From an uncultured Gammaproteobacteria bacterium (GTDB lineage Bacteria; Patescibacteriota; Patescibacteriia; CAZSQN01), in assembly GCA_964609095.1 (NCBI GenBank), contig CAZSQN010000002.1:88066-152065 (forward strand): DNA of 64,000 nt. Reading direction: 5' to 3'. The translations under genes and the position numbers were made by a program. Shown piece by piece: positions 1 through 64,000 of this stretch. The notes under the pieces were generated by a model. That model was not told the DNA's origin. It saw only the letters and a program-made list of their open reading frames with translations, and made no database searches. How positions within the stretch are numbered: the first letter of the stretch is position 1; each line of letters begins with the position of its first letter.

Positions 1-240
1 TATCTTCGCGTTTATAAAACAGTCGTTCAGACAAAAATCATAGCCGCCTTAAATCATGATTCCGTCATCCAGCAAATCAATACGGAGACATTTGAACGGA
101 TAAAAAAACTTCGCGATAAAATGGGCGGCCTAAAATCGCCGGAACTCCTTCAAAGAATCAATCCTTTTGTGGAAAATTCTGCCGTGGCGCAGGAAGAGGA
201 AAATCCGGCTCAAAATACGGTTAATCAGGCCTCCCATTAG
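1..240 (+). CDS. 3' end of an unidentified CDS (partial; start lies upstream of window)
   Basis: Frame 1 is open from position 1 to TAG at 238-240 (…VNQASH*); no family recognised. Confidence 0.35.
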   Translation, partial: YLRVYKTVVQTKIIAALNHDSVIQQINTETFERIKKLRDKMGGLKSPELLQRINPFVENSAVAQEEENPAQNTVNQASH

Positions 241-248
241 GATGAACA

Positions 249-277
249 TTGACAAAACATATCTTAATATGATATGC
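249..277 (+). promoter_or_regulatory. Candidate sigma70-like promoter upstream of rpmA
   Basis: TTGACA at 249-254, then a 17-nt spacer and a weak -10 (ATATGC) at 272-277; rpmA ATG at 319. Confidence 0.3.
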
Positions 278-318
278 TTTTTTCAAATCTAAATTCTTAA
301 TTCCAGCTTCACAGTTAT

Positions 319-600
319 ATGGCGCATAAGAAAGCAGGGGGTTCTACAGCTTTGGGCCGCGATTCCCACGGACAGCGGTTGGGAATAAAACTTGCCGATG
401 GCGCGATGGCGCATCCCGGCATGATTTTAGTTCGCCAGCGCGGCAGCAAAGTCCGCCCGGGCAAAAACGTTAAAAGGGGCTCTGACGATACCCTTTTTGC
501 CACCTCGGTTGGCGTGGTTAAATACGTTAATAAAAAAATAGAAAAATTCTACGGCAAACTGGAGTGGTCAAAATTTGTCCACGTCCTGCCGAAAAAGTAA
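319..600 (+). CDS. rpmA: 50S ribosomal protein L27
   Basis: [24 protein letters not shown]…[16 protein letters not shown]…DTLFA is the canonical L27 signature; the C-terminus is slightly extended. Confidence 0.9.
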
Positions 601-674
601 ATCCCGCTATTCACTTATTAGTACGCGTTGTTAGCGGGATGCCCACATCGAGTGGGCAAAAAAGACCCACGGCT

Positions 675-691
675 AAAAACCGGGGGTTTTT
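675..691 (+). terminator. Stem-loop plus T-run downstream of rpmA (one of several hairpins in 601-717)
   Basis: aaaaaccgggggttttt followed by ctt; two further hairpins at 601-641 and 696-717. Confidence 0.4.
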
Positions 692-771
692 CTTATGCGG
701 AATATTTCTCCCGCATCCTCCGTATAAAAATAATTACGTTCATAATAAAAAAAATAATTACTTTCATAGTC

Positions 772-801
772 CCCTATTACTTGCTATAGCAAGTAATAGG
801 G
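772..801 (-). terminator. Perfect 13-bp-stem hairpin just downstream of the pyrG stop
   Basis: ccctattacttgc-tata-gcaagtaataggg is a perfect inverted repeat; a T8 run follows on the minus strand but about 17 nt away, so it is not a classic intrinsic terminator. Confidence 0.35.
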
Positions 802-822
802 ATTTTAATGCGCTGAAAATGA

Positions 823-2442
823 TTATTTGTTAATTGATGCTTTGATAAATTCGCGGAAAAGAGGGTGCGGACTTAGCGGACGGCTTTTGAATTCCGGATG
901 GAATTGCGTGCCGACAAAAAATGGATGGTTGGAAATTTCTATAATCTCAACCAATTTATTGTCAGGCGAAGTGCCGGCAAGCAAAAGTCCGGCGCTCTCC
1001 AATCTTTCCCTATAATCATTGTTAAACTCGTATCTGTGCCTATGCCGTTCTGAAATTATCTTTTTGCCGTAAGCGACTCTTGATTTTGATTTTGGATGGA
1101 GGACGCAAGGATAAGCGCCGAGCCGCATTGTTCCGCCGTATTTTTTAGCTCTGATAATACCCTCCTGCTCCGGCATAATATGAATTACCGGATGTGATGT
1201 CTTGGCATCAACCTCCGTGGTATTGGCTCCTTTAAGTTTAGCCGCATGGCGTGCGAATTCAATGGTGGCAAGCTGCATCCCATAACAAAGCCCCAAAAAA
1301 GGTATTTTATGCTCACGGACATATTTTATGGCCATTATCTTCCCTTCCACCCCGCGCTTCCCGAACCCGCCCGGCACAATCACGCCGTCAAATTCTTTTA
1401 ATCTGGAAACCGCTTTTGGATTTTTTTCAAACTCCTCGGAATTAACCCACTGGATTTCCGGCTTTCTGCCGGCCGCCCAAGCCGCGTGCTTTACTGCTTC
1501 AATCACGGAGATATAAGCGTCGGGCAAAACAAACTCTCCGGTTTCAAAATATTTGCCTACCAGCGCCACCCGAACCGACTTTTTAACTGTTTTTATCGTT
1601 CGCACTAATTTTGACCATTGTCTTAAGTCCCGCATCCTTCCTCCCAAATCAAGTTTTTCTATAATGCGCTTGGACAGCCCTTCGCGCTCAAAGTTCAGAG
1701 GAATTTCATAAATAGAATCAACATCCGGCGCGGAAATAACATCGCGCTCGCTGACAGAGCAAAATAGCGAAAGCTTTCTTTTTCTTGGAGCGTCAAGGGG
1801 CCGCTCGGCGCGGGCCAAAATCAAATCCGGCTGGATGCCGGCGCTGTTTAGCTGATGCACCGCGTTCTGCGTCGGTTTTGTTTTCATCTCACCCACTTTG
1901 GCCGGAATGGGCAAATAGGAGACCAGCGCCGTTAAAACATCTTTTGGCGCGCGTAGTTTCATCATTCTGGCTGCTTCCAGAAACAAGATATTTTGATACT
2001 CGCCGACAGTGCCGCCTATTTCAATTATGCAAATCTCCGCGTGTGCCTTATGCGCCGCCAGTTTAATGCGACGGATAACTTCCTCCGGAATATGCGGCAC
2101 CACTTCCACGCACCTGCCGCCGTATTCCAGATTGCGCTCGCGTTCTATCACCGTCTTATAAACGCGCCCGGTCGTCATATAGTTTGCGGAGGCGATGTCA
2201 GTATCCAAAAATCTCTCGTAATTGCCAATATCCTGGTCTGTTTCATCGCCGTCATCGGTCACAAACACTTCCCCGTGCTCCACCGGGTTCATGGTGCCGG
2301 CGTCGACATTGATATAAGGGTCAATTTTAATGGCCGTAACTTTATAACCGCGCGACTGCAAAATACAGCCGATGGAAGCCACGGCCGTGCCCTTTCCCAC
2401 CCCGCTCATTACTCCTCCGGCGACAAAGATGAATTTGGACAT
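823..2442 (-). CDS. pyrG: CTP synthase
   Basis: MSKFIFVAGGVMSGVGKGT… at the N-terminus; GATase motif GLCYGMQ at the C-terminus; ORF-track start 2475 is probably an N-terminal over-extension and MSKF begins at 2442. Confidence 0.93.
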   Translation of the reverse strand: MSKFIFVAGGVMSGVGKGTAVASIGCILQSRGYKVTAIKIDPYINVDAGTMNPVEHGEVFVTDDGDETDQDIGNYERFLDTDIASANYMTTGRVYKTVIERERNLEYGGRCVEVVPHIPEEVIRRIKLAAHKAHAEICIIEIGGTVGEYQNILFLEAARMMKLRAPKDVLTALVSYLPIPAKVGEMKTKPTQNAVHQLNSAGIQPDLILARAERPLDAPRKRKLSLFCSVSERDVISAPDVDSIYEIPLNFEREGLSKRIIEKLDLGGRMRDLRQWSKLVRTIKTVKKSVRVALVGKYFETGEFVLPDAYISVIEAVKHAAWAAGRKPEIQWVNSEEFEKNPKAVSRLKEFDGVIVPGGFGKRGVEGKIMAIKYVREHKIPFLGLCYGMQLATIEFARHAAKLKGANTTEVDAKTSHPVIHIMPEQEGIIRAKKYGGTMRLGAYPCVLHPKSKSRVAYGKKIISERHRHRYEFNNDYRERLESAGLLLAGTSPDNKLVEIIEISNHPFFVGTQFHPEFKSRPLSPHPLFREFIKASINK

Positions 2443-2457
2443 ATTCTTAATCAATGA

Positions 2458-2560
2458 CCAAATCCCAAATCCCAAATTCTAAACAAATTCAAAATATGTT
2501 TAGAGTTTAGCGCTTAGGATTTTGAGTTTATTTAGAACAATTAGAATAATTAGGTTAATT
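2458..2560. repeat. Paired tandem-heptamer blocks: (CCAAATC)x3 … (GTTTAGN)xn
   Basis: ccaaatc ccaaatc ccaaatt ctaaaca…, then gtttaga gtttagc gcttagg attttga gtttatt; tctaaaca/tgtttaga are complementary. Confidence 0.7.
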
Positions 2561-3049
2561 TAATCTCTTGCGTCTTATATGCTGTTTCGCTTTAACGCGA
2601 TTTTTAAGCGCGGGAATGCTTCCCCCCAATAAAATTATAGCTTTTACTAGTAGCGGTTCTATATCCTTATAATCACTCTTGGCATAGGCCTTATTTAATG
2701 GAATCCAAATCACTTCTTGTATTTTTTCTTTTTTTTGCGGCTTGGCAACCACTCCCATCGGCGCCTCCATTAAATAATAATGAAGGAACTTGTGGACAAG
2801 CTCCCCCTTTCTTACAAATCTGTCGCGAAACCAAAAATCCGCCTTTCCAAGATATTCACGAACTTTAATCCCCTTTATGCCCATCTCCTCTTCCGCTTCG
2901 CGGGCAGCGGCTTCCTCCGTCACTTCTCCTTCTTCAACATGCCCTTTGGGAAAAGCCCATTTGCCATACGGATCTAAAATAAAGCCGATTTCAATTTGTC
3001 CATTGACTCTGCGATAAACGACTCCTCCGGCTGATACTTCAACACGCAT
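2555..3049 (-). CDS. NUDIX hydrolase
   Basis: Nudix box GHVEEGEVTEEAAAREAEEEMGI. Confidence 0.85.
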   Translation of the reverse strand: MRVEVSAGGVVYRRVNGQIEIGFILDPYGKWAFPKGHVEEGEVTEEAAAREAEEEMGIKGIKVREYLGKADFWFRDRFVRKGELVHKFLHYYLMEAPMGVVAKPQKKEKIQEVIWIPLNKAYAKSDYKDIEPLLVKAIILLGGSIPALKNRVKAKQHIRRKRLN

Positions 3050-3140
3050 AACAGTAATACTGATTATATACAGATTACATACAAATGACGCGGATTATCT
3101 GTGTCATTTGCATCCATCAGCATGTTATCCGTATTTGTGT

Positions 3141-4427
3141 TTATTTCAATTGTTCTTTTAAGATATCCAACGCTTTATCCAATTGCGGATCGCGGTTGGC
3201 GTTATAATCCTCTTCGGTTAATTCAACTTCCACATCGGGCGCTATCCCCTTCTTGTCTATGAAATTCTTTTTGGGAGTCAGCCATTCGGCAACGGTTATT
3301 TTAAGCGCGGAACCGTCGCGGAACTGCTGATAATCCTGAACCGAGCCCTTGCCGAATGTCTTTTTGCCGACCAATTTGGCTTTGCCGTAATCCTGCAGGG
3401 CGCCGGCGAGAATTTCTGAACCGGAGGCCGAACCTTCGTTTATAAGCACAACCGTCGGCAAATGCCCCAAGCGGCTGCGGCCGTCGGATTTATATTCACG
3501 CTCGGCGCCGTCAGCCATTCTTTCAATAAGCACCGCATCGTTTTCTATCCATTCTCCGGTTACGGCAACCGCGGAATCAAGAAACCCTCCCGGATTGGAA
3601 CGAAGGTCAAGGATAATAGCTTTAGCGTCTTTGCTTAAAACCTCTCTCACGGCGCGATCAAAATTCCTGGCGGTATCCTCTCCAAAATGAGTGATTTTGA
3701 TTATGGCAACGCCGTCTTTATATTGCGTCCGCACGCTTTTTACCTCTATCTGATCCCTGGTTATTTCCACCTCAAACGGCTGTTTGACTCCGGCGCGGCC
3801 GATAAGCAATTTTACTTTTGTTCCTTTCGGGCCTCTTATTTTTGAGACGGCAAGATCTATGGTCATACCCGCGGTATCCTCGCCGTCAATGGCCAAAACC
3901 GCGTCGCCAGAGCGCAATCCGGCGCGCTCCGCCGGCGTGTCGGGCAAAGGGGAAATAATCGTCACGCGATCGTTTTTAACGCCGACTTCGGCGCCAATGC
4001 CGCTAAATGACCCCGCCAGCTCTTCATTAAATTTCCGCGCCGTTACCGGTTCAAGAAACAAAGAATAAGGGTCCTCAAGAGCGGCCACCATTCCCTTTAA
4101 GGCGCCGTAAAAAAGCTTGACTTCGGGAACCGGCTGGTGCACGAATTGGGTGCGCGCCAGATTCCACACTTCCCAAAACTGGTTAAAATCAACGTCTTTT
4201 GACAAATCGGCGGGAACAACGGCTTTGTCTATAACTACGCCCTCTCGAACCGGTTCAGTTTGTTTGGAAGAAACCAAAAAACCGCCCAAAAAGGACATTA
4301 TTACAAGCGAAGCGGTTATATAACCCCAAAGCAATTTCCTTAGAATCCGCCTGGCAACGGAGCGGGTCATTGAATGAGAAGTTAACATATCACTTTTAAT
4401 TTTAAAGGAATTGCCTTCTTCCGTCAA
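3141..4427 (-). CDS. Carboxyl-terminal processing protease (S41 family, PDZ domain), membrane-anchored
   Basis: An N-terminal TM segment; PDZ-like GIGAEVG…SPLPDTPAERAGLRSGDAVLAIDGE; S41 core ILDLRSNPGG…; the start could be an internal Met. Confidence 0.85.
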   Translation of the reverse strand: MTEEGNSFKIKSDMLTSHSMTRSVARRILRKLLWGYITASLVIMSFLGGFLVSSKQTEPVREGVVIDKAVVPADLSKDVDFNQFWEVWNLARTQFVHQPVPEVKLFYGALKGMVAALEDPYSLFLEPVTARKFNEELAGSFSGIGAEVGVKNDRVTIISPLPDTPAERAGLRSGDAVLAIDGEDTAGMTIDLAVSKIRGPKGTKVKLLIGRAGVKQPFEVEITRDQIEVKSVRTQYKDGVAIIKITHFGEDTARNFDRAVREVLSKDAKAIILDLRSNPGGFLDSAVAVTGEWIENDAVLIERMADGAEREYKSDGRSRLGHLPTVVLINEGSASGSEILAGALQDYGKAKLVGKKTFGKGSVQDYQQFRDGSALKITVAEWLTPKKNFIDKKGIAPDVEVELTEEDYNANRDPQLDKALDILKEQLK

Positions 4428-4482
4428 AAAACAAAAGAGCGGGGTTGATTTCCATTCAATTTTCTGCGAGAATTAAAATGTT

Positions 4483-5847
4483 ATGTCAATCAGAGCAAGG
4501 CAATTTTTTTTCGCCATACTGGCCGCGCTTTTCATCATCTCGGCTCCTTTGGTTATCCTTTACGCGACCGGCTATCGCTATAATTTTAAAAAAAAATTAA
4601 TTGAAAAAACCGGCTCGCTCGTTCTTGATTCCGCTCCTAAAAAAGCCCGCGTTCTCATTAACGGCGAGGACGCCCGCAAAATCACTCCGGCCAGATTTGC
4701 GCGGCTTCTTCCCGACGATTACCGCATCCGCATGGAAAAAACCGGCTATCATCCGTGGGAAAAGACCCTGCCGGTTACCTCAAAACACACTACTTTCGCC
4801 ACCGATGTCACGCTGTTTAAAATCGCCTCGCCCGAAACTGTTTGGGAGGGCCGAATAAGCAAAGCCGCGCCGTCGCCGGACGGCGGGAAAATAGCCATTA
4901 TCTCCCCCGGCGCGGAAGACGAAACAAAATCAGATGATCGCCTGATTGCTTTTAGCTTATCCAAACCCGAACCTAAAATAATTTTCTCTCTTGCCAAAAC
5001 CAGGATATTGGACGCGCTTTGGTCGCCGGATGGCGAAAATATTCTTATTAAAACAGAAGGCGCTGGCGGACAGAGATTTTTTATAGTCAATCCCGCTTCC
5101 GGCGAACAAAACCAAATAAATATGACGGCAAAACAGGCATTTTCAGAGCTTGTCTGGGGAACGCGGAGCGATATTTTATTCGGAACAGTTAAAAAAAATA
5201 ACGGTTACGCCATCTACAAATTAAATCCGCGGTCCGCCGGTCCGGCCGAATTGCTCGGCCTGGGCGGCGCGGCGATTTATTCGTCAAAGCAATCAATTTA
5301 CACGATCGCCGGCGATAAAAATGGAAGCCGCCTTCTTGAATTGGCCGCAGATAAAGCCGCTTCGCCGCGCGAAATACTGCGCTTGCGGCCGGGAAAATAT
5401 AAATTCCTGCCGTCTCCCGAAAACATTCTCACGGTTGTAAACGAAGAAGAACCGCGGATGTATGTGATTAGCCCCTCGGCGGAAGATCCTGTTATTCTTG
5501 AAGAAAGAGCGCACATCGGCTCATGGTCGCCGAGCGATAAAAAATTGATTATCACGGACAATTTTGAACTGCAGGTGTTTGAACCGGAATTAAACCACAT
5601 CAAATTTATCACCCGCTACGGCAAGCAGATTAAAAAAGCGCTCTGGATTGATTCCGAAGCGCAAGTCGTCCTGCAGTTTGACGATTCCATTCTGGGATTA
5701 GAGCTGGATTCGCGCGGCGAAAGATATTCGCCGACTCTGGCGGAAGCGGAAATGATTTTTGATTTATTTTTTTCCAAAGACGGTGAGACCGCTTATTTTG
5801 TCTCCGGAGAGCGCGAGATGAAGCTTTTTAAACTCCTGATACAATAG
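4483..5847 (+). CDS. Membrane-anchored PEGA-domain protein with TolB-like beta-propeller repeats
   Basis: N-terminal TM; PEGA-like KARVLINGEDARKITPARFARLLPDDYRIRMEKTGYHPWEKTL; repeated WSPDG / SWSPSDKK propeller-blade motifs. Confidence 0.7.
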   Translation: MSIRARQFFFAILAALFIISAPLVILYATGYRYNFKKKLIEKTGSLVLDSAPKKARVLINGEDARKITPARFARLLPDDYRIRMEKTGYHPWEKTLPVTSKHTTFATDVTLFKIASPETVWEGRISKAAPSPDGGKIAIISPGAEDETKSDDRLIAFSLSKPEPKIIFSLAKTRILDALWSPDGENILIKTEGAGGQRFFIVNPASGEQNQINMTAKQAFSELVWGTRSDILFGTVKKNNGYAIYKLNPRSAGPAELLGLGGAAIYSSKQSIYTIAGDKNGSRLLELAADKAASPREILRLRPGKYKFLPSPENILTVVNEEEPRMYVISPSAEDPVILEERAHIGSWSPSDKKLIITDNFELQVFEPELNHIKFITRYGKQIKKALWIDSEAQVVLQFDDSILGLELDSRGERYSPTLAEAEMIFDLFFSKDGETAYFVSGEREMKLFKLLIQ

Positions 5848-5876
5848 ATCTGTTATTAAACAACGTATCTAATAAA

Positions 5877-6953
5877 TCAAATTTCAATATAGCAGTTATC
5901 TCCCGCGATCATTTTATGCCCCAAAGGCAGGGAAGACGAGGACGAAACAACGGTGGCTCCGGCTCCGATCAAGCTGTCAACGATTCTTGCGTTGCAGTTA
6001 ATGGAAACGCCGTCAAAAAGTATTGAATGTTCTATCTCGCCTCCGGCAATGGCGCAATTCCCGCCGATAGAAGTATAGGGACCGATATAACTTTTTTCTA
6101 TTTTGCAATTTTCGCCGATAATAACCGGGCCTCTGATCAAAACATCCGGCCCGATTACTGTTCCTTTGCCGACGGAAACCTTTCCCTGGATAACCGCGTC
6201 CGGATGCGTTTCTCCCAAATTAAGCATCGCGCCTCTCCCCAGCTCTTCCAAAATAAGCTGATTGCCGTGAAGCAAATCCTCCGGCTTGCCCGTGTCCTTC
6301 CACCAACCGGTGATTTCTTCAAAACCGACTTTGGCGCCGGCTCTGATAAGTTCGCTGTGAATATCCGAGATTTCGTATTCGCCGCGGGAAGAAGGCGCGA
6401 TTTTATCAAAAGCGTCAAAAAAAATTTTATCGTACAGATAAATCCCCGAAACCGCAAAATTGCTTTTTGGATTTTGCGGTTTTTCTTCAACCCGTATTAT
6501 CCGTCCGTCTTTTATCTCCGGCACGCCGAATCTCTGCGGGTCTTTAACGCGGGAGAGCGCGAGAAGGCAGTTCAGCCCCTCTCTTTCAAAACGTTCCACG
6601 AATTTTTTAACGCTTCCCAAAATGATATTGTCCCCGAGATAAAAAATAAACGGCTCATTGCCTAAAAACGGCTGCGCGATTTTAACCGCGTGGGCAATGC
6701 CTAACGGGCCGCCCGTTTGCTCAATATAAGTAATCCGCATCCCCCAGCGGCCGCCGTTGCCGACAATGTTCTGCAATATGGATTCGCCGGGATTAACAAT
6801 AATTCCGACATCCCTGATGCCCGTTTCGGCGATTTTTTCCAAAGCGTAAAAAAGCATCGGCTTTCCGGCTAAAGGAATCAAATGCTTGTTCCAAGTATAA
6901 GTGATGGGGCGGAGCCGCGTGGCGCGGCCGCCGGCTGTAATCAATGCTTTCAT
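5877..6953 (-). CDS. Sugar-1-phosphate nucleotidyltransferase, long form with C-terminal left-handed beta-helix (glucose-1-phosphate thymidylyltransferase-like)
   Basis: MKALITAGGRATRLRPITYTWNKHLIPLAGKPM… nucleotidyltransferase N-domain; hexapeptide repeats at the C-terminus. Confidence 0.8.
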   Translation of the reverse strand: MKALITAGGRATRLRPITYTWNKHLIPLAGKPMLFYALEKIAETGIRDVGIIVNPGESILQNIVGNGGRWGMRITYIEQTGGPLGIAHAVKIAQPFLGNEPFIFYLGDNIILGSVKKFVERFEREGLNCLLALSRVKDPQRFGVPEIKDGRIIRVEEKPQNPKSNFAVSGIYLYDKIFFDAFDKIAPSSRGEYEISDIHSELIRAGAKVGFEEITGWWKDTGKPEDLLHGNQLILEELGRGAMLNLGETHPDAVIQGKVSVGKGTVIGPDVLIRGPVIIGENCKIEKSYIGPYTSIGGNCAIAGGEIEHSILFDGVSINCNARIVDSLIGAGATVVSSSSSLPLGHKMIAGDNCYIEI

Positions 6954-6971
6954 CTTTATATATTTTTAGAT

Positions 6972-7808
6972 TTAAATATTTAAATATTCTGTTAACGCTT
7001 CCTCCCAGCTTCGGAGCGGCGGCATTTTGGTTGAAATTAATTCCGAATATGCCGGGCGTTTTGCCGGGCGCGGAAAAGCAGAGGAAGAAACCGGGCGGCA
7101 AACAGCGCCTTCTTTGGCAATCTCCAAAACCTTTTTCCCAAATCCGTACCAGGTGCAGGCGCCGGAGTTAGCCGCGTGATAAATGCCATAGGGCATTTGC
7201 TTGTCCATAATTTCTTTTGTCCGCGAAGCAAGGTCTTTAGCGTAAGTCGGAGATGAATATTCTTCATCAACCAAATCCAAATATTTTTTCGTTTTTGCCA
7301 AATCCAAAATGGCGTCGGGAAAACTCTTTTTAGCCGCGCCGGAGGCGGCCGGAGGGCCAAAAAGGCGCGAGGTTCTTATAAGATAATGCTTATCCGCATT
7401 ACGGACAAGCTCCTTCTCGCCCAATAATTTTGACCTGCCGTAAACCGACAGCGGAGCCGGACGCGCGTCCTCGGCATAGCCATTTTTATTTGTTCCGTCA
7501 AAAACATAATCGGTTGAATAGTGAATTATAGCCGCTCCGCCTATCGTTGCCGCTTGCGCCAAGTAGCTAACGGCCGTTCCGTTTAAAAGATTGGCCGTTG
7601 CTTCATCTTCTTCCGCTTTGTCCACCGCGTTATAAGCCGCCGCGTTGATAATCAAATCAGGTTTCGTCTCCAGAATCTTTTTCAAAACATCATTTTTATC
7701 CGTTATATCTATTTCCTCCTTATCCCAGGCCAAAACCTGTCCGTAGCTAAAAACCTTAACCAATTCCTGCCCCAGCATGCCTTTTGCCCCGATAATAAGA
7801 GTTTTCAT
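6972..7808 (-). CDS. rmlD: dTDP-4-dehydrorhamnose reductase
   Basis: MKTLIIGAKGMLGQEL…STDYVFDG… RmlD-type SDR. Confidence 0.85.
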   Translation of the reverse strand: MKTLIIGAKGMLGQELVKVFSYGQVLAWDKEEIDITDKNDVLKKILETKPDLIINAAAYNAVDKAEEDEATANLLNGTAVSYLAQAATIGGAAIIHYSTDYVFDGTNKNGYAEDARPAPLSVYGRSKLLGEKELVRNADKHYLIRTSRLFGPPAASGAAKKSFPDAILDLAKTKKYLDLVDEEYSSPTYAKDLASRTKEIMDKQMPYGIYHAANSGACTWYGFGKKVLEIAKEGAVCRPVSSSAFPRPAKRPAYSELISTKMPPLRSWEEALTEYLNI

Positions 7809-7819
7809 AAATCACACTA

Positions 7820-7848
7820 ATTTAAATCAATTTTACCATTTTTGTCAA
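7820..7848 (-). promoter_or_regulatory. Sigma70-like promoter of rmlD (TTGACA-17-TTAAAT); near-leaderless
   Basis: Minus-strand reading: TTGACAaaaatggtaaaattgatTTAAATtagtgtgatttATG; the -10 box lies only about 11 nt from the ATG. Confidence 0.5.
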
Positions 7849-7969
7849 CCCAGCACATAACTTCTAGTGTGAGATTTTCGCAAATAGCCGATTGTGGAAT
7901 GTATTTTATCAAAATATATTGCGACAATTTATAATTGCGCATTTTTTAATTTAAAAATTATGTGCGGGG
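7849..7969. promoter_or_regulatory. Motif-bracketed intergenic segment: degenerate CCCAGCACATAA (7849-7860) … TTATGTGCGGGG (7958-7969)
   Basis: Inverted copies of the recurrent 12-mer. Confidence 0.5.
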
Positions 7970-7973
7970 TCAA

Positions 7974-8002
7974 TAAAAAAACCGTCCATTAAGAATGGGC
8001 GG
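7974..8002 (-). terminator. Intrinsic terminator of the histidine-phosphatase gene
   Basis: Minus-strand hairpin ccgcccatt-ctta-atggacgg followed by T7. Confidence 0.6.
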
Positions 8003-8572
8003 TTACCGCTCCGGGGTTCCCGGCAATTCTACCATTTTGTACTCCCCTCGTTTCAAGTTTGGCTCTTGGCCAAGATGAAAAAGAAGGGTATTGAGACCAT
8101 TGCCATGGCCGATAAACAAAAGTACATTGCGCGGCCCGTTGCGGTGATAAAGGAAAAATCTGCGCGCTTCATCAGAAATCACCGCGCGGTGCCTGGAAAG
8201 CACGCTATCGCGGGATTCGCCGCCAAACTTCGTGAAATCATATTCGCGGGGCGTGAAAGCGCTGGCACCGGCGCCGTATTTGGCTTCAATTTCTTGAACC
8301 GTCATTCCTTCCAGTTTGCCAAAAGAGCATTCCCGAAGGCGATTATCCAAAAGAACCGGTATGCCCAGACGCCTGCCAAAAATTTCCGCTGTTTCCCGAG
8401 CGCGGGACATGTCAGAGGAAACAATCCGTCCTATGCCAAGAGGAGCCAATTGCCAGACAAACATTTCCGCCCGAGCGCGTCCAATATCATTTAAGGAAAT
8501 ATCCGTCTGGCCTTGCAAGCGGCCTTGATGATTCCAATCGGTGTCAAAATGGCGGACTAAAACAATTTTCAT
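8003..8572 (-). CDS. Histidine phosphatase family protein (phosphoglycerate-mutase-like)
   Basis: MKIVLVRHFDTDWNHQGRLQGQTDISLNDIGRARAE… matches the RHG motif family; ORF-track start 8626 looks over-extended. Confidence 0.8.
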   Translation of the reverse strand: MKIVLVRHFDTDWNHQGRLQGQTDISLNDIGRARAEMFVWQLAPLGIGRIVSSDMSRARETAEIFGRRLGIPVLLDNRLRECSFGKLEGMTVQEIEAKYGAGASAFTPREYDFTKFGGESRDSVLSRHRAVISDEARRFFLYHRNGPRNVLLFIGHGNGLNTLLFHLGQEPNLKRGEYKMVELPGTPER

Positions 8573-8856
8573 GGCGCGCTCTCCTCTTGCCGCCTGCTCC
8601 CGCTGCCAAAATCCAGCACCTGCCATTCGTAGTAGAGCGCGAGACGGCGCCTGTACCTCTTAATTTCTTCTTTGAGAATATAAATCGTCTCGCCGCAGAT
8701 GTGCTCCAAAACATCATCGGGATTCAAACTCATAAGCGGCGCCTTTAGCCACTCGCCAACTTCATGACTGTTTTGGTCAAGCAATCTGTGAATAATGACA
8801 TGGTCGGGATATTCGACCTTGACCCTTTCCACAAACTCGGCTGGATACTGCCTCAT
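8569..8856 (-). CDS. Hypothetical small protein (95 aa)
   Basis: An ORF with RBS aaaggagg upstream and a TTGACA-17-TTAAAT promoter; its stop overlaps the next start by 4 nt (ATGA). Confidence 0.55.
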   Translation of the reverse strand: MRQYPAEFVERVKVEYPDHVIIHRLLDQNSHEVGEWLKAPLMSLNPDDVLEHICGETIYILKEEIKRYRRRLALYYEWQVLDFGSGSRRQEESAP

Positions 8857-8915
8857 TTTACGCCTCCTTTTGCTGATTTGAACGGGATTGGTTTATTGTG
8901 AAAAGAACATTTGAG

Positions 8916-8944
8916 ATTTAACCAAATTCAAAGCCCGTTGTCAA
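8916..8944 (-). promoter_or_regulatory. Sigma70-like promoter (TTGACA-17-TTAAAT) for the 8856 gene
   Basis: Minus-strand reading: TTGACAacgggctttgaatttggTTAAAT; the motif palindrome 8946-8974 lies immediately upstream. Confidence 0.5.
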
Positions 8945-8945
8945 G

Positions 8946-8974
8946 CCCCGCACATAACAGAATTATGCGTTGGG
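8946..8974. promoter_or_regulatory. Compact palindromic copy of the 12-mer: CCCCGCACATAA-cagaa-TTATGCGTTGGG
   Basis: Seen in sequence. Confidence 0.5.
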
Positions 8975-9391
8975 TCAAGCCCGATAATACGGACTCGCCC
9001 GCCTAAACTCTTCGTAGTCCTCTATATAATCTTCGCGGTTAGACGAATAGTTGGTGGAAGATAGCGCCAAAATCACGCAGTCGGATGAAGCGTCTTTGAA
9101 TCCGTGCCAGATAAAATTGGGAACATAAATCGCATCGCTGGGAGCTGACAATTTAATCTCCTCCAAACCCTTGCCGCGGTCAATCACAGCCGTCGCGCTT
9201 CCTTGCGCCAATATAAAAACTTCTTCTTCTATTTTATGGCAATGCTCGCCCGTTTTCCCGCCCGCCTCAAAATCGGTTATATAATAAACGCGTTTTACTT
9301 CAAACGGAATCAAATCTTTCAGTTCAATCGGCGTCAGCTTATAGCCACGACTGGGAAATGTCTTTAATTCAAATTTTCTAAATTCCTTCAT
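8975..9391 (-). CDS. fdtA: dTDP-4-keto-6-deoxyhexose 3,4-ketoisomerase (FdtA/QdtA/WxcM-like cupin)
   Basis: …GEHCHKIEEEVFILAQG…VPNFIWHGF…; a C-terminal DYIEDYEE-type tail. Confidence 0.75.
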   Translation of the reverse strand: MKEFRKFELKTFPSRGYKLTPIELKDLIPFEVKRVYYITDFEAGGKTGEHCHKIEEEVFILAQGSATAVIDRGKGLEEIKLSAPSDAIYVPNFIWHGFKDASSDCVILALSSTNYSSNREDYIEDYEEFRRASPYYRA

Positions 9392-9398
9392 TAAATTA

Positions 9399-9497
9399 TA
9401 ACGCGAATGATGCGAATCTTATGCCAATATCACGCGAATATGCGAATATGGTATTTGCGTATTTGCGGCATTCGCATTCATTCGCGAAATTTGCGTT
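9399..9497. repeat. Paired octamer-repeat blocks: (T/C)GCGAATA x4 direct, then ATTCGCR / TTTGCG inverted
   Basis: cgcgaatga tgcgaatct … cgcgaatatgcgaatatgg tatttgcg tatttgcg gcattcgc attcattcgcg aaatttgcg. Confidence 0.65.
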
Positions 9498-9500
9498 ATG

Positions 9501-10514
9501 TTAAATAATAATGTGCGGATTTAACTCGTTTTTGCGAGCGGCAAGCAGAGAAACCCAAGCATCATTTTTCAAATACCAGTCAACTGTCTCGCGCAATCCT
9601 TGTTCAAATTTCTCCCGAGGATAAAGCGGGCTCCAGCCCAATTTCATAATCTTGCTTGCGTCTATGGCATAGCGCCTGTCGTGCCCGGGCCTGTCGGCAA
9701 CATTCATTGCTTTGATTTCTTTGCTCAATATATTTTTTAAAAGAGAAAAAACCTCCAAATTGCTTCGTTCATTGTCAGCGCCGATATTGTAAACCTCTCC
9801 CGGAGCGCCCTTGGCAAGCAATAATTCTATGGCGCTGCAGTGGTCAGCGACATGAATCCAATCACGCACATGCAAGCCGTCGCCGTATATCGGCACGACA
9901 TCGTCTTTAACGGCTTTAAAAATCGTCTGCGGTATGAATTTTTCCGGAAACTGATACGGACCGTAGTTATTGGAACAATGCGTAACAATTACCGGAGTCC
10001 TGAATGTCTGATAATAAGAGCGGCAGACCATATCGCCGCCGGCCTTGCAGGCCGCGTAAGGCATATTTGGAGCGAAAGCGGTTTCTTCCGTGAATTTTTT
10101 TTCATCGTCAAGGCCGAGCGTGCCGTAAACTTCATCAGTTGAAATTTGTATAAATAAAGGAACGTTGCGCTTCTTGGTTGCTTCACAAAGCACTTGCGGC
10201 CCCATGACATTCCCAAAAACAAAATCGCGGAGAGAACCGTGGATGGAACGGTCCACGTGCGTTTCGGCGGCAAAATTAACAATTGCGTCAGGCCGCAGCT
10301 GCTCCACCGCGGAAAAAACAGCTGCCTCGTCGGCAATATCTCCTTTTATAAAGGAATAACGCGGGTCGTCTTCAAAATCGCGCAAATTTTCAAGATTGCC
10401 GGCATAGGTAAGCTTGTCAAAATTCACGACAAACCAATCAACATGCTTGCCTAAAATATGTCTGATAAAATTTGAGCCGATAAACCCGGCCCCGCCGCAA
10501 ACAAGCAACTTCAT
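9501..10514 (-). CDS. rmlB: dTDP-glucose 4,6-dehydratase
   Basis: MKLLVCGGAGFIGSNF…DKLTYAGNLENL… RmlB-type SDR; the ORF-track start (GTG at 10523, 'MRGM') lies inside the 12-mer; the real start is ATG at 10514. Confidence 0.9.
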   Translation of the reverse strand: MKLLVCGGAGFIGSNFIRHILGKHVDWFVVNFDKLTYAGNLENLRDFEDDPRYSFIKGDIADEAAVFSAVEQLRPDAIVNFAAETHVDRSIHGSLRDFVFGNVMGPQVLCEATKKRNVPLFIQISTDEVYGTLGLDDEKKFTEETAFAPNMPYAACKAGGDMVCRSYYQTFRTPVIVTHCSNNYGPYQFPEKFIPQTIFKAVKDDVVPIYGDGLHVRDWIHVADHCSAIELLLAKGAPGEVYNIGADNERSNLEVFSLLKNILSKEIKAMNVADRPGHDRRYAIDASKIMKLGWSPLYPREKFEQGLRETVDWYLKNDAWVSLLAARKNELNPHIII

Positions 10515-10515
10515 A

Positions 10516-10610
10516 CCCCGCACATAATTTATTTAATAATTAGATAAACCGTGTTTTAATCTTTCTATTTTCCCGCACACTACTCATAATAAACAAATTT
10601 ATGTGCGGGG
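10516..10610. promoter_or_regulatory. Intergenic segment bracketed by CCCCGCACATAA (10516-10527) and TTATGTGCGGGG (10599-10610), with a third degenerate copy CCCGCACAC at 10572
   Basis: The left copy abuts the rmlB ATG; the right copy overlaps the HIT stop codon. Confidence 0.55.
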
Positions 10611-11012
10611 TTCTTTACGAATTTTTTTAGCAATCTCCGCCAGCTCATCCTTTTCCGCGGACTGGCCGTGCCAGAGCGCGTGCCCGTCGCCGGGAAATCT
10701 CGGCATGATGTGAAAATGCAAATGAGGAACAATCTGCCCCGCGTCGCGGCCGTTATTTAAACCGAGATTAAAGGCCTCCGCGCCAACCGCTTTCAATATC
10801 TTTGGCGCCAATTTGTGAATTACCGCCATAATCGCGCAGACGTCTTCTGTTTTAGATTCCTCCAAATTCCCGGCATGATTTTTTGCGATCACCAGCGCGT
10901 GCCCGGGATTTACCGGATGAATATCCAAAAAAGCAAATACTTTGTCGTCTTCATATACTTTGTGGGCTGGAATCTCGCCGGCGATGATTTTGCAAAAAAG
11001 ACAGTCGGACAT
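10599..11012 (-). CDS. HIT-family (histidine triad) nucleotide hydrolase
   Basis: HxHxHxx motif in VPHLHFHIMPRF; N-terminal CLFCKI. Confidence 0.85.
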   Translation of the reverse strand: MSDCLFCKIIAGEIPAHKVYEDDKVFAFLDIHPVNPGHALVIAKNHAGNLEESKTEDVCAIMAVIHKLAPKILKAVGAEAFNLGLNNGRDAGQIVPHLHFHIMPRFPGDGHALWHGQSAEKDELAEIAKKIRKEPRT

Positions 11013-11047
11013 AATTTCAAATTTATGATTTCAAATTTCAAATTTAG
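11013..11047. repeat. Tandem heptamer (AATTTCA)x5
   Basis: aatttca aatttat gatttca aatttca aatttag, immediately upstream of the HIT start. Confidence 0.65.
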
Positions 11048-11394
11048 TTTTTGTTGAGTTCGTAAATTATTTTGCAAACGGCGGAGCTGGCCAAAGCGGC
11101 GCCGGCAGTAATGATAATTCCGGCCTTTCCAAGATTAGCCGTCGCCTCCCAAACAAAAAATATGGTACCTGCCAAAACCGCGAGCGTCAATAGAACAGAA
11201 GCAATCGGATGCATTGTCCCGCCGTCTTTGTCGGGGGTCACAACAGAGCCGATGATAAACGCAAAAAGAAGCAAAAATAAACCGGAGAGAGAAATAAAAT
11301 TGGCGGCCGCGCCGGAACTGAACATTTCAGCGGCTCCAAATATCAGAAAAGCCGACAGAAGGCCTTTAGAAATGGCATTTAACGCGAAGCGCAT
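11044..11394 (-). CDS. Small hydrophobic membrane protein (3-4 TM), hypothetical
   Basis: Hydrophobic translation; translationally coupled to the upstream gene. Confidence 0.5.
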   Translation of the reverse strand: MRFALNAISKGLLSAFLIFGAAEMFSSGAAANFISLSGLFLLLFAFIIGSVVTPDKDGGTMHPIASVLLTLAVLAGTIFFVWEATANLGKAGIIITAGAALASSAVCKIIYELNKN

Positions 11395-11395
11395 A

Positions 11396-12781
11396 TTATT
11401 TTCTAAAAACCGCGCTTATGTATCTTATCCTCGCGCTTCCCTGACTGGAACCACGCCCGGGAAGCGACAGAAAAAAGCGGTAGCTCCCGTCCGGCTCTCT
11501 GGCAAGTTTATTCAGATCAAATTTTGCTTCGGATGCCAGATAATCTTTTTCCTCTTTGGGGACGGCGTATTTGGCTATGATGATTCCCTCTTTTGGCGGC
11601 TCTGCCCAAGCCGCAATCTCCGGCCAGGCGGGAACAAAAAAATCTTCGGGTGAAAAAGCAAAAAAACCTGAAGTTACAAGCTCAACATCGCCTTTCTCCG
11701 GCTTAATGGAAACAATGCCGCCGGGCGCTCGCGAAAGCGCGAGCTCCGCGTATTTATCGGTGCGCTTAATTTCAAAAGAGCGTCCGGCAAAAAATATTTT
11801 TTGCCACCCTTCGCGATGCGGCGTTTTGGCTCTTAAATATCGGCCGTCGCTCCAGAGAACCGGAACGATTGTTTTCCCGCCGAAACCGACATCGTCGCCC
11901 AAAAAAATCCTGTCCTCCACGACCAGACGCGCCGCTTCCGCTTTGATATTTCTGATAAAAATATCATCACTCGCGCTAAAAACAATCTTTAACGGCCCGC
12001 TGACTCCGGAAAGGGAAACCCGTATTTCTTTTGGCGCTTCCAAAAAATTGGCATTATCGCCGCCGCTGTCTTCCGCAACAATTTTTTTAATAATCTTATC
12101 TTTTGAATAGGCCTCAATGGCAATCGGGTCTTCTCCGGCGTGCCTGTTGGCATCCTGCACCGTAAAAATTATCTCCGCTTTGCCACGAGCTTCGGGCAAG
12201 GCCCAAAAAATATGGCCGCCGCGGAGATTTGCCGGAATATCCCTCGTTCGCGCCGCGCCATTGCCCATAATTTTCCCCAACCGGAATCCCAAAGTATAAA
12301 CAGGCGCGCCGCCTTCCAGAATTTTTTCCAATTCTTGGGAGGAATTTTTATTTTTAAAAATTATAAAACCGTCTTTCTCCGTCTTTTCCCAATCAGGATT
12401 TTGGAGCATTTCGGAGTAAAGAACGCGGCTGTCAATATCAACCGCGCCGGGACCCTTTTTTGCCTCTAATCGGAAGAGCGGCGCCTCGGGCTTATCATAA
12501 GCCACCCTCATTTCTATTTCCTTAAATTCCGCCGGCGGGGCAACGACAAAGGTCACCCGCTCTCCGATGATTATAAAATCGGAAAGGTTATTGGTTTTGG
12601 CCAAAGCGTCAGGCGGTCCAAAGCCGTAGATAAACGGCGACTCTTTGCCCGGAATCCATACCGCCTTAAAAACGCCGCCGGGAACGGTATTCCAAACCCA
12701 TAACAAAAACATGGCCGCGCCGCCGAATAAAACTATGATAAAAAATCGCAATGTTCTTAACGGCATATTATTTTGGCGCAA
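11396..12781 (-). CDS. Hypothetical membrane-anchored/secreted protein (461 aa)
   Basis: N-terminal TM; no recognisable domain. Confidence 0.55.
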   Translation of the reverse strand: MRQNNMPLRTLRFFIIVLFGGAAMFLLWVWNTVPGGVFKAVWIPGKESPFIYGFGPPDALAKTNNLSDFIIIGERVTFVVAPPAEFKEIEMRVAYDKPEAPLFRLEAKKGPGAVDIDSRVLYSEMLQNPDWEKTEKDGFIIFKNKNSSQELEKILEGGAPVYTLGFRLGKIMGNGAARTRDIPANLRGGHIFWALPEARGKAEIIFTVQDANRHAGEDPIAIEAYSKDKIIKKIVAEDSGGDNANFLEAPKEIRVSLSGVSGPLKIVFSASDDIFIRNIKAEAARLVVEDRIFLGDDVGFGGKTIVPVLWSDGRYLRAKTPHREGWQKIFFAGRSFEIKRTDKYAELALSRAPGGIVSIKPEKGDVELVTSGFFAFSPEDFFVPAWPEIAAWAEPPKEGIIIAKYAVPKEEKDYLASEAKFDLNKLAREPDGSYRFFLSLPGRGSSQGSARIRYISAVFRK

Positions 12782-14396
12782 GCTCGTACAATCTCTCCGC
12801 CCCGAAGCTCATTGTTTCGCGAAGCGAAAATCCGGCCTGATTGTAATTTTTGATTCTTGGGTCGTCCTCATCAAGGCGCAGGGCGTACAAATAAAGCGGC
12901 CCGATTCTGCTTAAATCCTTTAACGAGCGGATGACCGCTTCCGAACCGGTGTCCGCGACCACGCGGCGATGCGGAAAAAAAATTTTATCCGACTTGTCGG
13001 TGATAATAACGGCGTTCTCCGGAGTCGCTCCTAACACGATTTTTCTGATTGCGCCGTAGCGTCGCAATTCGCGGGAAACATACGCCAGCCCTTCGCCGGC
13101 GCCGTAAAATACGGTTCTAAACGATAAAACCGCGCCGGCCAGAAGGGCAAAAATAAGAAAAAAATTGCGCCAGCCGCGGCGGTTTATTTTTTGCGCGACT
13201 AAATCAAGAAACCACGCGCCCAAAGGAATGCCGCCGATGTAAAGAGGCAGCCAATATCTTACGGTTGAAGTGCCGATAGTTATCATCCGCGGGTCAGGCG
13301 TGTCTAAAAAATAACCGCTGCCGTAAATCAAAACCAGCGGCGCGGAAATAACGAGAAGTATGGCCGAGAGGAGCCAAAGCCCTTCCGGAGCTTGTTTTGC
13401 AAGACGCCGGCGGAGCAAAACAACCGCGCCGGCCCCGGCCGCAAAGGCATACCACCAAAAAAATAATAGGCCGTATTGCCAAATATTTCTCGCGATATGG
13501 CGAAGCGAAAATCCAAACGGAAAAAGATTAAAGCTTCCGTAACCTGCCGGGAGCAAGCTGCCGTAGAAAAAACGCGAGACAAAAACCAAAATTATTACGG
13601 ATACAAGCGCGAAACAGCCATAAACAATCCAAGACGGCTTTGAAACATGTTTTCGGTATTTCCAAAGCAAAAATGCCGCGAGCGGCAAAAGCCAGATCGC
13701 CTCAAAAGTCCGCGTAAAAATCGCGGCGGCAAAAAAACCGGCTGCCAGCGCCGCGTCCATAATTTTTCCGATTGCCGGTCCGTCCTCGGCCCGCCGCGCC
13801 GCAAACGGGCGGACAACGGCGAAAAAAAGCGCGAGAATTAAAAAATCAAGAAAAACAACGTTATGAAACAATCCTCTATTGGCGTAATACCAAAGAGCGG
13901 GATGCGTGAGGGCCAAAAGGACGGACAGCATAGCCACTCTCCGGCTGACGATTTTTTGAAGCAATCTGCCAAAAGCAATAAGAGCAGCGGCCGTAAAAAA
14001 AGGCGTGAGAAACGGCGCCGCGCGCGCTCCGATAAGCGCGGCCGGGAGCGCGTAAATAAAAATCATGCCGATAAAACTGCCGGGCACAAGCAAACCGCCG
14101 GAGACGGAAACGGAACGCGGGTGTATTAATCCGCCGGACCAGACGACGGCCGGGTCAAAAAATGCCAGCCCTTGGCCTTGGGCAAGGCGGCTGATAAAAA
14201 AAGCATTGGCCGTCTCATCCGGCGAGTTCCATATATCCGACGGAGCAAAAACAGCCAAAAAAGAATAAAGCGCGAACGCGCTCAAAAAAATTAAAAATTG
14301 AAAATTGCGCACCCGAGGCGCATCCGCCTTGGGCGGAAAAATTGAAAATTTTATTTTATGTTCCATGTGAAGCAAGCGAGAGAAGGGCGAAAACAA
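12768..14396 (-). CDS. GT-C-fold membrane glycosyltransferase (ArnT/PMT, GT39/GT83-like)
   Basis: Polytopic membrane protein; a DE motif in the first loop (SPDETANAFFISRLAQG); start possibly at MEHKIKF (14366). Confidence 0.65.
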   Translation of the reverse strand: MFSPFSRLLHMEHKIKFSIFPPKADAPRVRNFQFLIFLSAFALYSFLAVFAPSDIWNSPDETANAFFISRLAQGQGLAFFDPAVVWSGGLIHPRSVSVSGGLLVPGSFIGMIFIYALPAALIGARAAPFLTPFFTAAALIAFGRLLQKIVSRRVAMLSVLLALTHPALWYYANRGLFHNVVFLDFLILALFFAVVRPFAARRAEDGPAIGKIMDAALAAGFFAAAIFTRTFEAIWLLPLAAFLLWKYRKHVSKPSWIVYGCFALVSVIILVFVSRFFYGSLLPAGYGSFNLFPFGFSLRHIARNIWQYGLLFFWWYAFAAGAGAVVLLRRRLAKQAPEGLWLLSAILLVISAPLVLIYGSGYFLDTPDPRMITIGTSTVRYWLPLYIGGIPLGAWFLDLVAQKINRRGWRNFFLIFALLAGAVLSFRTVFYGAGEGLAYVSRELRRYGAIRKIVLGATPENAVIITDKSDKIFFPHRRVVADTGSEAVIRSLKDLSRIGPLYLYALRLDEDDPRIKNYNQAGFSLRETMSFGAERLYELAPK

Positions 14397-14928
14397 TGGC
14401 TAAAGCAAAAGTGGCAAAAGAAACATTCATAAAAAACTGAACATCGCCCCACAAGGCAAGGAGCAGCATGCTCACTCCCATCACTTCAAAAAGCATTTTG
14501 ATTTTCCCCCAGACATTGGCCGGCTGGATTATGCCTTTCTTCATGCGGAAATAACCGGCGATAATGAAAACGGACTCCAGAGCGATAATGGATAATCCAA
14601 GCCAAAAATTAATATGTTCAAAGACCACCAAAAATACCAATCCGCCGATTAAAATTTTGTCAGCCAGCGGATCGTAAACCGTGCCCCACCTCGTCACCTG
14701 CCCCCTTACGCGCGCGAGCGAGCCGTCCAGAGCGTCGGTGGCGGCGGTAAAAAGAAATACGGGCACGCCCCACCCGTAATTGCCGCTTCCGATTAAAGCA
14801 AAGACAAAAGGAGTAAGCAAAAAACGCAAAACGGTAATATGATTGGGATGAACCGTCCACGGAATCAACCGCAAAATTGTGGCGGCTAAAACCTTATCAT
14901 GAAAATACGGTTTATTGGGATCACGCAT
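14356..14928 (-). CDS. CDP-alcohol phosphatidyltransferase family protein
   Basis: TDALDGSLARVRGQVTRWGTVYDPLADK matches D-x2-DG-x2-AR…G-x3-D-x3-D. Confidence 0.8.
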   Translation of the reverse strand: MRDPNKPYFHDKVLAATILRLIPWTVHPNHITVLRFLLTPFVFALIGSGNYGWGVPVFLFTAATDALDGSLARVRGQVTRWGTVYDPLADKILIGGLVFLVVFEHINFWLGLSIIALESVFIIAGYFRMKKGIIQPANVWGKIKMLFEVMGVSMLLLALWGDVQFFMNVSFATFALAIVFALLSLASHGT

Positions 14929-14933
14929 AAATT

Positions 14934-15011
14934 TGAGCTGTTAGCTCTTAGCTTTTAGCTGTTAGAAGATTTTTATTTGCCTCTAAAAGCTATAAGCTAT
15001 AAGCTAAAAGC
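14934..15011. repeat. Paired heptamer blocks in a divergent promoter region: (GCTNTTA)x4 – spacer – (TAWAAGC)x4
   Basis: gctgtta gctctta gctttta gctgtta … taaaagc tataagc tataagc taaaagc; the blocks are mutual reverse complements. Confidence 0.75.
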
Positions 15012-15018
15012 AACTACT

Positions 15019-17181
15019 ATGCGTCTTCTTGCCAAATTAGGACTGCCTCTCCTCGCCGTCATGACGGTGATTATAGCCAATCTGCTCTTTTGGCATCAGG
15101 CGGCTATTGGCATTCCTTTTCTTGCCGGCTATGCCCTTATAATCGGTTTTTCCCTGGGCCGCAAACTTTTTCCGCGCGACGGCGCCGGAACGCAGACATT
15201 TTTAGGCGTTCTTCTGCTTATAGCCGTTTGGTCTGTTTTGGGCGCGCTTATTTTTTATTTCGGCAAATTCGGCGTTGGGGAGATAATTTTGACGCTTGCC
15301 CTACCGGCTCTGCTTTTGCCCGGCGCCAAGAGCGAACCGCGGATAAATCCGTTTCCGCCTTCCAAAATGTCTCTTCTGACTTTGTCCGCCGGCGCGGGCT
15401 TTCTCCTTTTGGAATTCGCTTCTTTTTTTATTTTAGCCAGATCGGCGACAAGCGCGGCTTTGCGCTCGCCTTGGGAGCGCGTCCCGCCGGAATTCTTTCT
15501 TATTTTTTTCCTCGCTTCGCTGGCTCTCCTGATTTTGTGTTCAGAACACCGTTTGGGGCTTGGCCGCGTCGTCCTTATCAGCGCGCACACCGCGCTTATC
15601 GCCTCCGTCGCCTTGATTGTTTTTGAAATCGGGTTTGGCTTTGACCCTTTTATTCATCGCGCCACTGAAAACTATATTCTCGGCCACGGAACAATCACCC
15701 CCAAACATTTATATTATGCCGGCGAATACGGCTTAATCGTCTTTCTTTCCCGCGGTCTTGCCGTTCCCACGGACATATTAAACAAGCTGCTGGTTCCCAT
15801 GCTCGCGGCGGTCTCTCTTCCTTATCTTACTCTGTGGGCATTTTTTACGCGCCTGCGCGAACAAGCTTCCGTCAGAGTTCTGGCGCCGCTCGCGCCATTT
15901 TTCCTTTTGATTTTTCCCTTTTCCCCGTTTATCTCCACCACGCCGCAAAGTTTGGCCAACCTTTTTTTGTTCTTTGCCGTCCTTCTCGGGTTTAGCGGCA
16001 GCAGTAACAGCCGCGGTTTTGCCGTTCCGGCTATTGCCGTCTTTACCGTTGCTTCTCTGCTCGCCCACCCAATCGGCGGCATTCCCGCGGCTATCTTTCT
16101 CGCGCTTTTTTTGATTTCAAAAATCAAACGAGGACGGATTCGCTGGCCTCTTTTAATCGCGGCCGCGGTCAGCTCATCAGCGATTATCCCGCTTACTTTT
16201 ATGGCCCTAAACGCACTGGGCGGCTCCGGCGGAGAATTCGCGCCGGGTAAATCAAGTTTGGAGCATTTGTTTGAACTGATCCGCAAAAGCGTTGGCATTA
16301 TTCCGTTCCGTTATAATTTTTTTCTTGACATGACCTACCTTTACGGATGGAACAAAGGTTTGTGGCTTATTTTAGCCGCTTTTGCCGGTTATCTGATGCT
16401 CAAAAGAAAATCCAAAGAAGCGTCAAACGCCCCTTTTATTCTCGCCTCTTTTGCCGTTTTCGTCAATTCAATCCTGACAGCTTCCATTATCTCTTTTCCG
16501 GCGCTTCCGGATTATGAACAAGCCGTCTACAGCAGCCGATTAGCCGAGATTTCTGTCCTTCTGCTGCTTCCTTTGGCCATTTCAGGAGCGCTCTGGTTTT
16601 ACAATCGCGCCAGAGAACAAAGGCACACGTTTGTGTTTGCGTTTTTATTGTTCCCGGCGCTGATTACGGCCGCTCTTTATCTTGCTTATCCGCGCACGGA
16701 TAAATATGAATCCACGCACGGATACAATACCTCTATTGCAGATATTCACGCTGTGGAGGAAATAGAAAAAGACGCCTGCGAAGCAGCCCCGTCATCAACT
16801 CCGAGGTCGCTCAGACTCGAGGAGAGCAAAGTCGAGGGGTGTCCAAAATATATTGTCTTATCCAACCAAGCCGTTGGCGCGGCCGCGCTCCAAGAATTTG
16901 GATTTATAAATTTTTATGAGACCCCTAAAGGAAAAATATACTTTTATTCCGTGCCAACCGGCGGGCCGCTTTATCCGTATTATTTAAAAATGGTCTATGA
17001 AGCGCCTTCGCGCGAGATTATGAAAGAAGCAATGAACTTAGCCGGCGTAAAACTTGGCTACATCGCCATCAACCACTATTGGACCAACGCCCGCGCCTTA
17101 ACAGAAAAATTATCAGAAATCGCGGATAAAGAAATCGTGGTGGACGGAGGAAGGGTTTATGTTTATAGGTTTAGGAAATAA
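15019..17181 (+). CDS. Large polytopic membrane protein with a C-terminal soluble domain (GT-C-like architecture; function unknown)
   Basis: About 14 predicted TM helices then a ~200-aa soluble tail; the ORF-track start 14977 reads through the repeat block, so the MRLLAKLG start at 15019 is preferred. Confidence 0.6.
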   Translation: MRLLAKLGLPLLAVMTVIIANLLFWHQAAIGIPFLAGYALIIGFSLGRKLFPRDGAGTQTFLGVLLLIAVWSVLGALIFYFGKFGVGEIILTLALPALLLPGAKSEPRINPFPPSKMSLLTLSAGAGFLLLEFASFFILARSATSAALRSPWERVPPEFFLIFFLASLALLILCSEHRLGLGRVVLISAHTALIASVALIVFEIGFGFDPFIHRATENYILGHGTITPKHLYYAGEYGLIVFLSRGLAVPTDILNKLLVPMLAAVSLPYLTLWAFFTRLREQASVRVLAPLAPFFLLIFPFSPFISTTPQSLANLFLFFAVLLGFSGSSNSRGFAVPAIAVFTVASLLAHPIGGIPAAIFLALFLISKIKRGRIRWPLLIAAAVSSSAIIPLTFMALNALGGSGGEFAPGKSSLEHLFELIRKSVGIIPFRYNFFLDMTYLYGWNKGLWLILAAFAGYLMLKRKSKEASNAPFILASFAVFVNSILTASIISFPALPDYEQAVYSSRLAEISVLLLLPLAISGALWFYNRAREQRHTFVFAFLLFPALITAALYLAYPRTDKYESTHGYNTSIADIHAVEEIEKDACEAAPSSTPRSLRLEESKVEGCPKYIVLSNQAVGAAALQEFGFINFYETPKGKIYFYSVPTGGPLYPYYLKMVYEAPSREIMKEAMNLAGVKLGYIAINHYWTNARALTEKLSEIADKEIVVDGGRVYVYRFRK

Positions 17182-17385
17182 ACATTAATAATTCCATAGA
17201 TTTCAAAACACTATGATAATACATATTATCATAGTGTGATCCGATCGGGCCATTTTGTTATCTCAATTTTTTACTTTGATTATTCAAAGAATCAAAGTAA
17301 AATATAAAGCGTCCAACAGTAAAATTCTCTTTCTTCAATTCTGCGCTATAGCACGCAATTGAAGATAACTTATTTTTTAAAAAAT

Positions 17386-17410
17386 AAAAACGGCCGTGAG
17401 AGACCGTTTA
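17386..17410. terminator. Weak bidirectional hairpin between convergent genes
   Basis: aaacgg-ccgtgagaga-ccgttt with A/T-rich flanks. Confidence 0.35.
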
Positions 17411-17421
17411 TTTAGCAATCT

Positions 17422-17895
17422 TTACTTGCGATACCTTGTTAAATCCACTTTGACATCTGCCGGGCCAAAGGCGCGGGGCAGAAGTTTGGAAATCGGAATG
17501 AGCCGATAACTATTTGCTCCAACCAAATCAACAAGCATCACTTCATCATTATTTAGCGAAGCAAACTCAAAGAGCTTTTGCCTGCATTTGCCGCAAGGCG
17601 GAGTTGCGGACAAATTCTCGGCGCTTCTTAATCCTCCAACCACGATGATATAGCCGGGGCTATATACGCCATCCGCGACCATGGCGGCTAAAGCTGCTTC
17701 TTCAGCATGCGTGCCATCATAGTCAGCGCATTCAACATTACAACCGACAAAAATTCCATTTACTGCAAAAATAGCGCAGCCAACCAGATAGTCGGAATAT
17801 GGGGCATAAGCATTGAGACGCACTTCATTTGCTGCCAGCAGCATTCTCCACACAATCTTTCCTTCAACAGTATCAAAAGAACGATTTCTGCTCAT
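17422..17895 (-). CDS. cdd: Cytidine deaminase
   Basis: …GCNVECADYDGTHAEEAA…PCGKCRQ… zinc-binding CDA motifs. Confidence 0.85.
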   Translation of the reverse strand: MSRNRSFDTVEGKIVWRMLLAANEVRLNAYAPYSDYLVGCAIFAVNGIFVGCNVECADYDGTHAEEAALAAMVADGVYSPGYIIVVGGLRSAENLSATPPCGKCRQKLFEFASLNNDEVMLVDLVGANSYRLIPISKLLPRAFGPADVKVDLTRYRK

Positions 17896-18704
17896 TACTT
17901 CTCCTTTACGGATAGCGGATATTTGCGGCTAAGCAGGAGCAGAGCAAGGAGCGCGATTCTTGCCGCGTCCTCGTCGCCAACTGCGGCAAACTCGTTGGTC
18001 TGCCTTTGGGCGTAGATGGCATCCACTGCTCCGGCCCAATATCCGCCATGGGTTGCGCACCAGACAAAAAGTGTGGCCTCTTCCATGGAGTAGAAAAGCA
18101 CTCCGCGAGCAACGAACTCTTCGTGCAGGGCCTGCAGGCGCGGAGGAACATATCCTCTATCGTCCGGCCTGACCTGACCTGGCCTGGCCTGGCCTTCGTT
18201 AAAGCAAGTGGTAGTGGCGCCGATGCCCACATAGTGCGGCAGGTTCAGTTCCTCTGCCGTGGCAACAAGCGCGGCTACCACGCGGTAGTCGGCAACTGCC
18301 GGATATTGAATTGGAGCCCAATTCTCGCTTGCGCCATCAAGCCGCACTGCTCCGGTGCAAATCACCGACTCGCCCAATTTCGGCTCTTTCCAAAGCGTGC
18401 CGCAGCTCCCAACGCGGATAAAACGTCTGGCGCCAGAGCGCACGGCCTCGGGCAAAACAATGGCCGTAGAAGCGCTGCCCATGCCGGTCGTCACCACGGA
18501 AACCGGCATTTCCGCAAAAATTCCGGTAAATGACTTCAGTCCGCGATGGTCGCCGACCTTGCGGGACAGCCGAAACATGGTTCTGGCAATCATCTCGGCC
18601 CGCTCGGGAGAGCCGACCAAAAGGCAATGGGCAGCCAAGTCGCCGGGAGAAGTTTGCAAATGATATTGCCTGCCGTCTTCGTTTACCGGCTTGTCCGCTT
18701 CCAT
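17895..18704 (-). CDS. Nucleoside phosphorylase (PNP/UDP phosphorylase family 1)
   Basis: …LLVGSPERAEMIA…GMGSASTAIVLPEAV…RVGSCGTL…; start probably MEADKP at 18704 (RBS aaggag); the ORF-track N-extension is unlikely to be real. Confidence 0.75.
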   Translation of the reverse strand: MEADKPVNEDGRQYHLQTSPGDLAAHCLLVGSPERAEMIARTMFRLSRKVGDHRGLKSFTGIFAEMPVSVVTTGMGSASTAIVLPEAVRSGARRFIRVGSCGTLWKEPKLGESVICTGAVRLDGASENWAPIQYPAVADYRVVAALVATAEELNLPHYVGIGATTTCFNEGQARPGQVRPDDRGYVPPRLQALHEEFVARGVLFYSMEEATLFVWCATHGGYWAGAVDAIYAQRQTNEFAAVGDEDAARIALLALLLLSRKYPLSVKEK

Positions 18705-18742
18705 TTGTCTTTCTCCTTGTCCCGAGCCCGTCGAGGGGCTTT

Positions 18743-19102
18743 TCACCTTTTTATCCTCGAACATGGATGCTGTATAAAAAACTTCTCCCTGGCCTCGGCC
18801 CAATCCTCCACATTCATTCCTTGCTTCATCTCCAAAATAGCTCCATCGCAGCCGGGAGAATGGCAAACTATCCTTGGCCTATGCGCTTCATCTTCAGTGC
18901 GGACAACATTATGTTCGGACAGTTTCTTGCCGCTAACCTCATCCACCTTGTCGGCAATCTGCCGCAATTCGTCGGGGCTTAAGGCCACAAATCCATTAAT
19001 GCATACGGGGCTGGAGATGAACCCGTCCTTATTGATATAGCCGAACGTCTTATCGCCAACAAACACTATCCAACCATTTACTGAACGCGCAATCCGCAAC
19101 AT
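18743..19102 (-). CDS. Hypothetical protein (119 aa)
   Basis: An ORF with RBS aaaaaggagg and an upstream TTGACG-17-TTTAAT promoter. Confidence 0.5.
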   Translation of the reverse strand: MLRIARSVNGWIVFVGDKTFGYINKDGFISSPVCINGFVALSPDELRQIADKVDEVSGKKLSEHNVVRTEDEAHRPRIVCHSPGCDGAILEMKQGMNVEDWAEAREKFFIQHPCSRIKR

Positions 19103-19137
19103 TTCTTCCTCCTTTTTGGCAAAGAGCAGCTGAACGG

Positions 19138-19166
19138 ATTAAAACACAAAATCAGCGCGGCGTCAA
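19138..19166 (-). promoter_or_regulatory. Sigma70-like promoter (TTGACG-17-TTTAAT) for the 119-aa gene
   Basis: Minus-strand reading: TTGACGccgcgctgattttgtgtTTTAAT; lies immediately downstream of 72-bp repeat copy 1. Confidence 0.5.
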
Positions 19167-19180
19167 CCGTCTTTTCGTAA

Positions 19181-19252
19181 ATTAAAAAACGCCCGCTATC
19201 GCACGCAAAATATTGCTAATAACAATTTTAAGCTATAGCTGATTTTTGTTAT
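19181..19252. repeat. 72-bp perfect direct repeat, copy 1
   Basis: attaaaaaacgcccgctatcgcacgcaaaatattgctaataacaattttaagctatagctgatttttgttat; identical to 19908-19979. Confidence 0.9.
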
Positions 19253-19280
19253 TATATTTTTATAATCTCAAACTTAAATA

Positions 19281-19310
19281 AAAAAATCCCCGCTTTTGCG
19301 GGGATTCATG
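19281..19310 (-). terminator. Intrinsic terminator of the 167-aa gene
   Basis: Minus-strand hairpin atccccgc-aaaa-gcggggat followed by T7; a second small hairpin at 19311-19330. Confidence 0.65.
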
Positions 19311-19330
19311 ACGCTCGAAAGCGTCTTACT

Positions 19331-19834
19331 TTATTGCGGACGAACCAAAAGAAACTGACAAGATTCATGAAACGGATAAAAGAGCGAGCGCAACCACAAA
19401 GTTCGTTTTAAATCCTCGCTTCTCACATCTCCACGCTGCATCTGCAAATACGGCACGGCAAATTCACCGCCGGGTCCAAGCCAAACCGAGCCCACGGCGA
19501 CAACCATTTCTTCGGGCTTAAAATCAGGTCGCGTTAAAGCAAGCTCGAAAAGATGATAATATCTTGCGGCGCTGTAGCCCCGCAAAAAATCGCTCGCAAG
19601 GTAGTAAAAGATGGAGCGCGCGGACAATCCCGCAGTAAAATGAAACAAGTCCAAAGCAAAAGTTTCCGAACCCATGCTTCTTTCCGTATCGCCCCAAGCG
19701 GGGGGATCTTGGCTTAACCAGCCATTACATCTGCAGTTTCCAACTTGCTCCAATTCCCGAAGCGTCTGCTCTCTCTTTTTTGAGAAGTCCACAGTAACGG
19801 AAAAAGAGTTAACAATGTAATCCGCAATGCTCAT
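19331..19834 (-). CDS. Hypothetical protein (167 aa), flanked by the 72-bp direct repeats
   Basis: An ORF with its own promoter, RBS (aaagggga) and terminator; no recognisable domain. Confidence 0.55.
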   Translation of the reverse strand: MSIADYIVNSFSVTVDFSKKREQTLRELEQVGNCRCNGWLSQDPPAWGDTERSMGSETFALDLFHFTAGLSARSIFYYLASDFLRGYSAARYYHLFELALTRPDFKPEEMVVAVGSVWLGPGGEFAVPYLQMQRGDVRSEDLKRTLWLRSLFYPFHESCQFLLVRPQ

Positions 19835-19870
19835 TTTTTATTCCCCTTTCGTTGTGCAAAGAACATTCAA

Positions 19871-19899
19871 ATTAAACAAGAAAATCAGACTATTGTCAA
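19871..19899 (-). promoter_or_regulatory. Sigma70-like promoter (TTGACA-17-TTTAAT) for the 167-aa gene
   Basis: Minus-strand reading: TTGACAatagtctgattttcttgTTTAAT; lies immediately downstream of repeat copy 2. Confidence 0.55.
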
Positions 19900-19907
19900 T
19901 CGTTCAT

Positions 19908-19979
19908 ATTAAAAAACGCCCGCTATCGCACGCAAAATATTGCTAATAACAATTTTAAGCTATAGCTGATTTTTGTTAT
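19908..19979. repeat. 72-bp perfect direct repeat, copy 2
   Basis: Identical to 19181-19252. Confidence 0.9.
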
Positions 19980-19985
19980 CTTAAA

Positions 19986-20010
19986 TAAAAAACCTCCGCG
20001 TTAGCGAAGG
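19986..20010 (-). terminator. Terminator of the lytic-transglycosylase gene (hairpin with a G·U pair, then U6)
   Basis: Minus-strand reading: ccttcgc-taac-gcggagg-tttttt. Confidence 0.45.
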
Positions 20011-21080
20011 TTCCAGACAGCTTCAAACTTTCCAAGGTACGCGCGCTCCGCGCGTTCGGGAGCATAGCGCCGGGCAAAAGCATAGCGGTTAAACATGCGC
20101 TGGGCATTGGAGGTGCCCGCGTTATAAGCGGCCGCGACATAAAGTCCGAGATTTAATTCGTTGCCGGAAGCGAGCAATCCCCGCCTGGCCCACGGCGGCA
20201 GGCGGGCGATGATTGAATCAATCACGCAATACATAGCCGCAACAGAATCCTCATGATCCGCCATGGCCGCGAGAAAACTCATCGGCAGCCGCGCGCGCGG
20301 GTAAGCGCGGCGCGTTGCCAAATAGGTTGCCGGCATCATTTGGCTAATGCCGCGCGCGCCGGCAAAACTCCGGGAATAGCGATAGGCATCGCCTTTGTTG
20401 GCGCCGAAGATAACGAGCGTCCGCTGGAGAAACGGAATTAAGCTTTCGCCCCTCTCCCACCGGCTTCCGTCAATATGTTCAACAAAAATCAGTCCTAAAA
20501 CAATATCTCTGGGCACGACTTCAACAACTGATTTGCCGCGGCTTGCCAGCGACGGAACCGCTCTCGTCCGCGCCTCCGCCATAGTCAAAAGCGACCGCAG
20601 ATAATCAAGTCCTTCCGTTCGTAGGACAAGAGTATCCATACCATGGCTCCATGGAACATAAACAACTCCAGTTCCCCTGACATTCCGCCTCAAGGCCAAA
20701 ACAATTCCATTTTCAGGAAAGAGAACTTCAAAATGGGAATTTACGCCGTTGCCCCGCACTTTCCGAATCGCGACACCGGGCAGGCGACTGGCTCCGGAGG
20801 CGTCAACCGGCACGGCCAATATTTCGTCGCCCGTAAGGAGCGCGAGGACGCATCCGTTTCTTGGCGCGCGCTCCCGCCGTAAAAGTTCGCGGGCGCGGCG
20901 CAGATCTTCTTGCGTCGGCCGATCGCGCGATGGCGCGTAGCCCAAATTAGGCAGATGATCAAAAGAGCTGCCGTGCGCCTCACGAGTCAAAAACAGAATC
21001 ACGGCGGCGCCGATAAAAATCAAAAGAACAATTCTTAAAAAGACCATCCAGAACCAGCTGTTTTTCATCCGTTCCTCCAC
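20001..21080 (-). CDS. Membrane-anchored lytic transglycosylase (SLT-domain) protein
   Basis: N-terminal TM; C-terminal …GARGISQMMPATYLA…AAYNAGTSNAQR… SLT-domain motifs. Confidence 0.7.
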   Translation of the reverse strand: MEERMKNSWFWMVFLRIVLLIFIGAAVILFLTREAHGSSFDHLPNLGYAPSRDRPTQEDLRRARELLRRERAPRNGCVLALLTGDEILAVPVDASGASRLPGVAIRKVRGNGVNSHFEVLFPENGIVLALRRNVRGTGVVYVPWSHGMDTLVLRTEGLDYLRSLLTMAEARTRAVPSLASRGKSVVEVVPRDIVLGLIFVEHIDGSRWERGESLIPFLQRTLVIFGANKGDAYRYSRSFAGARGISQMMPATYLATRRAYPRARLPMSFLAAMADHEDSVAAMYCVIDSIIARLPPWARRGLLASGNELNLGLYVAAAYNAGTSNAQRMFNRYAFARRYAPERAERAYLGKFEAVWNLR

Positions 21081-21107
21081 TTGCTATATACAACTTTTTC
21101 GTATTAT

Positions 21108-21146
21108 TGGCAATAAAATGAAAAACCTCATCCCGAAAGGATGAGG
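21108..21146 (-). terminator. Intrinsic terminator of the HAD hydrolase gene
   Basis: Minus-strand hairpin cctcatcc-tttcg-ggatgagg followed by TTTTTCATTTT; overlaps the last codons. Confidence 0.55.
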
Positions 21147-21868
21147 CGGATTTTCTTATCAATCCAATCTCCAACTTGCGAAAAATCTTCTGTCGTTATT
21201 ACTTCTCCCATGTAAGGAGCGACCGTATTTGCTTCTTCTTTGTCTTTAGCGATTCCCAAGCGCAGCTCTTGGCGCAATCCAAGCATATAGTCGCCAATGG
21301 AATCGCCAACCGCCAAAAGGCGCTCCGGGGCAATGCCGTAATGCTTTGCAAACACCATTGACCAAATGCCTTTATCAAAAGGATGAACAAGAGTTCGGCT
21401 ATTCCAGCCGACGACTGTTTTATTTCTTTTGTCATGGATAAGCCGCGCGGCGTAAACGCGGTGCACAGCTCCTCCAAGGCCGTTTAACTCCAGCACCCTT
21501 TCAATAAAATCAGCCACGCTAAACGAAATAACGCCAACCCGGATTCCTCTGCCGGTCAATTCTCTGATTTTATCCGCAACGCCTTCCCGGAGTTTGACTT
21601 CGTTTAACGACCTCTGCCATTGCTCGCGGCGCAAACCGCATTCGGCATAACTTTGAAGCGCCGTCCGAATCAACCTTCTTTCAATTGAAGGCGCGACCGG
21701 TCCAAGAGCCGCTTTGCGAAAATACAATTTTTTGATTCTTTCCGCCTTTTCCGCTTCGCCCTCCGGCAGGCAACATTTCTCCACGACTGTTATGAGCGAA
21801 CCGTAGTGTTTGGGCGTCAGTGTGCCGTCAAAATCAAAAACAACGCCGATGGGGTCTTTTTGCGCCAC
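21128..21868 (-). CDS. HAD-superfamily hydrolase
   Basis: Motif I VVFDFDGTLT; GTG start with RBS aaaggagcgg. Confidence 0.8.
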   Translation of the reverse strand: MAQKDPIGVVFDFDGTLTPKHYGSLITVVEKCCLPEGEAEKAERIKKLYFRKAALGPVAPSIERRLIRTALQSYAECGLRREQWQRSLNEVKLREGVADKIRELTGRGIRVGVISFSVADFIERVLELNGLGGAVHRVYAARLIHDKRNKTVVGWNSRTLVHPFDKGIWSMVFAKHYGIAPERLLAVGDSIGDYMLGLRQELRLGIAKDKEEANTVAPYMGEVITTEDFSQVGDWIDKKIRLILSG

Positions 21869-21937
21869 TTATCCGCTCCTTTTTATTTCAACGAACTGGC
21901 TAAAGTTTATTGGAAAACAGCCGCAACTGTCAACCGC

Positions 21938-23101
21938 TTATATTGCCAATAAAATTTGTTCCGCGTAATTTTGAGGTTGCGGTGGATTTGGCACAAAAGG
22001 AACCGCGACAAATTTTTCCATGGCCGCGAGAAGTGAATCAATGTTTCCGGGTGCAAAAAGCAATCCTGAAATTCCCTCATCCACCATCTCCGGTATTCCC
22101 CCGATTCTACTGGCCAAAACAGGCACGCCGTAAGAGAGCGATTCGGAAATCACTGCCGGAGCATTTTCGTAAACCAAAGAGGGAACAATCGTCGCGCGGT
22201 GCGCGCCATAAAGGCTTCCTGTTGCCCCATGCGGAACAGCGCCGAGAACTTTAACGCTTGGCATCTCTTTCGCTATTTTTATAACTTCAGGCAGTAACGC
22301 GCCGCCGCCGGCAATTGTGAGGCCGACATCAGGATGCGAGGCGGAAAATCCCTTCCACGCATCAAGCAAAAACAGTATGCCTTTGTGCTCTTCTATCTGG
22401 CCGAGGTAAAGGAAGCTATTTTTGATTGAGCCGGAAACATTTATTAAGGAACCTCTCTTAACGAGGTTTTTCACCACTTTTTTATCTGATTTTGGAAAAA
22501 ATCCGCGTTCCGAATAAAAATCCAAAAGCCATTTTGACGGAGAAACAACAACATCCGGCGAGCAGAACAAGGCGCGGGTTAAAAAAGAAAAAATTTTATT
22601 GTGTAATTTGTTTTCTTCTCCCGGCCGCAAAAGGCCTGAGGGAGAAACAAGCTGGACATCATGCGCCGTATGAATCCACTTGTACGGAATTTCTTTATCT
22701 CTTCTCACGCTATAGAGCGTGGAAGGAACGATAAGGCCAAATCCTTTAAGATTGTGAGTGGCCACGATGTCGGGCCGAACCTTTTCAAGAATATGAGCAA
22801 GACAAAAACTCGCGTGGATATTCCAAATATCAAACAGGTGCCAGAACGCCCGGAGCAAAAAATTATGTTTTCCGATATTTCCGTAAAAAAATATGTTTAA
22901 CGGAAAAAATCTATATATGATTATGCCGTTTTCAACTGTTTTCTTCGGCCACAAGCTCTCCATGCCGCTAAACGGTTTAGCCGTTATCACAATCACCTCA
23001 TGGCCGGCGCGATTGAACTCGGTTGCGGCAGATGCCGCGACCGCTTCCGCTCCGCCCCTGCCGTAAGGAGGATACAAACCGGTGATAATGCAAATTTCCA
23101 T
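21938..23101 (-). CDS. Glycosyltransferase family 4
   Basis: GT4 N-terminus (…GGAEAVAASAATEFNRAGHEV…) and C-terminus (…LASRIGGIPEMVDEGISGLLF…). Confidence 0.85.
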   Translation of the reverse strand: MEICIITGLYPPYGRGGAEAVAASAATEFNRAGHEVIVITAKPFSGMESLWPKKTVENGIIIYRFFPLNIFFYGNIGKHNFLLRAFWHLFDIWNIHASFCLAHILEKVRPDIVATHNLKGFGLIVPSTLYSVRRDKEIPYKWIHTAHDVQLVSPSGLLRPGEENKLHNKIFSFLTRALFCSPDVVVSPSKWLLDFYSERGFFPKSDKKVVKNLVKRGSLINVSGSIKNSFLYLGQIEEHKGILFLLDAWKGFSASHPDVGLTIAGGGALLPEVIKIAKEMPSVKVLGAVPHGATGSLYGAHRATIVPSLVYENAPAVISESLSYGVPVLASRIGGIPEMVDEGISGLLFAPGNIDSLLAAMEKFVAVPFVPNPPQPQNYAEQILLAI

Positions 23102-23105
23102 ACCC

Positions 23106-24239
23106 CTATAAAATAATTTTATTCCATATCTGTGCTATTCGCGGCAGGGCATAATGCTCCCGCGCTCTTTCTAACGCAGCCCTTCCCATTTCCGCGTCCG
23201 CTTCTTTGGAAAAAAATTCTTCAAACTTGCGCGCCAAAGCTGATATGTTTCCGGCGGGAACCAAAAAACCCGTTTCGTTATTTTTTATAACGGTTCTCAC
23301 GCCCGGCAAATCCGTCGCGATCGCCGCCAGCCCCGAAGCGGCCGCTTCCAAAAGTACGATGCCAAAGGCCTCCGAGCTGTCTATTGACGGAAGAACAAAC
23401 AAGTCCGCCAGATTATAGTACTTTGGCAAATCCGCTTCGCTTGCGGAACCGACGAAAATAGTTCTGGAGTCAATACCTAATTCTTTGGCGAGTTTTTCAT
23501 AAAACGGACGCAGATTGCCGTCGCCGACTATTAACAGGGTATAGGGTAGAGGGTGGAGGGTGGAGGAAAATTTTTTAAATGCATCAATCAAAACAGGAAC
23601 ACCTTTAAAATAGTGGGCACTGTCTAAGCCCCCGACAAAAAGAATGACTTTTTCTTCAGATGAGATTTTTAATCTTGCCGCAAACTCCGCATCACGCGGG
23701 CGCGGAGCAAACCTCTCCGTGTCCACACCAAGAGGAATTTCTATAAATTTATCCGATTGCGCCGCAACCAAGCCCCGAAGCGCGCCGGAATAGGCATAAT
23801 CAAGCGAAGTGACAATAACTTTGCCGGCACGGCCGAGGATTAAAGGCATTAGATATTTTTGGTGCCAGCGAAAAATTCTTCCCAGCAGTCCCTTGCCGCG
23901 CACATCCATATGATAAAAAATAATCAGCCTGGCTTTTGGCCTCATGAACAAAAAAAATTCCGCGGCGCCGAAAAAAGGATAATGCAAAATAACGGCGTCA
24001 AAGCCGCGAATTTTCCATAAAATCTGCGGAACTATGGCCGCGTTTCCATATTTTAAGACCGGCCTTAACCGTGTCAGCCGGTATTTTCCGGAACTTAAAC
24101 CATCCGCTCGGCTGTATAACGGCGAAAAGACCTCTACTTCGTGTCCGGCTTTGGCAAATGCTTCTGCCTGCTCTTTTGCCACCATTCCTATTCCTCCCTT
24201 ATACGGCGGAAAAACCGGCGTCACTATGGCAATTTTCAT
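23106..24239 (-). CDS. Glycosyltransferase family 4
   Basis: MKIAIVTPVFPPYKGGIGMV…; C-terminal EAAASGLAAIATDLPGVRTVIKNNETGFLV; ORF-track GTG 24248 ('MRGM') lies in the 12-mer and the real ATG is at 24239; contains a heptamer tract at 23530-23560. Confidence 0.85.
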   Translation of the reverse strand: MKIAIVTPVFPPYKGGIGMVAKEQAEAFAKAGHEVEVFSPLYSRADGLSSGKYRLTRLRPVLKYGNAAIVPQILWKIRGFDAVILHYPFFGAAEFFLFMRPKARLIIFYHMDVRGKGLLGRIFRWHQKYLMPLILGRAGKVIVTSLDYAYSGALRGLVAAQSDKFIEIPLGVDTERFAPRPRDAEFAARLKISSEEKVILFVGGLDSAHYFKGVPVLIDAFKKFSSTLHPLPYTLLIVGDGNLRPFYEKLAKELGIDSRTIFVGSASEADLPKYYNLADLFVLPSIDSSEAFGIVLLEAAASGLAAIATDLPGVRTVIKNNETGFLVPAGNISALARKFEEFFSKEADAEMGRAALERAREHYALPRIAQIWNKIIL

Positions 24240-24240
24240 A

Positions 24241-24376
24241 CCCCGCACATAATTTCGATATTAAAGTAATTTAGAAAATTTTTTGTTTTAATTTTAAACT
24301 CTATTTATCTATTTCACTGGTCTTAACTTGTTTCCCATCCCGTGAACGCGGGATGGAATCGAAGTTATGTGCGGGG
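24241..24376. promoter_or_regulatory. Intergenic segment bracketed by CCCCGCACATAA (24241-24252) and TTATGTGCGGGG (24365-24376); internal hairpin ccatcccg-tgaacg-cgggatgg (24333-24354)
   Basis: Seen in sequence. Confidence 0.55.
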
Positions 24377-24379
24377 CTT

Positions 24380-25480
24380 TTACCAAAAAATAAACGCTCT
24401 CGCTATAACCCAATACAAAATCAAGAGCGGATTCACGAAATAGAGAACGAAAGGATTTTTAAAATCCTGAAAAAGAATGGCGGGAGTAAAAAGGTCAACA
24501 ATTTCGCAATCGCTCTTTTTTCTGGCTTTTTGCGCCATCTGCCGCGCCTTTAGCAGATTTTTCCAGTTATTCAGAGATAAAAAATATTTATATCCTTTTA
24601 TCTTTTCTTCAAACCATCCGGAGCGCAGAGAAAAAAGCAAAAGTCCGGCTTCGGCCGCCAAAAGCGCCGGCGCAAGCAAAAGCAAGGTCGGCAATTTATA
24701 TAATTTAAACATAACCATAAACCGATTCCGCTCCATCCAGTAATACTTCTTGATGCTGCGCGAAAATTCGTATTTATGATAAATCCAGCTCCTTGGCGCG
24801 AGAATATTTTCATATCCGGCCAATCGCAGCCGCCAGCCCAAGTCCAAGTCCTCGTGATATAAAAATAATTCTTTGTCAAAGAGTCCCATTTCGGAGAGAG
24901 CCGACGCCCGATAGAGAACTCCGGCGCCGGAGCCGTAAGCTATTTTAAAATTTTTTTCAAAAGATATTTTTTCGGCTATCAGCTTTTCAACATCAGATAA
25001 ATTCATTCCGTATCCGCGCGCGTAACCAAATCCCAAAAAATGAATGGCGTTGCCAAAAGAGTTCACGGTGGTTTTGTTATCGTGTAGAAGTATAAGGGAT
25101 TGAATTGACCCTGCTGATTTTGCCTCTTCGGCTAATTTTACGGTTTCGAAAATAAAATTAGGGTCAACTTCCGTATCCTGATTAAGCAGATAAATATAAT
25201 CAAACCCAGCCTCCAGCGCGAGCCGCATGCCGATATTATTGCCTTCGGCAAAGCCCAGATTTTCCTTGTTTTCTATCAAGTTAATTTTAGAAAGCTTTGT
25301 TCCCGACTTCGGCAAAATTTCATTTTTAAAAAAAATTAAACCGTCATCGCTTGAACCGTTATCAATAACAAAAATCTCCGCGTCCTTAGCCGGATAATTC
25401 ATTGCTTCAAGCGAAGCAAAACAGTCGGCTAAATATTGCCGACCGTTATAAAGAAGATAAATGACGGCAACCCGAGGCAT
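24380..25480 (-). CDS. Glycosyltransferase family 2 (rhamnosyltransferase-like) with a C-terminal membrane segment
   Basis: …IFVIDNGSSDDG… and …LLNQDTEVD… (DXD) motifs. Confidence 0.8.
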   Translation of the reverse strand: MPRVAVIYLLYNGRQYLADCFASLEAMNYPAKDAEIFVIDNGSSDDGLIFFKNEILPKSGTKLSKINLIENKENLGFAEGNNIGMRLALEAGFDYIYLLNQDTEVDPNFIFETVKLAEEAKSAGSIQSLILLHDNKTTVNSFGNAIHFLGFGYARGYGMNLSDVEKLIAEKISFEKNFKIAYGSGAGVLYRASALSEMGLFDKELFLYHEDLDLGWRLRLAGYENILAPRSWIYHKYEFSRSIKKYYWMERNRFMVMFKLYKLPTLLLLAPALLAAEAGLLLFSLRSGWFEEKIKGYKYFLSLNNWKNLLKARQMAQKARKKSDCEIVDLFTPAILFQDFKNPFVLYFVNPLLILYWVIARAFIFW

Positions 25481-25492
25481 GTTTTAGAAGCA

Positions 25493-25554
25493 AAAATTAA
25501 GAATCAAGAATTAAGAAAAAAGTTTACTTCTTAATTCCCACTTCTTGATTCTCG
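25493..25554. repeat. Paired heptamer blocks: ttaagaa tcaagaa ttaagaa … ttcttaa…ttcttga (exact reverse complements)
   Basis: Two alternative 10-bp stems, gaattaagaa/ttcttaattc and gaatcaagaa/ttcttgattc. Confidence 0.7.
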
Positions 25555-25865
25555 CGTATTGCCAGTTCTTCCGTTATTTTGGATATGTCCCGTTCCATTT
25601 TTTCTACTCTTACCATTAATCTGAACGCCAAATAATAAATTCCCAAAACCGCCAGATACACGGCTAGGTCAGAGCCGCGCCCAATACCCACCAAATTTGC
25701 CAATCGCGTTGTCGTTTCGGGGATAGCCACAACTATCCCGGCCGCAAGCCAAAAAATCAGCCAAAGAATAAGCCATCTTACGCTAATGGCATTCCCCCGC
25801 CGCCGCAGCAACAATCTGAAAACGGCGAAAACTATAAACGACAATAAAATTATTTTAATAATCAT
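25524..25865 (-). CDS. Small membrane protein, DUF2304-like partner of the DPM1-like GT2
   Basis: Three TM segments; …VGIGRGSDLAVYLAVLGIYYLAFRL…; gene order (GT2 then small membrane protein) is typical. Confidence 0.6.
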   Translation of the reverse strand: MIIKIILLSFIVFAVFRLLLRRRGNAISVRWLILWLIFWLAAGIVVAIPETTTRLANLVGIGRGSDLAVYLAVLGIYYLAFRLMVRVEKMERDISKITEELAIRENQEVGIKK

Positions 25866-26533
25866 CTGAATAAGTCCCCCCTGATTAAATCAAGCATTAT
25901 TTTTATTGCGCCGCCGCTTCTCTGCCCTTTGCCCAGCGAGTAGGGGCTGTAATTTACAGTTACCGGAACTTCGCGATAAGCCAAATTCAGACGGCTGATT
26001 TCGCTTAAAATTTCTGAGGCGTGGGCAAACCTGTCTTGCGTTATTTTGATGCGGCTTGCGGCGCGCCGAGAAAAGGATCGGAAGCCGTTATGCGTGTCGG
26101 TTATTTTAAGCCCGGTTGTTAATCTGGTAAAAAACACGGCTAAATGCAAAAGAATTTTTCTTCCAGCCGGCATAGATACCGCCGAGCCGATAAACCTTGA
26201 CCCCAAAGCAACTTCGGCAATGCCGCCGGCTATTGGCGCAATAAGCGACGGGATATCGGATGCGTCTTGCTGAAGATCAGCGTCAAAAGTGACAATGATA
26301 TCCGCTCCGCGCATAAGCGCGGCGCGGATGCCGGTGCGCAAAGCCGCTCCCTGCCCCCTGTTTATGGCATGCCTTAAAACATTAGCGCCCGCGCCAGAGG
26401 CGCGCAGCCCCGTAGCATCCTGCGAGCCGTCATCTATAACTATCACCTCGTCCGCGTATTTCCGCGCCTCGCTTACGGCCAGGGAAACGGTCTGCTCTTC
26501 ATTGTGCGCGGGAATGACTACAATAGTACGCAT
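25862..26533 (-). CDS. GT2 polyprenyl-phosphate glycosyltransferase (dolichol-phosphate-mannose synthase-like)
   Basis: MRTIVVIPAHNEEQTV…VIVIDDGSQDAT…TFDADLQ…. Confidence 0.85.
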   Translation of the reverse strand: MRTIVVIPAHNEEQTVSLAVSEARKYADEVIVIDDGSQDATGLRASGAGANVLRHAINRGQGAALRTGIRAALMRGADIIVTFDADLQQDASDIPSLIAPIAGGIAEVALGSRFIGSAVSMPAGRKILLHLAVFFTRLTTGLKITDTHNGFRSFSRRAASRIKITQDRFAHASEILSEISRLNLAYREVPVTVNYSPYSLGKGQRSGGAIKIMLDLIRGDLFR

Positions 26534-26598
26534 AAATTTCAGATTTCAAATTTAAAATTTAAAAAATAAATCTAAAATCTGAAATCACAAATCTGAAA
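26534..26598. repeat. Paired heptamer blocks: (ATTTCAR/ATTTAAA)x4 … (TCTRAAA)x4
   Basis: atttcag atttcaa atttaaa atttaaa aaataaa tctaaaa tctgaaa tcacaaa tctgaaa. Confidence 0.75.
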
Positions 26599-27612
26599 TT
26601 AGGCGATGCCCAACAATTCTTTATGCGCGAGGGTGTAATCAATGGATTGCTTTAACCCCTCATCAAGTTTAACAAGAGGAAACCATCCCAACGTCTCTTT
26701 GGCTTTGCTTAAATCCGGCAGCCCCAAAGGAGTCATAAAAAGAAGCGGGGGTTCAAAACGGATTTTTGAGGACGAACCGGTCATCTGGATTATTTTTGCC
26801 GCCACATCAGCCAATTTCCACTCCTCGTCATTGCCCAAATTAACCGGCCCGATCCCGGAAGGCGCGCTCATAAGTTTGATAAGCCCGTCCACAATATCAG
26901 AAACATAAACAAGAGACGTCTTAAAATTGTCATCACCATAGATTACAAGGTCCCTGCCTTCCAGCGCGTCAACGATAAAATCCGGCACCATTTCGCCGTC
27001 AAAAAGGCGCTGGCGCGGCCCATAAGTGCGGAAAATACGGGCGATCTTTACATCCAGTTTATGCACCTGCTCGTAAGTGGCGCAGATTGTTTCCGCAAAT
27101 CTTTTTCCCTCGTCATAGCAAGCTCGGGGCGAAAGCTGGTCTATAGCGCCCAAATCCGTTTCCTTAAATTTTTCTTTATCCGGCCGCCGCGGCCCGTAAA
27201 CCACGGAGGTGGAAGCGTGCACGACTTTGGCTTTGTATTTAACTCCCAATTCAGCCGCATTTTTGGCAGCGGCGGAATTGGACTCCAGTGTCTGCAGTTT
27301 AAACTGGTCAAAATTTTTCGCGCTGGTGGGACAGGCGAGATGATAAATTTCCTGAATACCCTGAAATTTAACCTTGAATCTGTCCAGCTCTTTAAAACTT
27401 TCCAGCTCCAGCGGCTTGGTCATGTCGTGCCTTAAAAATTCAAAATCAGGCAATTGCAAAAGGCGGTCAATATTCCGTTCATTAGAATTGATAAAACTGT
27501 CAACGCAGATAACATGGCTGTCTTTGAGCAGCCGCTCGCACAAATGCGAGCCGATAAAGCCGGCCCCTCCGGTTACCAGCACGTTTTTTTTCTCAAAAGT
27601 TAGTTCGGCCAT
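26599..27612 (-). CDS. NAD-dependent epimerase/dehydratase (UDP-glucuronate decarboxylase-like SDR)
   Basis: VLVTGGAGFIGSHLCERLL…YHLACPTS…ASTSVVYG…. Confidence 0.75.
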   Translation of the reverse strand: MAELTFEKKNVLVTGGAGFIGSHLCERLLKDSHVICVDSFINSNERNIDRLLQLPDFEFLRHDMTKPLELESFKELDRFKVKFQGIQEIYHLACPTSAKNFDQFKLQTLESNSAAAKNAAELGVKYKAKVVHASTSVVYGPRRPDKEKFKETDLGAIDQLSPRACYDEGKRFAETICATYEQVHKLDVKIARIFRTYGPRQRLFDGEMVPDFIVDALEGRDLVIYGDDNFKTSLVYVSDIVDGLIKLMSAPSGIGPVNLGNDEEWKLADVAAKIIQMTGSSSKIRFEPPLLFMTPLGLPDLSKAKETLGWFPLVKLDEGLKQSIDYTLAHKELLGIA

Positions 27613-27618
27613 ATTTTT

Positions 27619-27723
27619 AAGAGATAAGAGATAAGAGATAAGAGTTAAGAGTTAAAAATTTAGAAAGCTCTCTCAACTTTCAACTTTTAACTTTCAGCTT
27701 ACAGCTTACAGCTTTATCTTTAT
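27619..27723. repeat. Paired heptamer blocks: (AGAGATA)x3(AGAGTTA)x2 … (AACTTTC)x3(AGCTTAC)x3
   Basis: Seen directly; the second block ends at the subtilase stop codon. Confidence 0.8.
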
Positions 27724-30014
27724 TATCGCAACACTGCCGCGTTAACGCCGCCGCGCATATCTTTGCCATAAGCGTCCACTTGCGAAAAAAGCAGCCCGTC
27801 GGGAGTAAAGGTGCGCAATATCGGATCCGCGCCTGCTCCGGCGCCGGTAATTATCTCGCTTTTGCCGTCGTTGTCAAAATCAAAGGAGGCAAGCGTGACT
27901 CCGGACGATTTGCCGTTTACATACGCCTGAAATTCGTGGCGGAGAATCCCTTTGGCGTTAAAAATCTTCACATTGCGGCGCCGACCTCCGGCCGGAGCAA
28001 TGGCTATTTCGCTTATCTTATCGCCGTCAATGTCAATTGCCTGCGCTTCCACGCCTCCCAAAAAAGATTGCTCATAGGCGAAAAACTCCGAGATTGGAAT
28101 TCCGTCTCCCTGAAAAATCTGCACATGGGGTCCGCCGCCCGGACCGGCGGAAACAATTATTTCGTCATTGCCGTTTCCTTCCACATCTCCGGCGGTTATG
28201 CCAAACGCACCCCTGAATTTGCGCGAAAAAGGAAAAAATCTGTAATGAAGCGTGCCGTCAAAACCAAAAATCCTTACCTCGGCGTCGCGGCCGCCTCCGC
28301 TCGCGGCCACAATCTCGTCTATGCCGTCTCCATTCACATCCGAAGCGGCCACGCGCACGCCTCCGCGGTAAGATGTTTCAAAAGCGAAAAAATTTTTTAT
28401 CGGCGTGCCGTCCGGCTTAAAGACGCGGATATGAGGCCCGCCTCCGGCGCCGGCTCCCGTGATTATCTCCTGGCTTCCGTCTCCGTCCAAATCGCCCGTG
28501 GCAACGGAAACGCCTCCCTTAAAAGACGGCGCGTAAGCCATAAAAGATCTTTCAATTGTTCCGTCGCGGGCGATTATTCTTACTTCCGGCGCGTATTGTC
28601 TTGCCGGCGCGACAACATAACGCGGCTCTGCCGTCGGCACCGCGATGCGGTTCCCGGCTGCCGTGCGCGTGGTATTGCCGGCGCGCAAAGCCGCCGCCAA
28701 GTCCGGTTTTCCCCGGCCGAGCTTTCCGCGAAAATTAGGGTTGACGGAATCAACGGGCACGGCATTGCTAAGGAGCAGGTCCCTCATTTCAATGTTGGTA
28801 AAAGAAAGATCAAAGGCCTTAAGCAAGGCCGCGCCGCCCGCGACTTGCGGAGCGGCCATTGATGTGCCTCGCCAGGGGCCGCCAAAAGCAAGGCCGTAAT
28901 CGGGCAAGGAGGGGTCATAATATTGCGCGCTAAAAATGCCAATGCCGGGAGCAGCCAGGTCCACGCAGCGGCCGTAATTGGAAAACTTTAATTTTTGATC
29001 AAGAGTATCCAAAGCGGCAACGGCTATGACCCAGTTTTCCCCGGACGGGCCGTCGGAGCAAGCCGGATAAACCAACACCGCGTCCATATCAATTCCGTTT
29101 TGCCCGTTCAAGGTTGAGTTGCCGGCCGCCACCACGACAAGCGCTCCGGCGTTATACGCGCGCTCAATCGCCCGCTCCAGCGTGATGCTGCGCTCCGTGC
29201 CAACAAAAGAAAGATTTAAGATCTTAGCCCCGTTTTTAATGGCGTAATCAATGGCCGCGGCAACAGTGGCGGCGTTGCCGGCGCCTTTGGAATCAAGAAC
29301 GCGCAGGGGCATAATTTTAACTTTCCAGGCAACGCCCGCGCCCTCTGAGCCGTTATTGCCGACGGCGCCGATTATTCCGGCCACCACCGTTCCGTGATTT
29401 ATGCCCGTTGCCGTGGCGCCGATGCCAAATTGCGGAGAAACATCGTTTGTTCCCTCAATAAAGTTCCAGCCATGGATATCGTCAATGTAGCCGTTTCCGT
29501 CATCATCTCGGCCGTTGCCGGCGACCTCAAGCGTATTTGTCCAGATATTGCCGGCCAAATCCGGATGGTCCAAATCCAAACCCGTATCCAAAACCGCGAC
29601 AACCGCGTCTTCAGAGCCGGTAGAAACGTCCCATGCCTCCGGCGCGTTGATTTGCGGCAGATGCCACTGCTTTGGGTATTCGGGATCGTTTGGCAAAAGC
29701 GCCATGCCGTAAGAAGCGTTTTTCTCAGCATACTCAACCCAGGGGTTGGCATTATAAATCCGCAGCAGCTCCCCGGCTCCCATGTCCGCAAAAGGCGCGA
29801 CTAAATATGGCTTTTCCCTGCTCCGAAGTTTAACCAAAATCTCTCCGCTATCTTCCAAAGACGAATCCTTATTTCCCAAAGCCAGCCCTTGGCCGGCCGA
29901 AAAGATCAAAAAAGCCGCCAAAAAGACGGCAAAGGGGTAAAAAACAAATAAAAAACGGGTAAAGCGCCGTTCGGAGGGCGCGCAGGAAAAAAATTTTTTA
30001 CAGCCAAAACGCAT
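27723..30014 (-). CDS. Subtilisin-like serine protease (S8) with C-terminal FG-GAP/VCBS repeat domain
   Basis: Catalytic triad D (VAVLDTGLDLDHPD), H (HGTVVAG), S (GTSMAAPQVAG); five or more repeats of …GDLDGDGSQEIITGAGAGGGPHIRVF…; N-terminal signal/TM. Confidence 0.88.
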   Translation of the reverse strand: MRFGCKKFFSCAPSERRFTRFLFVFYPFAVFLAAFLIFSAGQGLALGNKDSSLEDSGEILVKLRSREKPYLVAPFADMGAGELLRIYNANPWVEYAEKNASYGMALLPNDPEYPKQWHLPQINAPEAWDVSTGSEDAVVAVLDTGLDLDHPDLAGNIWTNTLEVAGNGRDDDGNGYIDDIHGWNFIEGTNDVSPQFGIGATATGINHGTVVAGIIGAVGNNGSEGAGVAWKVKIMPLRVLDSKGAGNAATVAAAIDYAIKNGAKILNLSFVGTERSITLERAIERAYNAGALVVVAAGNSTLNGQNGIDMDAVLVYPACSDGPSGENWVIAVAALDTLDQKLKFSNYGRCVDLAAPGIGIFSAQYYDPSLPDYGLAFGGPWRGTSMAAPQVAGGAALLKAFDLSFTNIEMRDLLLSNAVPVDSVNPNFRGKLGRGKPDLAAALRAGNTTRTAAGNRIAVPTAEPRYVVAPARQYAPEVRIIARDGTIERSFMAYAPSFKGGVSVATGDLDGDGSQEIITGAGAGGGPHIRVFKPDGTPIKNFFAFETSYRGGVRVAASDVNGDGIDEIVAASGGGRDAEVRIFGFDGTLHYRFFPFSRKFRGAFGITAGDVEGNGNDEIIVSAGPGGGPHVQIFQGDGIPISEFFAYEQSFLGGVEAQAIDIDGDKISEIAIAPAGGRRRNVKIFNAKGILRHEFQAYVNGKSSGVTLASFDFDNDGKSEIITGAGAGADPILRTFTPDGLLFSQVDAYGKDMRGGVNAAVLR

Positions 30015-30026
30015 GTCAAAATATAA

Positions 30027-30785
30027 TTATTCTTTAAGTTGTGAAGCGGTTTGATTTGCCAATTTCTCTTCAAGCTCCTTAATCGCGGCCTGATACGGCT
30101 CATGGCCGGGCATAATCAAAGCAAGCTTTTTATACATCTGAAGCGCCTCGGCAAACTGTTCTGTTTCCACAAGATAAGAAACATAATCAGCGGCCAATCT
30201 TAAAACCTCCTGACCGACTAAAACGGCCAAACCCTTTTGGTAAAACGCCCTTATCTCTTCCGGCGTCTTTTTAAGGTCGTAGCGCATCAGCTCTGCTCTC
30301 GCGATGTATATTCCGGCTTCTCCGGGATTGCTTTTGATGGCTTCAAGATAATATCGGTCGGCTCGCTCAAATTCTTTTAAATAACGAAGAACATTGGCGG
30401 CATTCAAAAATGGCAAGTAATTTCTATCGCCAAATTTTTTTATAGCTTTGTCATAAACGTCCAGCGCGTTGCGGTAAAACACGGCTTCAGTGGTTGCGTC
30501 GGCAACGCTTTTCCATCTAAAACCGGCTGATAAATACATTTCTAAATTATCTTCATCCTTTTTAAGGAGCTTATCGCCTTCTTTGGCCGCGCTATAAAGC
30601 TCGGACCACGCGGGATTATTTTTTATTTTTGCCGCGACGCGCCGCTCTTCTTTGAAGGCGGAGGCAATGTTTAGCGCGGGCGGGAGGAGCAGGATAAGCG
30701 CGAGAAGCAACGCGAAAACAACTAAAATCCGGCGGCGTTTCCCGGCAAAAAAATTATTAATTTGAGCAACAAATTGATTGTTCAT
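30027..30785 (-). CDS. TPR-repeat protein with N-terminal TM anchor
   Basis: TPR-like helical repeats; ORF-track GTG 30794 ('MRGM') is in the 12-mer and the real ATG is at 30785. Confidence 0.65.
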   Translation of the reverse strand: MNNQFVAQINNFFAGKRRRILVVFALLLALILLLPPALNIASAFKEERRVAAKIKNNPAWSELYSAAKEGDKLLKKDEDNLEMYLSAGFRWKSVADATTEAVFYRNALDVYDKAIKKFGDRNYLPFLNAANVLRYLKEFERADRYYLEAIKSNPGEAGIYIARAELMRYDLKKTPEEIRAFYQKGLAVLVGQEVLRLAADYVSYLVETEQFAEALQMYKKLALIMPGHEPYQAAIKELEEKLANQTASQLKE

Positions 30786-30786
30786 A

Positions 30787-30906
30787 CCCCGCACATAATT
30801 TATTTAATACTAAATAGTCAAACAACCTATATTTTAATTGTTATTTTTAACATGTCTTAATTCTTTAATCAAATAAACATGAAATATAAACAAATTATGT
30901 GCGGGG
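30787..30906. promoter_or_regulatory. Divergent intergenic segment bracketed by CCCCGCACATAA (30787-30798) and TTATGTGCGGGG (30895-30906)
   Basis: The 27 bp CATACCCCGCACATAATTTATTTAATA is identical to the sequence upstream of rmlB (10511-10537). Confidence 0.55.
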
Positions 30907-32356
30907 CATAGTATTGAATATCGGCGGTTTTTCTGGTATGATGCTTCTCGGTTATTCTAACATTAAATTAAGCCGATTTCAAGCACAAAACATGCTTCTG
31001 CGCCTAAAACAATTAATGCTTTTTACAGGGGATATTGTCATCCTCTATTTATCGCTGTTTCTTACTTTTTTGACCCGTTACGGAACGCCAACGGATAAAG
31101 AGCCGTGGCAGGACCACTTTTGGCCATTCACGGTCATTTTTTCCGTCTGGATAACAATCTTTTACATCAACGGCCTTTATGATTTGGCTTTATCTAAAAA
31201 TGACGTCCGTTTTTACCGCCGTTTTTTTGAAAGTTTGGCCATAGGCGGACTTGTCGCTATCGGCTTTTTCTACCTTACCCCGTCAATAGGCATCGCGCCC
31301 AAAACAAACTTTTTCCTGCAAATGTTGTTTTTCACCGTTCTTTTTATTCTCTGGCGGGCGCTTTGGAACAGGACGGTAATCACAGCCGTTTGGAAAACAA
31401 AAATTCTTTTTATCGGGAGTTCCTCCCAGGCGCGGGAATTATATGATGCCATCAAGGCCGTGCCTCAATACGGATTCATCCTTTGGGCGGTTTTGCCGGA
31501 CGCGCCAAACCCGTCTTTGCCAACGGATGTTAAAATTGTGCCTGACGCAAACGGACTGCCCGGCTTTATCCGCCAAGAAGGAATAATGACGGTGGTGCTG
31601 GGCGCCAAGCCGGAAGCGTCATCCTCCATCTCCAGAGCGCTTTATCAGGCTCTTTTCCTTCAGATTAATTTCGCCGACGCGGCGGAATTTATGGAATCAA
31701 TTACCGGAAGAATCCCCACCGCCCGCCTTTCCGAGGCATGGTTTCTTGAAAATCTAAAAGAAACAAAAAAATCCGCTTTCACCATTATCAAAACCGCAAC
31801 CGATTATCTTTTGGCCGTTATCCTGGGCGGCATTCTTTTAATTTTTATTCCGCTTATCGCCTTGGGCAACCTGATTGCCAATCCGGGCGCGCTGTTTTAC
31901 AAACAAAAGCGCGTCGGAGCAAAAGGAAAACAATTTTTCATTTATAAATTCAGGACAATGTTCCCCGACGCGGAGGCAAACGGAGCCGTCTTCGCGTTAA
32001 AAAACGATTCGCGCGTTACCGCTCTGGGGAAATTTTTGCGCAAGACCCGCCTTGATGAACTGCCGCAGGTTTGGAATATCCTCCGCGGAGAAATGAGCTT
32101 TATCGGCCCGCGCCCGGAGCGGCCGGAGTTTGTAGGCGAGCTCCAAGCGGCTATGCCCTTTTACAATCTCCGCCACCTTATCAAACCCGGACTTACCGGC
32201 TGGGCGCAGATAAACTTCCCTTACGCCGGCTCAATAGAAGAAAATCTCAAAAAACTCCAGTACGATTTGTATTACGTAAAAAACCGCTCCCTGATTTTGG
32301 ACTTGGCCATTCTTCTTAAAACAATAAATATAGTCGCGCGCTGGATGGGCCGCTAA
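30899..32356 (+). CDS. Polyprenyl-phosphate sugar phosphotransferase (WbaP/CpsE-like initiating transferase)
   Basis: C-terminal …KQKRVGAKGKQFFIYKFRTMFPDAE…LDELPQVWNILRGEMSFIGPRPERPEF…; the ORF-track GTG start is inside the 12-mer and the true start may be an internal TTG/ATG (30914-30938). Confidence 0.85.
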   Translation: MRGIVLNIGGFSGMMLLGYSNIKLSRFQAQNMLLRLKQLMLFTGDIVILYLSLFLTFLTRYGTPTDKEPWQDHFWPFTVIFSVWITIFYINGLYDLALSKNDVRFYRRFFESLAIGGLVAIGFFYLTPSIGIAPKTNFFLQMLFFTVLFILWRALWNRTVITAVWKTKILFIGSSSQARELYDAIKAVPQYGFILWAVLPDAPNPSLPTDVKIVPDANGLPGFIRQEGIMTVVLGAKPEASSSISRALYQALFLQINFADAAEFMESITGRIPTARLSEAWFLENLKETKKSAFTIIKTATDYLLAVILGGILLIFIPLIALGNLIANPGALFYKQKRVGAKGKQFFIYKFRTMFPDAEANGAVFALKNDSRVTALGKFLRKTRLDELPQVWNILRGEMSFIGPRPERPEFVGELQAAMPFYNLRHLIKPGLTGWAQINFPYAGSIEENLKKLQYDLYYVKNRSLILDLAILLKTINIVARWMGR

Positions 32357-32384
32357 GCGCGTGCCGCGCTCGGATGAAAATATA

Positions 32385-32420
32385 AAACCCCCCGATTAAA
32401 CATCGGGGGTTTATTATTTT
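32385..32420. terminator. Bidirectional intrinsic terminator between convergent genes
   Basis: cccccgat-taaac-atcggggg with T-runs on both strands. Confidence 0.7.
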
Positions 32421-32423
32421 TTA

Positions 32424-33329
32424 TCACTCTACTCCATTCATTTTTTTAAGCTCCGCCACGCTTGCCGCAAAATCCGCCTGCGGCCGCCAGCCAAGCAATT
32501 TGCCGGCCAAACTTATATCCGCCCTATTGCGCAAAATCTCTCCCGGGCGAGCCGGAAGATTAACCATGCTTCCGCCTATCATCCGCGCCACTTCATTCAC
32601 GCTTTTGTCGCTTCCCGCGCCAACATTAATTATCTCACCATGTCCGGCATTGCCGGAATTCATCGCCATTAGATTGGCGCGGACAACATCTTTCACATGG
32701 GTAAAATCCCGCGTCTGTTCGCCGTCGCCGGTAATAGTTAGGGACTCGCCTGCTTTCTTTTGCCGCAAAAACACGCCTATAACCGTGGCATAAGCCCCAT
32801 CAGAGGCCATCCGCGGCCCATAGACGTTAAAATAACGCAAAGAAACCGTTTCCAGTCCGTACAAATCGTAAAAAAGCTTGGCGTAATATTCGCCCGTAAG
32901 CTTCTGCAGGGCGTAAGGATTAAGCGGGGAAGGCGGCAAATCTTCCGTCACGGGCAACTTGGGCTGATTGCCATAAGCCGAAGACGACGCCGAATAAACA
33001 ACCCGTTTAACGGCTGCGTCGCGGGCCGCCACAAGCACATTTAAAGTCCCGACGACATTGGCCTGATGCGTTTCTTGCGGCGCTTCAATGGAGCGGGGAA
33101 TCCTCGGCAAAGCCGCAACATGAAATACGCCGTCAATACCATCAAAAAACGGCTTAATGGCGTTAAAATCGGAAATATCAACTTCGTGGAAATCCGCGCG
33201 AGGATTTAAGTTTTCACGCTTGCCGGTTGAAAGATTATCCAAGACCACAACCTCGTGCCCTTCGCCAAGAAGAGCGTCAACAAGATTTGATCCGATAAAT
33301 CCGGCTCCGCCGGTAACGAGATATTTCAT
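32424..33329 (-). CDS. NAD-dependent nucleotide-sugar 4-epimerase (GalE/WbpP-like)
   Basis: MKYLVTGGAGFIGSNLVDALL…YSASSSAYG…YALQK(YxxxK). Confidence 0.8.
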   Translation of the reverse strand: MKYLVTGGAGFIGSNLVDALLGEGHEVVVLDNLSTGKRENLNPRADFHEVDISDFNAIKPFFDGIDGVFHVAALPRIPRSIEAPQETHQANVVGTLNVLVAARDAAVKRVVYSASSSAYGNQPKLPVTEDLPPSPLNPYALQKLTGEYYAKLFYDLYGLETVSLRYFNVYGPRMASDGAYATVIGVFLRQKKAGESLTITGDGEQTRDFTHVKDVVRANLMAMNSGNAGHGEIINVGAGSDKSVNEVARMIGGSMVNLPARPGEILRNRADISLAGKLLGWRPQADFAASVAELKKMNGVE

Positions 33330-33334
33330 ATAAA

Positions 33335-33398
33335 TTAGCGTTTAGCGATTAGCGTATAGCGTTTAGTTTCCTAAACCCTAAACGCTAAACCCTACACC
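33335..33398. repeat. Paired heptamer blocks: (TAGCGNT)x4 … (CTAAACN)x4
   Basis: tagcgtt tagcgat tagcgta tagcgtt … ctaaacc ctaaacg ctaaacc ctacacc; the second block overlaps the last codons of the dehydrogenase ORF. Confidence 0.75.
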
Positions 33399-34262
33399 CT
33401 CGCCGTGAAACGGCGCCAGAGGCGGCGCGTATGACTTATTGTCCGTTGTCTGAGGCCGTGCTGGCGCGCCGGGCGCTATGGCTTCTTTGGCGCGCAGTTT
33501 GTTGTTAATCTCTTCCGCTTTTTTAAGCAAATCCATTTGCACGCCGATACTCTCTCCGTATTGGATCAAAGCGCGCGTGTCTTTGGGCAAGCACGCTCCG
33601 CCGTAGCCGCGATAGCCGCCGTGAAATATTTCCAAATGCGACGGCCCGATGCGCTTATCCGCCGCCACGCATTCCTTAACAATATTATAGTCAACTCCGG
33701 CGCCAACGCAGAGATCGTACATCTGATTGGCAAACACCACTTTGGCGGAAAACCAGGTGTTGCCAAAATACTTAATCATTTCCGCTTCTTTTGCGGGCAC
33801 AACGCGTTCAAACGGAGCAAGCGGCAAAATCGCGATTAGCGTCCCGGCCGCGTTATAACTTTTGGCGGTATAGCCGACTATCTGCCTGTCGGGAAAAGAC
33901 ATATCGTTATCAGCGGATGACTGAGTCAAAAATTCCGGATTGAACAAAAATTTATGCTGCGGAAATTCTTCCTGTAAGACATCGGTTGTCCCGGGAAGAA
34001 CCGTTGATTTTATAACGACTATTTTTTCTCCGGTTAACGCGCCAATTGCCGCCTTTACGTACGAAAGGTCAAAACCGCCGTTAGCCTCGTCATAAGGGGT
34101 GGGCACGCATATAAAAACAATATCGGCTCTGTTTACTTCTTCTAACGAGCCCTCATTTTTATATTTATCAAAACAAAAGGGCTGGACTCCCCGTTTTTCA
34201 AAATATCGTTTAATCGCTCCGCCGACCATGCCGGCGGAACCCACGATGCCTATCAATGCCAT
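33378..34262 (-). CDS. UDP-glucose/GDP-mannose dehydrogenase family protein, short form lacking the C-terminal UDP-binding domain
   Basis: N-terminal Rossmann GIVGSAGMVGG; catalytic GGACLPKD; only 294 aa; the C-terminal ~30 aa are low-complexity and run into the repeat block. Confidence 0.65.
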   Translation of the reverse strand: MALIGIVGSAGMVGGAIKRYFEKRGVQPFCFDKYKNEGSLEEVNRADIVFICVPTPYDEANGGFDLSYVKAAIGALTGEKIVVIKSTVLPGTTDVLQEEFPQHKFLFNPEFLTQSSADNDMSFPDRQIVGYTAKSYNAAGTLIAILPLAPFERVVPAKEAEMIKYFGNTWFSAKVVFANQMYDLCVGAGVDYNIVKECVAADKRIGPSHLEIFHGGYRGYGGACLPKDTRALIQYGESIGVQMDLLKKAEEINNKLRAKEAIAPGAPARPQTTDNKSYAPPLAPFHGEGVGFSV

Positions 34263-34283
34263 ATTTCAAGTATTAAAGATAAC

Positions 34284-36197
34284 TTAAGGCAAATACGGCT
34301 TTAATCTCTGAAGCGCCGCTCTAAAGCCCTCATAATTATTCAAATGCCCCTCCCAAATCTCCGGCGTCCATGAGAACGTCTGATTCTTCAAGATATCAAA
34401 TACCTTGCCGAATTCTATTTCTCCTTCGCCGATATTCACTGCTTCCACCGTAATCCCCGAAGCGTCGGCAATATGAATATGGTCGGTTATCGGCGCGACG
34501 GTTCTCACGTAATCCAGATAATCTTTTCCCGCAAAATTACAATACAATTTGGAGTGCGCCGTGTCAAAGCACATTTTGAGCCCGAGGCCGCGGCAAAATT
34601 GAACCATTTCTTCCGCGTCCATAAAAACCTTGTGAAACCATTGGCCGGCAAAATACCAGGCGAACGGAGGCAGGTTTTCAGGCAGGAGCGTGATACCGTC
34701 ATAAGAAAGGCGGCTTATGGCCTCATGCGCCCGCTCCAAAAGCAATTTGCCGTCCATCGGCTTCTGGTCCATAACCATACCGCCGGTATGAATGACGTAT
34801 TTGGGCGCGCCGGAAAAATAAGGCGCGAGCTGGCGCGTCAAATCCAAAGATTTTTGAATGAATTTAATTGACCTGTTCCATTCTTCGTCATCCAACGAAC
34901 AAAGGTCATTCATCCGCCTTTGCCAGTAATCGGGAGCGTGGATTACCAGCATTTGGTCGTATTTTCTCTTCGGCTCCCATCCCTCTTCCACATCGCGGTC
35001 GGTCAAATGAAACTCAAAAAACTTGGGATTAAAAAGCGCGGCAAAATCCGCCTCGTGAAAACGGGTCTTTAAACCCCACAAGGATTTATAATCATAATGT
35101 TCGGGCTTAAAATTTTCCCCGCGAAGGTCCGCCTCGGTAAAAAGATCGTCTTTGGGTATGTCGCGCAAGGCCTTGACTCCGACCAGTTCATAAATCTTCT
35201 GCGGAGAAAGGCCTTTTGCCGGACCTTTGACCGTAATCATTTCTTTGGTTATTTCCGTTCCCTTTTTAATATCCGCTGCCGCGACCAAGCTTTTGCCAAG
35301 CACTTTCCTATTCATTATCTCGCCGTGGCTGCGCACTTTGGACGGAGCGCCAAGCGCCTTTTCAATTTCCCTTATACTTTTTACCATCTGACTAAATTCT
35401 TCCGGTTCCAAACTTGCCAGATGATCCGGGCCTTCGTCATGGCGGTTTAAAGTAATATGCCGCTCAACAATGCACGCGCCGCGCGCCACGGCCGCAAGCG
35501 ACGGGTTCATCCCCCGCTCATGACCGGAATATCCGACAGGCACGCCAAAAAGCTCGCGAAGCTTGTCAATAAACAAAAGGTTTAAATCCTCAATGGGAGC
35601 GGGATAAACCCCGACGCAATGAAGAAGCGCGAAGTTCACTCCGAGTTTTTGAAGAAACTCCACGGAATTTTTTGTTTCCAAAATGGTTGAAAGCCCGGTT
35701 GAGGCGATAACCGGCTTAGAGGTCGCGGCAATCCGTTCCAGCAAAGGGAAGTTGGTAAGGTCGCAAGAAGCGATTTTATAAAAATCAACATTAAGTTTTT
35801 CAAGAAAATCAACGCTCGGAATGTCAAAAGGCGTGCATAAAAACTGCGCGCCCTTGGCCTCCGTGTATTCTTTCAGCTCCTTCATCTGCTCAAAGCTCAA
35901 ATCGCATTCGCGGTAAATCGGCAGAATATAGCTAAAGCTCTGTTCGCCCAAGTTTGGGTTTTCCAGCAATTTTTTCTGGTACAATGTCTCAAGATCGCGT
36001 TTTTGAAACTTTACGACATCGGCGCCGGCAGCTACGGCGGCGGAAACGAGTTCTTTGGCGCGCGAAAAACTGCCGTTATAATTTATGCCGATTTCGGCAA
36101 TGATCATAACCGGCTTTCCTTGCCCGACTTCAAATTTCCCCAATCTAATATTTTTGGGCATATTAAACAAGTTTATCATAAAAACCGCGCCTGTCAA
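34284..36197 (-). CDS. Fusion protein: NeuB-family nonulosonic-acid synthase (with SAF domain) fused to a xylose-isomerase-like TIM-barrel domain
   Basis: N-terminal …PVMIIAEIGINYNGSFSRAKELV…GADVVKFQ…; central SAF-like …LVAAADIKKGTEITKEMI…; the C-terminal 280 aa carry TIM-barrel metal-site motifs (…VIHAP…CFDTAH…HIHIADA…EIWEGH…). Confidence 0.7.
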   Translation of the reverse strand: MTGAVFMINLFNMPKNIRLGKFEVGQGKPVMIIAEIGINYNGSFSRAKELVSAAVAAGADVVKFQKRDLETLYQKKLLENPNLGEQSFSYILPIYRECDLSFEQMKELKEYTEAKGAQFLCTPFDIPSVDFLEKLNVDFYKIASCDLTNFPLLERIAATSKPVIASTGLSTILETKNSVEFLQKLGVNFALLHCVGVYPAPIEDLNLLFIDKLRELFGVPVGYSGHERGMNPSLAAVARGACIVERHITLNRHDEGPDHLASLEPEEFSQMVKSIREIEKALGAPSKVRSHGEIMNRKVLGKSLVAAADIKKGTEITKEMITVKGPAKGLSPQKIYELVGVKALRDIPKDDLFTEADLRGENFKPEHYDYKSLWGLKTRFHEADFAALFNPKFFEFHLTDRDVEEGWEPKRKYDQMLVIHAPDYWQRRMNDLCSLDDEEWNRSIKFIQKSLDLTRQLAPYFSGAPKYVIHTGGMVMDQKPMDGKLLLERAHEAISRLSYDGITLLPENLPPFAWYFAGQWFHKVFMDAEEMVQFCRGLGLKMCFDTAHSKLYCNFAGKDYLDYVRTVAPITDHIHIADASGITVEAVNIGEGEIEFGKVFDILKNQTFSWTPEIWEGHLNNYEGFRAALQRLKPYLP

Positions 36198-36210
36198 TTC
36201 TTTCTCTCTC

Positions 36211-37254
36211 TTAATCCGCCTTCAACGAAACGCGTTTGCCATCCCTCCACGATTCCATCGCGGCAAAGCTCGCTTCCAATGTCTTAAGCGCGTCAGCGCC
36301 GTCAATAACGGGCTTGCCGCCGCGGCAAAGAAGCTCCAAAAAATGCCATATTTCCTCCACAAACATATCATTTCTGTTCATTTCCGAAGGATATGTCTCC
36401 GTCCGTTTCGGTTCGGCATAATAAACATCAATCCTATTGGCAGACATATACGAATCCCAAAAAATTGACCCCTTCTCGCCGGTCACCCACATTTCCTTGC
36501 GCGGACGCCTGCCAAGCGCGTCAAGATGAATTGATGAAACAATCCCATTTTGGTGCAGGCAAATCAGTTTGGAGAGATCATCGGTATCCACCGTCACTTC
36601 GCCGACCCGCCCGACAAAAGCCATCACCTCTTTAACCTCGCCAAAAAGCCAGCGGGCAAAATCAATGGTGTGATTTTCATCCAAAAGCTCGCCGCCGCCA
36701 AGATTCTTATTGCCCATATACCATGCGCCGGGCTTCTCCCACGGGTGCCATCCGGGCAGCCATTCTGAAAAAGTAATCTCCGCCGCGAATATCTTGCCGA
36801 TGGCTCCGGCTTTAAGCAATTCTTCAATCTTTTTGAGCGAATCGGAAAAACGGTAAGTATAGCCGACAAAAACAAAACGTTTAGCCGCATCCGCGGCGCG
36901 CAAAAAATCAGCCACGCCTTCCAAGCGGTCGGAAATGGCTTTTTCCATCAAAATGTGAGCGCCGTGAGCCACGGCTTTATTGCCGCTGTCTATGTGGAAA
37001 GCGGTCGGATTGGCAATAATCACGCCGTCAAACTTGCCGTTGGCATAGGCCTCGTCTTCGGACGCGTATAAAACAACTTCGCCAAAACGTTCACGGAGCT
37101 CCGCCCGGCGGTCTTCGCGCGGCTCCACGACCGCGACATTACTAGCTCCAAGGCCAAGCAGATTTCCAAGATGCCTTTTGCCGATTGAGCCGCCGCCGAC
37201 AATTAAAATCTTTACCCGCTCAAGGAACTCGCGGGGAACGCGGGGATTTTCCAT
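36211..37254 (-). CDS. Gfo/Idh/MocA-family NAD(P)-dependent oxidoreductase
   Basis: …VKILIVGGGSIGKRHLGNL…; ORF-track start 37380 would overlap the next gene, so MENPRV at 37254 is preferred. Confidence 0.75.
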   Translation of the reverse strand: MENPRVPREFLERVKILIVGGGSIGKRHLGNLLGLGASNVAVVEPREDRRAELRERFGEVVLYASEDEAYANGKFDGVIIANPTAFHIDSGNKAVAHGAHILMEKAISDRLEGVADFLRAADAAKRFVFVGYTYRFSDSLKKIEELLKAGAIGKIFAAEITFSEWLPGWHPWEKPGAWYMGNKNLGGGELLDENHTIDFARWLFGEVKEVMAFVGRVGEVTVDTDDLSKLICLHQNGIVSSIHLDALGRRPRKEMWVTGEKGSIFWDSYMSANRIDVYYAEPKRTETYPSEMNRNDMFVEEIWHFLELLCRGGKPVIDGADALKTLEASFAAMESWRDGKRVSLKAD

Positions 37255-37312
37255 CCTGTTTTTCCATTTGTAGTAATCGCTATGTTCTACCCAGCCAATC
37301 ATAAAATAAAAA

Positions 37313-38059
37313 TTATTTTTCGCGCTCCAGCCGCTCGGCCATAAACTTTTCCGCCACGGCAAAGTCCTCCAAAGAATCAATGTTTACCGACTCTTCGGCC
37401 GGCATAACAAAACCAAAAATATTTTGTCCGCTCATAGAGTTCATTTCTAAAATCACTTCCGGCCTGATTACGTCAACCGAACCGTTCTGCGCAAAAACCG
37501 GCATTTTGTCCTGCAAAATTTGGCGGGCGCTATTGTAGGCCTCGGGCACTTCCGGATGCGTGAGGAGCGGAGTTAATCGCTCGCCTTCCAAACGCCACAT
37601 TTTAAGCGGATGCTTTGGCGTTGGCGTGACTGAACGGACGGAATGAGCCTCGGGGTGTTCCAAAAACATTTTAACGCCGAAATCAATGTGTTCGGCGCGG
37701 CGAAGCGGAGCAGTCGGCCGCAGCTGCACCACCGCGTCGGGCTTATAATTTTCTTTTTCTTCCAAATACCGCAGGGCGTGCTGCATCACCGGCAAATCCA
37801 AGGTCCGGTCAGCGGCCAATTCTTTGGGGCGCATAAACGGCGCTTCCGCGCCGTATTCTGCCGCGACTTTGGCAATTTCCTCATCATCGGTGGAAATAAT
37901 TATCCGATTTATGTATTTTGATTTTTTCGCCTCCAAAACCGTCCAGGCCAAAAGCGGTTTGCCGGAGAGCATTCTGATATTCTTGCGCGGCACGCCTTTG
38001 CTGCCGCCGCGCGCCATCAGCACGCACAAAATCTTCAGATTTTGATTATTTTGTTCCAT
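37313..38059 (-). CDS. CMP-nonulosonic acid synthetase (acylneuraminate cytidylyltransferase family)
   Basis: …ILCVLMARGGSKGVPRKNIRMLSGKPLLAWTV…. Confidence 0.8.
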   Translation of the reverse strand: MEQNNQNLKILCVLMARGGSKGVPRKNIRMLSGKPLLAWTVLEAKKSKYINRIIISTDDEEIAKVAAEYGAEAPFMRPKELAADRTLDLPVMQHALRYLEEKENYKPDAVVQLRPTAPLRRAEHIDFGVKMFLEHPEAHSVRSVTPTPKHPLKMWRLEGERLTPLLTHPEVPEAYNSARQILQDKMPVFAQNGSVDVIRPEVILEMNSMSGQNIFGFVMPAEESVNIDSLEDFAVAEKFMAERLEREK

Positions 38060-38064
38060 AAAAA

Positions 38065-39060
38065 TTATTTTTTAGGATGCGCGGCATACCATTCATAAGT
38101 TCTGCGCAATCCTTCTTCCAGCATTACTTCCGGCCTCCAGCCGACCAGCGCTTGCAGCTTTGATATGTCCGCCCGGCGGCGCGCCACGCTTCCGGGAAGC
38201 GAATCTTTAATGTCAATCGTCTTTGGCTTCCAGCCGGAGAGGTCAAAAAACTTTTCGGCAAGCTCACGCATGGCGATTTCTTCCGCATCGCCTATATGCA
38301 CGGTTAAAACCGGTTGAAGGTCGGTTTTGGAAGAATCCATCAGCATTTGCATCGCGCGTACCGCATCGTCAATATAGCAAAAAGTGCGCGTTTCTTCCGC
38401 GCCCAATATGGTAAACGGATCTTCCCTCTTGGCTATTTTAATAGAAAACTCCGGAATCACATGGTCATAACCGGCGCGCGGCCCGTAAAAATTATGAGGC
38501 CGGACAATCAGCGCGCGGAAATTATGCATTTTGGCATAATGAATGACAAAAAGTTCGCCGATTAGCTTGGTGGCGGCGTAAGACCACCGCGGATTATAAG
38601 GATCGTTGATAACAAGCGGCACCTCTTCCGGAGTGGGAATCGGCAATTGATTAAAGGCGCTAAGAGCGCCGGCATAGGCCTCGTTGGAGGAAGTAAAACA
38701 AAACTTTCCTTTTGGATTTTCTCTCCCAAACCATTCCAGCATATAGATAAGCGACAACGTATTGACGCGCAAAACCTCATGCGGCATGGAATAAAACAGC
38801 TTCGTGCCGTTTACCGCCGCCAAATGATAAACATGGTCATAGCCGCTGCCGAGTTTCGCATATGAGGCAGAATCGGTTAAATCCAGATTTAAAAAATTTA
38901 TCCTTTTGTCGCGAAGCAGATTTTCAAAATCATCATCCATTTTCCCGCGCTGAAGATTGTCAATCAACGTCAAACGCGCCCCCTCGCCGTACGCGGCGAG
39001 AAGATGCGACGCTAAATGATAACCGATAAATCCCGCTCCGCCAGTAATTAAAATTTTCAT
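38065..39060 (-). CDS. NAD-dependent epimerase/dehydratase (extended SDR)
   Basis: MKILITGGAGFIGYHLASHLL…; the ORF-track N-extension overlaps the next gene, so the start at 39060 is preferred. Confidence 0.75.
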   Translation of the reverse strand: MKILITGGAGFIGYHLASHLLAAYGEGARLTLIDNLQRGKMDDDFENLLRDKRINFLNLDLTDSASYAKLGSGYDHVYHLAAVNGTKLFYSMPHEVLRVNTLSLIYMLEWFGRENPKGKFCFTSSNEAYAGALSAFNQLPIPTPEEVPLVINDPYNPRWSYAATKLIGELFVIHYAKMHNFRALIVRPHNFYGPRAGYDHVIPEFSIKIAKREDPFTILGAEETRTFCYIDDAVRAMQMLMDSSKTDLQPVLTVHIGDAEEIAMRELAEKFFDLSGWKPKTIDIKDSLPGSVARRRADISKLQALVGWRPEVMLEEGLRRTYEWYAAHPKK

Positions 39061-39061
39061 A

Positions 39062-40429
39062 TCAAAGATGGCTGGGCAAACCGGGAATGTTGTCGTAGCC
39101 CAGATTGCTGTAATGAATATCGGCAAATTTGGCAATTCTATCGGCGCCGTACAATTTCCATCCGTCAAAAATCAACGCTGGTTTTTTCATCAGCGGCAGA
39201 TAACGGTGAATGTCCAGATTTTTAAAATCGTGGTGGTTGGTGGCAAGAATGGCCGCGTCCGCGCCGCGAAATCCTTCTTCAAGATTAACGAATTTGAGGC
39301 CGTAGGGAGACAGCGCCTCCGACGGCACAACCGGGTCATAGCCGCAAACGTTAAAATTTTTCTCTTGCAATTTTTTGGCAATTTCCAATCCGGACGAAAA
39401 TCTGATGTCGGAAGTCGGCGGATGCCCCTTAAAAGCCAGTCCGGCAATAAATATCTTTGAGTCCCGCGCGCTTTTGCGGCTGGCTTCCATAAATCTGCTT
39501 ACCTGCCGGCAGACATAATCAGGCATCGCCTCATTTACGGCGCGGGCTTGCGTAATCAGTTTCGGCTCAAACCCTTTAGCCAGCGACGCCTCCAGCAAGA
39601 TATACGGGTCTTTGGTTAAGCAATAACCGCCCACTCCCGGGCTTGGCTGCGGCACAGCGCTGCGCTCATAACCGAAGTTGGCCGCGCTTATGACTTCGTG
39701 CGAATCAAGATTAAATTTATCGCAAATAAGCGCCACCTCATTGGCAAAAGCAAAAGTCACATCGCGATAAAGATTATTAACCAATTTAACCATCTCTGCC
39801 GCCTCAAGCGTGGGCAAAAGCACAATTTTGTTGGTTAAAGTCCGGAAAATATCCGCGCATAGCGCCGCGCTTGCCCTGTCATAGCCGCCGATGACCTGCG
39901 GCAGGCGCCTCAACTCGTTTAGGGCGTCGCCCTCTATGGTGCGTTCCGGCGCAAAAGCAATTGAAAAATCCTTGCCCGCCGCCAAACCGGAATATTTAAC
40001 AAGCAAGGGAATAACAAAATCGCGCGTTGTGCCCGGCGGAACGGTTGACCTTAAAATCACTATATCGCCTTGGCGCAGAACCTTGGCAATGGAGATAATG
40101 GATGATTCCAAGTCATTAAAATCCGGCTTCTTGCTCTCTCCCAGTAGCGGCGTGCCCACAGCCACAATATAAATACCGGCAATGGATTCCGAAAACGCGG
40201 TCAAAAATTTAAAACCCTTGCCCAGCTCTTGGCTTAAAAGCTCATTAACGCCGCCCTCGTGAAAATGGCTCTTGCCTTCTTCAAGCTGGCTCACCACCCG
40301 TTCGCGCTTTTCAATGCCGGTTACGGAAAAACCAAGTTCAGAAAGCGTCAAAGCCAAAGTCAAGCCCACATAGCCCATGCCGATAACGCAAACTTTTTTT
40401 TCAAAAATTAAATCATTGCCGGTAGCCAT
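39062..40429 (-). CDS. Nucleotide-sugar dehydrogenase (UDP-glucose/UDP-ManNAc 6-dehydrogenase family)
   Basis: …KKVCVIGMGYVGLTLALTLSELGFSV…; full length with C-terminal domain. Confidence 0.8.
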   Translation of the reverse strand: MATGNDLIFEKKVCVIGMGYVGLTLALTLSELGFSVTGIEKRERVVSQLEEGKSHFHEGGVNELLSQELGKGFKFLTAFSESIAGIYIVAVGTPLLGESKKPDFNDLESSIISIAKVLRQGDIVILRSTVPPGTTRDFVIPLLVKYSGLAAGKDFSIAFAPERTIEGDALNELRRLPQVIGGYDRASAALCADIFRTLTNKIVLLPTLEAAEMVKLVNNLYRDVTFAFANEVALICDKFNLDSHEVISAANFGYERSAVPQPSPGVGGYCLTKDPYILLEASLAKGFEPKLITQARAVNEAMPDYVCRQVSRFMEASRKSARDSKIFIAGLAFKGHPPTSDIRFSSGLEIAKKLQEKNFNVCGYDPVVPSEALSPYGLKFVNLEEGFRGADAAILATNHHDFKNLDIHRYLPLMKKPALIFDGWKLYGADRIAKFADIHYSNLGYDNIPGLPSHL

Positions 40430-40436
40430 AATCATT

Positions 40437-41498
40437 TTATTCAAAATGCTCAAGCTTAATCTGCTCATCAACGGCTATGGCAGAAATAATTCTTTTCCCG
40501 CATAATTTTTCCGCCATCTCCGGCGGAAGTCCGCCTTTGCTTGGGCGCTTAAAGGCAATCATCTCCCGCGTCAAAATCGTTCCGGCAATCAAATCGCCGG
40601 CCGCGACCAAGCTCTGCCCGGCCCAATCTCTTTGCCGCGACAAAAAATCCAGACGCTCGTCCTCCGGTATGTTGCGAAGGGCGGATTCCATATCGCGAAT
40701 CTGCTTAACCATCAGCGCAAACTCATCAGGAAGAAGCGCGCCCGCGTTATCAAGCGATCTCGGATCGTTTTTGTCAAAAGTAAGATGTTTTTCCACAACA
40801 ACGGCTCCCAAAACAACTGCCCCAAGCGGCGCGTGCCAGCCGACAGTATGGTCGGAAATGCCTGCTGGAACTTCAAGCAAATCGCCCAAGCGCTTCATCC
40901 GTCCCAAATTCGCCATCTCGTAAGGCGTGGGATAAGCCGTCACGCAATGAAGCGCGATAATCTCTTTGGCGCCGGCTGATTTTAACGTCTCCATTGCCGC
41001 CCGCGCCTCATCTTCGCTTTGCAAACCAAAAGAGATAATCACGGGCTTGCCTCGTCTTCCGACATTCCGCAAAAATTCCAGATTATGCGCTTCGCCCGAG
41101 CCGATTTTAAAAAGCGGCTGATTCATTTCTTCATCCAGAAAATCCAAACTTTCATCATCGTGCGCGGTGGCAAACACGGCGATGCCGCGTTCTCGCGCGT
41201 AAGCAAACAATTCCTTAATTTCATCAAAAGACATTTCTTTTTCTTTGACCCGATTAAACCAATCATAGCCGAGTTCCGTCTCCAGCCGGGCGCTTACTTT
41301 TTTACTGACAAGCTGTTCGGTCCTCCAGGCCTGAAATTTAACGGCATCGGCTTTGGCCGCTACCGCCGCATCCACTTGTTTCTTTGCCAAATCCAACTGT
41401 CCGTAATTTGTCACCCCACCCTCGCAAATGACAAAAACCGGCTGCCCTCGGCCGATGTTTTTATTGCCCAATTTAACTGTTTTTATCTCTAAATCCAT
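40437..41498 (-). CDS. NeuB-family nonulosonic acid synthase (stand-alone; sialic/pseudaminic/legionaminic acid synthase-like)
   Basis: …PVFVICEGGVTNYGQLDLAKKQVDAAVAAKADAVKFQ…; C-terminal SAF domain. Confidence 0.78.
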   Translation of the reverse strand: MDLEIKTVKLGNKNIGRGQPVFVICEGGVTNYGQLDLAKKQVDAAVAAKADAVKFQAWRTEQLVSKKVSARLETELGYDWFNRVKEKEMSFDEIKELFAYARERGIAVFATAHDDESLDFLDEEMNQPLFKIGSGEAHNLEFLRNVGRRGKPVIISFGLQSEDEARAAMETLKSAGAKEIIALHCVTAYPTPYEMANLGRMKRLGDLLEVPAGISDHTVGWHAPLGAVVLGAVVVEKHLTFDKNDPRSLDNAGALLPDEFALMVKQIRDMESALRNIPEDERLDFLSRQRDWAGQSLVAAGDLIAGTILTREMIAFKRPSKGGLPPEMAEKLCGKRIISAIAVDEQIKLEHFE

Positions 41499-41696
41499 AA
41501 ATGTTTCAATTAGTGGAGTATAACCCGAAGGTTCAATTTTGGCAATATACCTAAAAATGGCTAAAATTAGCCATCTTGCCTACCTACCCCCTTGCGCTAA
41601 ATGACAAGGCGTGCTAATCTGCCCTTTCAAGCGCATTGCTTGATGCTCCGCGGCGGAGAACGCCGAAAACCGCACCTTAAAAATGGAGGTTAGCCA

Positions 41697-41996
41697 ATGC
41701 CTCTGTGGCACATCTGCTTGATTTCTTTTCATCAAGACGCGCCTGAATCAGTGAGACGGGAAATCTACGACCGCTATCAAACCCTGGACGCGGACTGCGG
41801 CGGGGCTGGCGCGGGCATCCTCTTTTGGAAAGTTGCGTGGAATCTTGATTTGCGGAAAAACATCCACCTGGTGGAAATCTCCGTGTTTACGAATAACGAC
41901 GCCCTGCAGAGATTCCGGCGGCATCCCAAGCATATGGAACTCACCGACATTTTGAGAGAAATTGCCGACTGGCAAGTCGGCGATATTCACCAATAA
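41697..41996 (+). CDS. Small Dabb-type (stress-responsive alpha/beta-barrel) protein
   Basis: About 100 aa; …HICLISF…HLVEISVF…HPKH…; RBS tggagg; the only plus-strand gene in a 30-kb minus-strand array. Confidence 0.45.
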   Translation: MPLWHICLISFHQDAPESVRREIYDRYQTLDADCGGAGAGILFWKVAWNLDLRKNIHLVEISVFTNNDALQRFRRHPKHMELTDILREIADWQVGDIHQ

Positions 41997-42015
41997 ATTC
42001 TTTAGAATAGCCAAA

Positions 42016-42046
42016 GAGCGGAAGAAATTCCGCTCTTTTTCATTTG
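42016..42046 (+). terminator. Intrinsic terminator after the Dabb-like gene
   Basis: agagcgga-agaaatt-ccgctct followed by ttttcattt. Confidence 0.65.
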
Positions 42047-42056
42047 GCAGTTTTAG

Positions 42057-42770
42057 TTATTTTTTATTCTTATGCGATAGATACGCTTCAATCAATTCCA
42101 AATCCTCTTTGTAATCTATATCCATTGAATAAATCGGCGGGACTACTATGGGATAATTCCTCTTGCCTTCCAGGCGGCCGCTGCCCAAAAGCGTTTCGCG
42201 GCTGGTAAGCCAGAGATTGGCCGCGTGATAAAATTTTGGTTTGGATTTGCCGATATCCTGATAATGAAGCTCCTCCTGCCAAAAACCGATCGTTCCATCC
42301 TCGTTCATTTTGCGCACATTGTAAGGGTGATTGATAGTATCAACCAAAGAAACTGTTACAACCGAATCGGCTTTCTTCTCCAGCGCCAAAGCAATGGCGG
42401 CTTCTATCTGTTCTGAAGCAATCAAGGGCGTAGCCGCCTGCAAAAGTATGGAATAATCAACGCGATAATTCTCTTTTTCTTCCAATTGTTCCACCGTATA
42501 TTTAATCGCCTCTATAACCGGGCTTATGTCCCCCGCCAAATCCGCCGGACGCATAAAAGGCACTTCGGCGCCGCAATCTTTAGCCGCCGCGGCTATTTTG
42601 TCATCATCGGTTGAAACAATTACCCTATCAACCGATTTCGCGCCAAGGGCGGCGGAGATTGGATAAGAAATCAGCGGTTTGCCCAAAAGAGGATAGACAT
42701 TTTTTCCGGGAAATCTTTTACTGCCGCCCCGCGCCGGAATCAAAACCACGAAATTATCTGAATAAGTCAT
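42057..42770 (-). CDS. Second CMP-nonulosonic/KDO-type cytidylyltransferase
   Basis: …VVLIPARGGSKRFPGKNVYPLLGKPLISYPI…. Confidence 0.8.
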   Translation of the reverse strand: MTYSDNFVVLIPARGGSKRFPGKNVYPLLGKPLISYPISAALGAKSVDRVIVSTDDDKIAAAAKDCGAEVPFMRPADLAGDISPVIEAIKYTVEQLEEKENYRVDYSILLQAATPLIASEQIEAAIALALEKKADSVVTVSLVDTINHPYNVRKMNEDGTIGFWQEELHYQDIGKSKPKFYHAANLWLTSRETLLGSGRLEGKRNYPIVVPPIYSMDIDYKEDLELIEAYLSHKNKK

Positions 42771-43500
42771 AAAATGTTTTGACGCTTAAAACGGAAATCA
42801 GCACGGAAACGATAATCATCGTATGCCGGGGAGGCATTCTCTTGCAAACGTAAGCCGCGAACGGAGCAGCCAGCACGCCTCCAATGAGCAGCCCCGCCAC
42901 CACCTGCCAATGAGTTATGCCGACTATCGGCGTAAGAATGACAACGATGGTCAGGGAAACAAAAAATTCAACGGCGTTTGTTGAACCAACGGCAAAACGC
43001 GGATTATTTCCGCGCGCCGTAAGCGTGCTTCCAACTATCGGCCCCCAGCCGCCGCCTCCGACCGCGTCCAAAAACCCGCCCAAAAAACCAATAGGGGCGA
43101 TTTTAGTATGCACCGGCTTGGTTTTAATAATTTTAAAGGCCTTATAAAGAATAAAAAGGCCCATGCAAAAAAGATAAACAGTGACGGCAAATTTCAAAAA
43201 TCTGCCGGAAACCAAGGTTAGGACCACCGCTCCGAAAGCTCCTCCGGCCATTCCGGGAACCAGCAATTTTTTAAATAACTGTTTGTCTATGTTTTTAAAT
43301 TTAAAATGCGAAATAGCCGAAACAAAGGTGGTGAATATCTCGGCAAAATGCACGCTGGCGCTGGTAATGGCCGGCGGCGTACCCATAGCCAAAAGCAAAG
43401 AGCTCGCGCTAATGCCGTAAGCCATGCCTAGGGCGCCATCAATCATCTGCGCGGCAAAACCCACGATAATAAAAAAGATTAAATCATTTTCTAAAATCAT
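42754..43500 (-). CDS. TauE/SafE-family (DUF81) sulfite/sulfonate permease
   Basis: Two repeated halves with Gly-rich …GGGGWGPIVGSTL… motifs; 7-8 TM. Confidence 0.75.
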   Translation of the reverse strand: MILENDLIFFIIVGFAAQMIDGALGMAYGISASSLLLAMGTPPAITSASVHFAEIFTTFVSAISHFKFKNIDKQLFKKLLVPGMAGGAFGAVVLTLVSGRFLKFAVTVYLFCMGLFILYKAFKIIKTKPVHTKIAPIGFLGGFLDAVGGGGWGPIVGSTLTARGNNPRFAVGSTNAVEFFVSLTIVVILTPIVGITHWQVVAGLLIGGVLAAPFAAYVCKRMPPRHTMIIVSVLISVLSVKTFYDLFR

Positions 43501-43515
43501 GAACGCGGATTGAAT

Positions 43516-44514
43516 TTATTTTTCAGCAAAGAACCGCAATTTTAGGCCGATGCCGAGTTCGTTCATTTTCTGTTCAAGCATCGCCACATTGTCTTTATTA
43601 GCCAAAAACTCGCGGAATTTGTCCGGAAAATATTTATTTTCTTCGTCTCCAAACGGGTCTAAAAACTGCAAATGATTAAAAATTGAATCTTTCCCGGAAT
43701 AAACCGTGTCAATCTCGCACCTATTGAATCCGGCGGTTTTAAATAACCGCTCCAGAGTGCGGCCGGAAAAATAATTCAAATGGTTCCTGCCGGTAAAAGT
43801 TCTGGCCGTTCCGTGCAAAATCATATAAGCCAAGCTTTCCACATTGGGACATCGTCCCAAAAAGATTCCTCCCGGTTTTAAAATCCTGACGATTTCTTTC
43901 ATCACGGCAAGCGGCTGGGGCAAGTGCTCTATCACGCCAAACATTGACACCGCGTCAAAACTGTTGTCGGGAAACTTGCAATCCTCAAGGAGCTTCCGCT
44001 CCACCTTAACGCCGTACATTTCCTCGGCGTAAGACGCTGTTTTTTCGTTTAATTCCAAGCCAACCGTGTCATAACCCAAGTCCTTGCCGGCTTTCAGAAA
44101 AAGGCCGATGGAACATCCGATATCCAGAACTTTGCCTCCCGCGGGTATTTTTGTTTTAAGCTTATCGTAATACGTCTTATAAAGCTCAATATCGGTCCTC
44201 TGCTGTTCCGATGAGAGAACGACCTTCATAAAGGTCTCATGCGAAGGAACATCCTCATTGTAATATTTTAATATGGCTTTTTCTTTTAACTGCGGGTTGA
44301 CGTAAACAAAAGTGCAATTTCCGCATCTAACGAAATCAAAGCCGTTTTTGACAAAAAGATGGTCAAAAAGCGGCGAAGCGCAAATCCGGCAATTTATTTT
44401 CTCCGTCAATTCAGAACGGACTTTGCCGGTTTGCGGATCTATAAGCTCTTCCAATTCCTTATCTCTATAGAAAAAAAATTCGTTCCTATGCGTCGCCTTG
44501 TCAAAATTGCTCAT
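43516..44514 (-). CDS. Class I SAM-dependent methyltransferase with N-terminal Zn-ribbon
   Basis: CRIC…CGNC; motif I VLDIGCSIGLF. Confidence 0.8.
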   Translation of the reverse strand: MSNFDKATHRNEFFFYRDKELEELIDPQTGKVRSELTEKINCRICASPLFDHLFVKNGFDFVRCGNCTFVYVNPQLKEKAILKYYNEDVPSHETFMKVVLSSEQQRTDIELYKTYYDKLKTKIPAGGKVLDIGCSIGLFLKAGKDLGYDTVGLELNEKTASYAEEMYGVKVERKLLEDCKFPDNSFDAVSMFGVIEHLPQPLAVMKEIVRILKPGGIFLGRCPNVESLAYMILHGTARTFTGRNHLNYFSGRTLERLFKTAGFNRCEIDTVYSGKDSIFNHLQFLDPFGDEENKYFPDKFREFLANKDNVAMLEQKMNELGIGLKLRFFAEK

Positions 44515-44534
44515 ATAAATTATTCTATTTACCC

Positions 44535-44607
44535 CGTTAGAAAGACCCTCCTAAATAAATCCAACGAACCCGCTTGTCATAAATTTATAGAATGGACTTT
44601 CTAACGG
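44535..44607. repeat. 14-bp perfect inverted repeat pair separated by 45 bp
   Basis: accccgttagaaag … ctttctaacggggt. Confidence 0.7.
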
Positions 44608-44628
44608 GGTTTAATTAAAATCTTAAAT

Positions 44629-45801
44629 TTAATTTTGCCGCCATTTAATCTTTGGCAAAATAACGGATTTGTCAATTAAACGTTCGGCGTTTTTAATCTT
44701 CACAAGCATGGAATTGACCAGTTCTTCAGAAAGTTTCGTGGGGACAAGGCCTAATCCCAAAAGCTTATCATTCTTCGGATTGTAATAATGCTCTTCTTTT
44801 TCTATGCGGGGATTTTCCAAATGCTCTATCTTAACGTCTATGCCCAGTTTTGCCGCGGCGCGGGCAACCGTTTCGGCCAATTCCATAATGGAAAACACTT
44901 CCGTAAATTGGTTAAAAACCCTGAATTCGCCCGGGGCACCTGGATTTAAGACGGCGAGTTCCACGCATTGCAAGGTGTCGCGGATATTTAAAAATCCGCG
45001 CTTTTGGCCGCCCTTGCCATAAACCGTTAAAGGCATTCCGGCGACCGCCTGCACGCAAAATCTGTTCAAAGCGGTTCCAAAGACATCGTCATAATGAAAA
45101 CTCGTCCTTAAATCATCATGCAAGTTTATTTCTTCCGTTTCCAGCCCATAAACAACTCCCTGGTTCAAATCAGTCGCCTTAAGTCCCCAGACGCGGCAGG
45201 CAAATTCTATATTGTGGCTGTCATGAACTTTGCTCAAATGATAAAAAGAGCCCGGCTGCTTGGGAAAAGGCAGCCGGTCGCTTCTGCCTTTATGGTTTAT
45301 TTCTATATGGCCTTCTTCAATATCTATATTTGGCGTTCCGTATTCGCCCATTGTTCCCAGCTTTACCAAATGAGCGTCAGGCAAAGAATGCCGCATGGCA
45401 AAAAGCACGTTTAAAGTGCCGATGACATTATTTTTTTGGGTCAAAACGGCATTGTGCCTGGAGCGCATTGAGTATGGCGCCGACGGCTGTTCCGCGTAAT
45501 GCACAATGGCGTCGGGACGAAACTCTTCCATTACCCTGTAGATAAAACGGACATCTTCGGCAATATCTCCGACATAGAGCTTGATATCGCCTCTGGCAAC
45601 GGTTTTCCAGGTCGCCATGCGCGCCGGCAAAAGCGGTATTGGGTAAAGAGGCGCGACCCCAACTTGCGCTTCCCAGGCGCGCTTAATCATATTGTCCACC
45701 ACGGCGACCTCGTGCCCGAGACGCGAAAAATGCATGGCCGTAGGCCAGCCCAGGTAACCATCGCCTCCCAATATAAGGATACGCAATTTTTTGTCGCTCA
45801 T
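44629..45801 (-). CDS. sqdB: UDP-sulfoquinovose synthase (SQD1/SqdB/Agl3-like)
   Basis: Long collinear match to the SQD1 signature: ILGGDGYLGWPTAMH…VHYAEQPSAPYSM…LTQKNNVIGTLNVLFA…LVKLGTMGEYGTPNIDIEEGHIEI…LPFPKQPGSFYHLSKVHDSHNIEFACRVWGLKATDLNQGVVYG…ALNRFCVQA; the ORF-track N-extension is probably not real. Confidence 0.85.
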   Translation of the reverse strand: MSDKKLRILILGGDGYLGWPTAMHFSRLGHEVAVVDNMIKRAWEAQVGVAPLYPIPLLPARMATWKTVARGDIKLYVGDIAEDVRFIYRVMEEFRPDAIVHYAEQPSAPYSMRSRHNAVLTQKNNVIGTLNVLFAMRHSLPDAHLVKLGTMGEYGTPNIDIEEGHIEINHKGRSDRLPFPKQPGSFYHLSKVHDSHNIEFACRVWGLKATDLNQGVVYGLETEEINLHDDLRTSFHYDDVFGTALNRFCVQAVAGMPLTVYGKGGQKRGFLNIRDTLQCVELAVLNPGAPGEFRVFNQFTEVFSIMELAETVARAAAKLGIDVKIEHLENPRIEKEEHYYNPKNDKLLGLGLVPTKLSEELVNSMLVKIKNAERLIDKSVILPKIKWRQN

Positions 45802-45817
45802 TTTAGTGGAATGAAAA

Positions 45818-46504
45818 TTATAAACGGGTATGCAGACCGCATTCGCCTCCCAGATTCTGCGTGCCCGTAAATCGTCCGGCGCGCTCAAACTGCCCTTGGC
45901 GGCCTCCGCCTTCGCGCACCTTGCCGCCGGTAGTGCAGGGCTTGCAGCCCAGCGACAAATAACCATGGTCATAGAGCGGATGGTACCGGAGATTATTTTC
46001 TTTTATGTACTGCCAAACATCGTCTTTGGTCCAGAAAGCAATGGGGTTTATTTTGGCGATTTTGCCGGCCTCAACAATGGGCGTATTTTTGCGATACTCG
46101 GTTTCGTCGCGGCGCAAACCGGTAATCCAGGCGTCAAAGCGCGGCAAGGCGCTCTCAATGGCCGGAATCTTCATCTCGCAGCATTTATATTGGTCGTTCT
46201 TGATGAACGAGTCCCCATATTGTTCGTCTATCCGCTTAATGTCTTCCGAACCGGGATGCAGCCATTCAAAATTTAATTTCAATTCTTCAACCAAAGAATT
46301 GCCGTAAGACAATGTTTCTTCAAATTCATAACCGGTATCAATGCCCAAAAAACATAAATCGGGTTTGGCCTTGGTGGCCAAATCCACGATGACCCGCGAA
46401 TCCTTGCCAAAAGAGCAGGCGGCAAAAATGCGCGGATAGGCCTTGACCGCCAGTTTAATTATAGTTTGGGAGAGATCGGCTTTTTCTTTTAGAGTCAAAT
46501 TCAT
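45818..46504 (-). CDS. cysH: Phosphoadenylyl-/adenylyl-sulfate reductase (CysH family, Fe-S type)
   Basis: P-loop-like ACSFGKDSRVIVDLA; Cys pairs KCCEMK and CKPC; C-terminal ECGLH. Confidence 0.85.
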   Translation of the reverse strand: MNLTLKEKADLSQTIIKLAVKAYPRIFAACSFGKDSRVIVDLATKAKPDLCFLGIDTGYEFEETLSYGNSLVEELKLNFEWLHPGSEDIKRIDEQYGDSFIKNDQYKCCEMKIPAIESALPRFDAWITGLRRDETEYRKNTPIVEAGKIAKINPIAFWTKDDVWQYIKENNLRYHPLYDHGYLSLGCKPCTTGGKVREGGGRQGQFERAGRFTGTQNLGGECGLHTRL

Positions 46505-46508
46505 ACTT

Positions 46509-47684
46509 TTAAATCAATTTTTTTCTTAAAAGCTTCTCGTCTAAAGAGATTTTTTTTAGAACGGCGACAATCTTTTCCGCGGCCCGACCGTCTCCCAGGC
46601 GATAACCGCATTTTCTAAGTTTACCCGCAAAACTCTTATCTTCTAAAACATATTTGAGCGCGCCAATGATGGATTTTGTTTTGCCGTCGGAATCAACGAT
46701 ATTCTCTTCCCTGTCTCTGCCTTCTTGCCGCCTGCCGACGTTAACCGCCCCAAGATGCAAATAAGGCGCTTCAACAAAAGCGCAGGAAGAATTGCCGACA
46801 AGCGCGCCCGCGCCGGCAAGCAGCCCTAAAAAATCAAGATTATCTATGTTTTTCCGCACCAAAAATTGCGGGTCGTCGGAAATTTCCGAAATCGCGGAGA
46901 GCACGCCGTCGTATCCCGGATCGGAACAAGGATAAATAACAAGGGAACGGCCGCCAAAACTTTTAACCGCGGCAAATATATTGCGCGCCGCCCGGTAATT
47001 GCCCGCGCTTGTTAAATACGTATCCGGATGGTAAATGACGATAAAAAAATCTTCGCTTGGCCGCAGCCCGTATTTTGGCTTAACCAAACTTGTATCAGCA
47101 TACATTTGCTTGACGATCCTGTCAATGTAAAGCGAGCCAACCGGCTTTATGCGCCAGGCCTCTTCGCCCAAACGGCGAAGGCGGCCCGCGGCAACGGTTG
47201 TCTCCGGAAAATGAAAATGCGCCAATTTGGCAATAACATGCCTTTGCACATCGTCAATATTGCCGGATATCTCCCCGCCCTGCGTATGGAAAACCGGGAT
47301 TCCCAAATTCAAGGCCGCAAACCCGACCATCAAATGTTCTCCCCTGTCGGCATGGACCATAACAATATCCGGTTTCATTTTTTTAAGAGCCGAAGCCGCC
47401 TTTTGCTCGCAAACGCCAAGATTGCGCGCGCGGGAGAGCGATGAGTCGTCGCCTCCGGTGCCCATATCAATAAGCGTTATTTTGGAACGGGGAAAAAACT
47501 TTTTCACCTCATTTGCCGTAGCTCCGAACTCCTTTGAAGCGTGCATATCGCCGAGAAGCCACTGGAGTTCCAGCGACGGGTCGCTGTCAATCAGTTTCGC
47601 CAAAGGAAAATACGCTCCGAAACCGCCCCGCTTGCCGGAGAAAAGACAGATTTTTCTTTTTTGGACAGTTGTAGCACGGGACAT
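46509..47684 (-). CDS. UDP-N-acetylglucosamine 2-epimerase (NeuC/LegG-type, probably hydrolysing)
   Basis: …VHADRGEHLMVGFAALNLGIPVFHTQGGEISGNIDDVQRHVIAKLAHFHF…. Confidence 0.8.
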   Translation of the reverse strand: MSRATTVQKRKICLFSGKRGGFGAYFPLAKLIDSDPSLELQWLLGDMHASKEFGATANEVKKFFPRSKITLIDMGTGGDDSSLSRARNLGVCEQKAASALKKMKPDIVMVHADRGEHLMVGFAALNLGIPVFHTQGGEISGNIDDVQRHVIAKLAHFHFPETTVAAGRLRRLGEEAWRIKPVGSLYIDRIVKQMYADTSLVKPKYGLRPSEDFFIVIYHPDTYLTSAGNYRAARNIFAAVKSFGGRSLVIYPCSDPGYDGVLSAISEISDDPQFLVRKNIDNLDFLGLLAGAGALVGNSSCAFVEAPYLHLGAVNVGRRQEGRDREENIVDSDGKTKSIIGALKYVLEDKSFAGKLRKCGYRLGDGRAAEKIVAVLKKISLDEKLLRKKLI

Positions 47685-47686
47685 AC

Positions 47687-49051
47687 TTAATCAAGCAATC
47701 CTACTATAAATTCTCCTATTCGTAAAGCCGCCTGGCCGTCAGGATTATTGCAGATAACTTTGCGCATAATCTCGCGGGCTTCCGCGTCTTCCTCCGGATG
47801 CCGCAAATACAAATTGATAAAATCCTTAAATTCCTCCATGCTCTTTGCCACTCTCACCCCGCCGGTGGCAACCACCCGCGTATAATAAGAGGTTTTGAAT
47901 AAATTATTTTCTATTGAATCCCTTTTCTTTAGTTTTTTATAGCCGTCAAAAGCGACGCAAATCACCGGTTTGCCCAAAGTGATCGCGTCCAAAGAGAGGG
48001 TTGAGGCGGGATTGACCGTCACATCAGAAACATTTAACAAATTCGCCAGATGAATCATATCCTCGCGCGTCGGGTCTCCAAGTTCGGTAAAAATATCCGA
48101 CCTTCTGTGCTTGTCATCAACATAAACATTGGGTTCTTTGGCGAAACGGGAAAATCTGTTGGCGCGGCCGTCGGCAAAATGCGAACGGATAATAAGCGAG
48201 CAGGGAAAAGCGGTTTCTCCGGAATTTACCATTTTTGCCAAAATATCCGCGATGTCCTCATCATTGGGGCCGAAAAATCCTCCGGAACCGAAAAAAATAA
48301 CTTTTCTTGACGGATCAAGGCCAAGCGATTTTAAGAAACTGCCGCGTTCGGCAAAAATCCGCTCGGAATAAATATCAAACTGCGGAAAGCCCAAAACCCT
48401 GATGCGCTCCTTTGGGAAAAGCTGGGATTTGGAAGCCAGCGTCTTTAAGCTTTCATTGTAAACAATGAGCCAGTCGGGAGCGACGCGAAATAAGTATTTA
48501 TCAAACGTGTCCCAGCTTTTGGGCATAGCCACGGTTTTAACACCGCGCCTTTTCGCCTCTTTGAGCATCATCATATCAACATTGCCCAAAATAGAAGTTG
48601 AAAAAACTAAGTCCGGATTATATTTGTCAAAAAAATGTTTGTAATACCTGTCGCGGTAAAAAGTATATTCCATCCAACGAAACGCTTTTTTGACCGATCC
48701 AAACCTGGAAAAAATACGTCCGCACAAAATCCAAATTAAAAAATTCTTTAAGGAGCGTTTTCTCCGTCCATTGCCGTAACGGGCGTGGATGTAAGCGGTT
48801 TCGGTATCCACCATGTTAATCATCAATTGGGTAAAGACATTGCGCCTAAACCAGCCGGGAATAATCTTTTTAATCGGCTCAAAAACAACATTGCCATAAT
48901 TAAATTCCCGGCGGTATTCGTCCGGAATGCGGTCTGGTAAAAAAATAACTATGCGCAAATTGGGATGCTCCCGGATAACTTTAAAAACCGCGGTTCGGAG
49001 CACATTTCTCGCCGGAATACCCTGGGTAATGACGATAAATAAGGTCTTCAT
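47687..49051 (-). CDS. TagF/TagB-like CDP-polyol phosphotransferase family protein (paralog 1)
   Basis: C-terminal …DVTVNPASTLSLDAITLGKPVICVAFDGY…; paralogous to 50957-52312 and 54783-56165. Confidence 0.65.
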   Translation of the reverse strand: MKTLFIVITQGIPARNVLRTAVFKVIREHPNLRIVIFLPDRIPDEYRREFNYGNVVFEPIKKIIPGWFRRNVFTQLMINMVDTETAYIHARYGNGRRKRSLKNFLIWILCGRIFSRFGSVKKAFRWMEYTFYRDRYYKHFFDKYNPDLVFSTSILGNVDMMMLKEAKRRGVKTVAMPKSWDTFDKYLFRVAPDWLIVYNESLKTLASKSQLFPKERIRVLGFPQFDIYSERIFAERGSFLKSLGLDPSRKVIFFGSGGFFGPNDEDIADILAKMVNSGETAFPCSLIIRSHFADGRANRFSRFAKEPNVYVDDKHRRSDIFTELGDPTREDMIHLANLLNVSDVTVNPASTLSLDAITLGKPVICVAFDGYKKLKKRDSIENNLFKTSYYTRVVATGGVRVAKSMEEFKDFINLYLRHPEEDAEAREIMRKVICNNPDGQAALRIGEFIVGLLD

Positions 49052-49926
49052 AAAAATTTATTGACAAATTTTGCCGGCAAATTTTTGACTTTATGGGCCG
49101 GCGGGAGCAGGGTCTCAAAAAATCTGATAATTTGGATTTTTTTTCTAAATTTTTTTAAGTCGGGCTTTATTCCAAACTCCGCCGAGGCAACTGCCGGACG
49201 CGCGTCATCCATTCTCGCGGCAATAACTCTAATCGCTCTCGCGCCATCGGTCAAAGCAAATTTGATGATTTTTAGACCGGCTTTGGAAAGAACTAAATTT
49301 AAAGTGTGGGGGCTGTAATGGAAAAGGTGCCCCGGCTTAAAATAGCTGATGATATTTTTATTAATGCTTTCCACATTGGGAACTTCAATATAAATCATCC
49401 CTCCGTTTCCAAGCAAATCGCGGAGCGCTTCAAATTTTACGAGAGGGTCAGGCAGGTGTTCAAGCACATGGCGAAGCACGAAGAGATTAAATTTTTTATC
49501 TTTATTCGTCTCCACAAATTTCGACAGCGACGAAACAACTATTTTGGCGCGGGAAACCCGGCCGGCAAACTGCGCGGCGGCGCCATCCGGTTCAAGTCCG
49601 ATAAGTTCGGCGGATGTTCTCTCTTCAAGCGCTTTGAGCAAACGGCCATAGCCGCAGCCGATGTCAGCTATTCTGTCCGCGGCGTTCATTTCCTTTATGT
49701 ATTCATCCGCGAAATCAAGCGCGTCGGCATATTTATACAATGACTTCATCAGATTATCGCTTTCATTCGGAGCCCTGTTCCATTCCAAAACAGAATAATC
49801 TCCGGAAGTAAAAAGCAGGCCGCAATTCCGGCAGCCGGCAAGAACCGCCTCCGGTTTCCGGCGCAAAACGCAAATCAACATTTTCAAATCCGGACCGGCA
49901 TTACATAAAACGCAGTTCAACCGCAT
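49048..49926 (-). CDS. Class I SAM methyltransferase with Zn-ribbon
   Basis: CVLCN…CRNCG; motif I IADIGCGYGRLL. Confidence 0.8.
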   Translation of the reverse strand: MRLNCVLCNAGPDLKMLICVLRRKPEAVLAGCRNCGLLFTSGDYSVLEWNRAPNESDNLMKSLYKYADALDFADEYIKEMNAADRIADIGCGYGRLLKALEERTSAELIGLEPDGAAAQFAGRVSRAKIVVSSLSKFVETNKDKKFNLFVLRHVLEHLPDPLVKFEALRDLLGNGGMIYIEVPNVESINKNIISYFKPGHLFHYSPHTLNLVLSKAGLKIIKFALTDGARAIRVIAARMDDARPAVASAEFGIKPDLKKFRKKIQIIRFFETLLPPAHKVKNLPAKFVNKFL

Positions 49927-49931
49927 ATAAA

Positions 49932-50951
49932 TTAAATCAATCTAAAAACTATATATTTAAAAAATCTTTTAATCATAGCCAAAACAAAGGGCCGATTCGC
50001 AAAAACGCGCTTCAAAAAGACAAAAATTGCGCGCGCTTTTTCATTTATCTTTATCTTGCGCGCAAGCCTGAGCACATCCGAACCGCGCAAAAAAAATTCA
50101 AAAGGCATCGGCGGCCGATGGTCATTTGCCGGCGCGGCGACAAAGTTTATGCCTCTTTTTAACGGCCCTCTTAAAGACGAATCGGCCGTAAAATCCAAAA
50201 TCTTGAATCCGGCCTTAAAAAGCAGGAGAAACATAGTCCAAGGACTATAAGCGTAGACATGACGGAGAGAAACATGCTTATGCCCCAAGCTGGCGTCCGG
50301 AACGGCGATGTAAACGGCGCCTCCGGGCCTAAGCAGTTTTCGCAGCTTGCCAAGCGCGGCCACGGGGTCAAGCATATGTTCAAAAACATGGTGTAAGATA
50401 ATAAAATCAAATTCCCCATTATGAGCGCCAATGGAACAAAAATCATCAAGGCCTCCATTATAAATGTTAACGCCAAAAATCTTTCTGCCTATGTCGGCCA
50501 CGCTTTTATGCGGCTCTATGCCCAGCGCTTCGCAATGATATTTATCGCGAATGCGCCGCAAGGTGGTGGCAAAACCGCAGCCGACCTCCAGCGCCTTGGA
50601 GCCGGGCTTAATCCAGTTCGCGAGAGAAGCGACAAAAGCGTCTCTTTTCGGAGAGTCGGCGTCTTCTTCTTTAATCTTCCGTTCCAAATCGTCTTCCCTC
50701 GCGCGGCGCGCTTCCTGCCAATATTGCTCGCCGTAAAACCGGCGATAAAAATCAGCGTTGGGACGCGGACTTAAATAAACCAGGCCGCAAACCTTGCAGA
50801 TAACCGCCTGGCCGCCTTTGGGCGCCTCAAGACACGGAAGATTAATAACTTCTTGCGAATCGCAAATAGCGCAAGAAACTGTTTCAAAGCCGTAATCAAA
50901 ATTTTCTCTTTGCGGAGGATCATTATAAAATGTTGTCTTGATGTTTGGCAT
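49932..50951 (-). CDS. Class I SAM methyltransferase with Zn-ribbon
   Basis: CAIC…CKVCG; motif I LEVGCGFATTL. Confidence 0.8.
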   Translation of the reverse strand: MPNIKTTFYNDPPQRENFDYGFETVSCAICDSQEVINLPCLEAPKGGQAVICKVCGLVYLSPRPNADFYRRFYGEQYWQEARRAREDDLERKIKEEDADSPKRDAFVASLANWIKPGSKALEVGCGFATTLRRIRDKYHCEALGIEPHKSVADIGRKIFGVNIYNGGLDDFCSIGAHNGEFDFIILHHVFEHMLDPVAALGKLRKLLRPGGAVYIAVPDASLGHKHVSLRHVYAYSPWTMFLLLFKAGFKILDFTADSSLRGPLKRGINFVAAPANDHRPPMPFEFFLRGSDVLRLARKIKINEKARAIFVFLKRVFANRPFVLAMIKRFFKYIVFRLI

Positions 50952-50956
50952 AAAAT

Positions 50957-52312
50957 TTACTTCAACAATGATTGCAAAAAAGCCGCGATGCGGACAGAGG
51001 ATCGTCCATCCAATTTATAGCACATTCTGGAGCGTAAAAACTCCCGCCCAGCTTTATCCAGCTCTGGGTTTTCCAAATAAGCATTGACATGTTTCTTTAA
51101 AGCATCGGGCCCATCGGCTGCGCGAACGCCTCCGCTTTTCACCACCTTCTGATAATAAGACGTATTTAAAAGCGCCGAACCGTGTTCATCCTCTTTTAAA
51201 GCCACGCAAATCACCGGCTTATCAAATACCGCGGCATCAAGCGAGAGGCTTGAAGACGGATTAATAGTCACATCGGCAGAACGCAAAAAGTTTCCGAGCA
51301 ATTCCATGTCGCTTTTTTGCGGATCGGCCACGTTGCCGTAATCAGGCAATCGTTTAACGCTGTCATCAACGTAGACATTTGGCAATCCGGCAAAACAGTT
51401 AAACCTGACGGCGTTCTTATCTAAAAAATGCGGCCTGATTATAAGCGAACATTGTTTAACAAGCTGATTATCTTTGATAAAATCGTACAAAAAATTACCG
51501 ATATCCATATCGGAAGGCCCGTACAGTCCGCCGGAACCAAAAAAGATAACCTTACGGCCCGGATTAAGGCCCAATCCCAAAAGAAACGCGTCCCTGTCAA
51601 ACGGCTTTTTCATCTGCTCAACATAAGTATCAAAGTTAGGAAACCCGGTGACCGTTATTCCAGATTCCGGCACATCCTGAGATTTTACCGCTACTTGTTT
51701 CAAATCTTCGTTTTGCGCCATAAGATAATCGGGCTTAACGGGAAAAAGATATTTTTCAAAAGTATCCCATCCTTTGGGCATGGAAACCGTAGTAATGCCC
51801 CGCCTTTTCGCCTGCTTCAAAAGCATGACATCATACTTATTCATAATAGAAGTGGAAAAAACAACATCCGGCTTATACTTTTCAAAAATAGACTCATAAA
51901 CCATATCTTCCCTAAACAAAAACATCTCCAAACGCCTAAAAAATCTTTTGACCGTATTCAAACGGCCAAAAAGAGCGGACCAAACTATAAGAAAACCCAG
52001 ATAAAATAAGCTTCTGCCCTTCCCCGCTTGCCCGTAATGCGCCTTAAACATGGCAATGTCGCTATGAATAAGCGGCAGAATCAGATTATTAAAAAAAAGT
52101 TTCAACCGCGTGGTTGATTGTTCCTCCAAGCCAATAAAGGCGACATTGGACGCCAGAAATTCCCGCTCAAACTCGGGCGGCACATGACCGGTAGTTAATA
52201 TGTATATAAAAACATCCGGCGTCTCCTTAATAAGAGGTAAAACATCCGTGCGCAAAATATTTCTGGCAACCAAACCCGGCTCAGCGCGTATAAAAATATT
52301 TTTTCTTTGCAT
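50957..52312 (-). CDS. TagF/TagB-like CDP-polyol phosphotransferase family protein (paralog 2)
   Basis: Collinear with 47687-49051 (…PDVVFSTSIMNKYDVMLLKQAKRRGITTVSMPKGWDTFEKYLF…). Confidence 0.65.
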   Translation of the reverse strand: MQRKNIFIRAEPGLVARNILRTDVLPLIKETPDVFIYILTTGHVPPEFEREFLASNVAFIGLEEQSTTRLKLFFNNLILPLIHSDIAMFKAHYGQAGKGRSLFYLGFLIVWSALFGRLNTVKRFFRRLEMFLFREDMVYESIFEKYKPDVVFSTSIMNKYDVMLLKQAKRRGITTVSMPKGWDTFEKYLFPVKPDYLMAQNEDLKQVAVKSQDVPESGITVTGFPNFDTYVEQMKKPFDRDAFLLGLGLNPGRKVIFFGSGGLYGPSDMDIGNFLYDFIKDNQLVKQCSLIIRPHFLDKNAVRFNCFAGLPNVYVDDSVKRLPDYGNVADPQKSDMELLGNFLRSADVTINPSSSLSLDAAVFDKPVICVALKEDEHGSALLNTSYYQKVVKSGGVRAADGPDALKKHVNAYLENPELDKAGREFLRSRMCYKLDGRSSVRIAAFLQSLLK

Positions 52313-52345
52313 AAAACCGGAAGCTGGAATTATTCGGACAGGGAT

Positions 52346-53356
52346 TTATTTGTTCGTAAACATGCTTTTGGCGTATTCATCCACAAAATCGCAGCTGTTG
52401 CACAGAGGATTCTTTTTTTTGAAATAAGCCCGTAAAAACGCCAGTCGCTTTGGGGCTTTCCAAACATCCTCAAGAGTTTTTTCCAAAACATTGCCCCAGC
52501 TGTATTTGCCGTCAAAATCAAAACAGCACGGCGCCACTTCCCCGCCGGCCAAAATGGAGCACTGGCTGAACTGCGGACAAAATCCCATATTCTTATAATA
52601 ACGCGAATCATCTTTATTCTGTAATCTCTGAAAATAGGCGTCGTCCGGCAGGAAGTCGGAAATCAGCTTATCCGTTTTGTCCAGTTCCCGCCCCATGTTC
52701 GGCGCCTTAATGGCGTATTCGTCAACTCCAATTTCTTTAAGAAAATCAACAATCTTTCCTATTTCGTGCTGGTTGTGCTTAAACACAAGGGTCTGGACTC
52801 TTAATCGCGGATATTTAAGTCCGCGCCTTTTTTTCTCCGCGGTAATTTTCTTGATATTTTCTATGACGACATTAAATTTTCCTCCGACGCGGTATTTTTC
52901 ATGCGTTTCCGGGCTGAAGCCGTCAAGCACCATCTGCAAACTGGTCAGGCCCGAATTCAAAATATCATCAACGTAATGCCCGACCAGCATGGTATTGGAA
53001 GAAATGTGCGTTTTAATGCCGCGCTCGGCGCAGGCCTTAATCATCTTAAAAATATCCTTGTTCAAAAACGGCTCGCCCATCAGATAAAAAGATATGGCTT
53101 TGGCATGCTTTTCTATTTTGGAAAGTATTTGAGAAAATCTTTCAAAATCCATATGTTCCAGCTTGCGCTTCATAATAGTGTGCCACGGACACATCGGGCA
53201 TTTATGATTGCAGATATTGGTGGCTTCAACAATAAAAGAAGTGGGCAACTTTCGCGCCATAATCCATACTTTTAAACCGAGCGGGAGCTTCTTAAATAAC
53301 CTGATTTTCCAATGCTCTTTCTTTGTTTTTTTATCTTTTTGAGGGCTTTCCACCAT
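52346..53356 (-). CDS. Radical SAM / SPASM-domain protein
   Basis: CNHKCPMCPW (CxxxCxxC) and a C-terminal Cys cluster (CCFDFDG…CNSCDF). Confidence 0.8.
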   Translation of the reverse strand: MVESPQKDKKTKKEHWKIRLFKKLPLGLKVWIMARKLPTSFIVEATNICNHKCPMCPWHTIMKRKLEHMDFERFSQILSKIEKHAKAISFYLMGEPFLNKDIFKMIKACAERGIKTHISSNTMLVGHYVDDILNSGLTSLQMVLDGFSPETHEKYRVGGKFNVVIENIKKITAEKKRRGLKYPRLRVQTLVFKHNQHEIGKIVDFLKEIGVDEYAIKAPNMGRELDKTDKLISDFLPDDAYFQRLQNKDDSRYYKNMGFCPQFSQCSILAGGEVAPCCFDFDGKYSWGNVLEKTLEDVWKAPKRLAFLRAYFKKKNPLCNSCDFVDEYAKSMFTNK

Positions 53357-53397
53357 AAATTTTACGCTTAATTATAAAATATATAATAACCAAAATT

Positions 53398-54771
53398 TTA
53401 GACCGCGTCAATCTTATTAGAATCCGTTGACGGACGGAATTTGCTTATAAGAAAACTGATTAACTTGCGGTCATAATTGTCAAAAACAAAGAAGCTCCTG
53501 GCGCTGATCGTGGGAAGATTGTGCTTTTTTCTAAGATGCCTCTCGCAAATAACCGTAAAGGCGGCCATGCGCAAAAATTCCGCGTAAATAATGCCGACGG
53601 GCCCGGAAAAAAACAGTAGCAAAGGCATGGAAATAAGGTATAAAACCTTGGAGATATTGGCGACGGTAAAAATGAATTTCTGGTCCTTGACCGCGTAAAG
53701 CAAATCTTCCTGGCCAAAAGCCAGAAGATGAAACACGAACATCAGCAGATAAATTTTGAAAAAAGGCAGAGCGCCGATAAATTTAGGCAAAAGCCATTCT
53801 ATGACCGGAGGCGCAAAGAAGTAAGCGCCGAGTCCAAAAACCAGGTAAATCAGCGCCAGATATTTTTTTGCTTTCTGAACTATAAAAACAGCCGTTCCCG
53901 GTTCGGATATTTTCCTTGACACCACGGGGAAAATAACAGCCGCAACCGGAACCAAGCCCAAAAGCACTTCGTACAAATCTTTGCCCGTGGCGTAAAACGC
54001 CAGCGCGGCTTTGCTGAAAAATATGCCGATAATCAAAGGCCCTAAAGGCCTGACGGCTTGGTTCAGCAATGTTTCAAAAATCCTCCACTTTCCGTGTCCG
54101 GCCACCACCCTCCACAAGACGCCGGCGGAAGCAATTTGGACGCCTCTAAGGTAGCCCAACGCCTTAACGGCAAAAGGCAAACTGACGGCTACCACGACCA
54201 TTTTTGAAAGGACATAAGAAGCAAGAAGCGTGGTCGTGTTTAATCCGCCGGTCAAAATAAAAAAACTGGCGCCGGCTAATTTGCTTGCCGATTCAATAAC
54301 CGGCAGAAAAGCAAAGTCCTTAAATCGTTCATGGCTTCTAAAAATCTGCTGAAAGAAAACCTGCGCGACCTGCAAAACAAGAAGCGCGATAAATAAAACA
54401 AAAAACAAAGTTTGCTCCACTCCGAGAACCGCTCCGATCACCGGCTTAAAAGGAATAACCAGCAGGGCAAACAGCGCGGTAAGCGCAAAAGATGCCTTAA
54501 AATATTCAAGCATCAGCCGCTTTATGACATCAAATCTCCTTTCGCCTATGAGCCGCGCCACCTCGGAAATAATAAGCTCGTTAATCCCAAAAAGCGGGAT
54601 GGAAGCAAGGGGCGAGATCAAAGAGAGCGAGAGCAGAACCGTGCCGTAATCGCTGACGGAGATATTTCTTAAAACTATAAAAGCCGACGCCAAAGAAACC
54701 AGGCGCAGGACAATGTTTGCTCCGCCAAGCCACATCAGACCTCCGACTATTTTGCGTTTTAGGGAAACCAT
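53398..54771 (-). CDS. Wzx-like oligosaccharide flippase (MOP/PST family)
   Basis: 12-14 TM; polysaccharide-biosynthesis-protein N-terminal signature. Confidence 0.75.
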   Translation of the reverse strand: MVSLKRKIVGGLMWLGGANIVLRLVSLASAFIVLRNISVSDYGTVLLSLSLISPLASIPLFGINELIISEVARLIGERRFDVIKRLMLEYFKASFALTALFALLVIPFKPVIGAVLGVEQTLFFVLFIALLVLQVAQVFFQQIFRSHERFKDFAFLPVIESASKLAGASFFILTGGLNTTTLLASYVLSKMVVVAVSLPFAVKALGYLRGVQIASAGVLWRVVAGHGKWRIFETLLNQAVRPLGPLIIGIFFSKAALAFYATGKDLYEVLLGLVPVAAVIFPVVSRKISEPGTAVFIVQKAKKYLALIYLVFGLGAYFFAPPVIEWLLPKFIGALPFFKIYLLMFVFHLLAFGQEDLLYAVKDQKFIFTVANISKVLYLISMPLLLFFSGPVGIIYAEFLRMAAFTVICERHLRKKHNLPTISARSFFVFDNYDRKLISFLISKFRPSTDSNKIDAV

Positions 54772-54782
54772 GAAACGGATGA

Positions 54783-56165
54783 TTAAGTATCGGCGCGCCG
54801 GATTTGCGCGATCGCCTCCGCAATCCGGTCGCCTACATGGCCGTCATATTTATAAACAATTTTTCGCCGCAATTGCTCGCGCTCCGCCGCTTCCGCTTCC
54901 GGATGAAGCAAATACCGGTTAATTTCGCTAATAAGCGAATCAGGACCGTCTGCCAATCTTATGGCGCCGGTTTTAAGCCAATAGTCATGATGGTCGTATT
55001 CTTTGTAAAACTGATTTTTAGAAGTGAAATACGGCGTCGGCAAAAGATCAAAATTTAAAGAAATCACCGGCTTGTCCAAGCAAGAGACGTCAAAAGCAAA
55101 AGTGGAACCGGTCATCACCGTTAGCGAGCTGTGATAAATAAGATTGGCAAGCCAAATGATATTCTCGCGAGACGGATACCATTTATCCACAAACGCGGAC
55201 TGGTCCGTGCGGGAATCATCTATATAGACCTCCGCGTTGCCGATAAATTTCTTAAACGGATTGTTCGTATCGCGGGGATGAATGCGGGCAACGATGCTTA
55301 CCGGTTTTACAAATCTATTTTCATGTTTGGCGTTTAAAAGCAAATCAACCATTTCAGCGTCATCCCGGCTTTGCGCCGCCTCTGAAGCGTAAAGGACTAT
55401 ATTTGAAGCCGGATCAACGTTGATTTTTTTGCAAAACTCGGCGCGGGACGTAAAAATTGAAGCATCGTGATAAATATCATATTGGGAAATGCCCACCGGC
55501 AAAACGCGCTCCGGCTTAAAATTATTATGCGTTAACGCCTCTTGCTTCATAAGTTCATTCCAAACCAAAAGCAAATCCGGTTTGGCTCTGATTACTCCTT
55601 TTGAAGTAAGGTTGTCTATGGAAAGCACGCAGCCGATGCTTGGCACGCCTTGCGCTTTCGCGCGTTTGATAAACCGATGCTCCATCTGAACATGAGTTGA
55701 GACGGCCGCGTCCGGCTTATGTTCATCAAAAATTTTTTTAAAAATCTTGTCGGGAAAAAATTTGTCGTCCAGCCGCCGCAATAATTCCAACGCTCTCATG
55801 TTTCCGCGCAAAAAAAAGTGCGGCATGGAAAGAGCCGCGTAGAGCAGGTATTTTTTCCTAAGAAGCATTTTCTTTTTAAACCAGCGGACTGTCCTGGTGT
55901 TTAACGTGCTGTTTATAAGCGCGACCAAAAATCTTTCGGCAAAACCGCGGCCGTGATTTATTAAATAAAGTTTGCCGTAATCCGGATAAGGAATAAGAGT
56001 TATTTTTTCTCCCTTGTAAACCTCGCGCAAAAGGCGAAAACCGCTCTCCGGAGCGGCAATAATAATGTCGCATCCGCGGGCAAGCAATTTTTCAATGACC
56101 CCCGCGGAAATCATGTTGCGCGCGGCAATGCCAAAGGGAAAAGTGATAAGAATTTTTTTGGACAT
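54783..56165 (-). CDS. TagF/TagB-like CDP-polyol phosphotransferase family protein (paralog 3)
   Basis: C-terminal …SSLTVMTGSTFAFDVSCLDKPVISLNFDLL…Y…; same architecture as the other two. Confidence 0.65.
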   Translation of the reverse strand: MSKKILITFPFGIAARNMISAGVIEKLLARGCDIIIAAPESGFRLLREVYKGEKITLIPYPDYGKLYLINHGRGFAERFLVALINSTLNTRTVRWFKKKMLLRKKYLLYAALSMPHFFLRGNMRALELLRRLDDKFFPDKIFKKIFDEHKPDAAVSTHVQMEHRFIKRAKAQGVPSIGCVLSIDNLTSKGVIRAKPDLLLVWNELMKQEALTHNNFKPERVLPVGISQYDIYHDASIFTSRAEFCKKINVDPASNIVLYASEAAQSRDDAEMVDLLLNAKHENRFVKPVSIVARIHPRDTNNPFKKFIGNAEVYIDDSRTDQSAFVDKWYPSRENIIWLANLIYHSSLTVMTGSTFAFDVSCLDKPVISLNFDLLPTPYFTSKNQFYKEYDHHDYWLKTGAIRLADGPDSLISEINRYLLHPEAEAAEREQLRRKIVYKYDGHVGDRIAEAIAQIRRADT

Positions 56166-56168
56166 AAA

Positions 56169-56831
56169 TTACGGCGCCACGCGCGCCTTTTCCTTTTCAC
56201 AAACAAAATAATATCCGCTGGACATAAGCCGATCTATTTTTATATTTTTTTTAATATTGCCGAATTCATCGCGGATCAAAAAACTTAATTTAGGCAGGAG
56301 AAATCCCAACATTGCCCAAACTAACTTAAATAATCTGTTTGGACTGCTTGTCTGAAACGCGATCCTCTGAAAAATGACCGACAGCGCGCCCAAGGTATCC
56401 GTTTCAGGGAAACATTCAACGATGCGCCATTCCCGCAGCAGATAGCGCAGGCCGTATTCGGTAAAACGCCAAAAATCCCCCGGCGCGTCATGAATGGGGT
56501 ATAAAAACCGCGTTGTTAAAATCAATTTGCCGCCCGGACGGAGAACTCTTTTCATTTCGGCGATTGCCCGCTCCGGACTCTTCAGATGCTCAAGAACCTC
56601 TATGCACAAAACAAGGTCAAAACTGTTATCGGGAAACGGCAGCGCGTGAGCGTCGCCGACAATATCTACTCCAATGCCCGGTGCCGCATCCAGACAAACG
56701 CGGCTGGGAAAATGCGGCGCGTAAGAAGCCGCCGAACCGCACCCGACATCAAGAACGCGGCCGGCGCTTCCGTGGCGCGAGATAAATTCGTCCAGATTTC
56801 TGCGGGTTAATTTTTCCTTAAAAAATTTCAT
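56169..56831 (-). CDS. Class I SAM methyltransferase
   Basis: Motif I VLDVGCGSAAS; …LVLCIEVLEHL. Confidence 0.8.
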   Translation of the reverse strand: MKFFKEKLTRRNLDEFISRHGSAGRVLDVGCGSAASYAPHFPSRVCLDAAPGIGVDIVGDAHALPFPDNSFDLVLCIEVLEHLKSPERAIAEMKRVLRPGGKLILTTRFLYPIHDAPGDFWRFTEYGLRYLLREWRIVECFPETDTLGALSVIFQRIAFQTSSPNRLFKLVWAMLGFLLPKLSFLIRDEFGNIKKNIKIDRLMSSGYYFVCEKEKARVAP

Positions 56832-56834
56832 TTG

Positions 56835-57641
56835 TTAAAACAAATAATTCTTGCCCAAAATAAAATGATAGCGCATAAACCGCCAAACGTATTTTGGCGG
56901 AAGAGAAGCGCGAAAACCGAACTTTAAATATATCACGCCGCTTTTTAGCGCTATATATACGGCTTTTAAAAAATTATTAATTGCTTTTTTTATCCGCTTC
57001 GGCAAAGGAATGGATTTAACTCCGCCGGAGGCAAGTTCAAGATAATAATTATCTTTGCGCAGGCAGCTTTCCCAATCCTCCCACGGCGACATAATCGCTT
57101 CTTGCAGATAAATTTTATTTATGCCGTCGGGGAAAAACGGCTTTTCATGAACTTTTTTTGCGCCGCCGCCGCTCTTGTAATAAATCCCGCCCTTTCTGTT
57201 CCATACCCGCAAAGGCATATCGGGATAAAAAAAGGCATATTCAATAACCTTATCTCCGATCACCGTCTTTCTGTTAACCAAGGCGGCGTCAAGAATATTA
57301 TTGCGCGACACGATGCCTCTGATGGCAGTAACAAGCTCCGGCGTCACATACTCGTCAGAATCCACGGCAAACACCCAATCGTTTTTGGGCAGAGAAAAAA
57401 GCCGGTTGCGTACCTCAATAAAATTAGTTATTTTTACGTTTTTTTCTTTCGTTTCTGTCTGCGGGTAAATAGCCGCGCCATATTTCCCGGCTATTTCTAA
57501 AGTATTATCAGTGCTATTGCCGTCCATCACGACGATTTCATCAAACTCAACCAATCCCGACAAACACCGCTCCAATGTCTTGCCGGAATTCAAAGTCAAG
57601 ATGCAGGCGGTACAAGGAATTTTTGATTTGTCTTCCGTCAT
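56835..57641 (-). CDS. Glycosyltransferase family 2
   Basis: …CILTLNSGKTLERCL…VVMDGNSTDNT…. Confidence 0.75.
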   Translation of the reverse strand: MTEDKSKIPCTACILTLNSGKTLERCLSGLVEFDEIVVMDGNSTDNTLEIAGKYGAAIYPQTETKEKNVKITNFIEVRNRLFSLPKNDWVFAVDSDEYVTPELVTAIRGIVSRNNILDAALVNRKTVIGDKVIEYAFFYPDMPLRVWNRKGGIYYKSGGGAKKVHEKPFFPDGINKIYLQEAIMSPWEDWESCLRKDNYYLELASGGVKSIPLPKRIKKAINNFLKAVYIALKSGVIYLKFGFRASLPPKYVWRFMRYHFILGKNYLF

Positions 57642-58750
57642 AATCTGAAAAACGCTCTTATTTTTTCAATAATATGGGCCTGCTCCGGCTCTCCCAATTC
57701 CGGATAAATCGGCAAAGAAACAATTTCTTTGGAGAGCTTTTCGGCAAAGGGATATGAACCCGGCAAAAGTCCCAAATGCGCATAAGCTCTCTGCAAATGA
57801 ATCGGAATCGGATAATGAATGCCTGTGGCCACGCCGCGCTCCGCGAGATATGCCTGCAGCTGCTCGCGCTCTTTTGTCTTAATTATATAGAGATGATAAA
57901 CAGGAACACATCCTTCGGTATTTTTTACCGTTTCTATCGGCAAACCAACAAAAGCGGCATCAAATTTTTTCGCCAGTTCGCGGCGCTTTTCATTCCACTC
58001 GTCCAAATGCGGCAGTTTGATATTTAAGATCGCCCCTTGCAGCGCCTCCAAACGCATATTGAAACCGATAATTTCGTGTATATATTTTTGCTTTGAGCCG
58101 TGATCTCTAAGCAAGCGGACCGCCTCCGCCAGCTCGCCGTTACTAGTGACTACCGCTCCGCCTTCGCCATAAGCGCCCAAATTTTTGCCGGGATAAAAAC
58201 TAAACGCGGCCGCGTCCCCCCAAGAGCCGGCCTTCTTTCCCTTAAAACTCGCGCCGTGCGCTTGAGCCGCGTCTTCCAGCGTAAGAAGCCCATGGCGGCG
58301 CGCGACATCTAAAATCTTATCCATCTCGCCCATAGCGCCAAAAAGATGAACTGGGATGACAACCTTCGTAACCGGAGTAATCGCTTCTTCCAGCTTGCTC
58401 GCGTCAAGCTGGTGCGTTTCCGGATTAACATCAACAAATACCGGCTTGGCGCCCGTAAGAGAGACGGCTTCGGCCGTGGCAAAAAAACTATTTGGCTGGG
58501 TAATTACTTCTGCTCCCGGACCGCAACCCATGGCGAGAAGCGCGAGGTGGAGCGCGGAGGTGCCCGAATTCACTCCAACCGCGTATTTTGTTCCGCAGTA
58601 AGCGGCAAAATCATTTTCAAATTTTTGCACTTCCGGGCCAAGGACAAAATTGCCGCTAAGAAATACGCGCTGCGCGGCGCCATCAAGCTCGCCGCGAAGA
58701 GAAGCGTATTGGGCGCGCAAATTTACAAGCGGGATATTCATGCTGGACAT
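57638..58750 (-). CDS. DegT/DnrJ/EryC1/StrS-family PLP-dependent sugar aminotransferase
   Basis: …AVGVNSGTSALHLAL…; K in …AAFSFYPGKNLGAYGEGG…. Confidence 0.88.
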   Translation of the reverse strand: MSSMNIPLVNLRAQYASLRGELDGAAQRVFLSGNFVLGPEVQKFENDFAAYCGTKYAVGVNSGTSALHLALLAMGCGPGAEVITQPNSFFATAEAVSLTGAKPVFVDVNPETHQLDASKLEEAITPVTKVVIPVHLFGAMGEMDKILDVARRHGLLTLEDAAQAHGASFKGKKAGSWGDAAAFSFYPGKNLGAYGEGGAVVTSNGELAEAVRLLRDHGSKQKYIHEIIGFNMRLEALQGAILNIKLPHLDEWNEKRRELAKKFDAAFVGLPIETVKNTEGCVPVYHLYIIKTKEREQLQAYLAERGVATGIHYPIPIHLQRAYAHLGLLPGSYPFAEKLSKEIVSLPIYPELGEPEQAHIIEKIRAFFRL

Positions 58751-58761
58751 AAAATAAAAAA

Positions 58762-59493
58762 TTAAATTAGGCGCTTTTCCCCGACATCCCAGGCAACTTT
58801 CGCCGGATTGCCAAAGACGACTTTTCCCGCCGGAACATTGCCGACCACTACCGAACCCATCGCCACAAGCGCGCCCTCTCCGATAATCGCGCCCGGAGAA
58901 ATAGACGCGTTCGCTCCAATCATGGCCCTATCTTTTACGATTGTCTTTTTGCTGGCGTCAGGAACTCTCGCGAACGAGGCGTCGGAGCAGGTAGAAACAT
59001 CAGGACCGATAAATACATAACTGCCAATCTCCATATTTTCCGTGATTTGCGAACAATTCATAATTCTTGTATGCTCTCCGATTTTAACCCTGTCCTGGAG
59101 CGAAACGGCTTTCCCCAGCACCGACTCATCGCCTATCCGACAATTTTCCCGCACGTTAGCCATATCAGCTATAAACACATTTTTGCCGATTGAAGTCCCG
59201 CGATAAATAATAACCCCGGAGCCGATAACTGTCCCGTCGCCGACGCGAAGCGGCTCCGGGGTGGAAAGCTTGTAAGTGGAATTAGGGCCTGATTTGGGCG
59301 GCCTGCCGACAATGGCGTTATCCAAAATAATAACATTGTTGCCGATAACAGTGTCCGGATAAATAACCGCGTTATTGCCCACCGATACCCCGTCCCCTAT
59401 CTTTACCCCTTCGTAAATGACCACATTAAACTCATACAAAAAATCTTTGCCCGTGATTACAGTTTCATGTTTATGCAAATTTTTATTAAGCAT
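58762..59493 (-). CDS. Hexapeptide-repeat (left-handed beta-helix) sugar N-acetyltransferase
   Basis: Repeated [LIV]G-x4 hexapeptides. Confidence 0.8.
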   Translation of the reverse strand: MLNKNLHKHETVITGKDFLYEFNVVIYEGVKIGDGVSVGNNAVIYPDTVIGNNVIILDNAIVGRPPKSGPNSTYKLSTPEPLRVGDGTVIGSGVIIYRGTSIGKNVFIADMANVRENCRIGDESVLGKAVSLQDRVKIGEHTRIMNCSQITENMEIGSYVFIGPDVSTCSDASFARVPDASKKTIVKDRAMIGANASISPGAIIGEGALVAMGSVVVGNVPAGKVVFGNPAKVAWDVGEKRLI

Positions 59494-59497
59494 ATGT

Positions 59498-60778
59498 TTA
59501 ATTTGATTTGTGAGTCGTTACCCAGCGCACAAGGCGGTCAAAAAGAAACATTCCATCCCAGGGCGATTCATAAAAAGTAAGATAACCAAGCTCCGGGCAC
59601 CTGTCTATTCCCTTCACGGTCAGCGCGTCCACATATTTAAGTTTATTTTCGGCCGTAAATCCCAGCCCCAAGGTCTGTTTTTGCCGGTCGTTAAAATCTT
59701 TTAATTCGTTAAAATCTTTTATGGGTTTTACAAAAACAACGCGGGACCCGACGCGCTCTCCCAATCCGGGCTCATTGGTATAAATAACGGTCCATTCCGT
59801 TCCCTTTGATTTAAAAACTTTTCCCTTGAGGGCGTATTTATTTCTCGCGCCGACAATTGCCGCCGCCGTTTCCGAGCCGACCGGCCCCTTGGGCATAAAC
59901 AGCCGGGAGGCGCGCTCAAGTTCCAGTGAAAGCATCTCGGCGAAAGCTGCTGCGTCCCCTTCTTTTGCTTCTTGCGCAAAGACAATGTGAGGCGAAGAGC
60001 AGGCGGATTGGTCAAAAACAGAGATATCAACGGACAAACGCCCCGCTAGCGCATGGCCGTGTTTTAGGAGCGACTCTTTGTCTATGGCCGCGTAAGAATA
60101 TTTCGGCCCGAAAATAATATCTTCGCAAAACATCTTTTTCTTTAATCCGACAATGGCGTCTATGGCTTCATATCCGCCCCAGGCAATTCTCACATCGGCT
60201 ATTTCCGAGAGAGCTTCATGGCTGCTTCTATCCTCGGCATCGGCTAAAAACACGGCTACCGAATGGCCAAAATCGCGGCCGGAGATTGCGGGCGTTTCCA
60301 CCTCGTTCATCGCGTCCAGAAAATAAATCAAATCCTCATAAGCGCCTCTTGGGGCTTTGACCAGACAAACGTTTTTGGTCAGCAGGGCGGAAAAAATGGA
60401 AAATAGCCCCAAAACGGGAGTATTGCCCGCAATCCAATGGGCCGTTATCCCTCTCGGCTGGGCGTGAAAGAGCAATTTATCGTCGCCCAAATCAATCAAT
60501 TTGTCAAGAGAAAGACGGCTGCCGTGAAGCGCTATATCCAAGCTTCGCGCCAGCTTTTTTTTATCCAAAAAATCAGAGATATTTTTTAAATAAGGATATT
60601 TTTTAAGCATCCCGGACGAACCCCATTGCCGGGAGAGTTCGCCGAAAAAATCAATAATATCATCGGCTTCTAGGCCGTGCATGTATTCCAAACGGCCGGC
60701 CATTTGCGCGGCCAGGCGGTTCAAATCAAAATTTATTTCATTTTTGCGAACGCCGTGAAAAATCAAAGTTCTTTCCAT
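59498..60778 (-). CDS. LuxC-like acyl-CoA/acyl-protein reductase
   Basis: …HWIAGNTPVLGLFS…; active-site Cys region DQSACSSPHIVF; ~430 aa, ALDH-like. Confidence 0.7.
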   Translation of the reverse strand: MERTLIFHGVRKNEINFDLNRLAAQMAGRLEYMHGLEADDIIDFFGELSRQWGSSGMLKKYPYLKNISDFLDKKKLARSLDIALHGSRLSLDKLIDLGDDKLLFHAQPRGITAHWIAGNTPVLGLFSIFSALLTKNVCLVKAPRGAYEDLIYFLDAMNEVETPAISGRDFGHSVAVFLADAEDRSSHEALSEIADVRIAWGGYEAIDAIVGLKKKMFCEDIIFGPKYSYAAIDKESLLKHGHALAGRLSVDISVFDQSACSSPHIVFAQEAKEGDAAAFAEMLSLELERASRLFMPKGPVGSETAAAIVGARNKYALKGKVFKSKGTEWTVIYTNEPGLGERVGSRVVFVKPIKDFNELKDFNDRQKQTLGLGFTAENKLKYVDALTVKGIDRCPELGYLTFYESPWDGMFLFDRLVRWVTTHKSN

Positions 60779-60795
60779 AATTTGCCGAATGAAAT

Positions 60796-61896
60796 TTATA
60801 ATCTTAAAACATCGCCGCAGCCGCGGAGTTCCGCCGCCTCTGACCTTTTCTCAAAAACAAAATATTTTCCCTTACGGCCGCAAGGACAATCATCAATGCC
60901 GGCAATACTGCCAATATCATCAGAAAGTACCGATATCCCCGGATAACTTCTCGGAATAGGGCTTAAAAATTGCATCAACCCCGATTTGCCGGGCGGAGAC
61001 GGAAGAAGAGTGTCTTTATCGCGGACAATTATATCCGAATATAAAGGCGCGTGCTTAAATCCGGCCTGGCAATCGGGATAAACGGTTCCCAGCTGTTCAG
61101 TCATGCCGTAAATATCGCGGACGGCCGCGCCGGGAATCCCCAGCGCCGCGCCCGCCCGTTCGTTAAATTGTTCGCGGCTTACGGCCATATCTTTAAGCTT
61201 TTTCCATCCGCCGATATGGAGCGCCAGCGCCTGCTTGCCCGAAGAGAGCGCGGAAAGCGATTTGAAATTTTCCTTGTTGGCCGCGTCGGAAAAAAAATTA
61301 TAAAGAAGCCAGGTAAAACCAAAATAAAACACCTTATCGGCGCGCTCTACCTCCTCGCGGGCGGCTTTAATTTTTTCGCCGTCTATCCGCAAATCATCAT
61401 CGCACAAAAATACTGATTTTTTCGCCATACCCAGCATGCCCATGACCGCGGCGCCGCGCGAAGACAGCTCCCCCGACGGGCTTTTAATGATTTTTTCGGT
61501 ATCAAAAATCAGAAAAACTCCGCGCTCGCTTCCGAAAAAATCAGCCAAAATCCTGTTAAGCGCGATTATCTGGCGGTTAGAAGTGATTCTGTCCAGCATT
61601 ATTTTGCTCGGCTCTCCCGAAGTGGAGCTTGAAAACAATGTCTTAGTAATCTCTTCCGGCGGCACGGAAGAGAGCGGCATCGCCTTAAACATGGACGGCG
61701 ACAAAAAAGGTATGTCTTCCAGAGCGTAAGCCGAAGACGGTTCAAAGCCGTCTGCCTCGCAAATCTTGCGAAAAACCTCGCTATTTTCATAATGCCAGAA
61801 AACCGCGCTCTTTATATCGCGGAAAAAAATGTCTTTTTTTTCCGCGGCGGAAAGTTCAAACGGCTTATAATTTAACGTTTCAAGCTCTTGATTCAT
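60796..61896 (-). CDS. LuxE-like acyl-protein synthetase
   Basis: P-loop-like FSSSTSGEPSKIM; adenylate-forming fold of the LuxE type; start probably MNQELE. Confidence 0.7.
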   Translation of the reverse strand: MNQELETLNYKPFELSAAEKKDIFFRDIKSAVFWHYENSEVFRKICEADGFEPSSAYALEDIPFLSPSMFKAMPLSSVPPEEITKTLFSSSTSGEPSKIMLDRITSNRQIIALNRILADFFGSERGVFLIFDTEKIIKSPSGELSSRGAAVMGMLGMAKKSVFLCDDDLRIDGEKIKAAREEVERADKVFYFGFTWLLYNFFSDAANKENFKSLSALSSGKQALALHIGGWKKLKDMAVSREQFNERAGAALGIPGAAVRDIYGMTEQLGTVYPDCQAGFKHAPLYSDIIVRDKDTLLPSPPGKSGLMQFLSPIPRSYPGISVLSDDIGSIAGIDDCPCGRKGKYFVFEKRSEAAELRGCGDVLRL

Positions 61897-61900
61897 AAAA

Positions 61901-62965
61901 TCAGATATGGCGCCGGATAATCTCCGCAACCTCATCCGCTCCCGGCCGTATTGGATTGGCAAGCGCGCAAATATCCTTGCGCACCGCTTCCGCGCAAAAA
62001 ATAACTTCCTCTTCTTTTAACGGCAAGGGGTCAAAAACCAATCCAAGCTCCTTGTACAAACCGGAGAAAACAGGCAATATATTTTGAGAATTTGCCATTT
62101 TTAATTTATCAAACTTTTTATAAACATCTCCGGAGCGCGAATTAAATTCCAGAACATCAAGAAAAAACATGGCCACGGCGCGGGCGTGCGGAATATCATA
62201 TTTAGCGCCGAAATAATGCGCCAAAGCGTGATTTAAGCCGGTGGCGGCGCTGCTCTGCGCCAAACCCGCCAGCGTGGCGGCCAATTTAAGCTGTTCCAAA
62301 ATCTTAAGGCCATCCGCCGGTTGGCGGATAGCCGCAAACTCGCGCAAATTATCATAAATGCCGCGAATGGCGCCGAGCGCCAGCGCGTCAGAAAAAGAAT
62401 TGGACATTTTTGAAAGCAGCGCCTCAACCGCGTGAGAAAGCGCGTCAATGGAATGCAGGGCGATTTGCTCTTTTGAATGGGACAAAAAGAATCTGGCGTC
62501 AATAAGCGCCGCTTCCGGCAGAAGGCGCGGCGAAGAAACAACAATTTTTTTATTTTCGCGGACATCCGAGAGAAGGGCAAACCTGCTCACCTCCGCGCCG
62601 GAACCAATGGTAGTGGGAACGGCTATCATTTGGATTTTAAGGTCGTCTTTAACGATTTTAACCAAATCAATCACCGAACCGCCGCCGATGGCCGCGAGAT
62701 ATTTGCTCCCGTTCTTCCGGCATCTCTCTCTAAGTTCCTCGCGGTCTTCCGTTTTCGGCTCTCCGCTATGCGTTACAAACTCCGCCTTGCCCAAAATTGA
62801 ACGGATTAATTCGTCTTGCCGCTTAAAAGCGTTCGCGGAGATGACAAACAAAACTTTTTCGCCGGAAAGCTTTTTCAAAAAATCCAAACTGCCCGAACCG
62901 AAATAAACGCTTCTTGGAAAATGCGCTTGGGGAATAAACGAATTTAGAAAAATTTCATCAATCAT
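61901..62965 (-). CDS. Iron-containing alcohol dehydrogenase family protein
   Basis: …AAIGGGSVIDLVK…; Fe-ADH Gly-rich motif; conserved His-rich C-terminal half. Confidence 0.75.
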   Translation of the reverse strand: MIDEIFLNSFIPQAHFPRSVYFGSGSLDFLKKLSGEKVLFVISANAFKRQDELIRSILGKAEFVTHSGEPKTEDREELRERCRKNGSKYLAAIGGGSVIDLVKIVKDDLKIQMIAVPTTIGSGAEVSRFALLSDVRENKKIVVSSPRLLPEAALIDARFFLSHSKEQIALHSIDALSHAVEALLSKMSNSFSDALALGAIRGIYDNLREFAAIRQPADGLKILEQLKLAATLAGLAQSSAATGLNHALAHYFGAKYDIPHARAVAMFFLDVLEFNSRSGDVYKKFDKLKMANSQNILPVFSGLYKELGLVFDPLPLKEEEVIFCAEAVRKDICALANPIRPGADEVAEIIRRHI

Positions 62966-64000
62966 AAAATCCTGTCTGTCTTGCCTTAAGCGCGTGGCGG
63001 ATAATTTTGCCGTTTTCAGTGCGGGGAATGCTGTCAATTCTAAAAATCTCCCCGGGCAGTTTGCTTCCTTCCAGTTTGCCTCTTAAGGCATTCCTAATAA
63101 CCTCGTCGGAAACCGGCCGCGCCTCGGTGATAAAAAGCCGCACTGCCTCGCCCAATAGCGGATCGCTCGCGCCTACCGCCGCGGCATCGGCCACTCCGTC
63201 TACGGTTTTGGCCGCCTGTTCTATTTCATAAGGAAATACTTTTTCTCCGGAAACATTGATAATATCATCCTGCCGGCCGTCAAAATAAACAAAGCCGTCA
63301 GCGTTTTTATGCCCCATATCGCCGGTATGCAGCCATCCGCCGGAGACGCTTTTTGACGCCTCGTCATTGTCCCAATAAGAATCAATGACATGGGGCCCCT
63401 TGATGCAAATTTCCCCCGTTACTCCGGGCAGTACCTCCCCGCCGGAAGCGTCCATTATCTTAATTTCCGCGCCCGGAACCGCCGCTCCCACCAATCCTTG
63501 TTTGTAGCCGGCTGTTCTGAAATTGACAAAGGCAGAGCGCGACGCTTCCGTCAGGCCGTAGTAATAATAAAAATCAGCCAGCGGAAGCGCGGAAAGAATT
63601 CCGCTTACCAATTCTTCTTCCAAAATAGAGATATTGGTCTGAACAAATCTTAATCCCCGGCAGCGCTCTAATTCCGGCCGAAAATCGCGCAGCATCAGCC
63701 GCAGAATAGCCGGCGCCGCGCCAAAAGTCGTTGCTTTTTTCTCGAAAATGGCGGCTAAAATATTTTTAAGGCCGATGGCGTCTCTGAATAAAACCGTTGT
63801 TCCTCCAGCCGCGAAAACACAGTGCAGATGCCCTAATCCGAACGAATGCGAGAGAGGCGAAACATTGACATCAATATCATTTTCATTCCATTTCAAAATA
63901 TTAATAATGTTTTTTGTCGCGGAGACCGCGTTTCTATGCCGCAATTTAACTCCTTTGGGCTCTCCCGTGGTTCCGGAAGTAAAAATAACGGTTGAAACAT
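62958..64000 (-). CDS. AMP-dependent synthetase/ligase (ANL family), partial; N-terminus beyond the window end
   Basis: The P-loop TSGTTGEPKGV is encoded at 63950-63985 on the minus strand; …WLHTGDMGHKNADGFVYFDGRQDDIINVSGEKV…GKI…. Confidence 0.8.
   Translation of the reverse strand, partial: VSTVIFTSGTTGEPKGVKLRHRNAVSATKNIINILKWNENDIDVNVSPLSHSFGLGHLHCVFAAGGTTVLFRDAIGLKNILAAIFEKKATTFGAAPAILRLMLRDFRPELERCRGLRFVQTNISILEEELVSGILSALPLADFYYYYGLTEASRSAFVNFRTAGYKQGLVGAAVPGAEIKIMDASGGEVLPGVTGEICIKGPHVIDSYWDNDEASKSVSGGWLHTGDMGHKNADGFVYFDGRQDDIINVSGEKVFPYEIEQAAKTVDGVADAAAVGASDPLLGEAVRLFITEARPVSDEVIRNALRGKLEGSKLPGEIFRIDSIPRTENGKIIRHALKARQTGFYD

Follow-up and report, generated by a model that had tools for sequence, protein, structure and literature searches.

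The window, i.e., the whole 64-kb stretch of DNA analysed, comes from a tiny uncultured bacterium (Uhrbacteria) and harbours a cluster of glycan genes in which three genes for TagF-fold GT-B enzymes (GT_A, GT_B and GT_C) are interspersed with genes for methyltransferases and for nonulosonic-acid synthesis. The relevant features are:

58762-59493, minus strand: NeuD/PglB-like hexapeptide N-acyltransferase (Pfam Hexapep; NeuD_NnaD below cut-off)
57638-58750, minus strand: DegT-family sugar aminotransferase (Pfam DegT, 404 bits; PseC-like and LegC-like matches below cut-off)
56835-57641, minus strand: GT2 glycosyltransferase of the same operon (Pfam Glycos_transf_2)
56169-56831, minus strand: short class-I SAM methyltransferase without ribbon, directly upstream of GT_C (Methyltransf_11, 71.5 bits)
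54783-56165, minus strand: GT_C, divergent third paralog (460 aa)
53398-54771, minus strand: Wzx-type flippase, Polysacc_synt family (PF13440, PF01943; about 10 hydrophobic segments in a hydropathy scan)
52346-53356, minus strand: radical-SAM/SPASM enzyme, between GT_B and flippase (Pfam PF04055, PF13186)
50957-52312, minus strand: GT_B, TagF-fold GT-B enzyme, candidate CMP-nonulosonic-acid transferase (451 aa)
49932-50951, minus strand: Zn-ribbon class-I SAM methyltransferase, directly downstream of GT_B (Pfam Methyltransf_23/11/12; CxxC at C27/30 and C52/55)
49048-49926, minus strand: Zn-ribbon class-I SAM methyltransferase, directly upstream of GT_A (Pfam; CxxC at C5/8 and C32/35)
47687-49051, minus strand: GT_A, TagF-fold GT-B enzyme, candidate CMP-nonulosonic-acid transferase (454 aa)
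46509-47684, minus strand: NeuC-type (hydrolysing) UDP-GlcNAc 2-epimerase (TIGR03568 NeuC_NnaA, 289.6 bits, above the cut-off of 235.9)
43516-44514, minus strand: third Zn-ribbon class-I SAM methyltransferase (Methyltransf_23, 86.9 bits; CxxC at C42/45 and C64/67)
42057-42770, minus strand: CMP-ulosonic-acid synthetase 1, acylneuraminate cytidylyltransferase family (Pfam CTP_transf_3, 95 bits; best NCBIfam PseF, 147 bits, below the cut-off of 205.7)
40437-41498, minus strand: NeuB-family nonulosonic acid synthase 1 (Pfam NeuB, 229 bits, and SAF; NeuB_NnaB, 266 bits, ahead of PseI, 216 bits, both below cut-off)
37313-38059, minus strand: CMP-ulosonic-acid synthetase 2 (CTP_transf_3, 76 bits; PseF-like, 146 bits; 32% identity to synthetase 1)
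34284-36197, minus strand: NeuB-family synthase 2, fused to a xylose-isomerase-like TIM barrel (NeuB, 275 bits, SAF, AP_endonuc_2; NeuB_NnaB, 347 bits)
30899-32356, plus strand: initiating polyprenyl-phosphate glycosylphosphotransferase, divergent from the operon (Pfam Bac_transf, 204 bits; TIGR03025, 353.7 bits, above the cut-off of 295.55)

Between 63.9 and 42.06 kb, no intergenic gap exceeds 114 nt, which argues for co-transcription of the GT genes with those for NeuC and a CMP-synthetase; this tight stretch is followed by a second set of NeuB and CMP-synthetase genes. Judged by sequence, the DegT aminotransferase and the N-acyltransferase represent steps of a legionaminic-type diamino-sugar route. 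The radical-SAM/SPASM enzyme, which together with the flippase had already been recognized as part of the group, has the sugar-modifying BlsE and BtrN as its closest solved relatives by sequence.

All open reading frames named in the first-pass annotation, including the three of about 450 aa, are present on the minus strand at the positions given there. GT_A and GT_B share 44% identity (E 1e-130), while GT_C is more distant from both GT_A (32% over 333 aa, E 7e-48) and GT_B (28%, E 4e-38). In a phylogenetic tree, GT_C falls into a deep clade of the family that is separate from the others, so that the three are old paralogs and the recent duplication considered earlier is not borne out. GT_A is identical to the public protein P0002 (recorded as HYT45_01975, Candidatus Uhrbacteria bacterium). 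In the public annotation, GT_B (P0001) is called with 438 aa only and thereby misses a conserved N-terminal strand; by family alignment, the ATG at 52312 is the better start. An AF2 model of GT_B (pLDDT 94.2) displays two Rossmann-like halves. The three proteins are predicted to be soluble or peripheral GT-B enzymes and belong to a large family occurring chiefly in Patescibacteria.

Each transferase gene is flanked by a class-I methyltransferase gene at very short distance: the start of GT_A overlaps the end of 49048-49926 by 4 nt (with neuC following 2 nt downstream of GT_A), GT_B is followed by 49932-50951 after 5 nt, and 56169-56831 precedes GT_C by 3 nt. Three of the four methyltransferases carry the CxxC...CxxC ribbon, as had been noticed, and its four cysteines are invariant or nearly so among 61 homologs. 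The proposed pairing of every transferase with a ribbon methyltransferase holds for GT_A and GT_B, but not for GT_C, since a sequence scan of 56169-56831 detected no CxxC and 43516-44514 adjoins none of the three. The ribbon enzymes 49048-49926 and 49932-50951 share 25% identity over 284 aa (E 2e-28). In structure, the AF2 model of the latter (pLDDT 88) comes closest to MtmC, KijD1 and TcaB9 (E 2e-17 to 1e-14). Because the ribbon methyltransferases thus resemble nucleotide-sugar C-methyltransferases in fold, the O-methylated residues assumed in the first-pass annotation are not established.

Homology to the TagF/TagB superfamily is supported by several lines of evidence. All three proteins exceed the Pfam gathering score of 22.1 bits for PF04464 (Glyphos_transf), the profile suggested for this purpose, with 26.7 (GT_A), 32.3 (GT_B) and 29.4 bits (GT_C), the match in GT_A being confined to the C-terminal 120 residues. 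Alignment of the family with TarL/TarF by hhalign yielded a probability of 98.5% (E 2e-14), and the family profile matches TarL 8VA1 at E 0.004. Foldseek retrieved TagF at about 1e-11, slightly behind UDP-GlcNAc 2-epimerases as top matches (E 9e-13, TM 0.58); TagF and these epimerases are not separated by Foldseek. By sequence and profile comparison, GT_A, GT_B and GT_C are thus true but distant relatives of the TagF/TagB teichoic-acid enzymes, with which the family shares common descent. The best NCBIfam match of all three is NF046086, the Tannerella BFO_1060 family of transferases for pseudaminic/legionaminic-acid (Pse/Leg) derivatives (69, 55 and 41 bits, respectively), scores that lie far below its cut-off of 200 bits and do not make them members of that curated family. 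All 25 homologs that were tested likewise have NF046086 as their best NCBIfam (lowest E 5e-22); only four of them touch TarF and two touch TarL. BFO_1060 is among those Tannerella forsythia proteins for which deletion of the orthologs leaves the O-glycan devoid of its terminal Pse or Leg derivative (PMC5420450), evidence that is genetic and not enzymatic.

The C-terminal TagF-like signature recognized earlier is kept in 108 homologs (S354-[ST]355, D359 and K365-P366-V-I in GT_B numbering); key residues of GT_B are W182-D183, R293, H295, S354-S355 and D359. The defining feature of TagF-like enzymes is a pair of invariant catalytic histidines, the first of which, located in the WH motif, acts as catalytic base (TarL H300) and is essential in TagB, TagF and TarL. 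The second is retained, H295 aligning with TarL H433 (hhalign), as do G223/P225/D228 with TarL G358/P360/D363. A conserved counterpart of the catalytic base, however, was not found in the 108 family members, where the highest histidine frequency of any N-domain column is 0.33. In place of the WH motif, W182 is present in 107 and D183 in all 108 of these members, and the APTxR motif of TagF-like enzymes is replaced by FGSxG. In GT_C, I-D takes the place of W-D, and the conserved histidine is followed by proline (H-P); a motif scan of the paralogs did not detect the classical sialyltransferase motif D/E-D/E-G, and HP occurs in GT_C only.

Gene context was surveyed in 33 related loci, each 12 kb or longer, drawn from 45 genome loci, mostly of Patescibacteria. 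Within 10 kb, NeuB was encountered in 25, a CTP_transf_3 synthetase in 27 and a NeuC-like gene in 19 of the 33 loci, often directly adjoining the GT genes; 6 to 8 of the long loci contain neither NeuB nor CMP-synthetase within this distance. The same nonulosonic-acid context recurs in two metagenome loci (L003, L004) and in two loci of the GT_C clade (L056, L057). The sole plasmid homolog comes from Rhizobium sp. WL3, shares 22% identity and retains the WD and RxH motifs; genes annotated as neuC and acylneuraminate cytidylyltransferase lie immediately upstream of it. As a control, genuine TagF-family plasmid genes adjoin TarI/TarJ, IspD/TarI or TagD in four of five cases. That gene context alone can mislead is illustrated by SpsB, a TagB-domain protein of the Bacillus subtilis legionaminic-acid locus which is dispensable for Leg transfer (PMC7439481).

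These findings bear on the original proposal that the three enzymes are true TagF/TagB phosphotransferases, transferring polyol or sugar phosphate from a CDP-donor to form a teichoic-acid-like or capsule-like phosphodiester polymer. It is consistent with the PF04464 and TarL/TarF matches, the retained second histidine and DYSS-like serine pair, a fusion of one family member with a CDP-alcohol phosphatidyltransferase domain (P0232), a TagD-like HxGH cytidylyltransferase in two related loci (L007, L039), and the varied donors accepted by TagF-like domains of Gram-negative capsule polymerases (PMC5974469). The missing first histidine and the replaced APTxR motif nevertheless render it unlikely, as does the context across the 45 loci, which is that of NeuB and CMP-synthetase and not the CDP-polyol synthesis adjoining genuine TagF-family genes. 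Moreover, neither a TagD/TarI/TarJ-type CDP-polyol synthase or TagD-type motif nor TagA/TagO or a TagGH transporter was detected in the 64-kb window, export being of the Wzx type.

The missing first histidine, the BFO_1060 match, the operon with NeuB, CMP-synthetase and NeuC, the similar context of related loci, and a window devoid of a CDP-polyol synthase favour a different reading, namely that GT_A, GT_B and GT_C are probably glycosyltransferases which use CMP-nonulosonic acids to decorate a glycan linked to polyprenyl phosphate and flipped by Wzx. The donor would be a CMP-nonulosonic acid rather than a CDP-polyol, and a nine-carbon ulosonic (sialic-acid-like) sugar would be moved rather than polyol phosphate. 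That acidic sugars activated by CMP/CDP might be transferred had been mentioned parenthetically in the first-pass annotation, and it is this option that the NF046086 match and the CMP-nonulosonic-acid context support. Fusions within the family, of GT with methyltransferase (P0116, P0010), GNAT or GT4 and of GT with GT, likewise speak for this reading.

Could the three enzymes instead polymerize nonulosonic acids to a homo- or heteropolymer, i.e., a polysialic-acid-like capsule, with the attached methyltransferase capping the chains? TagF itself is a polymerase, and chain capping or termination by WbdD is known for some O-antigens. Family proteins of about 900 aa with two GT units in tandem (P0121, P0122, P0125, P0130, P0133) recall dual-module polymerases, two GT copies occur in many related loci, and GT-methyltransferase fusions exist (P0010; P0116, with a ribbon methyltransferase, whose order is that of GT_B followed by 49932-50951, the latter being homologous to its C-terminal half). 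Yet Wzx and the initiating phosphoglycosyl transferase argue for an oligosaccharide unit that is built on a lipid, neither an ABC exporter nor a recognisable Wzy was found in the 64-kb window, and the ribbon methyltransferase resembles nucleotide-sugar-modifying enzymes and not WbdD, so that polymerase function appears quite improbable. That the three are not transferases but hydrolases or epimerases of nucleotide sugars with a GT-B fold (PseG- or NeuC-like) is very improbable despite the top Foldseek matches and the location inside a nonulosonic-acid biosynthesis operon, given that no Pfam Epimerase_2 or PseG-type match was obtained at E <=0.01, that a dedicated NeuC is already encoded in the operon, that sequence profiles lead to TagF-like and BFO_1060 transferases rather than to epimerases, and that three to four copies per locus as well as fusions to other glycosyltransferases (GT4 + GT; a GNAT + GT fusion also occurs in the family) better suit transferases.

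For CMP-nonulosonic-acid transfer, the following pathway may be envisaged. Having two enzymes each of the NeuB and the cytidylyltransferase type, the operon would provide two different CMP-activated nonulosonic acids, with precursors supplied by the NeuC-type epimerase, the DegT aminotransferase, the N-acyltransferase and dehydratases. A lipid-linked glycan would be begun by the polyprenyl-phosphate glycosylphosphotransferase and extended by GT2/GT4 enzymes, whereupon GT_A, GT_B and GT_C could each attach a nonulosonic acid, differing from one another in linkage or acceptor; distinct specificities would fit old paralogs from two deep clades. The sugar may be methylated by the partner SAM methyltransferases, either on the nucleotide or on the glycan, and the product flipped outward by Wzx. 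In the active site, the conserved H295 and the Ser-Ser/Thr pair may hold the CMP phosphate leaving group. The N-domain of the family gave no reliable alignment with TagF; D183, an invariant acidic residue in an N-domain loop (M-P-K-[SG]-W-D), would activate the acceptor hydroxyl.

GT_A, GT_B and GT_C thus stand for a large family of enzymes that resemble those of teichoic-acid synthesis and are probably transferases of sialic-acid-like sugars; like TagF and TagB, they are proposed to bind a CMP-containing donor in their C-terminal domain.

From approximately 32.4 kb onwards, all long ORFs of the window are located on the minus strand. They include three paralogous genes of about 450 codons for TagF-fold proteins (GT_A, GT_B and GT_C; 454, 451 and 460 aa), neighboured by class-I SAM methyltransferases, a radical-SAM/SPASM enzyme and a Wzx flippase. 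The trio and these neighbours, both described in the first-pass annotation, were borne out by ORF analysis and pairwise comparison and by Pfam, respectively. Sequence identity amounts to 44% between GT_A and GT_B (E 1e-130), 32% over 333 aa between GT_A and GT_C (E 7e-48) and 28% between GT_B and GT_C (E 4e-38). Between 63.9 kb and 42.06 kb, intergenic gaps measure at most 114 nt and several genes overlap by 4 nt, so that they form one transcription unit. The features relevant to the glycan genes are as follows.

21.9-26.5 kb: GT4 and GT2 enzymes
30899-32356, divergent from the operon: polyprenyl-phosphate glycosylphosphotransferase (TIGR03025, above cut-off)
34284-36197, minus strand: NeuB-family synthase 2, fused to a C-terminal xylose-isomerase-like TIM barrel (AP_endonuc_2)
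36211-37380: GFO/IDH/MocA oxidoreductase, adjoining NeuB synthase 2 and CMP-synthetase 2
37313-38059, minus strand: acylneuraminate-cytidylyltransferase-family enzyme (best NCBIfam model PseF-like)
40437-41498, minus strand: NeuB-family synthase 1 (Pfam/NCBIfam)
42057-42770, minus strand: acylneuraminate-cytidylyltransferase-family enzyme (best NCBIfam model PseF-like)
42754-43500, minus strand: TauE/SafE sulfite-exporter-family membrane protein
43516-44514, minus strand: class-I SAM methyltransferase (Pfam)
44629-45972 (start probably 45786), minus strand: UDP-sulfoquinovose-synthase-like protein (NF041015, 478 bits vs a cut-off of 575)
45818-46504, minus strand: phosphoadenylyl-sulfate reductase (above NCBIfam cut-off)
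2 nt downstream of GT_A: NeuC-type hydrolysing 2-epimerase (NCBIfam score above cut-off)
47687-49051, minus strand: GT_A
49048-49926, minus strand: class-I SAM methyltransferase (Pfam)
49932-50951, minus strand: class-I SAM methyltransferase (Pfam)
50957-52312, minus strand: GT_B
52346-53356, minus strand: radical-SAM/SPASM protein (Pfam)
53398-54771, minus strand: Wzx-type flippase (Pfam)
54783-56165, minus strand: GT_C
56169-56831, minus strand: class-I SAM methyltransferase (Pfam)
Same operon: DegT aminotransferase, NeuD/PglB-like N-acyltransferase, 4,6-dehydratase-like enzymes and nucleotide-sugar dehydrogenase

Rfam and tRNA scans detected no rRNA, tRNA or Rfam family in the window. GT_A is identical to the public 'hypothetical protein HYT45_01975 [Candidatus Uhrbacteria bacterium]', and the contig recurs in the Logan assembly of run SRR12113430; the window accordingly belongs to a Patescibacteria (CPR) genome. 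In public records GT_B (P0001, 438 aa) is called from a start 13 codons after the ATG at 52312, which cuts off the N-terminal strand K-T-I-F-I that is conserved in the alignment of 108 homologs (hereafter the family). The minus-strand run is broken by a plus-strand gene at 41700-42010 (99 aa, with a Dabb stress-responsive domain in the public gene call), which occupies the sole large gap (558 nt), between both nonulosonic-acid gene sets. The closest solved relatives of the radical-SAM/SPASM protein by sequence are the sugar-modifying BlsE (cytosylglucuronate decarboxylase) and BtrN, and its substrate is therefore more plausibly a carbohydrate than a peptide.

The membership of the three paralogs in the TagF superfamily, proposed in the first-pass annotation, withstood closer inspection. 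The Pfam search suggested there (PF04464, Glyphos_transf) was positive but weak, with 26.7, 32.3 and 29.4 bits for GT_A, GT_B and GT_C, all above the gathering threshold of 22.1 bits; the match of GT_A is confined to residues 330-450, i.e. the last 120 residues. An AlphaFold2 model of GT_B built with the 108 homologs (pLDDT 94.2) displays two Rossmann-like halves, and Foldseek against the PDB retrieved generic GT-B relatives, topped by UDP-GlcNAc 2-epimerases (E 9e-13, TM 0.58) with TagF close behind (E 7e-12, TM 0.52). While a profile of the three paralogs alone retrieved nothing meaningful from the PDB, the profile of all 108 sequences had TarL (8VA1) as sole match (E 0.004, C-terminal part). 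The comparison set consisted of five genuine plasmid genes of the TagF family (S. epidermidis TarL and TarF, and those of Leuconostoc, Streptomyces and Pontibacillus); hhalign of the family against the TarL/TarF-type alignment yielded a probability of 98.5% (E 2.4e-14), and the superfamily relationship to TagF is accordingly real.

Two invariant histidines, both essential in TagB, TagF and TarL, define the TagF-like enzymes (PMC10901376; also PMC5974469). The first (TagF H444/TarL H300) follows an invariant Trp and takes a proton from the acceptor, which then attacks the beta-phosphorus, and the second (TagF H584/TarL H433) touches the alpha-phosphate (PMC10901376; PMC5974469). Invariant in the five-protein TagF-family alignment are W299-H300, A394-P-T-x-R398, H433 and D472-Y-S-S475 (TarL numbering). 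The second His is retained in the family: where the hhalign alignment is confident, H295 (GT_B numbering here and below; His in 102 of the 108 members) is paired with TarL H433. Likewise paired are G223/P225/D228 with TarL G358/P360/D363, S354-S355 (Ser-Thr in most members) with S474-S475, and P366 with P486; a C-terminal DG...R is common to TarL and the family. The first catalytic His of the WH motif was not found, no N-domain column of the 108-member alignment exceeding 33% His, and the APTxR motif is likewise missing, since F-G-S-x-G (258-262) aligns to TarL A394-P-T-x-R398 with no conserved Arg. The N-domain possesses a motif of its own, M-P-K-[SG]-W-D (M178 in 104, K180 in 95, W182 in 107 and D183 in all 108 sequences), and the loop bearing it follows, in the AlphaFold2 model, a strand topologically equivalent to that carrying the TagF WH motif. 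Alignment of the N-domain alone against TagF by hhalign reaches a probability of only 5-71%, and the strand register puts the His position nearer to M178/P179. The catalytic-base His is not conserved and an invariant acidic residue, D183, is present nearby, without a claim to the same spot.

The operon encodes a complete-looking toolkit, as judged from sequence, for CMP-activated nonulosonic acids, with two NeuB-family synthases, two cytidylyltransferases that are 32% identical to each other, NeuC and sugar-modifying enzymes. Since NeuC and a hexapeptide acyltransferase are encoded and PseG/PseH are not, a legionaminic- or neuraminic-type route would fit better than a pseudaminic one. The fusion of NeuB synthase 2 to a TIM barrel is unusual and suggests that the nonulosonic-acid route is a modified one. 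A member of the UDP-glucose/GDP-mannose dehydrogenase family (33378-34262, minus strand; 294 aa) matches the N-domain profile from position 72 only and is devoid of the C-terminal domain; its gene may have been truncated or be in decay. Pfam detected no TagD/TarI/TarJ-type enzyme, TagA/TagO or ABC exporter among the ORFs scanned in the 64-kb window, and a six-frame motif scan of the window revealed no TagD signature. A weak IspD match of 42057-42770 was dismissed as evidence for TarI, its CTP_transf_3 and PseF-like scores being far higher. The only CDP-alcohol enzyme of the window, a CDP-alcohol phosphatidyltransferase at 14356-14928, is PgsA-like, lies 33 kb away and was rejected as part of the system.

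This context is conserved in relatives. Scanning one genome per species yielded 45 loci, nearly all with Patescibacteria labels and some from 'uncultured Gammaproteobacteria' MAGs. Among the 33 loci of at least 12 kb, NeuB was present in 25, a CMP-synthetase in 27, NeuC in 19 and a related methyltransferase in 20. Genes for cytidylyltransferase and transferase are about 10-75 nt apart in loci L004, L007, L019, L021, L024, L030, L036 and L044, and the same context recurs in metagenome loci with distant homologs (L003, L004) and in loci of the GT_C clade (L056, L057). One homolog was detected among 72,556 plasmids, in Rhizobium sp. WL3; at 22% identity it retains M-x-x-S-W-D, R-x-H-P, D359, P366 and DG...R, and its gene is located directly downstream of RefSeq neuC and acylneuraminate cytidylyltransferase genes, with an N-acetylneuraminate synthase family gene 4 kb off. 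In the control set, 4 of the 5 genuine TagF-family plasmid genes adjoin TarI/TarJ, IspD/TarI or TagD.

Genuine polyol- or sugar-phosphate transfer, the main rival explanation and the function originally assigned to the trio, would agree with the superfamily homology and with several exceptions among the relatives: 6-8 long loci lack NeuB and CMP-synthetase within 10 kb, two related loci contain a TagD-like cytidylyltransferase motif, and one family member (P0232) is fused to a CDP-alcohol phosphatidyltransferase domain. These exceptions imply that the family may not be uniform in donor. With the first His and the APTxR motif missing and no CDP-polyol synthase found among the window ORFs scanned, the polyol-phosphate part of the assignment is not supported, and such transfer is considered unlikely for GT_A, GT_B and GT_C.

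Comparison with curated families also points towards nonulosonic-acid transfer. In a scan of 18,950 NCBIfam models, the best match of all three paralogs was NF046086, 'BFO_1060 family glycosyltransferase' (69, 55.4 and 40.7 bits for GT_A, GT_B and GT_C), followed by a weaker match to TIGR04396, 'surface carbohydrate biosynthesis protein'. Among 25 homologs scanned in addition, NF046086 matched 25 (top model, best E 5e-22), TIGR04396 20, TarF 4 and TarL 2. None of the paralogs reaches the curated NF046086 cut-off of 200 bits; with scores so far below it, they are neighbours of that family rather than members. BFO_1060, from strain 92A2, is orthologous to Tanf_01245 and TFUB4_00887 of Tannerella forsythia (Tomek et al. 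2017, PMC5420450). Deletion of these TagB-domain genes led to loss of the terminal pseudaminic/legionaminic acid (Pse/Leg) derivative from the S-layer O-glycan, and CMP-activated Pse/Leg-type sugars were detected in Tannerella cells (PMC5420450).

The family is large. A HMMER search of 1.84 billion representatives retrieved at least 2,244 clusters (50% identity) at E <=1e-30 and 6,098 at E <=1e-10, publicly annotated as 'CDP-glycerol glycerophosphotransferase family protein' or 'hypothetical'. In a neighbour-joining tree, GT_A and GT_B fall into a 10-member clade (25/30 bootstraps), within which other organisms provide closer relatives of GT_A than GT_B is; GT_C belongs to a different deep clade. 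Recent tandem duplication, a point on which a tree had been suggested as check, was rejected on these grounds. The three genes are old paralogs, which fits three specificities. Two transferase copies are present in many related loci, and tandem transferase-transferase proteins of about 900 aa also exist (P0121, P0122, P0125, P0130, P0133). Other fusions join the transferase to GNAT (P0056, P0123; GNAT first), GT4 (P0220; GT4 first), an AAA_18 kinase-like domain or a methyltransferase (P0010, P0116). P0116 comprises the transferase (residues 2-444) and a domain (454-756) homologous to the methyltransferase at 49932-50951 (E 6e-28; CxxC at 456 and 483), in the same order as the genes for GT_B and this methyltransferase.

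A methyltransferase with an N-terminal CxxC...CxxC ribbon had been claimed as partner of each transferase. The ribbon is indeed present in three of the four methyltransferases (43516-44514, 49048-49926, 49932-50951; spacing 19-23 residues), but the enzyme beside GT_C (56169-56831) has none. The four Cys of the ribbon are invariant or nearly so among 61 homologs; close homologs of the protein encoded at 49932-50951 are rare (three at E <1e-30). The AlphaFold2 model of the latter (pLDDT 88; ribbon strands 83-97) matches the nucleotide-sugar C-3-methyltransferases MtmC, KijD1 and TcaB9 at Foldseek ranks 1-18 (E 2e-17 to 8e-14, TM 0.58-0.65) over 330-344 columns, i.e. the full length of the model. 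The next class, from 4e-11 and about a million-fold worse, covers the SAM domain only. With MtmC, KijD1 and TcaB9 the ribbon enzymes share a four-Cys zinc domain at the N-terminus, ahead of a class-I SAM domain; the resemblance is by fold only, with identities of just 16-18%, and the ribbon methyltransferases of the window are about 70 residues shorter, with a target-normalised TM of 0.50-0.55. Sequence searches of the PDB with the methyltransferases returned generic class-I matches only, Pfam Methyltransf_13 and Methyltransf_14 had no match at E <=0.01 in those of the window, and PF08484 or PF22674 was found in a few distant homologs only. The modelled fold suggests that the ribbon enzymes may act on nucleotide-linked sugars, a match that does not favour C-, O- or N-methylation and thus does not establish the O-methylated residues of the first-pass annotation.

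Several further genes accompany the glycan operon. The sulfur module at 42754-46504 (TauE/SafE protein, sulfoquinovose-synthase-like protein and phosphoadenylyl-sulfate reductase) looks like a dedicated sulfite source for making a sulfonated sugar. The trio of SqdB-like, NeuC and methyltransferase genes is strongly conserved in L018 (Falkowbacteria) and L025, and L057 has a sulfotransferase and ATP sulfurylase instead. At the operon head (59498-63944, minus strand), genes for a LuxC-like acyl reductase, a LuxE-like acyl-protein synthetase, an Fe-dependent alcohol dehydrogenase and an AMP-binding acyl-CoA ligase, the last clipped by the window end, were identified; together, these enzymes may supply the diamino sugar with an unusual N-acyl substituent. 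Two large polytopic membrane proteins (12768-14396, minus strand; 14977-17181, plus strand) flank the PgsA-like gene, one with about 8 hydrophobic segments and the other with about 15 and a soluble C-terminal domain of about 200 aa. Neither has a Pfam or NCBIfam match, and both are candidates for GT-C-type or oligosaccharyl-transferase-like final-transfer enzymes receiving the flipped glycan. A membrane-anchored subtilase with FG-GAP repeats (27723-30014, minus strand; mycosin-like by NCBIfam, below cut-off) and a PEGA-domain protein near the glycan genes (4483-5847, plus strand) may be surface proteins and targets of glycosylation.

Beyond the homology, motifs, fold, operon structure, conserved neighbourhood and fusions documented here, GT_A, GT_B and GT_C are in our judgement fairly probably CMP-nonulosonic-acid transferases decorating a lipid-linked glycan. 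Two CMP-nonulosonic acids would be produced in the cytoplasm, and the phosphoglycosyl transferase would start a lipid-linked glycan to be lengthened by the GT2 and GT4 enzymes. GT_A, GT_B and GT_C would then each move a nonulosonic acid off its CMP ester. H295 and the Ser-Ser/Thr pair would presumably hold the phosphate of CMP, and activation of the acceptor would fall to an acidic residue of the N-domain, probably D183. Modification of the sugar by the partner methyltransferases and flipping of the unit by Wzx would follow. In a bolder, rather improbable version, a TagF-derived family with a Trp-His to Trp-Asp change (several thousand clusters, mostly of ultrasmall Patescibacteria) would build a polysialic-acid-like surface layer from methylated nonulosonic acids, with the TcaB9-like methyltransferase, fused or adjacent, modifying the CMP-sugar or capping the polymer. 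Together with the genes for sulfite supply and a sulfoquinovose-synthase-like enzyme, a highly acidic, methylated and sulfonated coat of an episymbiont would result. A polymerase version, taken together with a non-transferase role of the three proteins, accounts for most of the probability that remains.

If the assignment as CMP-nonulosonic-acid transferases is correct, the label 'CDP-glycerol glycerophosphotransferase family protein' misnames at least 2,244 clusters (50% identity, E <=1e-30) and falsely implies teichoic acids in Patescibacteria, the real decoration being several nonulosonic acids. Trp-His vs Trp-Asp would offer a simple candidate sequence rule for telling apart, in the TagF superfamily, phosphotransferases and ulosonic-acid transferases. 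That the transferases are repeatedly paired or fused with TcaB9-like methyltransferases suggests methylated nonulosonic acids, or methylated precursors, chemically undescribed in these bacteria. Patescibacteria live attached to host cells, and their surface glycans are therefore prime candidates for attachment and recognition. A literature search, with many subscription journals outside its scope, retrieved no paper tying nonulosonic or legionaminic acids to Patescibacteria/CPR. To our knowledge, transferases for bacterial sialic-acid-like sugars are scarce compared with the well-mapped biosynthesis, a handful of families being experimentally supported.

The donor class proposed here, CMP-activated nine-carbon ulosonic acids, is the same as that of the sialyltransferases GT38, GT42, GT52 and GT80, of KpsS1 and of Maf. 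None of the Pfam models for these sialyltransferases, KpsC/KpsS (GT107, GT118) or Maf matched the three paralogs at E <=0.01; the matches at this level were PF04464 and, for GT_C, a sub-threshold MGDG_synth. GT-B sialyltransferases (GT80) work by a His/acidic-residue logic. Other nonulosonic-acid transferases fall into separate families, i.e. Maf and KpsS1/GT118. KpsS1 is a retaining pseudaminyltransferase; like the Kdo transferases GT99, GT107 and GT140, it has a GT-B fold that is heavily modified and works by retaining double displacement (PMC12887879). [quoted passage not shown]

TagB-like nonulosonic-acid transferases are already known from Tannerella genetics, and the present family is separate and large. 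With the Tannerella proteins it has in common the TagB-like GT-B domain, the tie to Pse/Leg-type biosynthesis genes and, by its proposed function, a CMP-activated donor. The Tannerella enzymes serve general protein O-glycosylation in Bacteroidota, whereas the host of the window belongs to Patescibacteria. The D/E-D/E-G motif reported for the Tannerella proteins is absent from all three paralogs and not conserved in the family, nor is their DxD; HP at the conserved His occurs among the paralogs in GT_C only and in 10 of the 108 family members. With TagF-like enzymes the family shares the GT-B fold, profile-detectable homology and, in the C-domain, the GxPxxD linker, the second catalytic His, the Ser-Ser pair, KP-x-I and DG...R. 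Real TagF-family genes adjoin TarI/TarJ/TagD, whereas the neighbourhood in the window is free of CDP-polyol synthase, TagA/TagO and TagGH. CMP is the leaving group in the TagF reaction and would be so in the reaction proposed here as well, but attack would take place at the anomeric carbon of the ulosonic acid rather than, as in TagF-like enzymes, at the beta-phosphorus.

Follow-up and report, generated by a model that had tools for sequence, protein, structure and literature searches.

Profile searches located six gene types at positions 57638-64000 of the window (the whole stretch of DNA that was analysed, 64,000 nucleotides in length), with scores far beyond chance. The whole cassette and the adjoining DegT gene lie on the minus strand, in the following order of transcription:

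62958..64000, minus strand: ANL (AMP-forming) acyl ligase (PF00501 and PF13193)
61901..62965, minus strand: iron-containing alcohol dehydrogenase (Fe-ADH), 354 aa in the gene call of the deposited genome (PF00465 and PF25137)
60796..61896, minus strand: LuxE-type acyl-protein synthetase, 366 aa (PF04443)
59498..60778, minus strand: LuxC-type acyl-thioester reductase, 426 aa (PF05893)
58762..59493, minus strand: left-handed beta-helix (hexapeptide) N-acyltransferase, 243 aa (PF00132)
57638..58741, minus strand: DegT/DnrJ/EryC1 sugar aminotransferase, 367 aa (PF01041)

A preliminary description of this DNA had reported a LuxC/LuxE/Fe-ADH/ANL-ligase block downstream of an aminotransferase and an acetyltransferase. 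All six genes were found where it had placed them and the two groups do adjoin, but all of the genes are on the minus strand, which puts the four-enzyme block upstream, not downstream, of the acyltransferase and aminotransferase in the direction of transcription. An acyl carrier protein (ACP) gene had also been predicted to lie just beyond position 64000. The parent contig, which belongs to Candidatus Uhrbacteria (CPR), extends past this position, and the extension does encode an 80-aa ACP immediately upstream of the ligase, along with an AcpS-type phosphopantetheinyl transferase (PPTase) and a Gfo/Idh/MocA oxidoreductase. In order of transcription, the full unit comprises the Gfo/Idh/MocA oxidoreductase, PPTase, ACP, ligase, Fe-ADH, LuxE, LuxC, hexapeptide transferase and DegT, followed by a GT2 gene. 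Intergenic distances are 4-20 nt or the genes overlap (8 nt for ligase and ADH, 4 nt for DegT and GT2), and this tight spacing is consistent with a single operon. The surrounding cluster also has genes for NeuC, two NeuB-like synthases and two cytidylyltransferases.

The preliminary description had assigned LuxC and LuxE from the sequence alone, and both proteins clear their Pfam gathering cut-offs about ten-fold: LuxC matches PF05893 with 210.4 bits (E 5e-62, cut-off 21) and LuxE matches PF04443 with 218.5 bits (E 2e-64, cut-off 24.9). Neither reaches the NCBIfam lux equivalog cut-offs (NF052251, 108 bits versus 750; NF052244, 87 bits versus 550). The V. cholerae O1 rfb locus was retrieved and compared directly with the cassette. 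LuxE aligns with the N-terminal half of RfbN (39% identity over 379 aa, E 3e-77), with which it shares the acyl-cysteine motif RGCGDV, while LuxC aligns with the C-terminal half (33% identity over 417 aa, E 1e-68). The scores of the two proteins against RfbN (244 and 223 bits) are approximately three-fold higher than those against LuxE/LuxC of the luciferase system (78 and 90 bits). In alignments with the solved LuxC-LuxE complex of Photobacterium phosphoreum, the C-terminal Cys of LuxE matches the region of the acylated Cys in LuxE (7xc6_E) and the catalytic Cys of LuxC is likewise aligned (FDQSACSSP with YDQQACFST of 7xc6_A); C260 of LuxC is invariant across 24 homologues. Both proteins are deposited as hypothetical proteins (LuxE, MBI2099176.1; LuxC, MBI2099175.1).

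The window holds the C-terminal 347 of the 499 ligase codons, with the gene start at the contig position equivalent to window 64457, so the full protein was read from the parent-contig locus (L001 6322-7821). The PF00501 score is 147 bits for the in-window fragment and 237 bits for the full protein, which features a TSGTTGEPKG motif and a C-terminal GK motif. Over 445 aa the ligase shares 30% identity with V. cholerae RfbL (E 2e-50, 168 bits), which is no closer than its best solved relatives, MenE (182 bits) and oxalate-CoA ligase (164 bits). Similarly, Fe-ADH (PF00465, 90 bits; PF25137, 97.8 bits) is 26% identical over 365 aa (E 2e-31) to RfbM, which occupies the corresponding position, and scores 111 bits against this protein versus 114 bits against its best PDB match, the ADH domain of AdhE. 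Because RfbL and RfbM resemble the ligase and ADH no more than generic members of these families do, LuxE and LuxC are the only two proteins with demonstrated orthology. The ACP (L001 6083-6325), a small protein with the phosphopantetheine serine of a carrier, exceeds the PF00550 cut-off (21.6 bits versus 20.8) and its family profile matches 100 solved ACPs. All 20 homologues compared retain W-D-S, and the protein shares 25-27% identity (E 1e-8) and the carrier motif WDSLAHM with RfbK. The neighbouring PPTase matches PF01648 with 58.7 bits.

Analysis of the acceptor side of the pathway gave a different picture from V. cholerae. DegT (PF01041, 403.6 bits) has 7b0d (380 bits), DesV (2oga, 370 bits), QdtB (3frk, 345 bits) and WbpE (3nu7, 281 bits) as its best solved relatives, and is 30% identical to V. 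cholerae RfbE. The hexapeptide transferase (PF00132, 112 bits), which begins 4 nt after the LuxC stop codon, has QdtC (3fs8, 71 bits), WxcM-like 4mzu, 7s3u and WlbB (3mqg) as best solved relatives; in direct comparison it shares only 25% identity with RfbO (E 2e-6), to which it is not orthologous. The Gfo oxidoreductase (PF01408, 88.7 bits) has UDP-GlcNAc 3-dehydrogenase as its best NCBIfam match, although this is weak (138 bits versus a cut-off of 450), and scores 77 bits against GnnA (PDB 7bvj). By sequence, DegT and the hexapeptide transferase therefore most resemble C3-amino-sugar enzymes and not perosamine enzymes, and the acceptor looks like a C3-amino sugar rather than a perosamine-type C4-amino sugar. 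The data do not point to a GDP-perosamine acceptor: DegT scores 345-380 bits against C3 aminotransferases versus 223 bits against perosamine synthetase (184 bits against ArnB), and no Gmd or ManB/ManC genes are found next to the cassette.

Conservation of the cassette was counted over 80 metagenomic loci encoding LuxC relatives, with denominators that vary by gene. LuxE adjoins LuxC in 56 of 58 loci, the ligase and ACP each accompany it in 36/37, and the PPTase is present in 26/31. A hexapeptide transferase is encoded at most two genes downstream of LuxC in 40 of 55 loci, and in the closest relatives this protein is 47-58% identical to the Uhrbacteria transferase, a range equal to that of the cassette proteins. 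DegT reaches just 33-43% identity and is not co-conserved with the cassette. This transferase or another acyltransferase abuts the cassette in nearly all relatives, even where neither DegT nor Gfo is nearby; across distant lineages an acyltransferase is always present there, although its family varies (LbH, PglD_N, GNAT, Antibiotic_NAT). Fe-ADH is found in only 17 of the 37 relatives, so the alcohol step is not universal; around half of the relatives lack it. Those relatives that carry a name belong to the CPR bacteria and the DPANN archaea. The cassettes consistently sit in sugar clusters, in agreement with the association proposed earlier.

The domain content and catalytic motifs of these proteins, the gene order and homology that they share with V. 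cholerae RfbK-N and the conservation of the module in relatives are shown by the comparisons above. On this basis we consider it probable that the genes form a self-contained module for ACP-dependent N-acyl tailoring within a large surface-glycan cluster, which would transfer a short hydroxy acid to a 3-amino sugar. The order of the steps, the acid, the dependence of the transferase on acyl-ACP and the nature of the sugar are inferred, as follows. LuxE would adenylate one carboxyl of a small di-acid and self-acylate on its C-terminal Cys, and LuxC would receive the thioester and reduce it to the aldehyde with NAD(P)H. Fe-ADH would then convert the aldehyde into an alcohol to yield an omega-hydroxy acid, for which the corresponding V. 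cholerae product would be 2,4-dihydroxybutanoate (tetronate). The dedicated PPTase would generate holo-ACP, onto which the ANL ligase would load the acid after adenylating its remaining carboxyl. On the acceptor side, the Gfo-type dehydrogenase may produce a 3-keto nucleotide sugar (from UDP-GlcNAc or its uronic acid) for amination at C3 by DegT, and the hexapeptide transferase would transfer the acyl group to the sugar amine. The hydroxyacyl-amido sugar proposed in the preliminary description is thus supported as a reading, with a predicted acyl product and with an acceptor apparently of the C3 type instead of perosamine.

One alternative concerns the transferase step. The closest solved relatives of the hexapeptide transferase (QdtC, WlbB and 7s3u) are N-acetyltransferases, with QdtC and WlbB so named in their PDB records, and QdtC and WlbB use acetyl-CoA, not acyl-ACP. 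The Uhrbacteria protein could therefore be an ordinary acetyl-CoA-dependent 3-N-acetyltransferase of a WbpB/WbpE/WbpD- or Qdt-like route, with the cassette acyl group attached elsewhere by another enzyme, for example to a nonulosonic acid produced by the Neu-type genes of the cluster. The NeuC, NeuB-like and cytidylyltransferase genes in the cluster fit this alternative, as does the location of similar Aeromonas cassettes among pse genes. However, the transferase gene directly follows LuxC and its identity co-varies with the cassette while that of DegT does not, an acyltransferase adjoins the cassette in nearly all relatives, and RfbO occupies the equivalent position in V. cholerae, so we regard an acetyltransferase as unlikely. 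Less likely still is a lux-like fatty acid reductase whose product, a long-chain aldehyde or alcohol, would go into a lipid or 'liposugar' anchor, a guess made earlier for flagellin glycosylation islands. LuxC and LuxE do have homology to the complex that reduces myristate, and similar cassettes have been read as fatty-acid synthesis (PMC7874193, PMC4875605), but no genes for LuxD, luciferase (LuxAB) or fatty acid synthase adjoin the cassette and the lux equivalog scores fall far below their cut-offs. In addition, of the homologues whose glycan product is known, the nearest is that of V. cholerae O1, with an acyl group of four carbons, and MenE and oxalate-CoA ligase, the nearest solved relatives of the ligase, act on dicarboxylates.

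An acid-to-amine route, in which DegT would turn the LuxE/LuxC aldehyde into an amine as proposed for the alkylamine tails of tambjamines, seems very improbable. A preprint (10.1101/2025.08.11.669332) ties LuxC/LuxE-type enzymes, an ACP and an aminotransferase into such a pathway, but the Uhrbacteria DegT, with 345-380 bits against DesV and QdtB, belongs with the typical nucleotide-sugar aminotransferases and is not conserved with the cassette, and in the subgroup to which this cassette belongs Fe-ADH directly precedes LuxE.

The N-acyl tailoring module that we favour is a predictable variant of a known, never biochemically proven system and introduces no new principle; a specialist would judge it plausible, not surprising. 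It does predict that episymbiotic ultra-small cells bear unusual N-acyl diamino sugars on their surfaces. As judged from the loci compared here, a complete split-gene version with its own PPTase appears widespread in CPR and DPANN and coupled to a C3-amino sugar route, and related cassettes in flagellin glycosylation islands continue to carry labels such as 'fatty acid synthesis' and even 'bioluminescence'. The cassette also represents a compact set of soluble proteins suited to in vitro work. A more speculative extension, which we offer tentatively and rather doubt, is that PPTase-ACP-ligase-ADH-LuxE-LuxC-transferase constitutes a mobile, self-sufficient glycan-acylation module of CPR and DPANN organisms and their only carrier-protein system, which may attach a hydroxyacyl group not described so far to a 2,3-diamino sugar in their cell-surface glycoproteins. 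The module would then carry its own PPTase because its hosts, the CPR bacteria and DPANN archaea concerned, to our knowledge lack fatty-acid synthesis.

Tetronate-type cassettes have been known from sequence since 1995. The likeness to the V. cholerae O1 rfb enzymes noted in the preliminary description extends to matching gene order: ACP-ligase-ADH-LuxE-LuxC is collinear with RfbK-L-M-N, with homology for all five proteins (E 1e-8 to 3e-77), and a hexapeptide transferase comes next, in the position of RfbO, in a glycan cluster with a DegT aminotransferase. The two systems differ in that LuxE and LuxC are fused as RfbN (825 aa) in V. cholerae but encoded by two separate genes in Uhrbacteria, and in that an AcpS-type PPTase precedes the ACP in Uhrbacteria while the V. 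cholerae cluster has none. Furthermore, RfbO (188 aa) and the QdtC/WlbB-like Uhrbacteria transferase come from separate subfamilies of hexapeptide transferases, and the acceptor arises from GDP-perosamine synthesis (Gmd and RfbE) in V. cholerae but would arise from a Gfo oxidoreductase and a C3-type DegT here. VC0248-VC0252 have been assigned to tetronate synthesis, with RfbL said to activate 2,4-dihydroxybutanoate onto CoA or RfbK, and a wbeL deletion was reported to lack O antigen (PMC3441752, PMC12208996). This pathway rests on homology and genetics only (PMC3441752, PMC12208996, PMC9915646) and the role of WbeM has been called unclear (PMC9915646); the literature searched contained no reconstitution of any member of a tetronate-type cassette.

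Flagellin glycosylation islands of Aeromonas (group II) and Enterobacteriaceae, compared using the gene lists of the respective papers, encode ACP, SDR, AMP-ligase, LuxE and LuxC in a glycan cluster alongside nonulosonic acid genes, where an SDR ('3-oxoacyl-ACP reductase') takes the place of the Uhrbacteria Fe-ADH. The function of these cassettes is likewise unproven and was interpreted as fatty-acid synthesis (PMC7874193, PMC4875605). An arrangement of this flagellin-island type is also carried by a Ponticoccus plasmid. P. phosphoreum LuxC-LuxE (PDB 7xc6) has both folds and each of the acyl-accepting cysteines in common with the Uhrbacteria proteins, but the similarity is only 78-90 bits and the genes lie in a lux operon instead of a glycan cluster. 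Finally, the trio of Gfo-family dehydrogenase, DegT aminotransferase and hexapeptide N-acyltransferase is comparable to the WbpB/WbpE/WbpD, GnnA/GnnB and QdtB/QdtC routes to C3-amino sugars; the transferases of these routes are N-acetyltransferases, whereas in Uhrbacteria the Gfo match is weak and the transferase gene sits within a cassette that includes an ACP.

Every long open reading frame (ORF) from approximately 30.9 kb to the end of the window lies on the minus strand, and the final portion of this region encodes six proteins with Pfam matches, in order of transcription:

62958 to beyond 64000, minus strand: ANL ligase (PF00501, 147 bits on the fragment)
61901–62965, minus strand: iron-containing alcohol dehydrogenase, Fe-ADH (PF00465, 90 bits; PF25137, 97.8 bits)
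60796–61896, minus strand: LuxE-type synthetase (PF04443, 218.5 bits, cut-off 24.9)
59498–60778, minus strand: LuxC-type reductase (PF05893, 210.4 bits, cut-off 21)
58762–59493, minus strand: hexapeptide (LbH) transferase (PF00132, 112 bits)
57638–58741, minus strand: DegT aminotransferase (PF01041, 403.6 bits)

Neighbouring genes within this cassette overlap by up to 8 nt or lie up to 20 nt apart, and degT overlaps by 4 nt with the next gene, which encodes a GT2 glycosyltransferase; the cassette is an operon-like block. The preliminary description had named the same six gene types, all of which were found, but it had placed the four-enzyme block downstream of the aminotransferase and transferase genes, whereas on the minus strand this block is transcriptionally upstream of them.

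An acyl carrier protein (ACP) had also been predicted just past position 64000. To follow the locus beyond the window, the parent contig JACOZF010000008.1 (GCA_016181485.1, 313.5 kb, Candidatus Uhrbacteria bacterium), whose deposited annotation calls both the LuxC-like and the LuxE-like product "hypothetical proteins", was matched by its identical LuxC protein (window position = 70779 − position on L001, a stretch of this contig). Directly upstream, the ligase is preceded by three genes:

past 64000: ACP, 80-aa ORF with the motif NWDSLAHMQLV (PF00550, 21.6 bits, cut-off 20.8)
past 64000: AcpS-type phosphopantetheinyl transferase (PPTase), 125 aa (PF01648, 58.7 bits)
past 64000: Gfo/Idh/MocA oxidoreductase (top NCBIfam match UDP-GlcNAc 3-dehydrogenase, 138 bits, cut-off 450)

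W-D-S is invariant in an alignment of 20 carrier proteins of the cassette type, and a profile built from this alignment matches 100 solved acyl carrier proteins; the top structure match of the ACP is 2lml. The predicted ACP is therefore present, based on its PF00550 match and this profile.

Catalytic motifs are retained in LuxC, LuxE and the ligase. In comparison with the solved LuxC–LuxE complex of Photobacterium phosphoreum, LuxC matches 7xc6_A with 90 bits, placing FDQSACSSP opposite YDQQACFST with a Cys that is invariant in 24 homologues, while LuxE matches 7xc6_E with 78 bits, placing a C-terminal RGCG opposite KGCS. The ligase features TSGTTGEPKG and a C-terminal GK. A role in lux bioluminescence was rejected, as there is no LuxD or LuxAB and equivalog cut-offs were missed.

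The rfb region of Vibrio cholerae ATCC 14035 was located by a published Hoshino O1-rfb primer, which appears in 20 papers, and the full locus was reached via the RfbN protein. This locus encodes RfbK (ACP, 77 aa), RfbL (ligase), RfbM (Fe-ADH), RfbN (825 aa, a LuxE–LuxC fusion) and RfbO (hexapeptide transferase), a gene order identical to that of the cassette. BLASTP showed that five proteins are homologous, with E values from 1e-8 to 3e-77: the ACP to RfbK (25–27% identity, E 1e-8), the ligase to RfbL (30% over 445 aa, E 2e-50), the Fe-ADH to RfbM (26% over 365 aa, E 2e-31), LuxE to the N-terminal half of RfbN (39% over 379 aa, E 3e-77) and LuxC to its C-terminal half (33% over 417 aa, E 1e-68). 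WDSLAHM is common to RfbK and the ACP, as is RGCGDV, around the acyl-cysteine, to RfbN and LuxE. The LuxC and LuxE assignments of the preliminary description, which were to be abandoned if the proteins failed HMM thresholds or proved to be generic paralogues with no sugar-cluster association in relatives, are thus borne out: both pass the thresholds, and their scores to RfbN are approximately three times those to proteins of the luciferase system. Pfam scores and synteny speak against generic ALDH or PaaK paralogues, a reading that was rejected. The ligase is no closer to RfbL than to MenE (182 bits), and the Fe-ADH is no closer to RfbM than to the ADH domain of AdhE (114 bits); these two proteins correspond to RfbL and RfbM in family and position only.

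The tetronate pathway was reportedly first proposed by Morona et al. in 1995. VC0248–VC0252 have been assigned to tetronate synthesis, with RfbL said to activate 2,4-dihydroxybutanoate onto CoA or RfbK, and a wbeL deletion mutant lacks O antigen; in these reports the gene roles were derived from homology and genetic evidence and not from enzymology (PMC3441752, PMC12208996, PMC9915646). The V. cholerae forward primer GTTTCACTGAACAGATGGG, in wide use as "O1-specific", matches seven non-Vibrio genomes exactly over 19 nt (L007–L012, L014); one of them, a Pseudomonadota MAG (L008), also has LuxE and LuxC homologues encoded within the 8-kb stretch that holds the match. These matches are to a single primer only and have no bearing on PCR specificity.

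The best solved relatives of the hexapeptide transferase are QdtC, a WxcM-like protein, 7s3u and WlbB. DegT scores highest to 7b0d (380 bits), DesV (370), QdtB (345) and WbpE (281), compared with 223 bits to perosamine synthetase and 30% identity to RfbE, the perosamine synthase of V. cholerae, while the Gfo-family oxidoreductase is related to GnnA (7bvj). DesV, QdtB and WbpE act on nucleotide sugars as C3 aminotransferases, and QdtC and WlbB are acyltransferases for a C3 amine. Since DegT and the transferase are nearest to C3 enzymes and a Gfo oxidoreductase is adjacent, sequence similarity suggests that the acceptor is a 2-acetamido-3-amino sugar made by a WbpB/E/D- or GnnA/B-like route and not a perosamine-type 4-amino sugar. 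A perosamine acceptor was rejected on the same resemblance, and assignment of DegT as PseC was rejected on its TIGR03588 score (270 bits, cut-off 423.5). An NDP-sugar dehydrogenase encoded in the same cluster leaves open a uronic acid form of the acceptor.

The nearest LuxC homologues are at most 61% identical, and the named ones come from CPR bacteria (Uhrbacteria, Beckwithbacteria), DPANN archaea (Woese-, Aenigm-, Nano- and Micrarchaeota) and one Nitrosopumilaceae archaeon; literature searches found no paper tying LuxC/LuxE cassettes to CPR or DPANN. In three annotated contexts, PPTase–ACP–ligase–ADH–LuxE–LuxC is kept beside DegT, Gfo, NeuB and cytidylyltransferase genes, while the adjoining acyltransferase varies (Antibiotic_NAT, GNAT or PglD_N). 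A metagenome scan gave at least 413 relatives (413 of the 600 pattern-matched stretches listed were confirmed) and returned 80 loci, which were annotated with profiles made from the window proteins. Among these 80, LuxE is directly upstream of LuxC in 56 of 58 cases, the ligase and the ACP are each upstream in 36/37, a PPTase is present in 26/31 and Fe-ADH in 17/37, a hexapeptide transferase lies within two genes downstream in 40/55, and DegT is present in 16 of 22 large loci. In the subgroup most like the window, defined by a LuxC identity of 48% or more, identity is 47–58% for the transferase, a range shared with the ACP, ligase, ADH, LuxE and PPTase, whereas it is only 33–43% for DegT; the transferase is therefore part of the cassette, and the aminotransferase can be exchanged.

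Many close relatives encode a Glyoxalase_4 (VOC superfamily) protein of 135–147 aa between LuxC and the transferase (L003 10278–10706; L022 10272–10679; L029 10272–10703; L038 1677–2090); the window has no such gene. Because methylmalonyl-CoA epimerase is among the VOC-fold enzymes, this protein might act on the acyl thioester in lineages that carry it. A large marine metagenome subgroup (L039–L091, e.g. L050 and L063; LuxC ∼40% identical) is without Fe-ADH and is arranged as PPTase (opposite strand), ACP, ligase, LuxE, LuxC and hexapeptide transferase, and then a Polysacc_deac_1/DUF3473 protein, a GT2 or a 259-aa protein without any Pfam match; in this subgroup the product may remain an aldehyde, or a different reductase may act. 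A Bacteroidales relative has no PPTase in its cluster, as in V. cholerae.

The most economical reading uses each gene once: LuxE and LuxC would convert one carboxyl group of a small di-acid into the aldehyde by reduction, Fe-ADH would reduce this to the alcohol, the ligase would load the remaining carboxyl on holo-ACP, and the transferase would form an amide with the C3 amine provided by Gfo and DegT. We consider this general model, a small di-acid that is reduced, ACP-loaded and amide-linked to the sugar, the probable one; within it, we infer which acid is used, in what order the steps run (on the free acid or on its ACP-bound form) and that the QdtC-like transferase takes an acyl-ACP. Its main rival, in which the transferase only N-acetylates and the acyl group is attached to something else, appears unlikely. 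Less likely still are a cassette that makes a long-chain "liposugar", which we regard as improbable, and an acid-to-amine route, which is very improbable. We regard the feature as real and as correctly read in the preliminary description.

The rest of the glycan cluster includes the following genes:

46509–47684, minus strand: NeuC-type hydrolysing 2-epimerase (289.6 bits, above the cut-off of 235.9)
45818–46504, minus strand: PAPS/APS reductase (183.6 bits, above the cut-off of 154)
44629–45972, minus strand: UDP-sulfoquinovose synthase-like SDR (NF041015, 478 bits over full length, cut-off 575)
43516–44514, minus strand: methyltransferase gene, between the TauE gene and the SDR/PAPS reductase pair
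42754–43500, minus strand: TauE/SafE sulfite-exporter family protein
34284–36197, minus strand: NeuB-like synthase, 637 aa, fused to a xylose-isomerase-like TIM barrel (PF01261)

The genes for the SDR, the PAPS/APS reductase and the TauE/SafE protein are all sulfur-related and fall inside ∼3.8 kb, the first two being adjacent; as a group they suggest that this glycan contains a sulfo-sugar. The SDR and reductase ORFs overlap by 155 nt, which suggests that the true SDR start is a later ATG. A nonulosonic-acid gene set spans 34284–47684 (minus strand), encoding NeuC, two NeuB-like synthases and two CTP_transf_3 cytidylyltransferases. Between 47687 and 56165 (minus strand), three paralogous 450–460-aa proteins with weak Glyphos_transf (PF04464) matches are interleaved with a radical SAM/SPASM protein (52346–53356), a Wzx-like flippase and several methyltransferases. 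Just outside the cluster, a 763-aa secreted protein (27723–30014, minus strand) appears by eye to combine a subtilisin-like protease with downstream FG-GAP/VCBS-like repeats, and is a candidate for a glycosylated surface protein.

Similar cassettes have been described, without an established function, in Aeromonas and enterobacterial flagellin glycosylation islands, where an SDR takes the place of Fe-ADH, as it does on a Ponticoccus plasmid (NZ_CP047167.1, L097). The version on a Rhizobium plasmid (NZ_CP098804.1, L098) features a transferase annotated as acyl-ACP-dependent and LpxA-like ("acyl-ACP--UDP-N-acetylglucosamine O-acyltransferase"), preceded by split transketolase genes, likewise found in the Bacteroidales locus (L016). 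RefSeq labels the LuxC homologues on both plasmids "GO:0008218 bioluminescence" and the LuxE homologues "long-chain fatty acid--CoA ligase". Aeromonas piscicola AH-3, whose flagellin glycosylation island encodes ACP/SDR/ligase/luxE/luxC, has a pseudaminic acid derivative of 376.14 Da and a 102-Da moiety (PMC7874193). The computed masses are 102.03 Da for C4H6O3 (dihydroxybutanoyl), 316.13 Da for a Pse5Ac7Ac residue and 376.15 Da when one acetyl of the latter is replaced by the C4H6O3 acyl group; the AH-3 masses fit a dihydroxybutanoyl group as a lead only, as other compositions also fit the nominal masses.

The cassette core is of the RfbK–N type. Its features beyond this core are the split LuxE and LuxC genes, which are fused in V. 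cholerae RfbN; a built-in PPTase, where the V. cholerae cluster has none; a QdtC-type transferase, which shares only 25% identity with RfbO (E 2e-6); and a putative C3-amino acceptor route in place of perosamine. The cassette is widespread in ultra-small prokaryotes and would at last allow the tetronate hypothesis of 1995 to be tested in a clean system.
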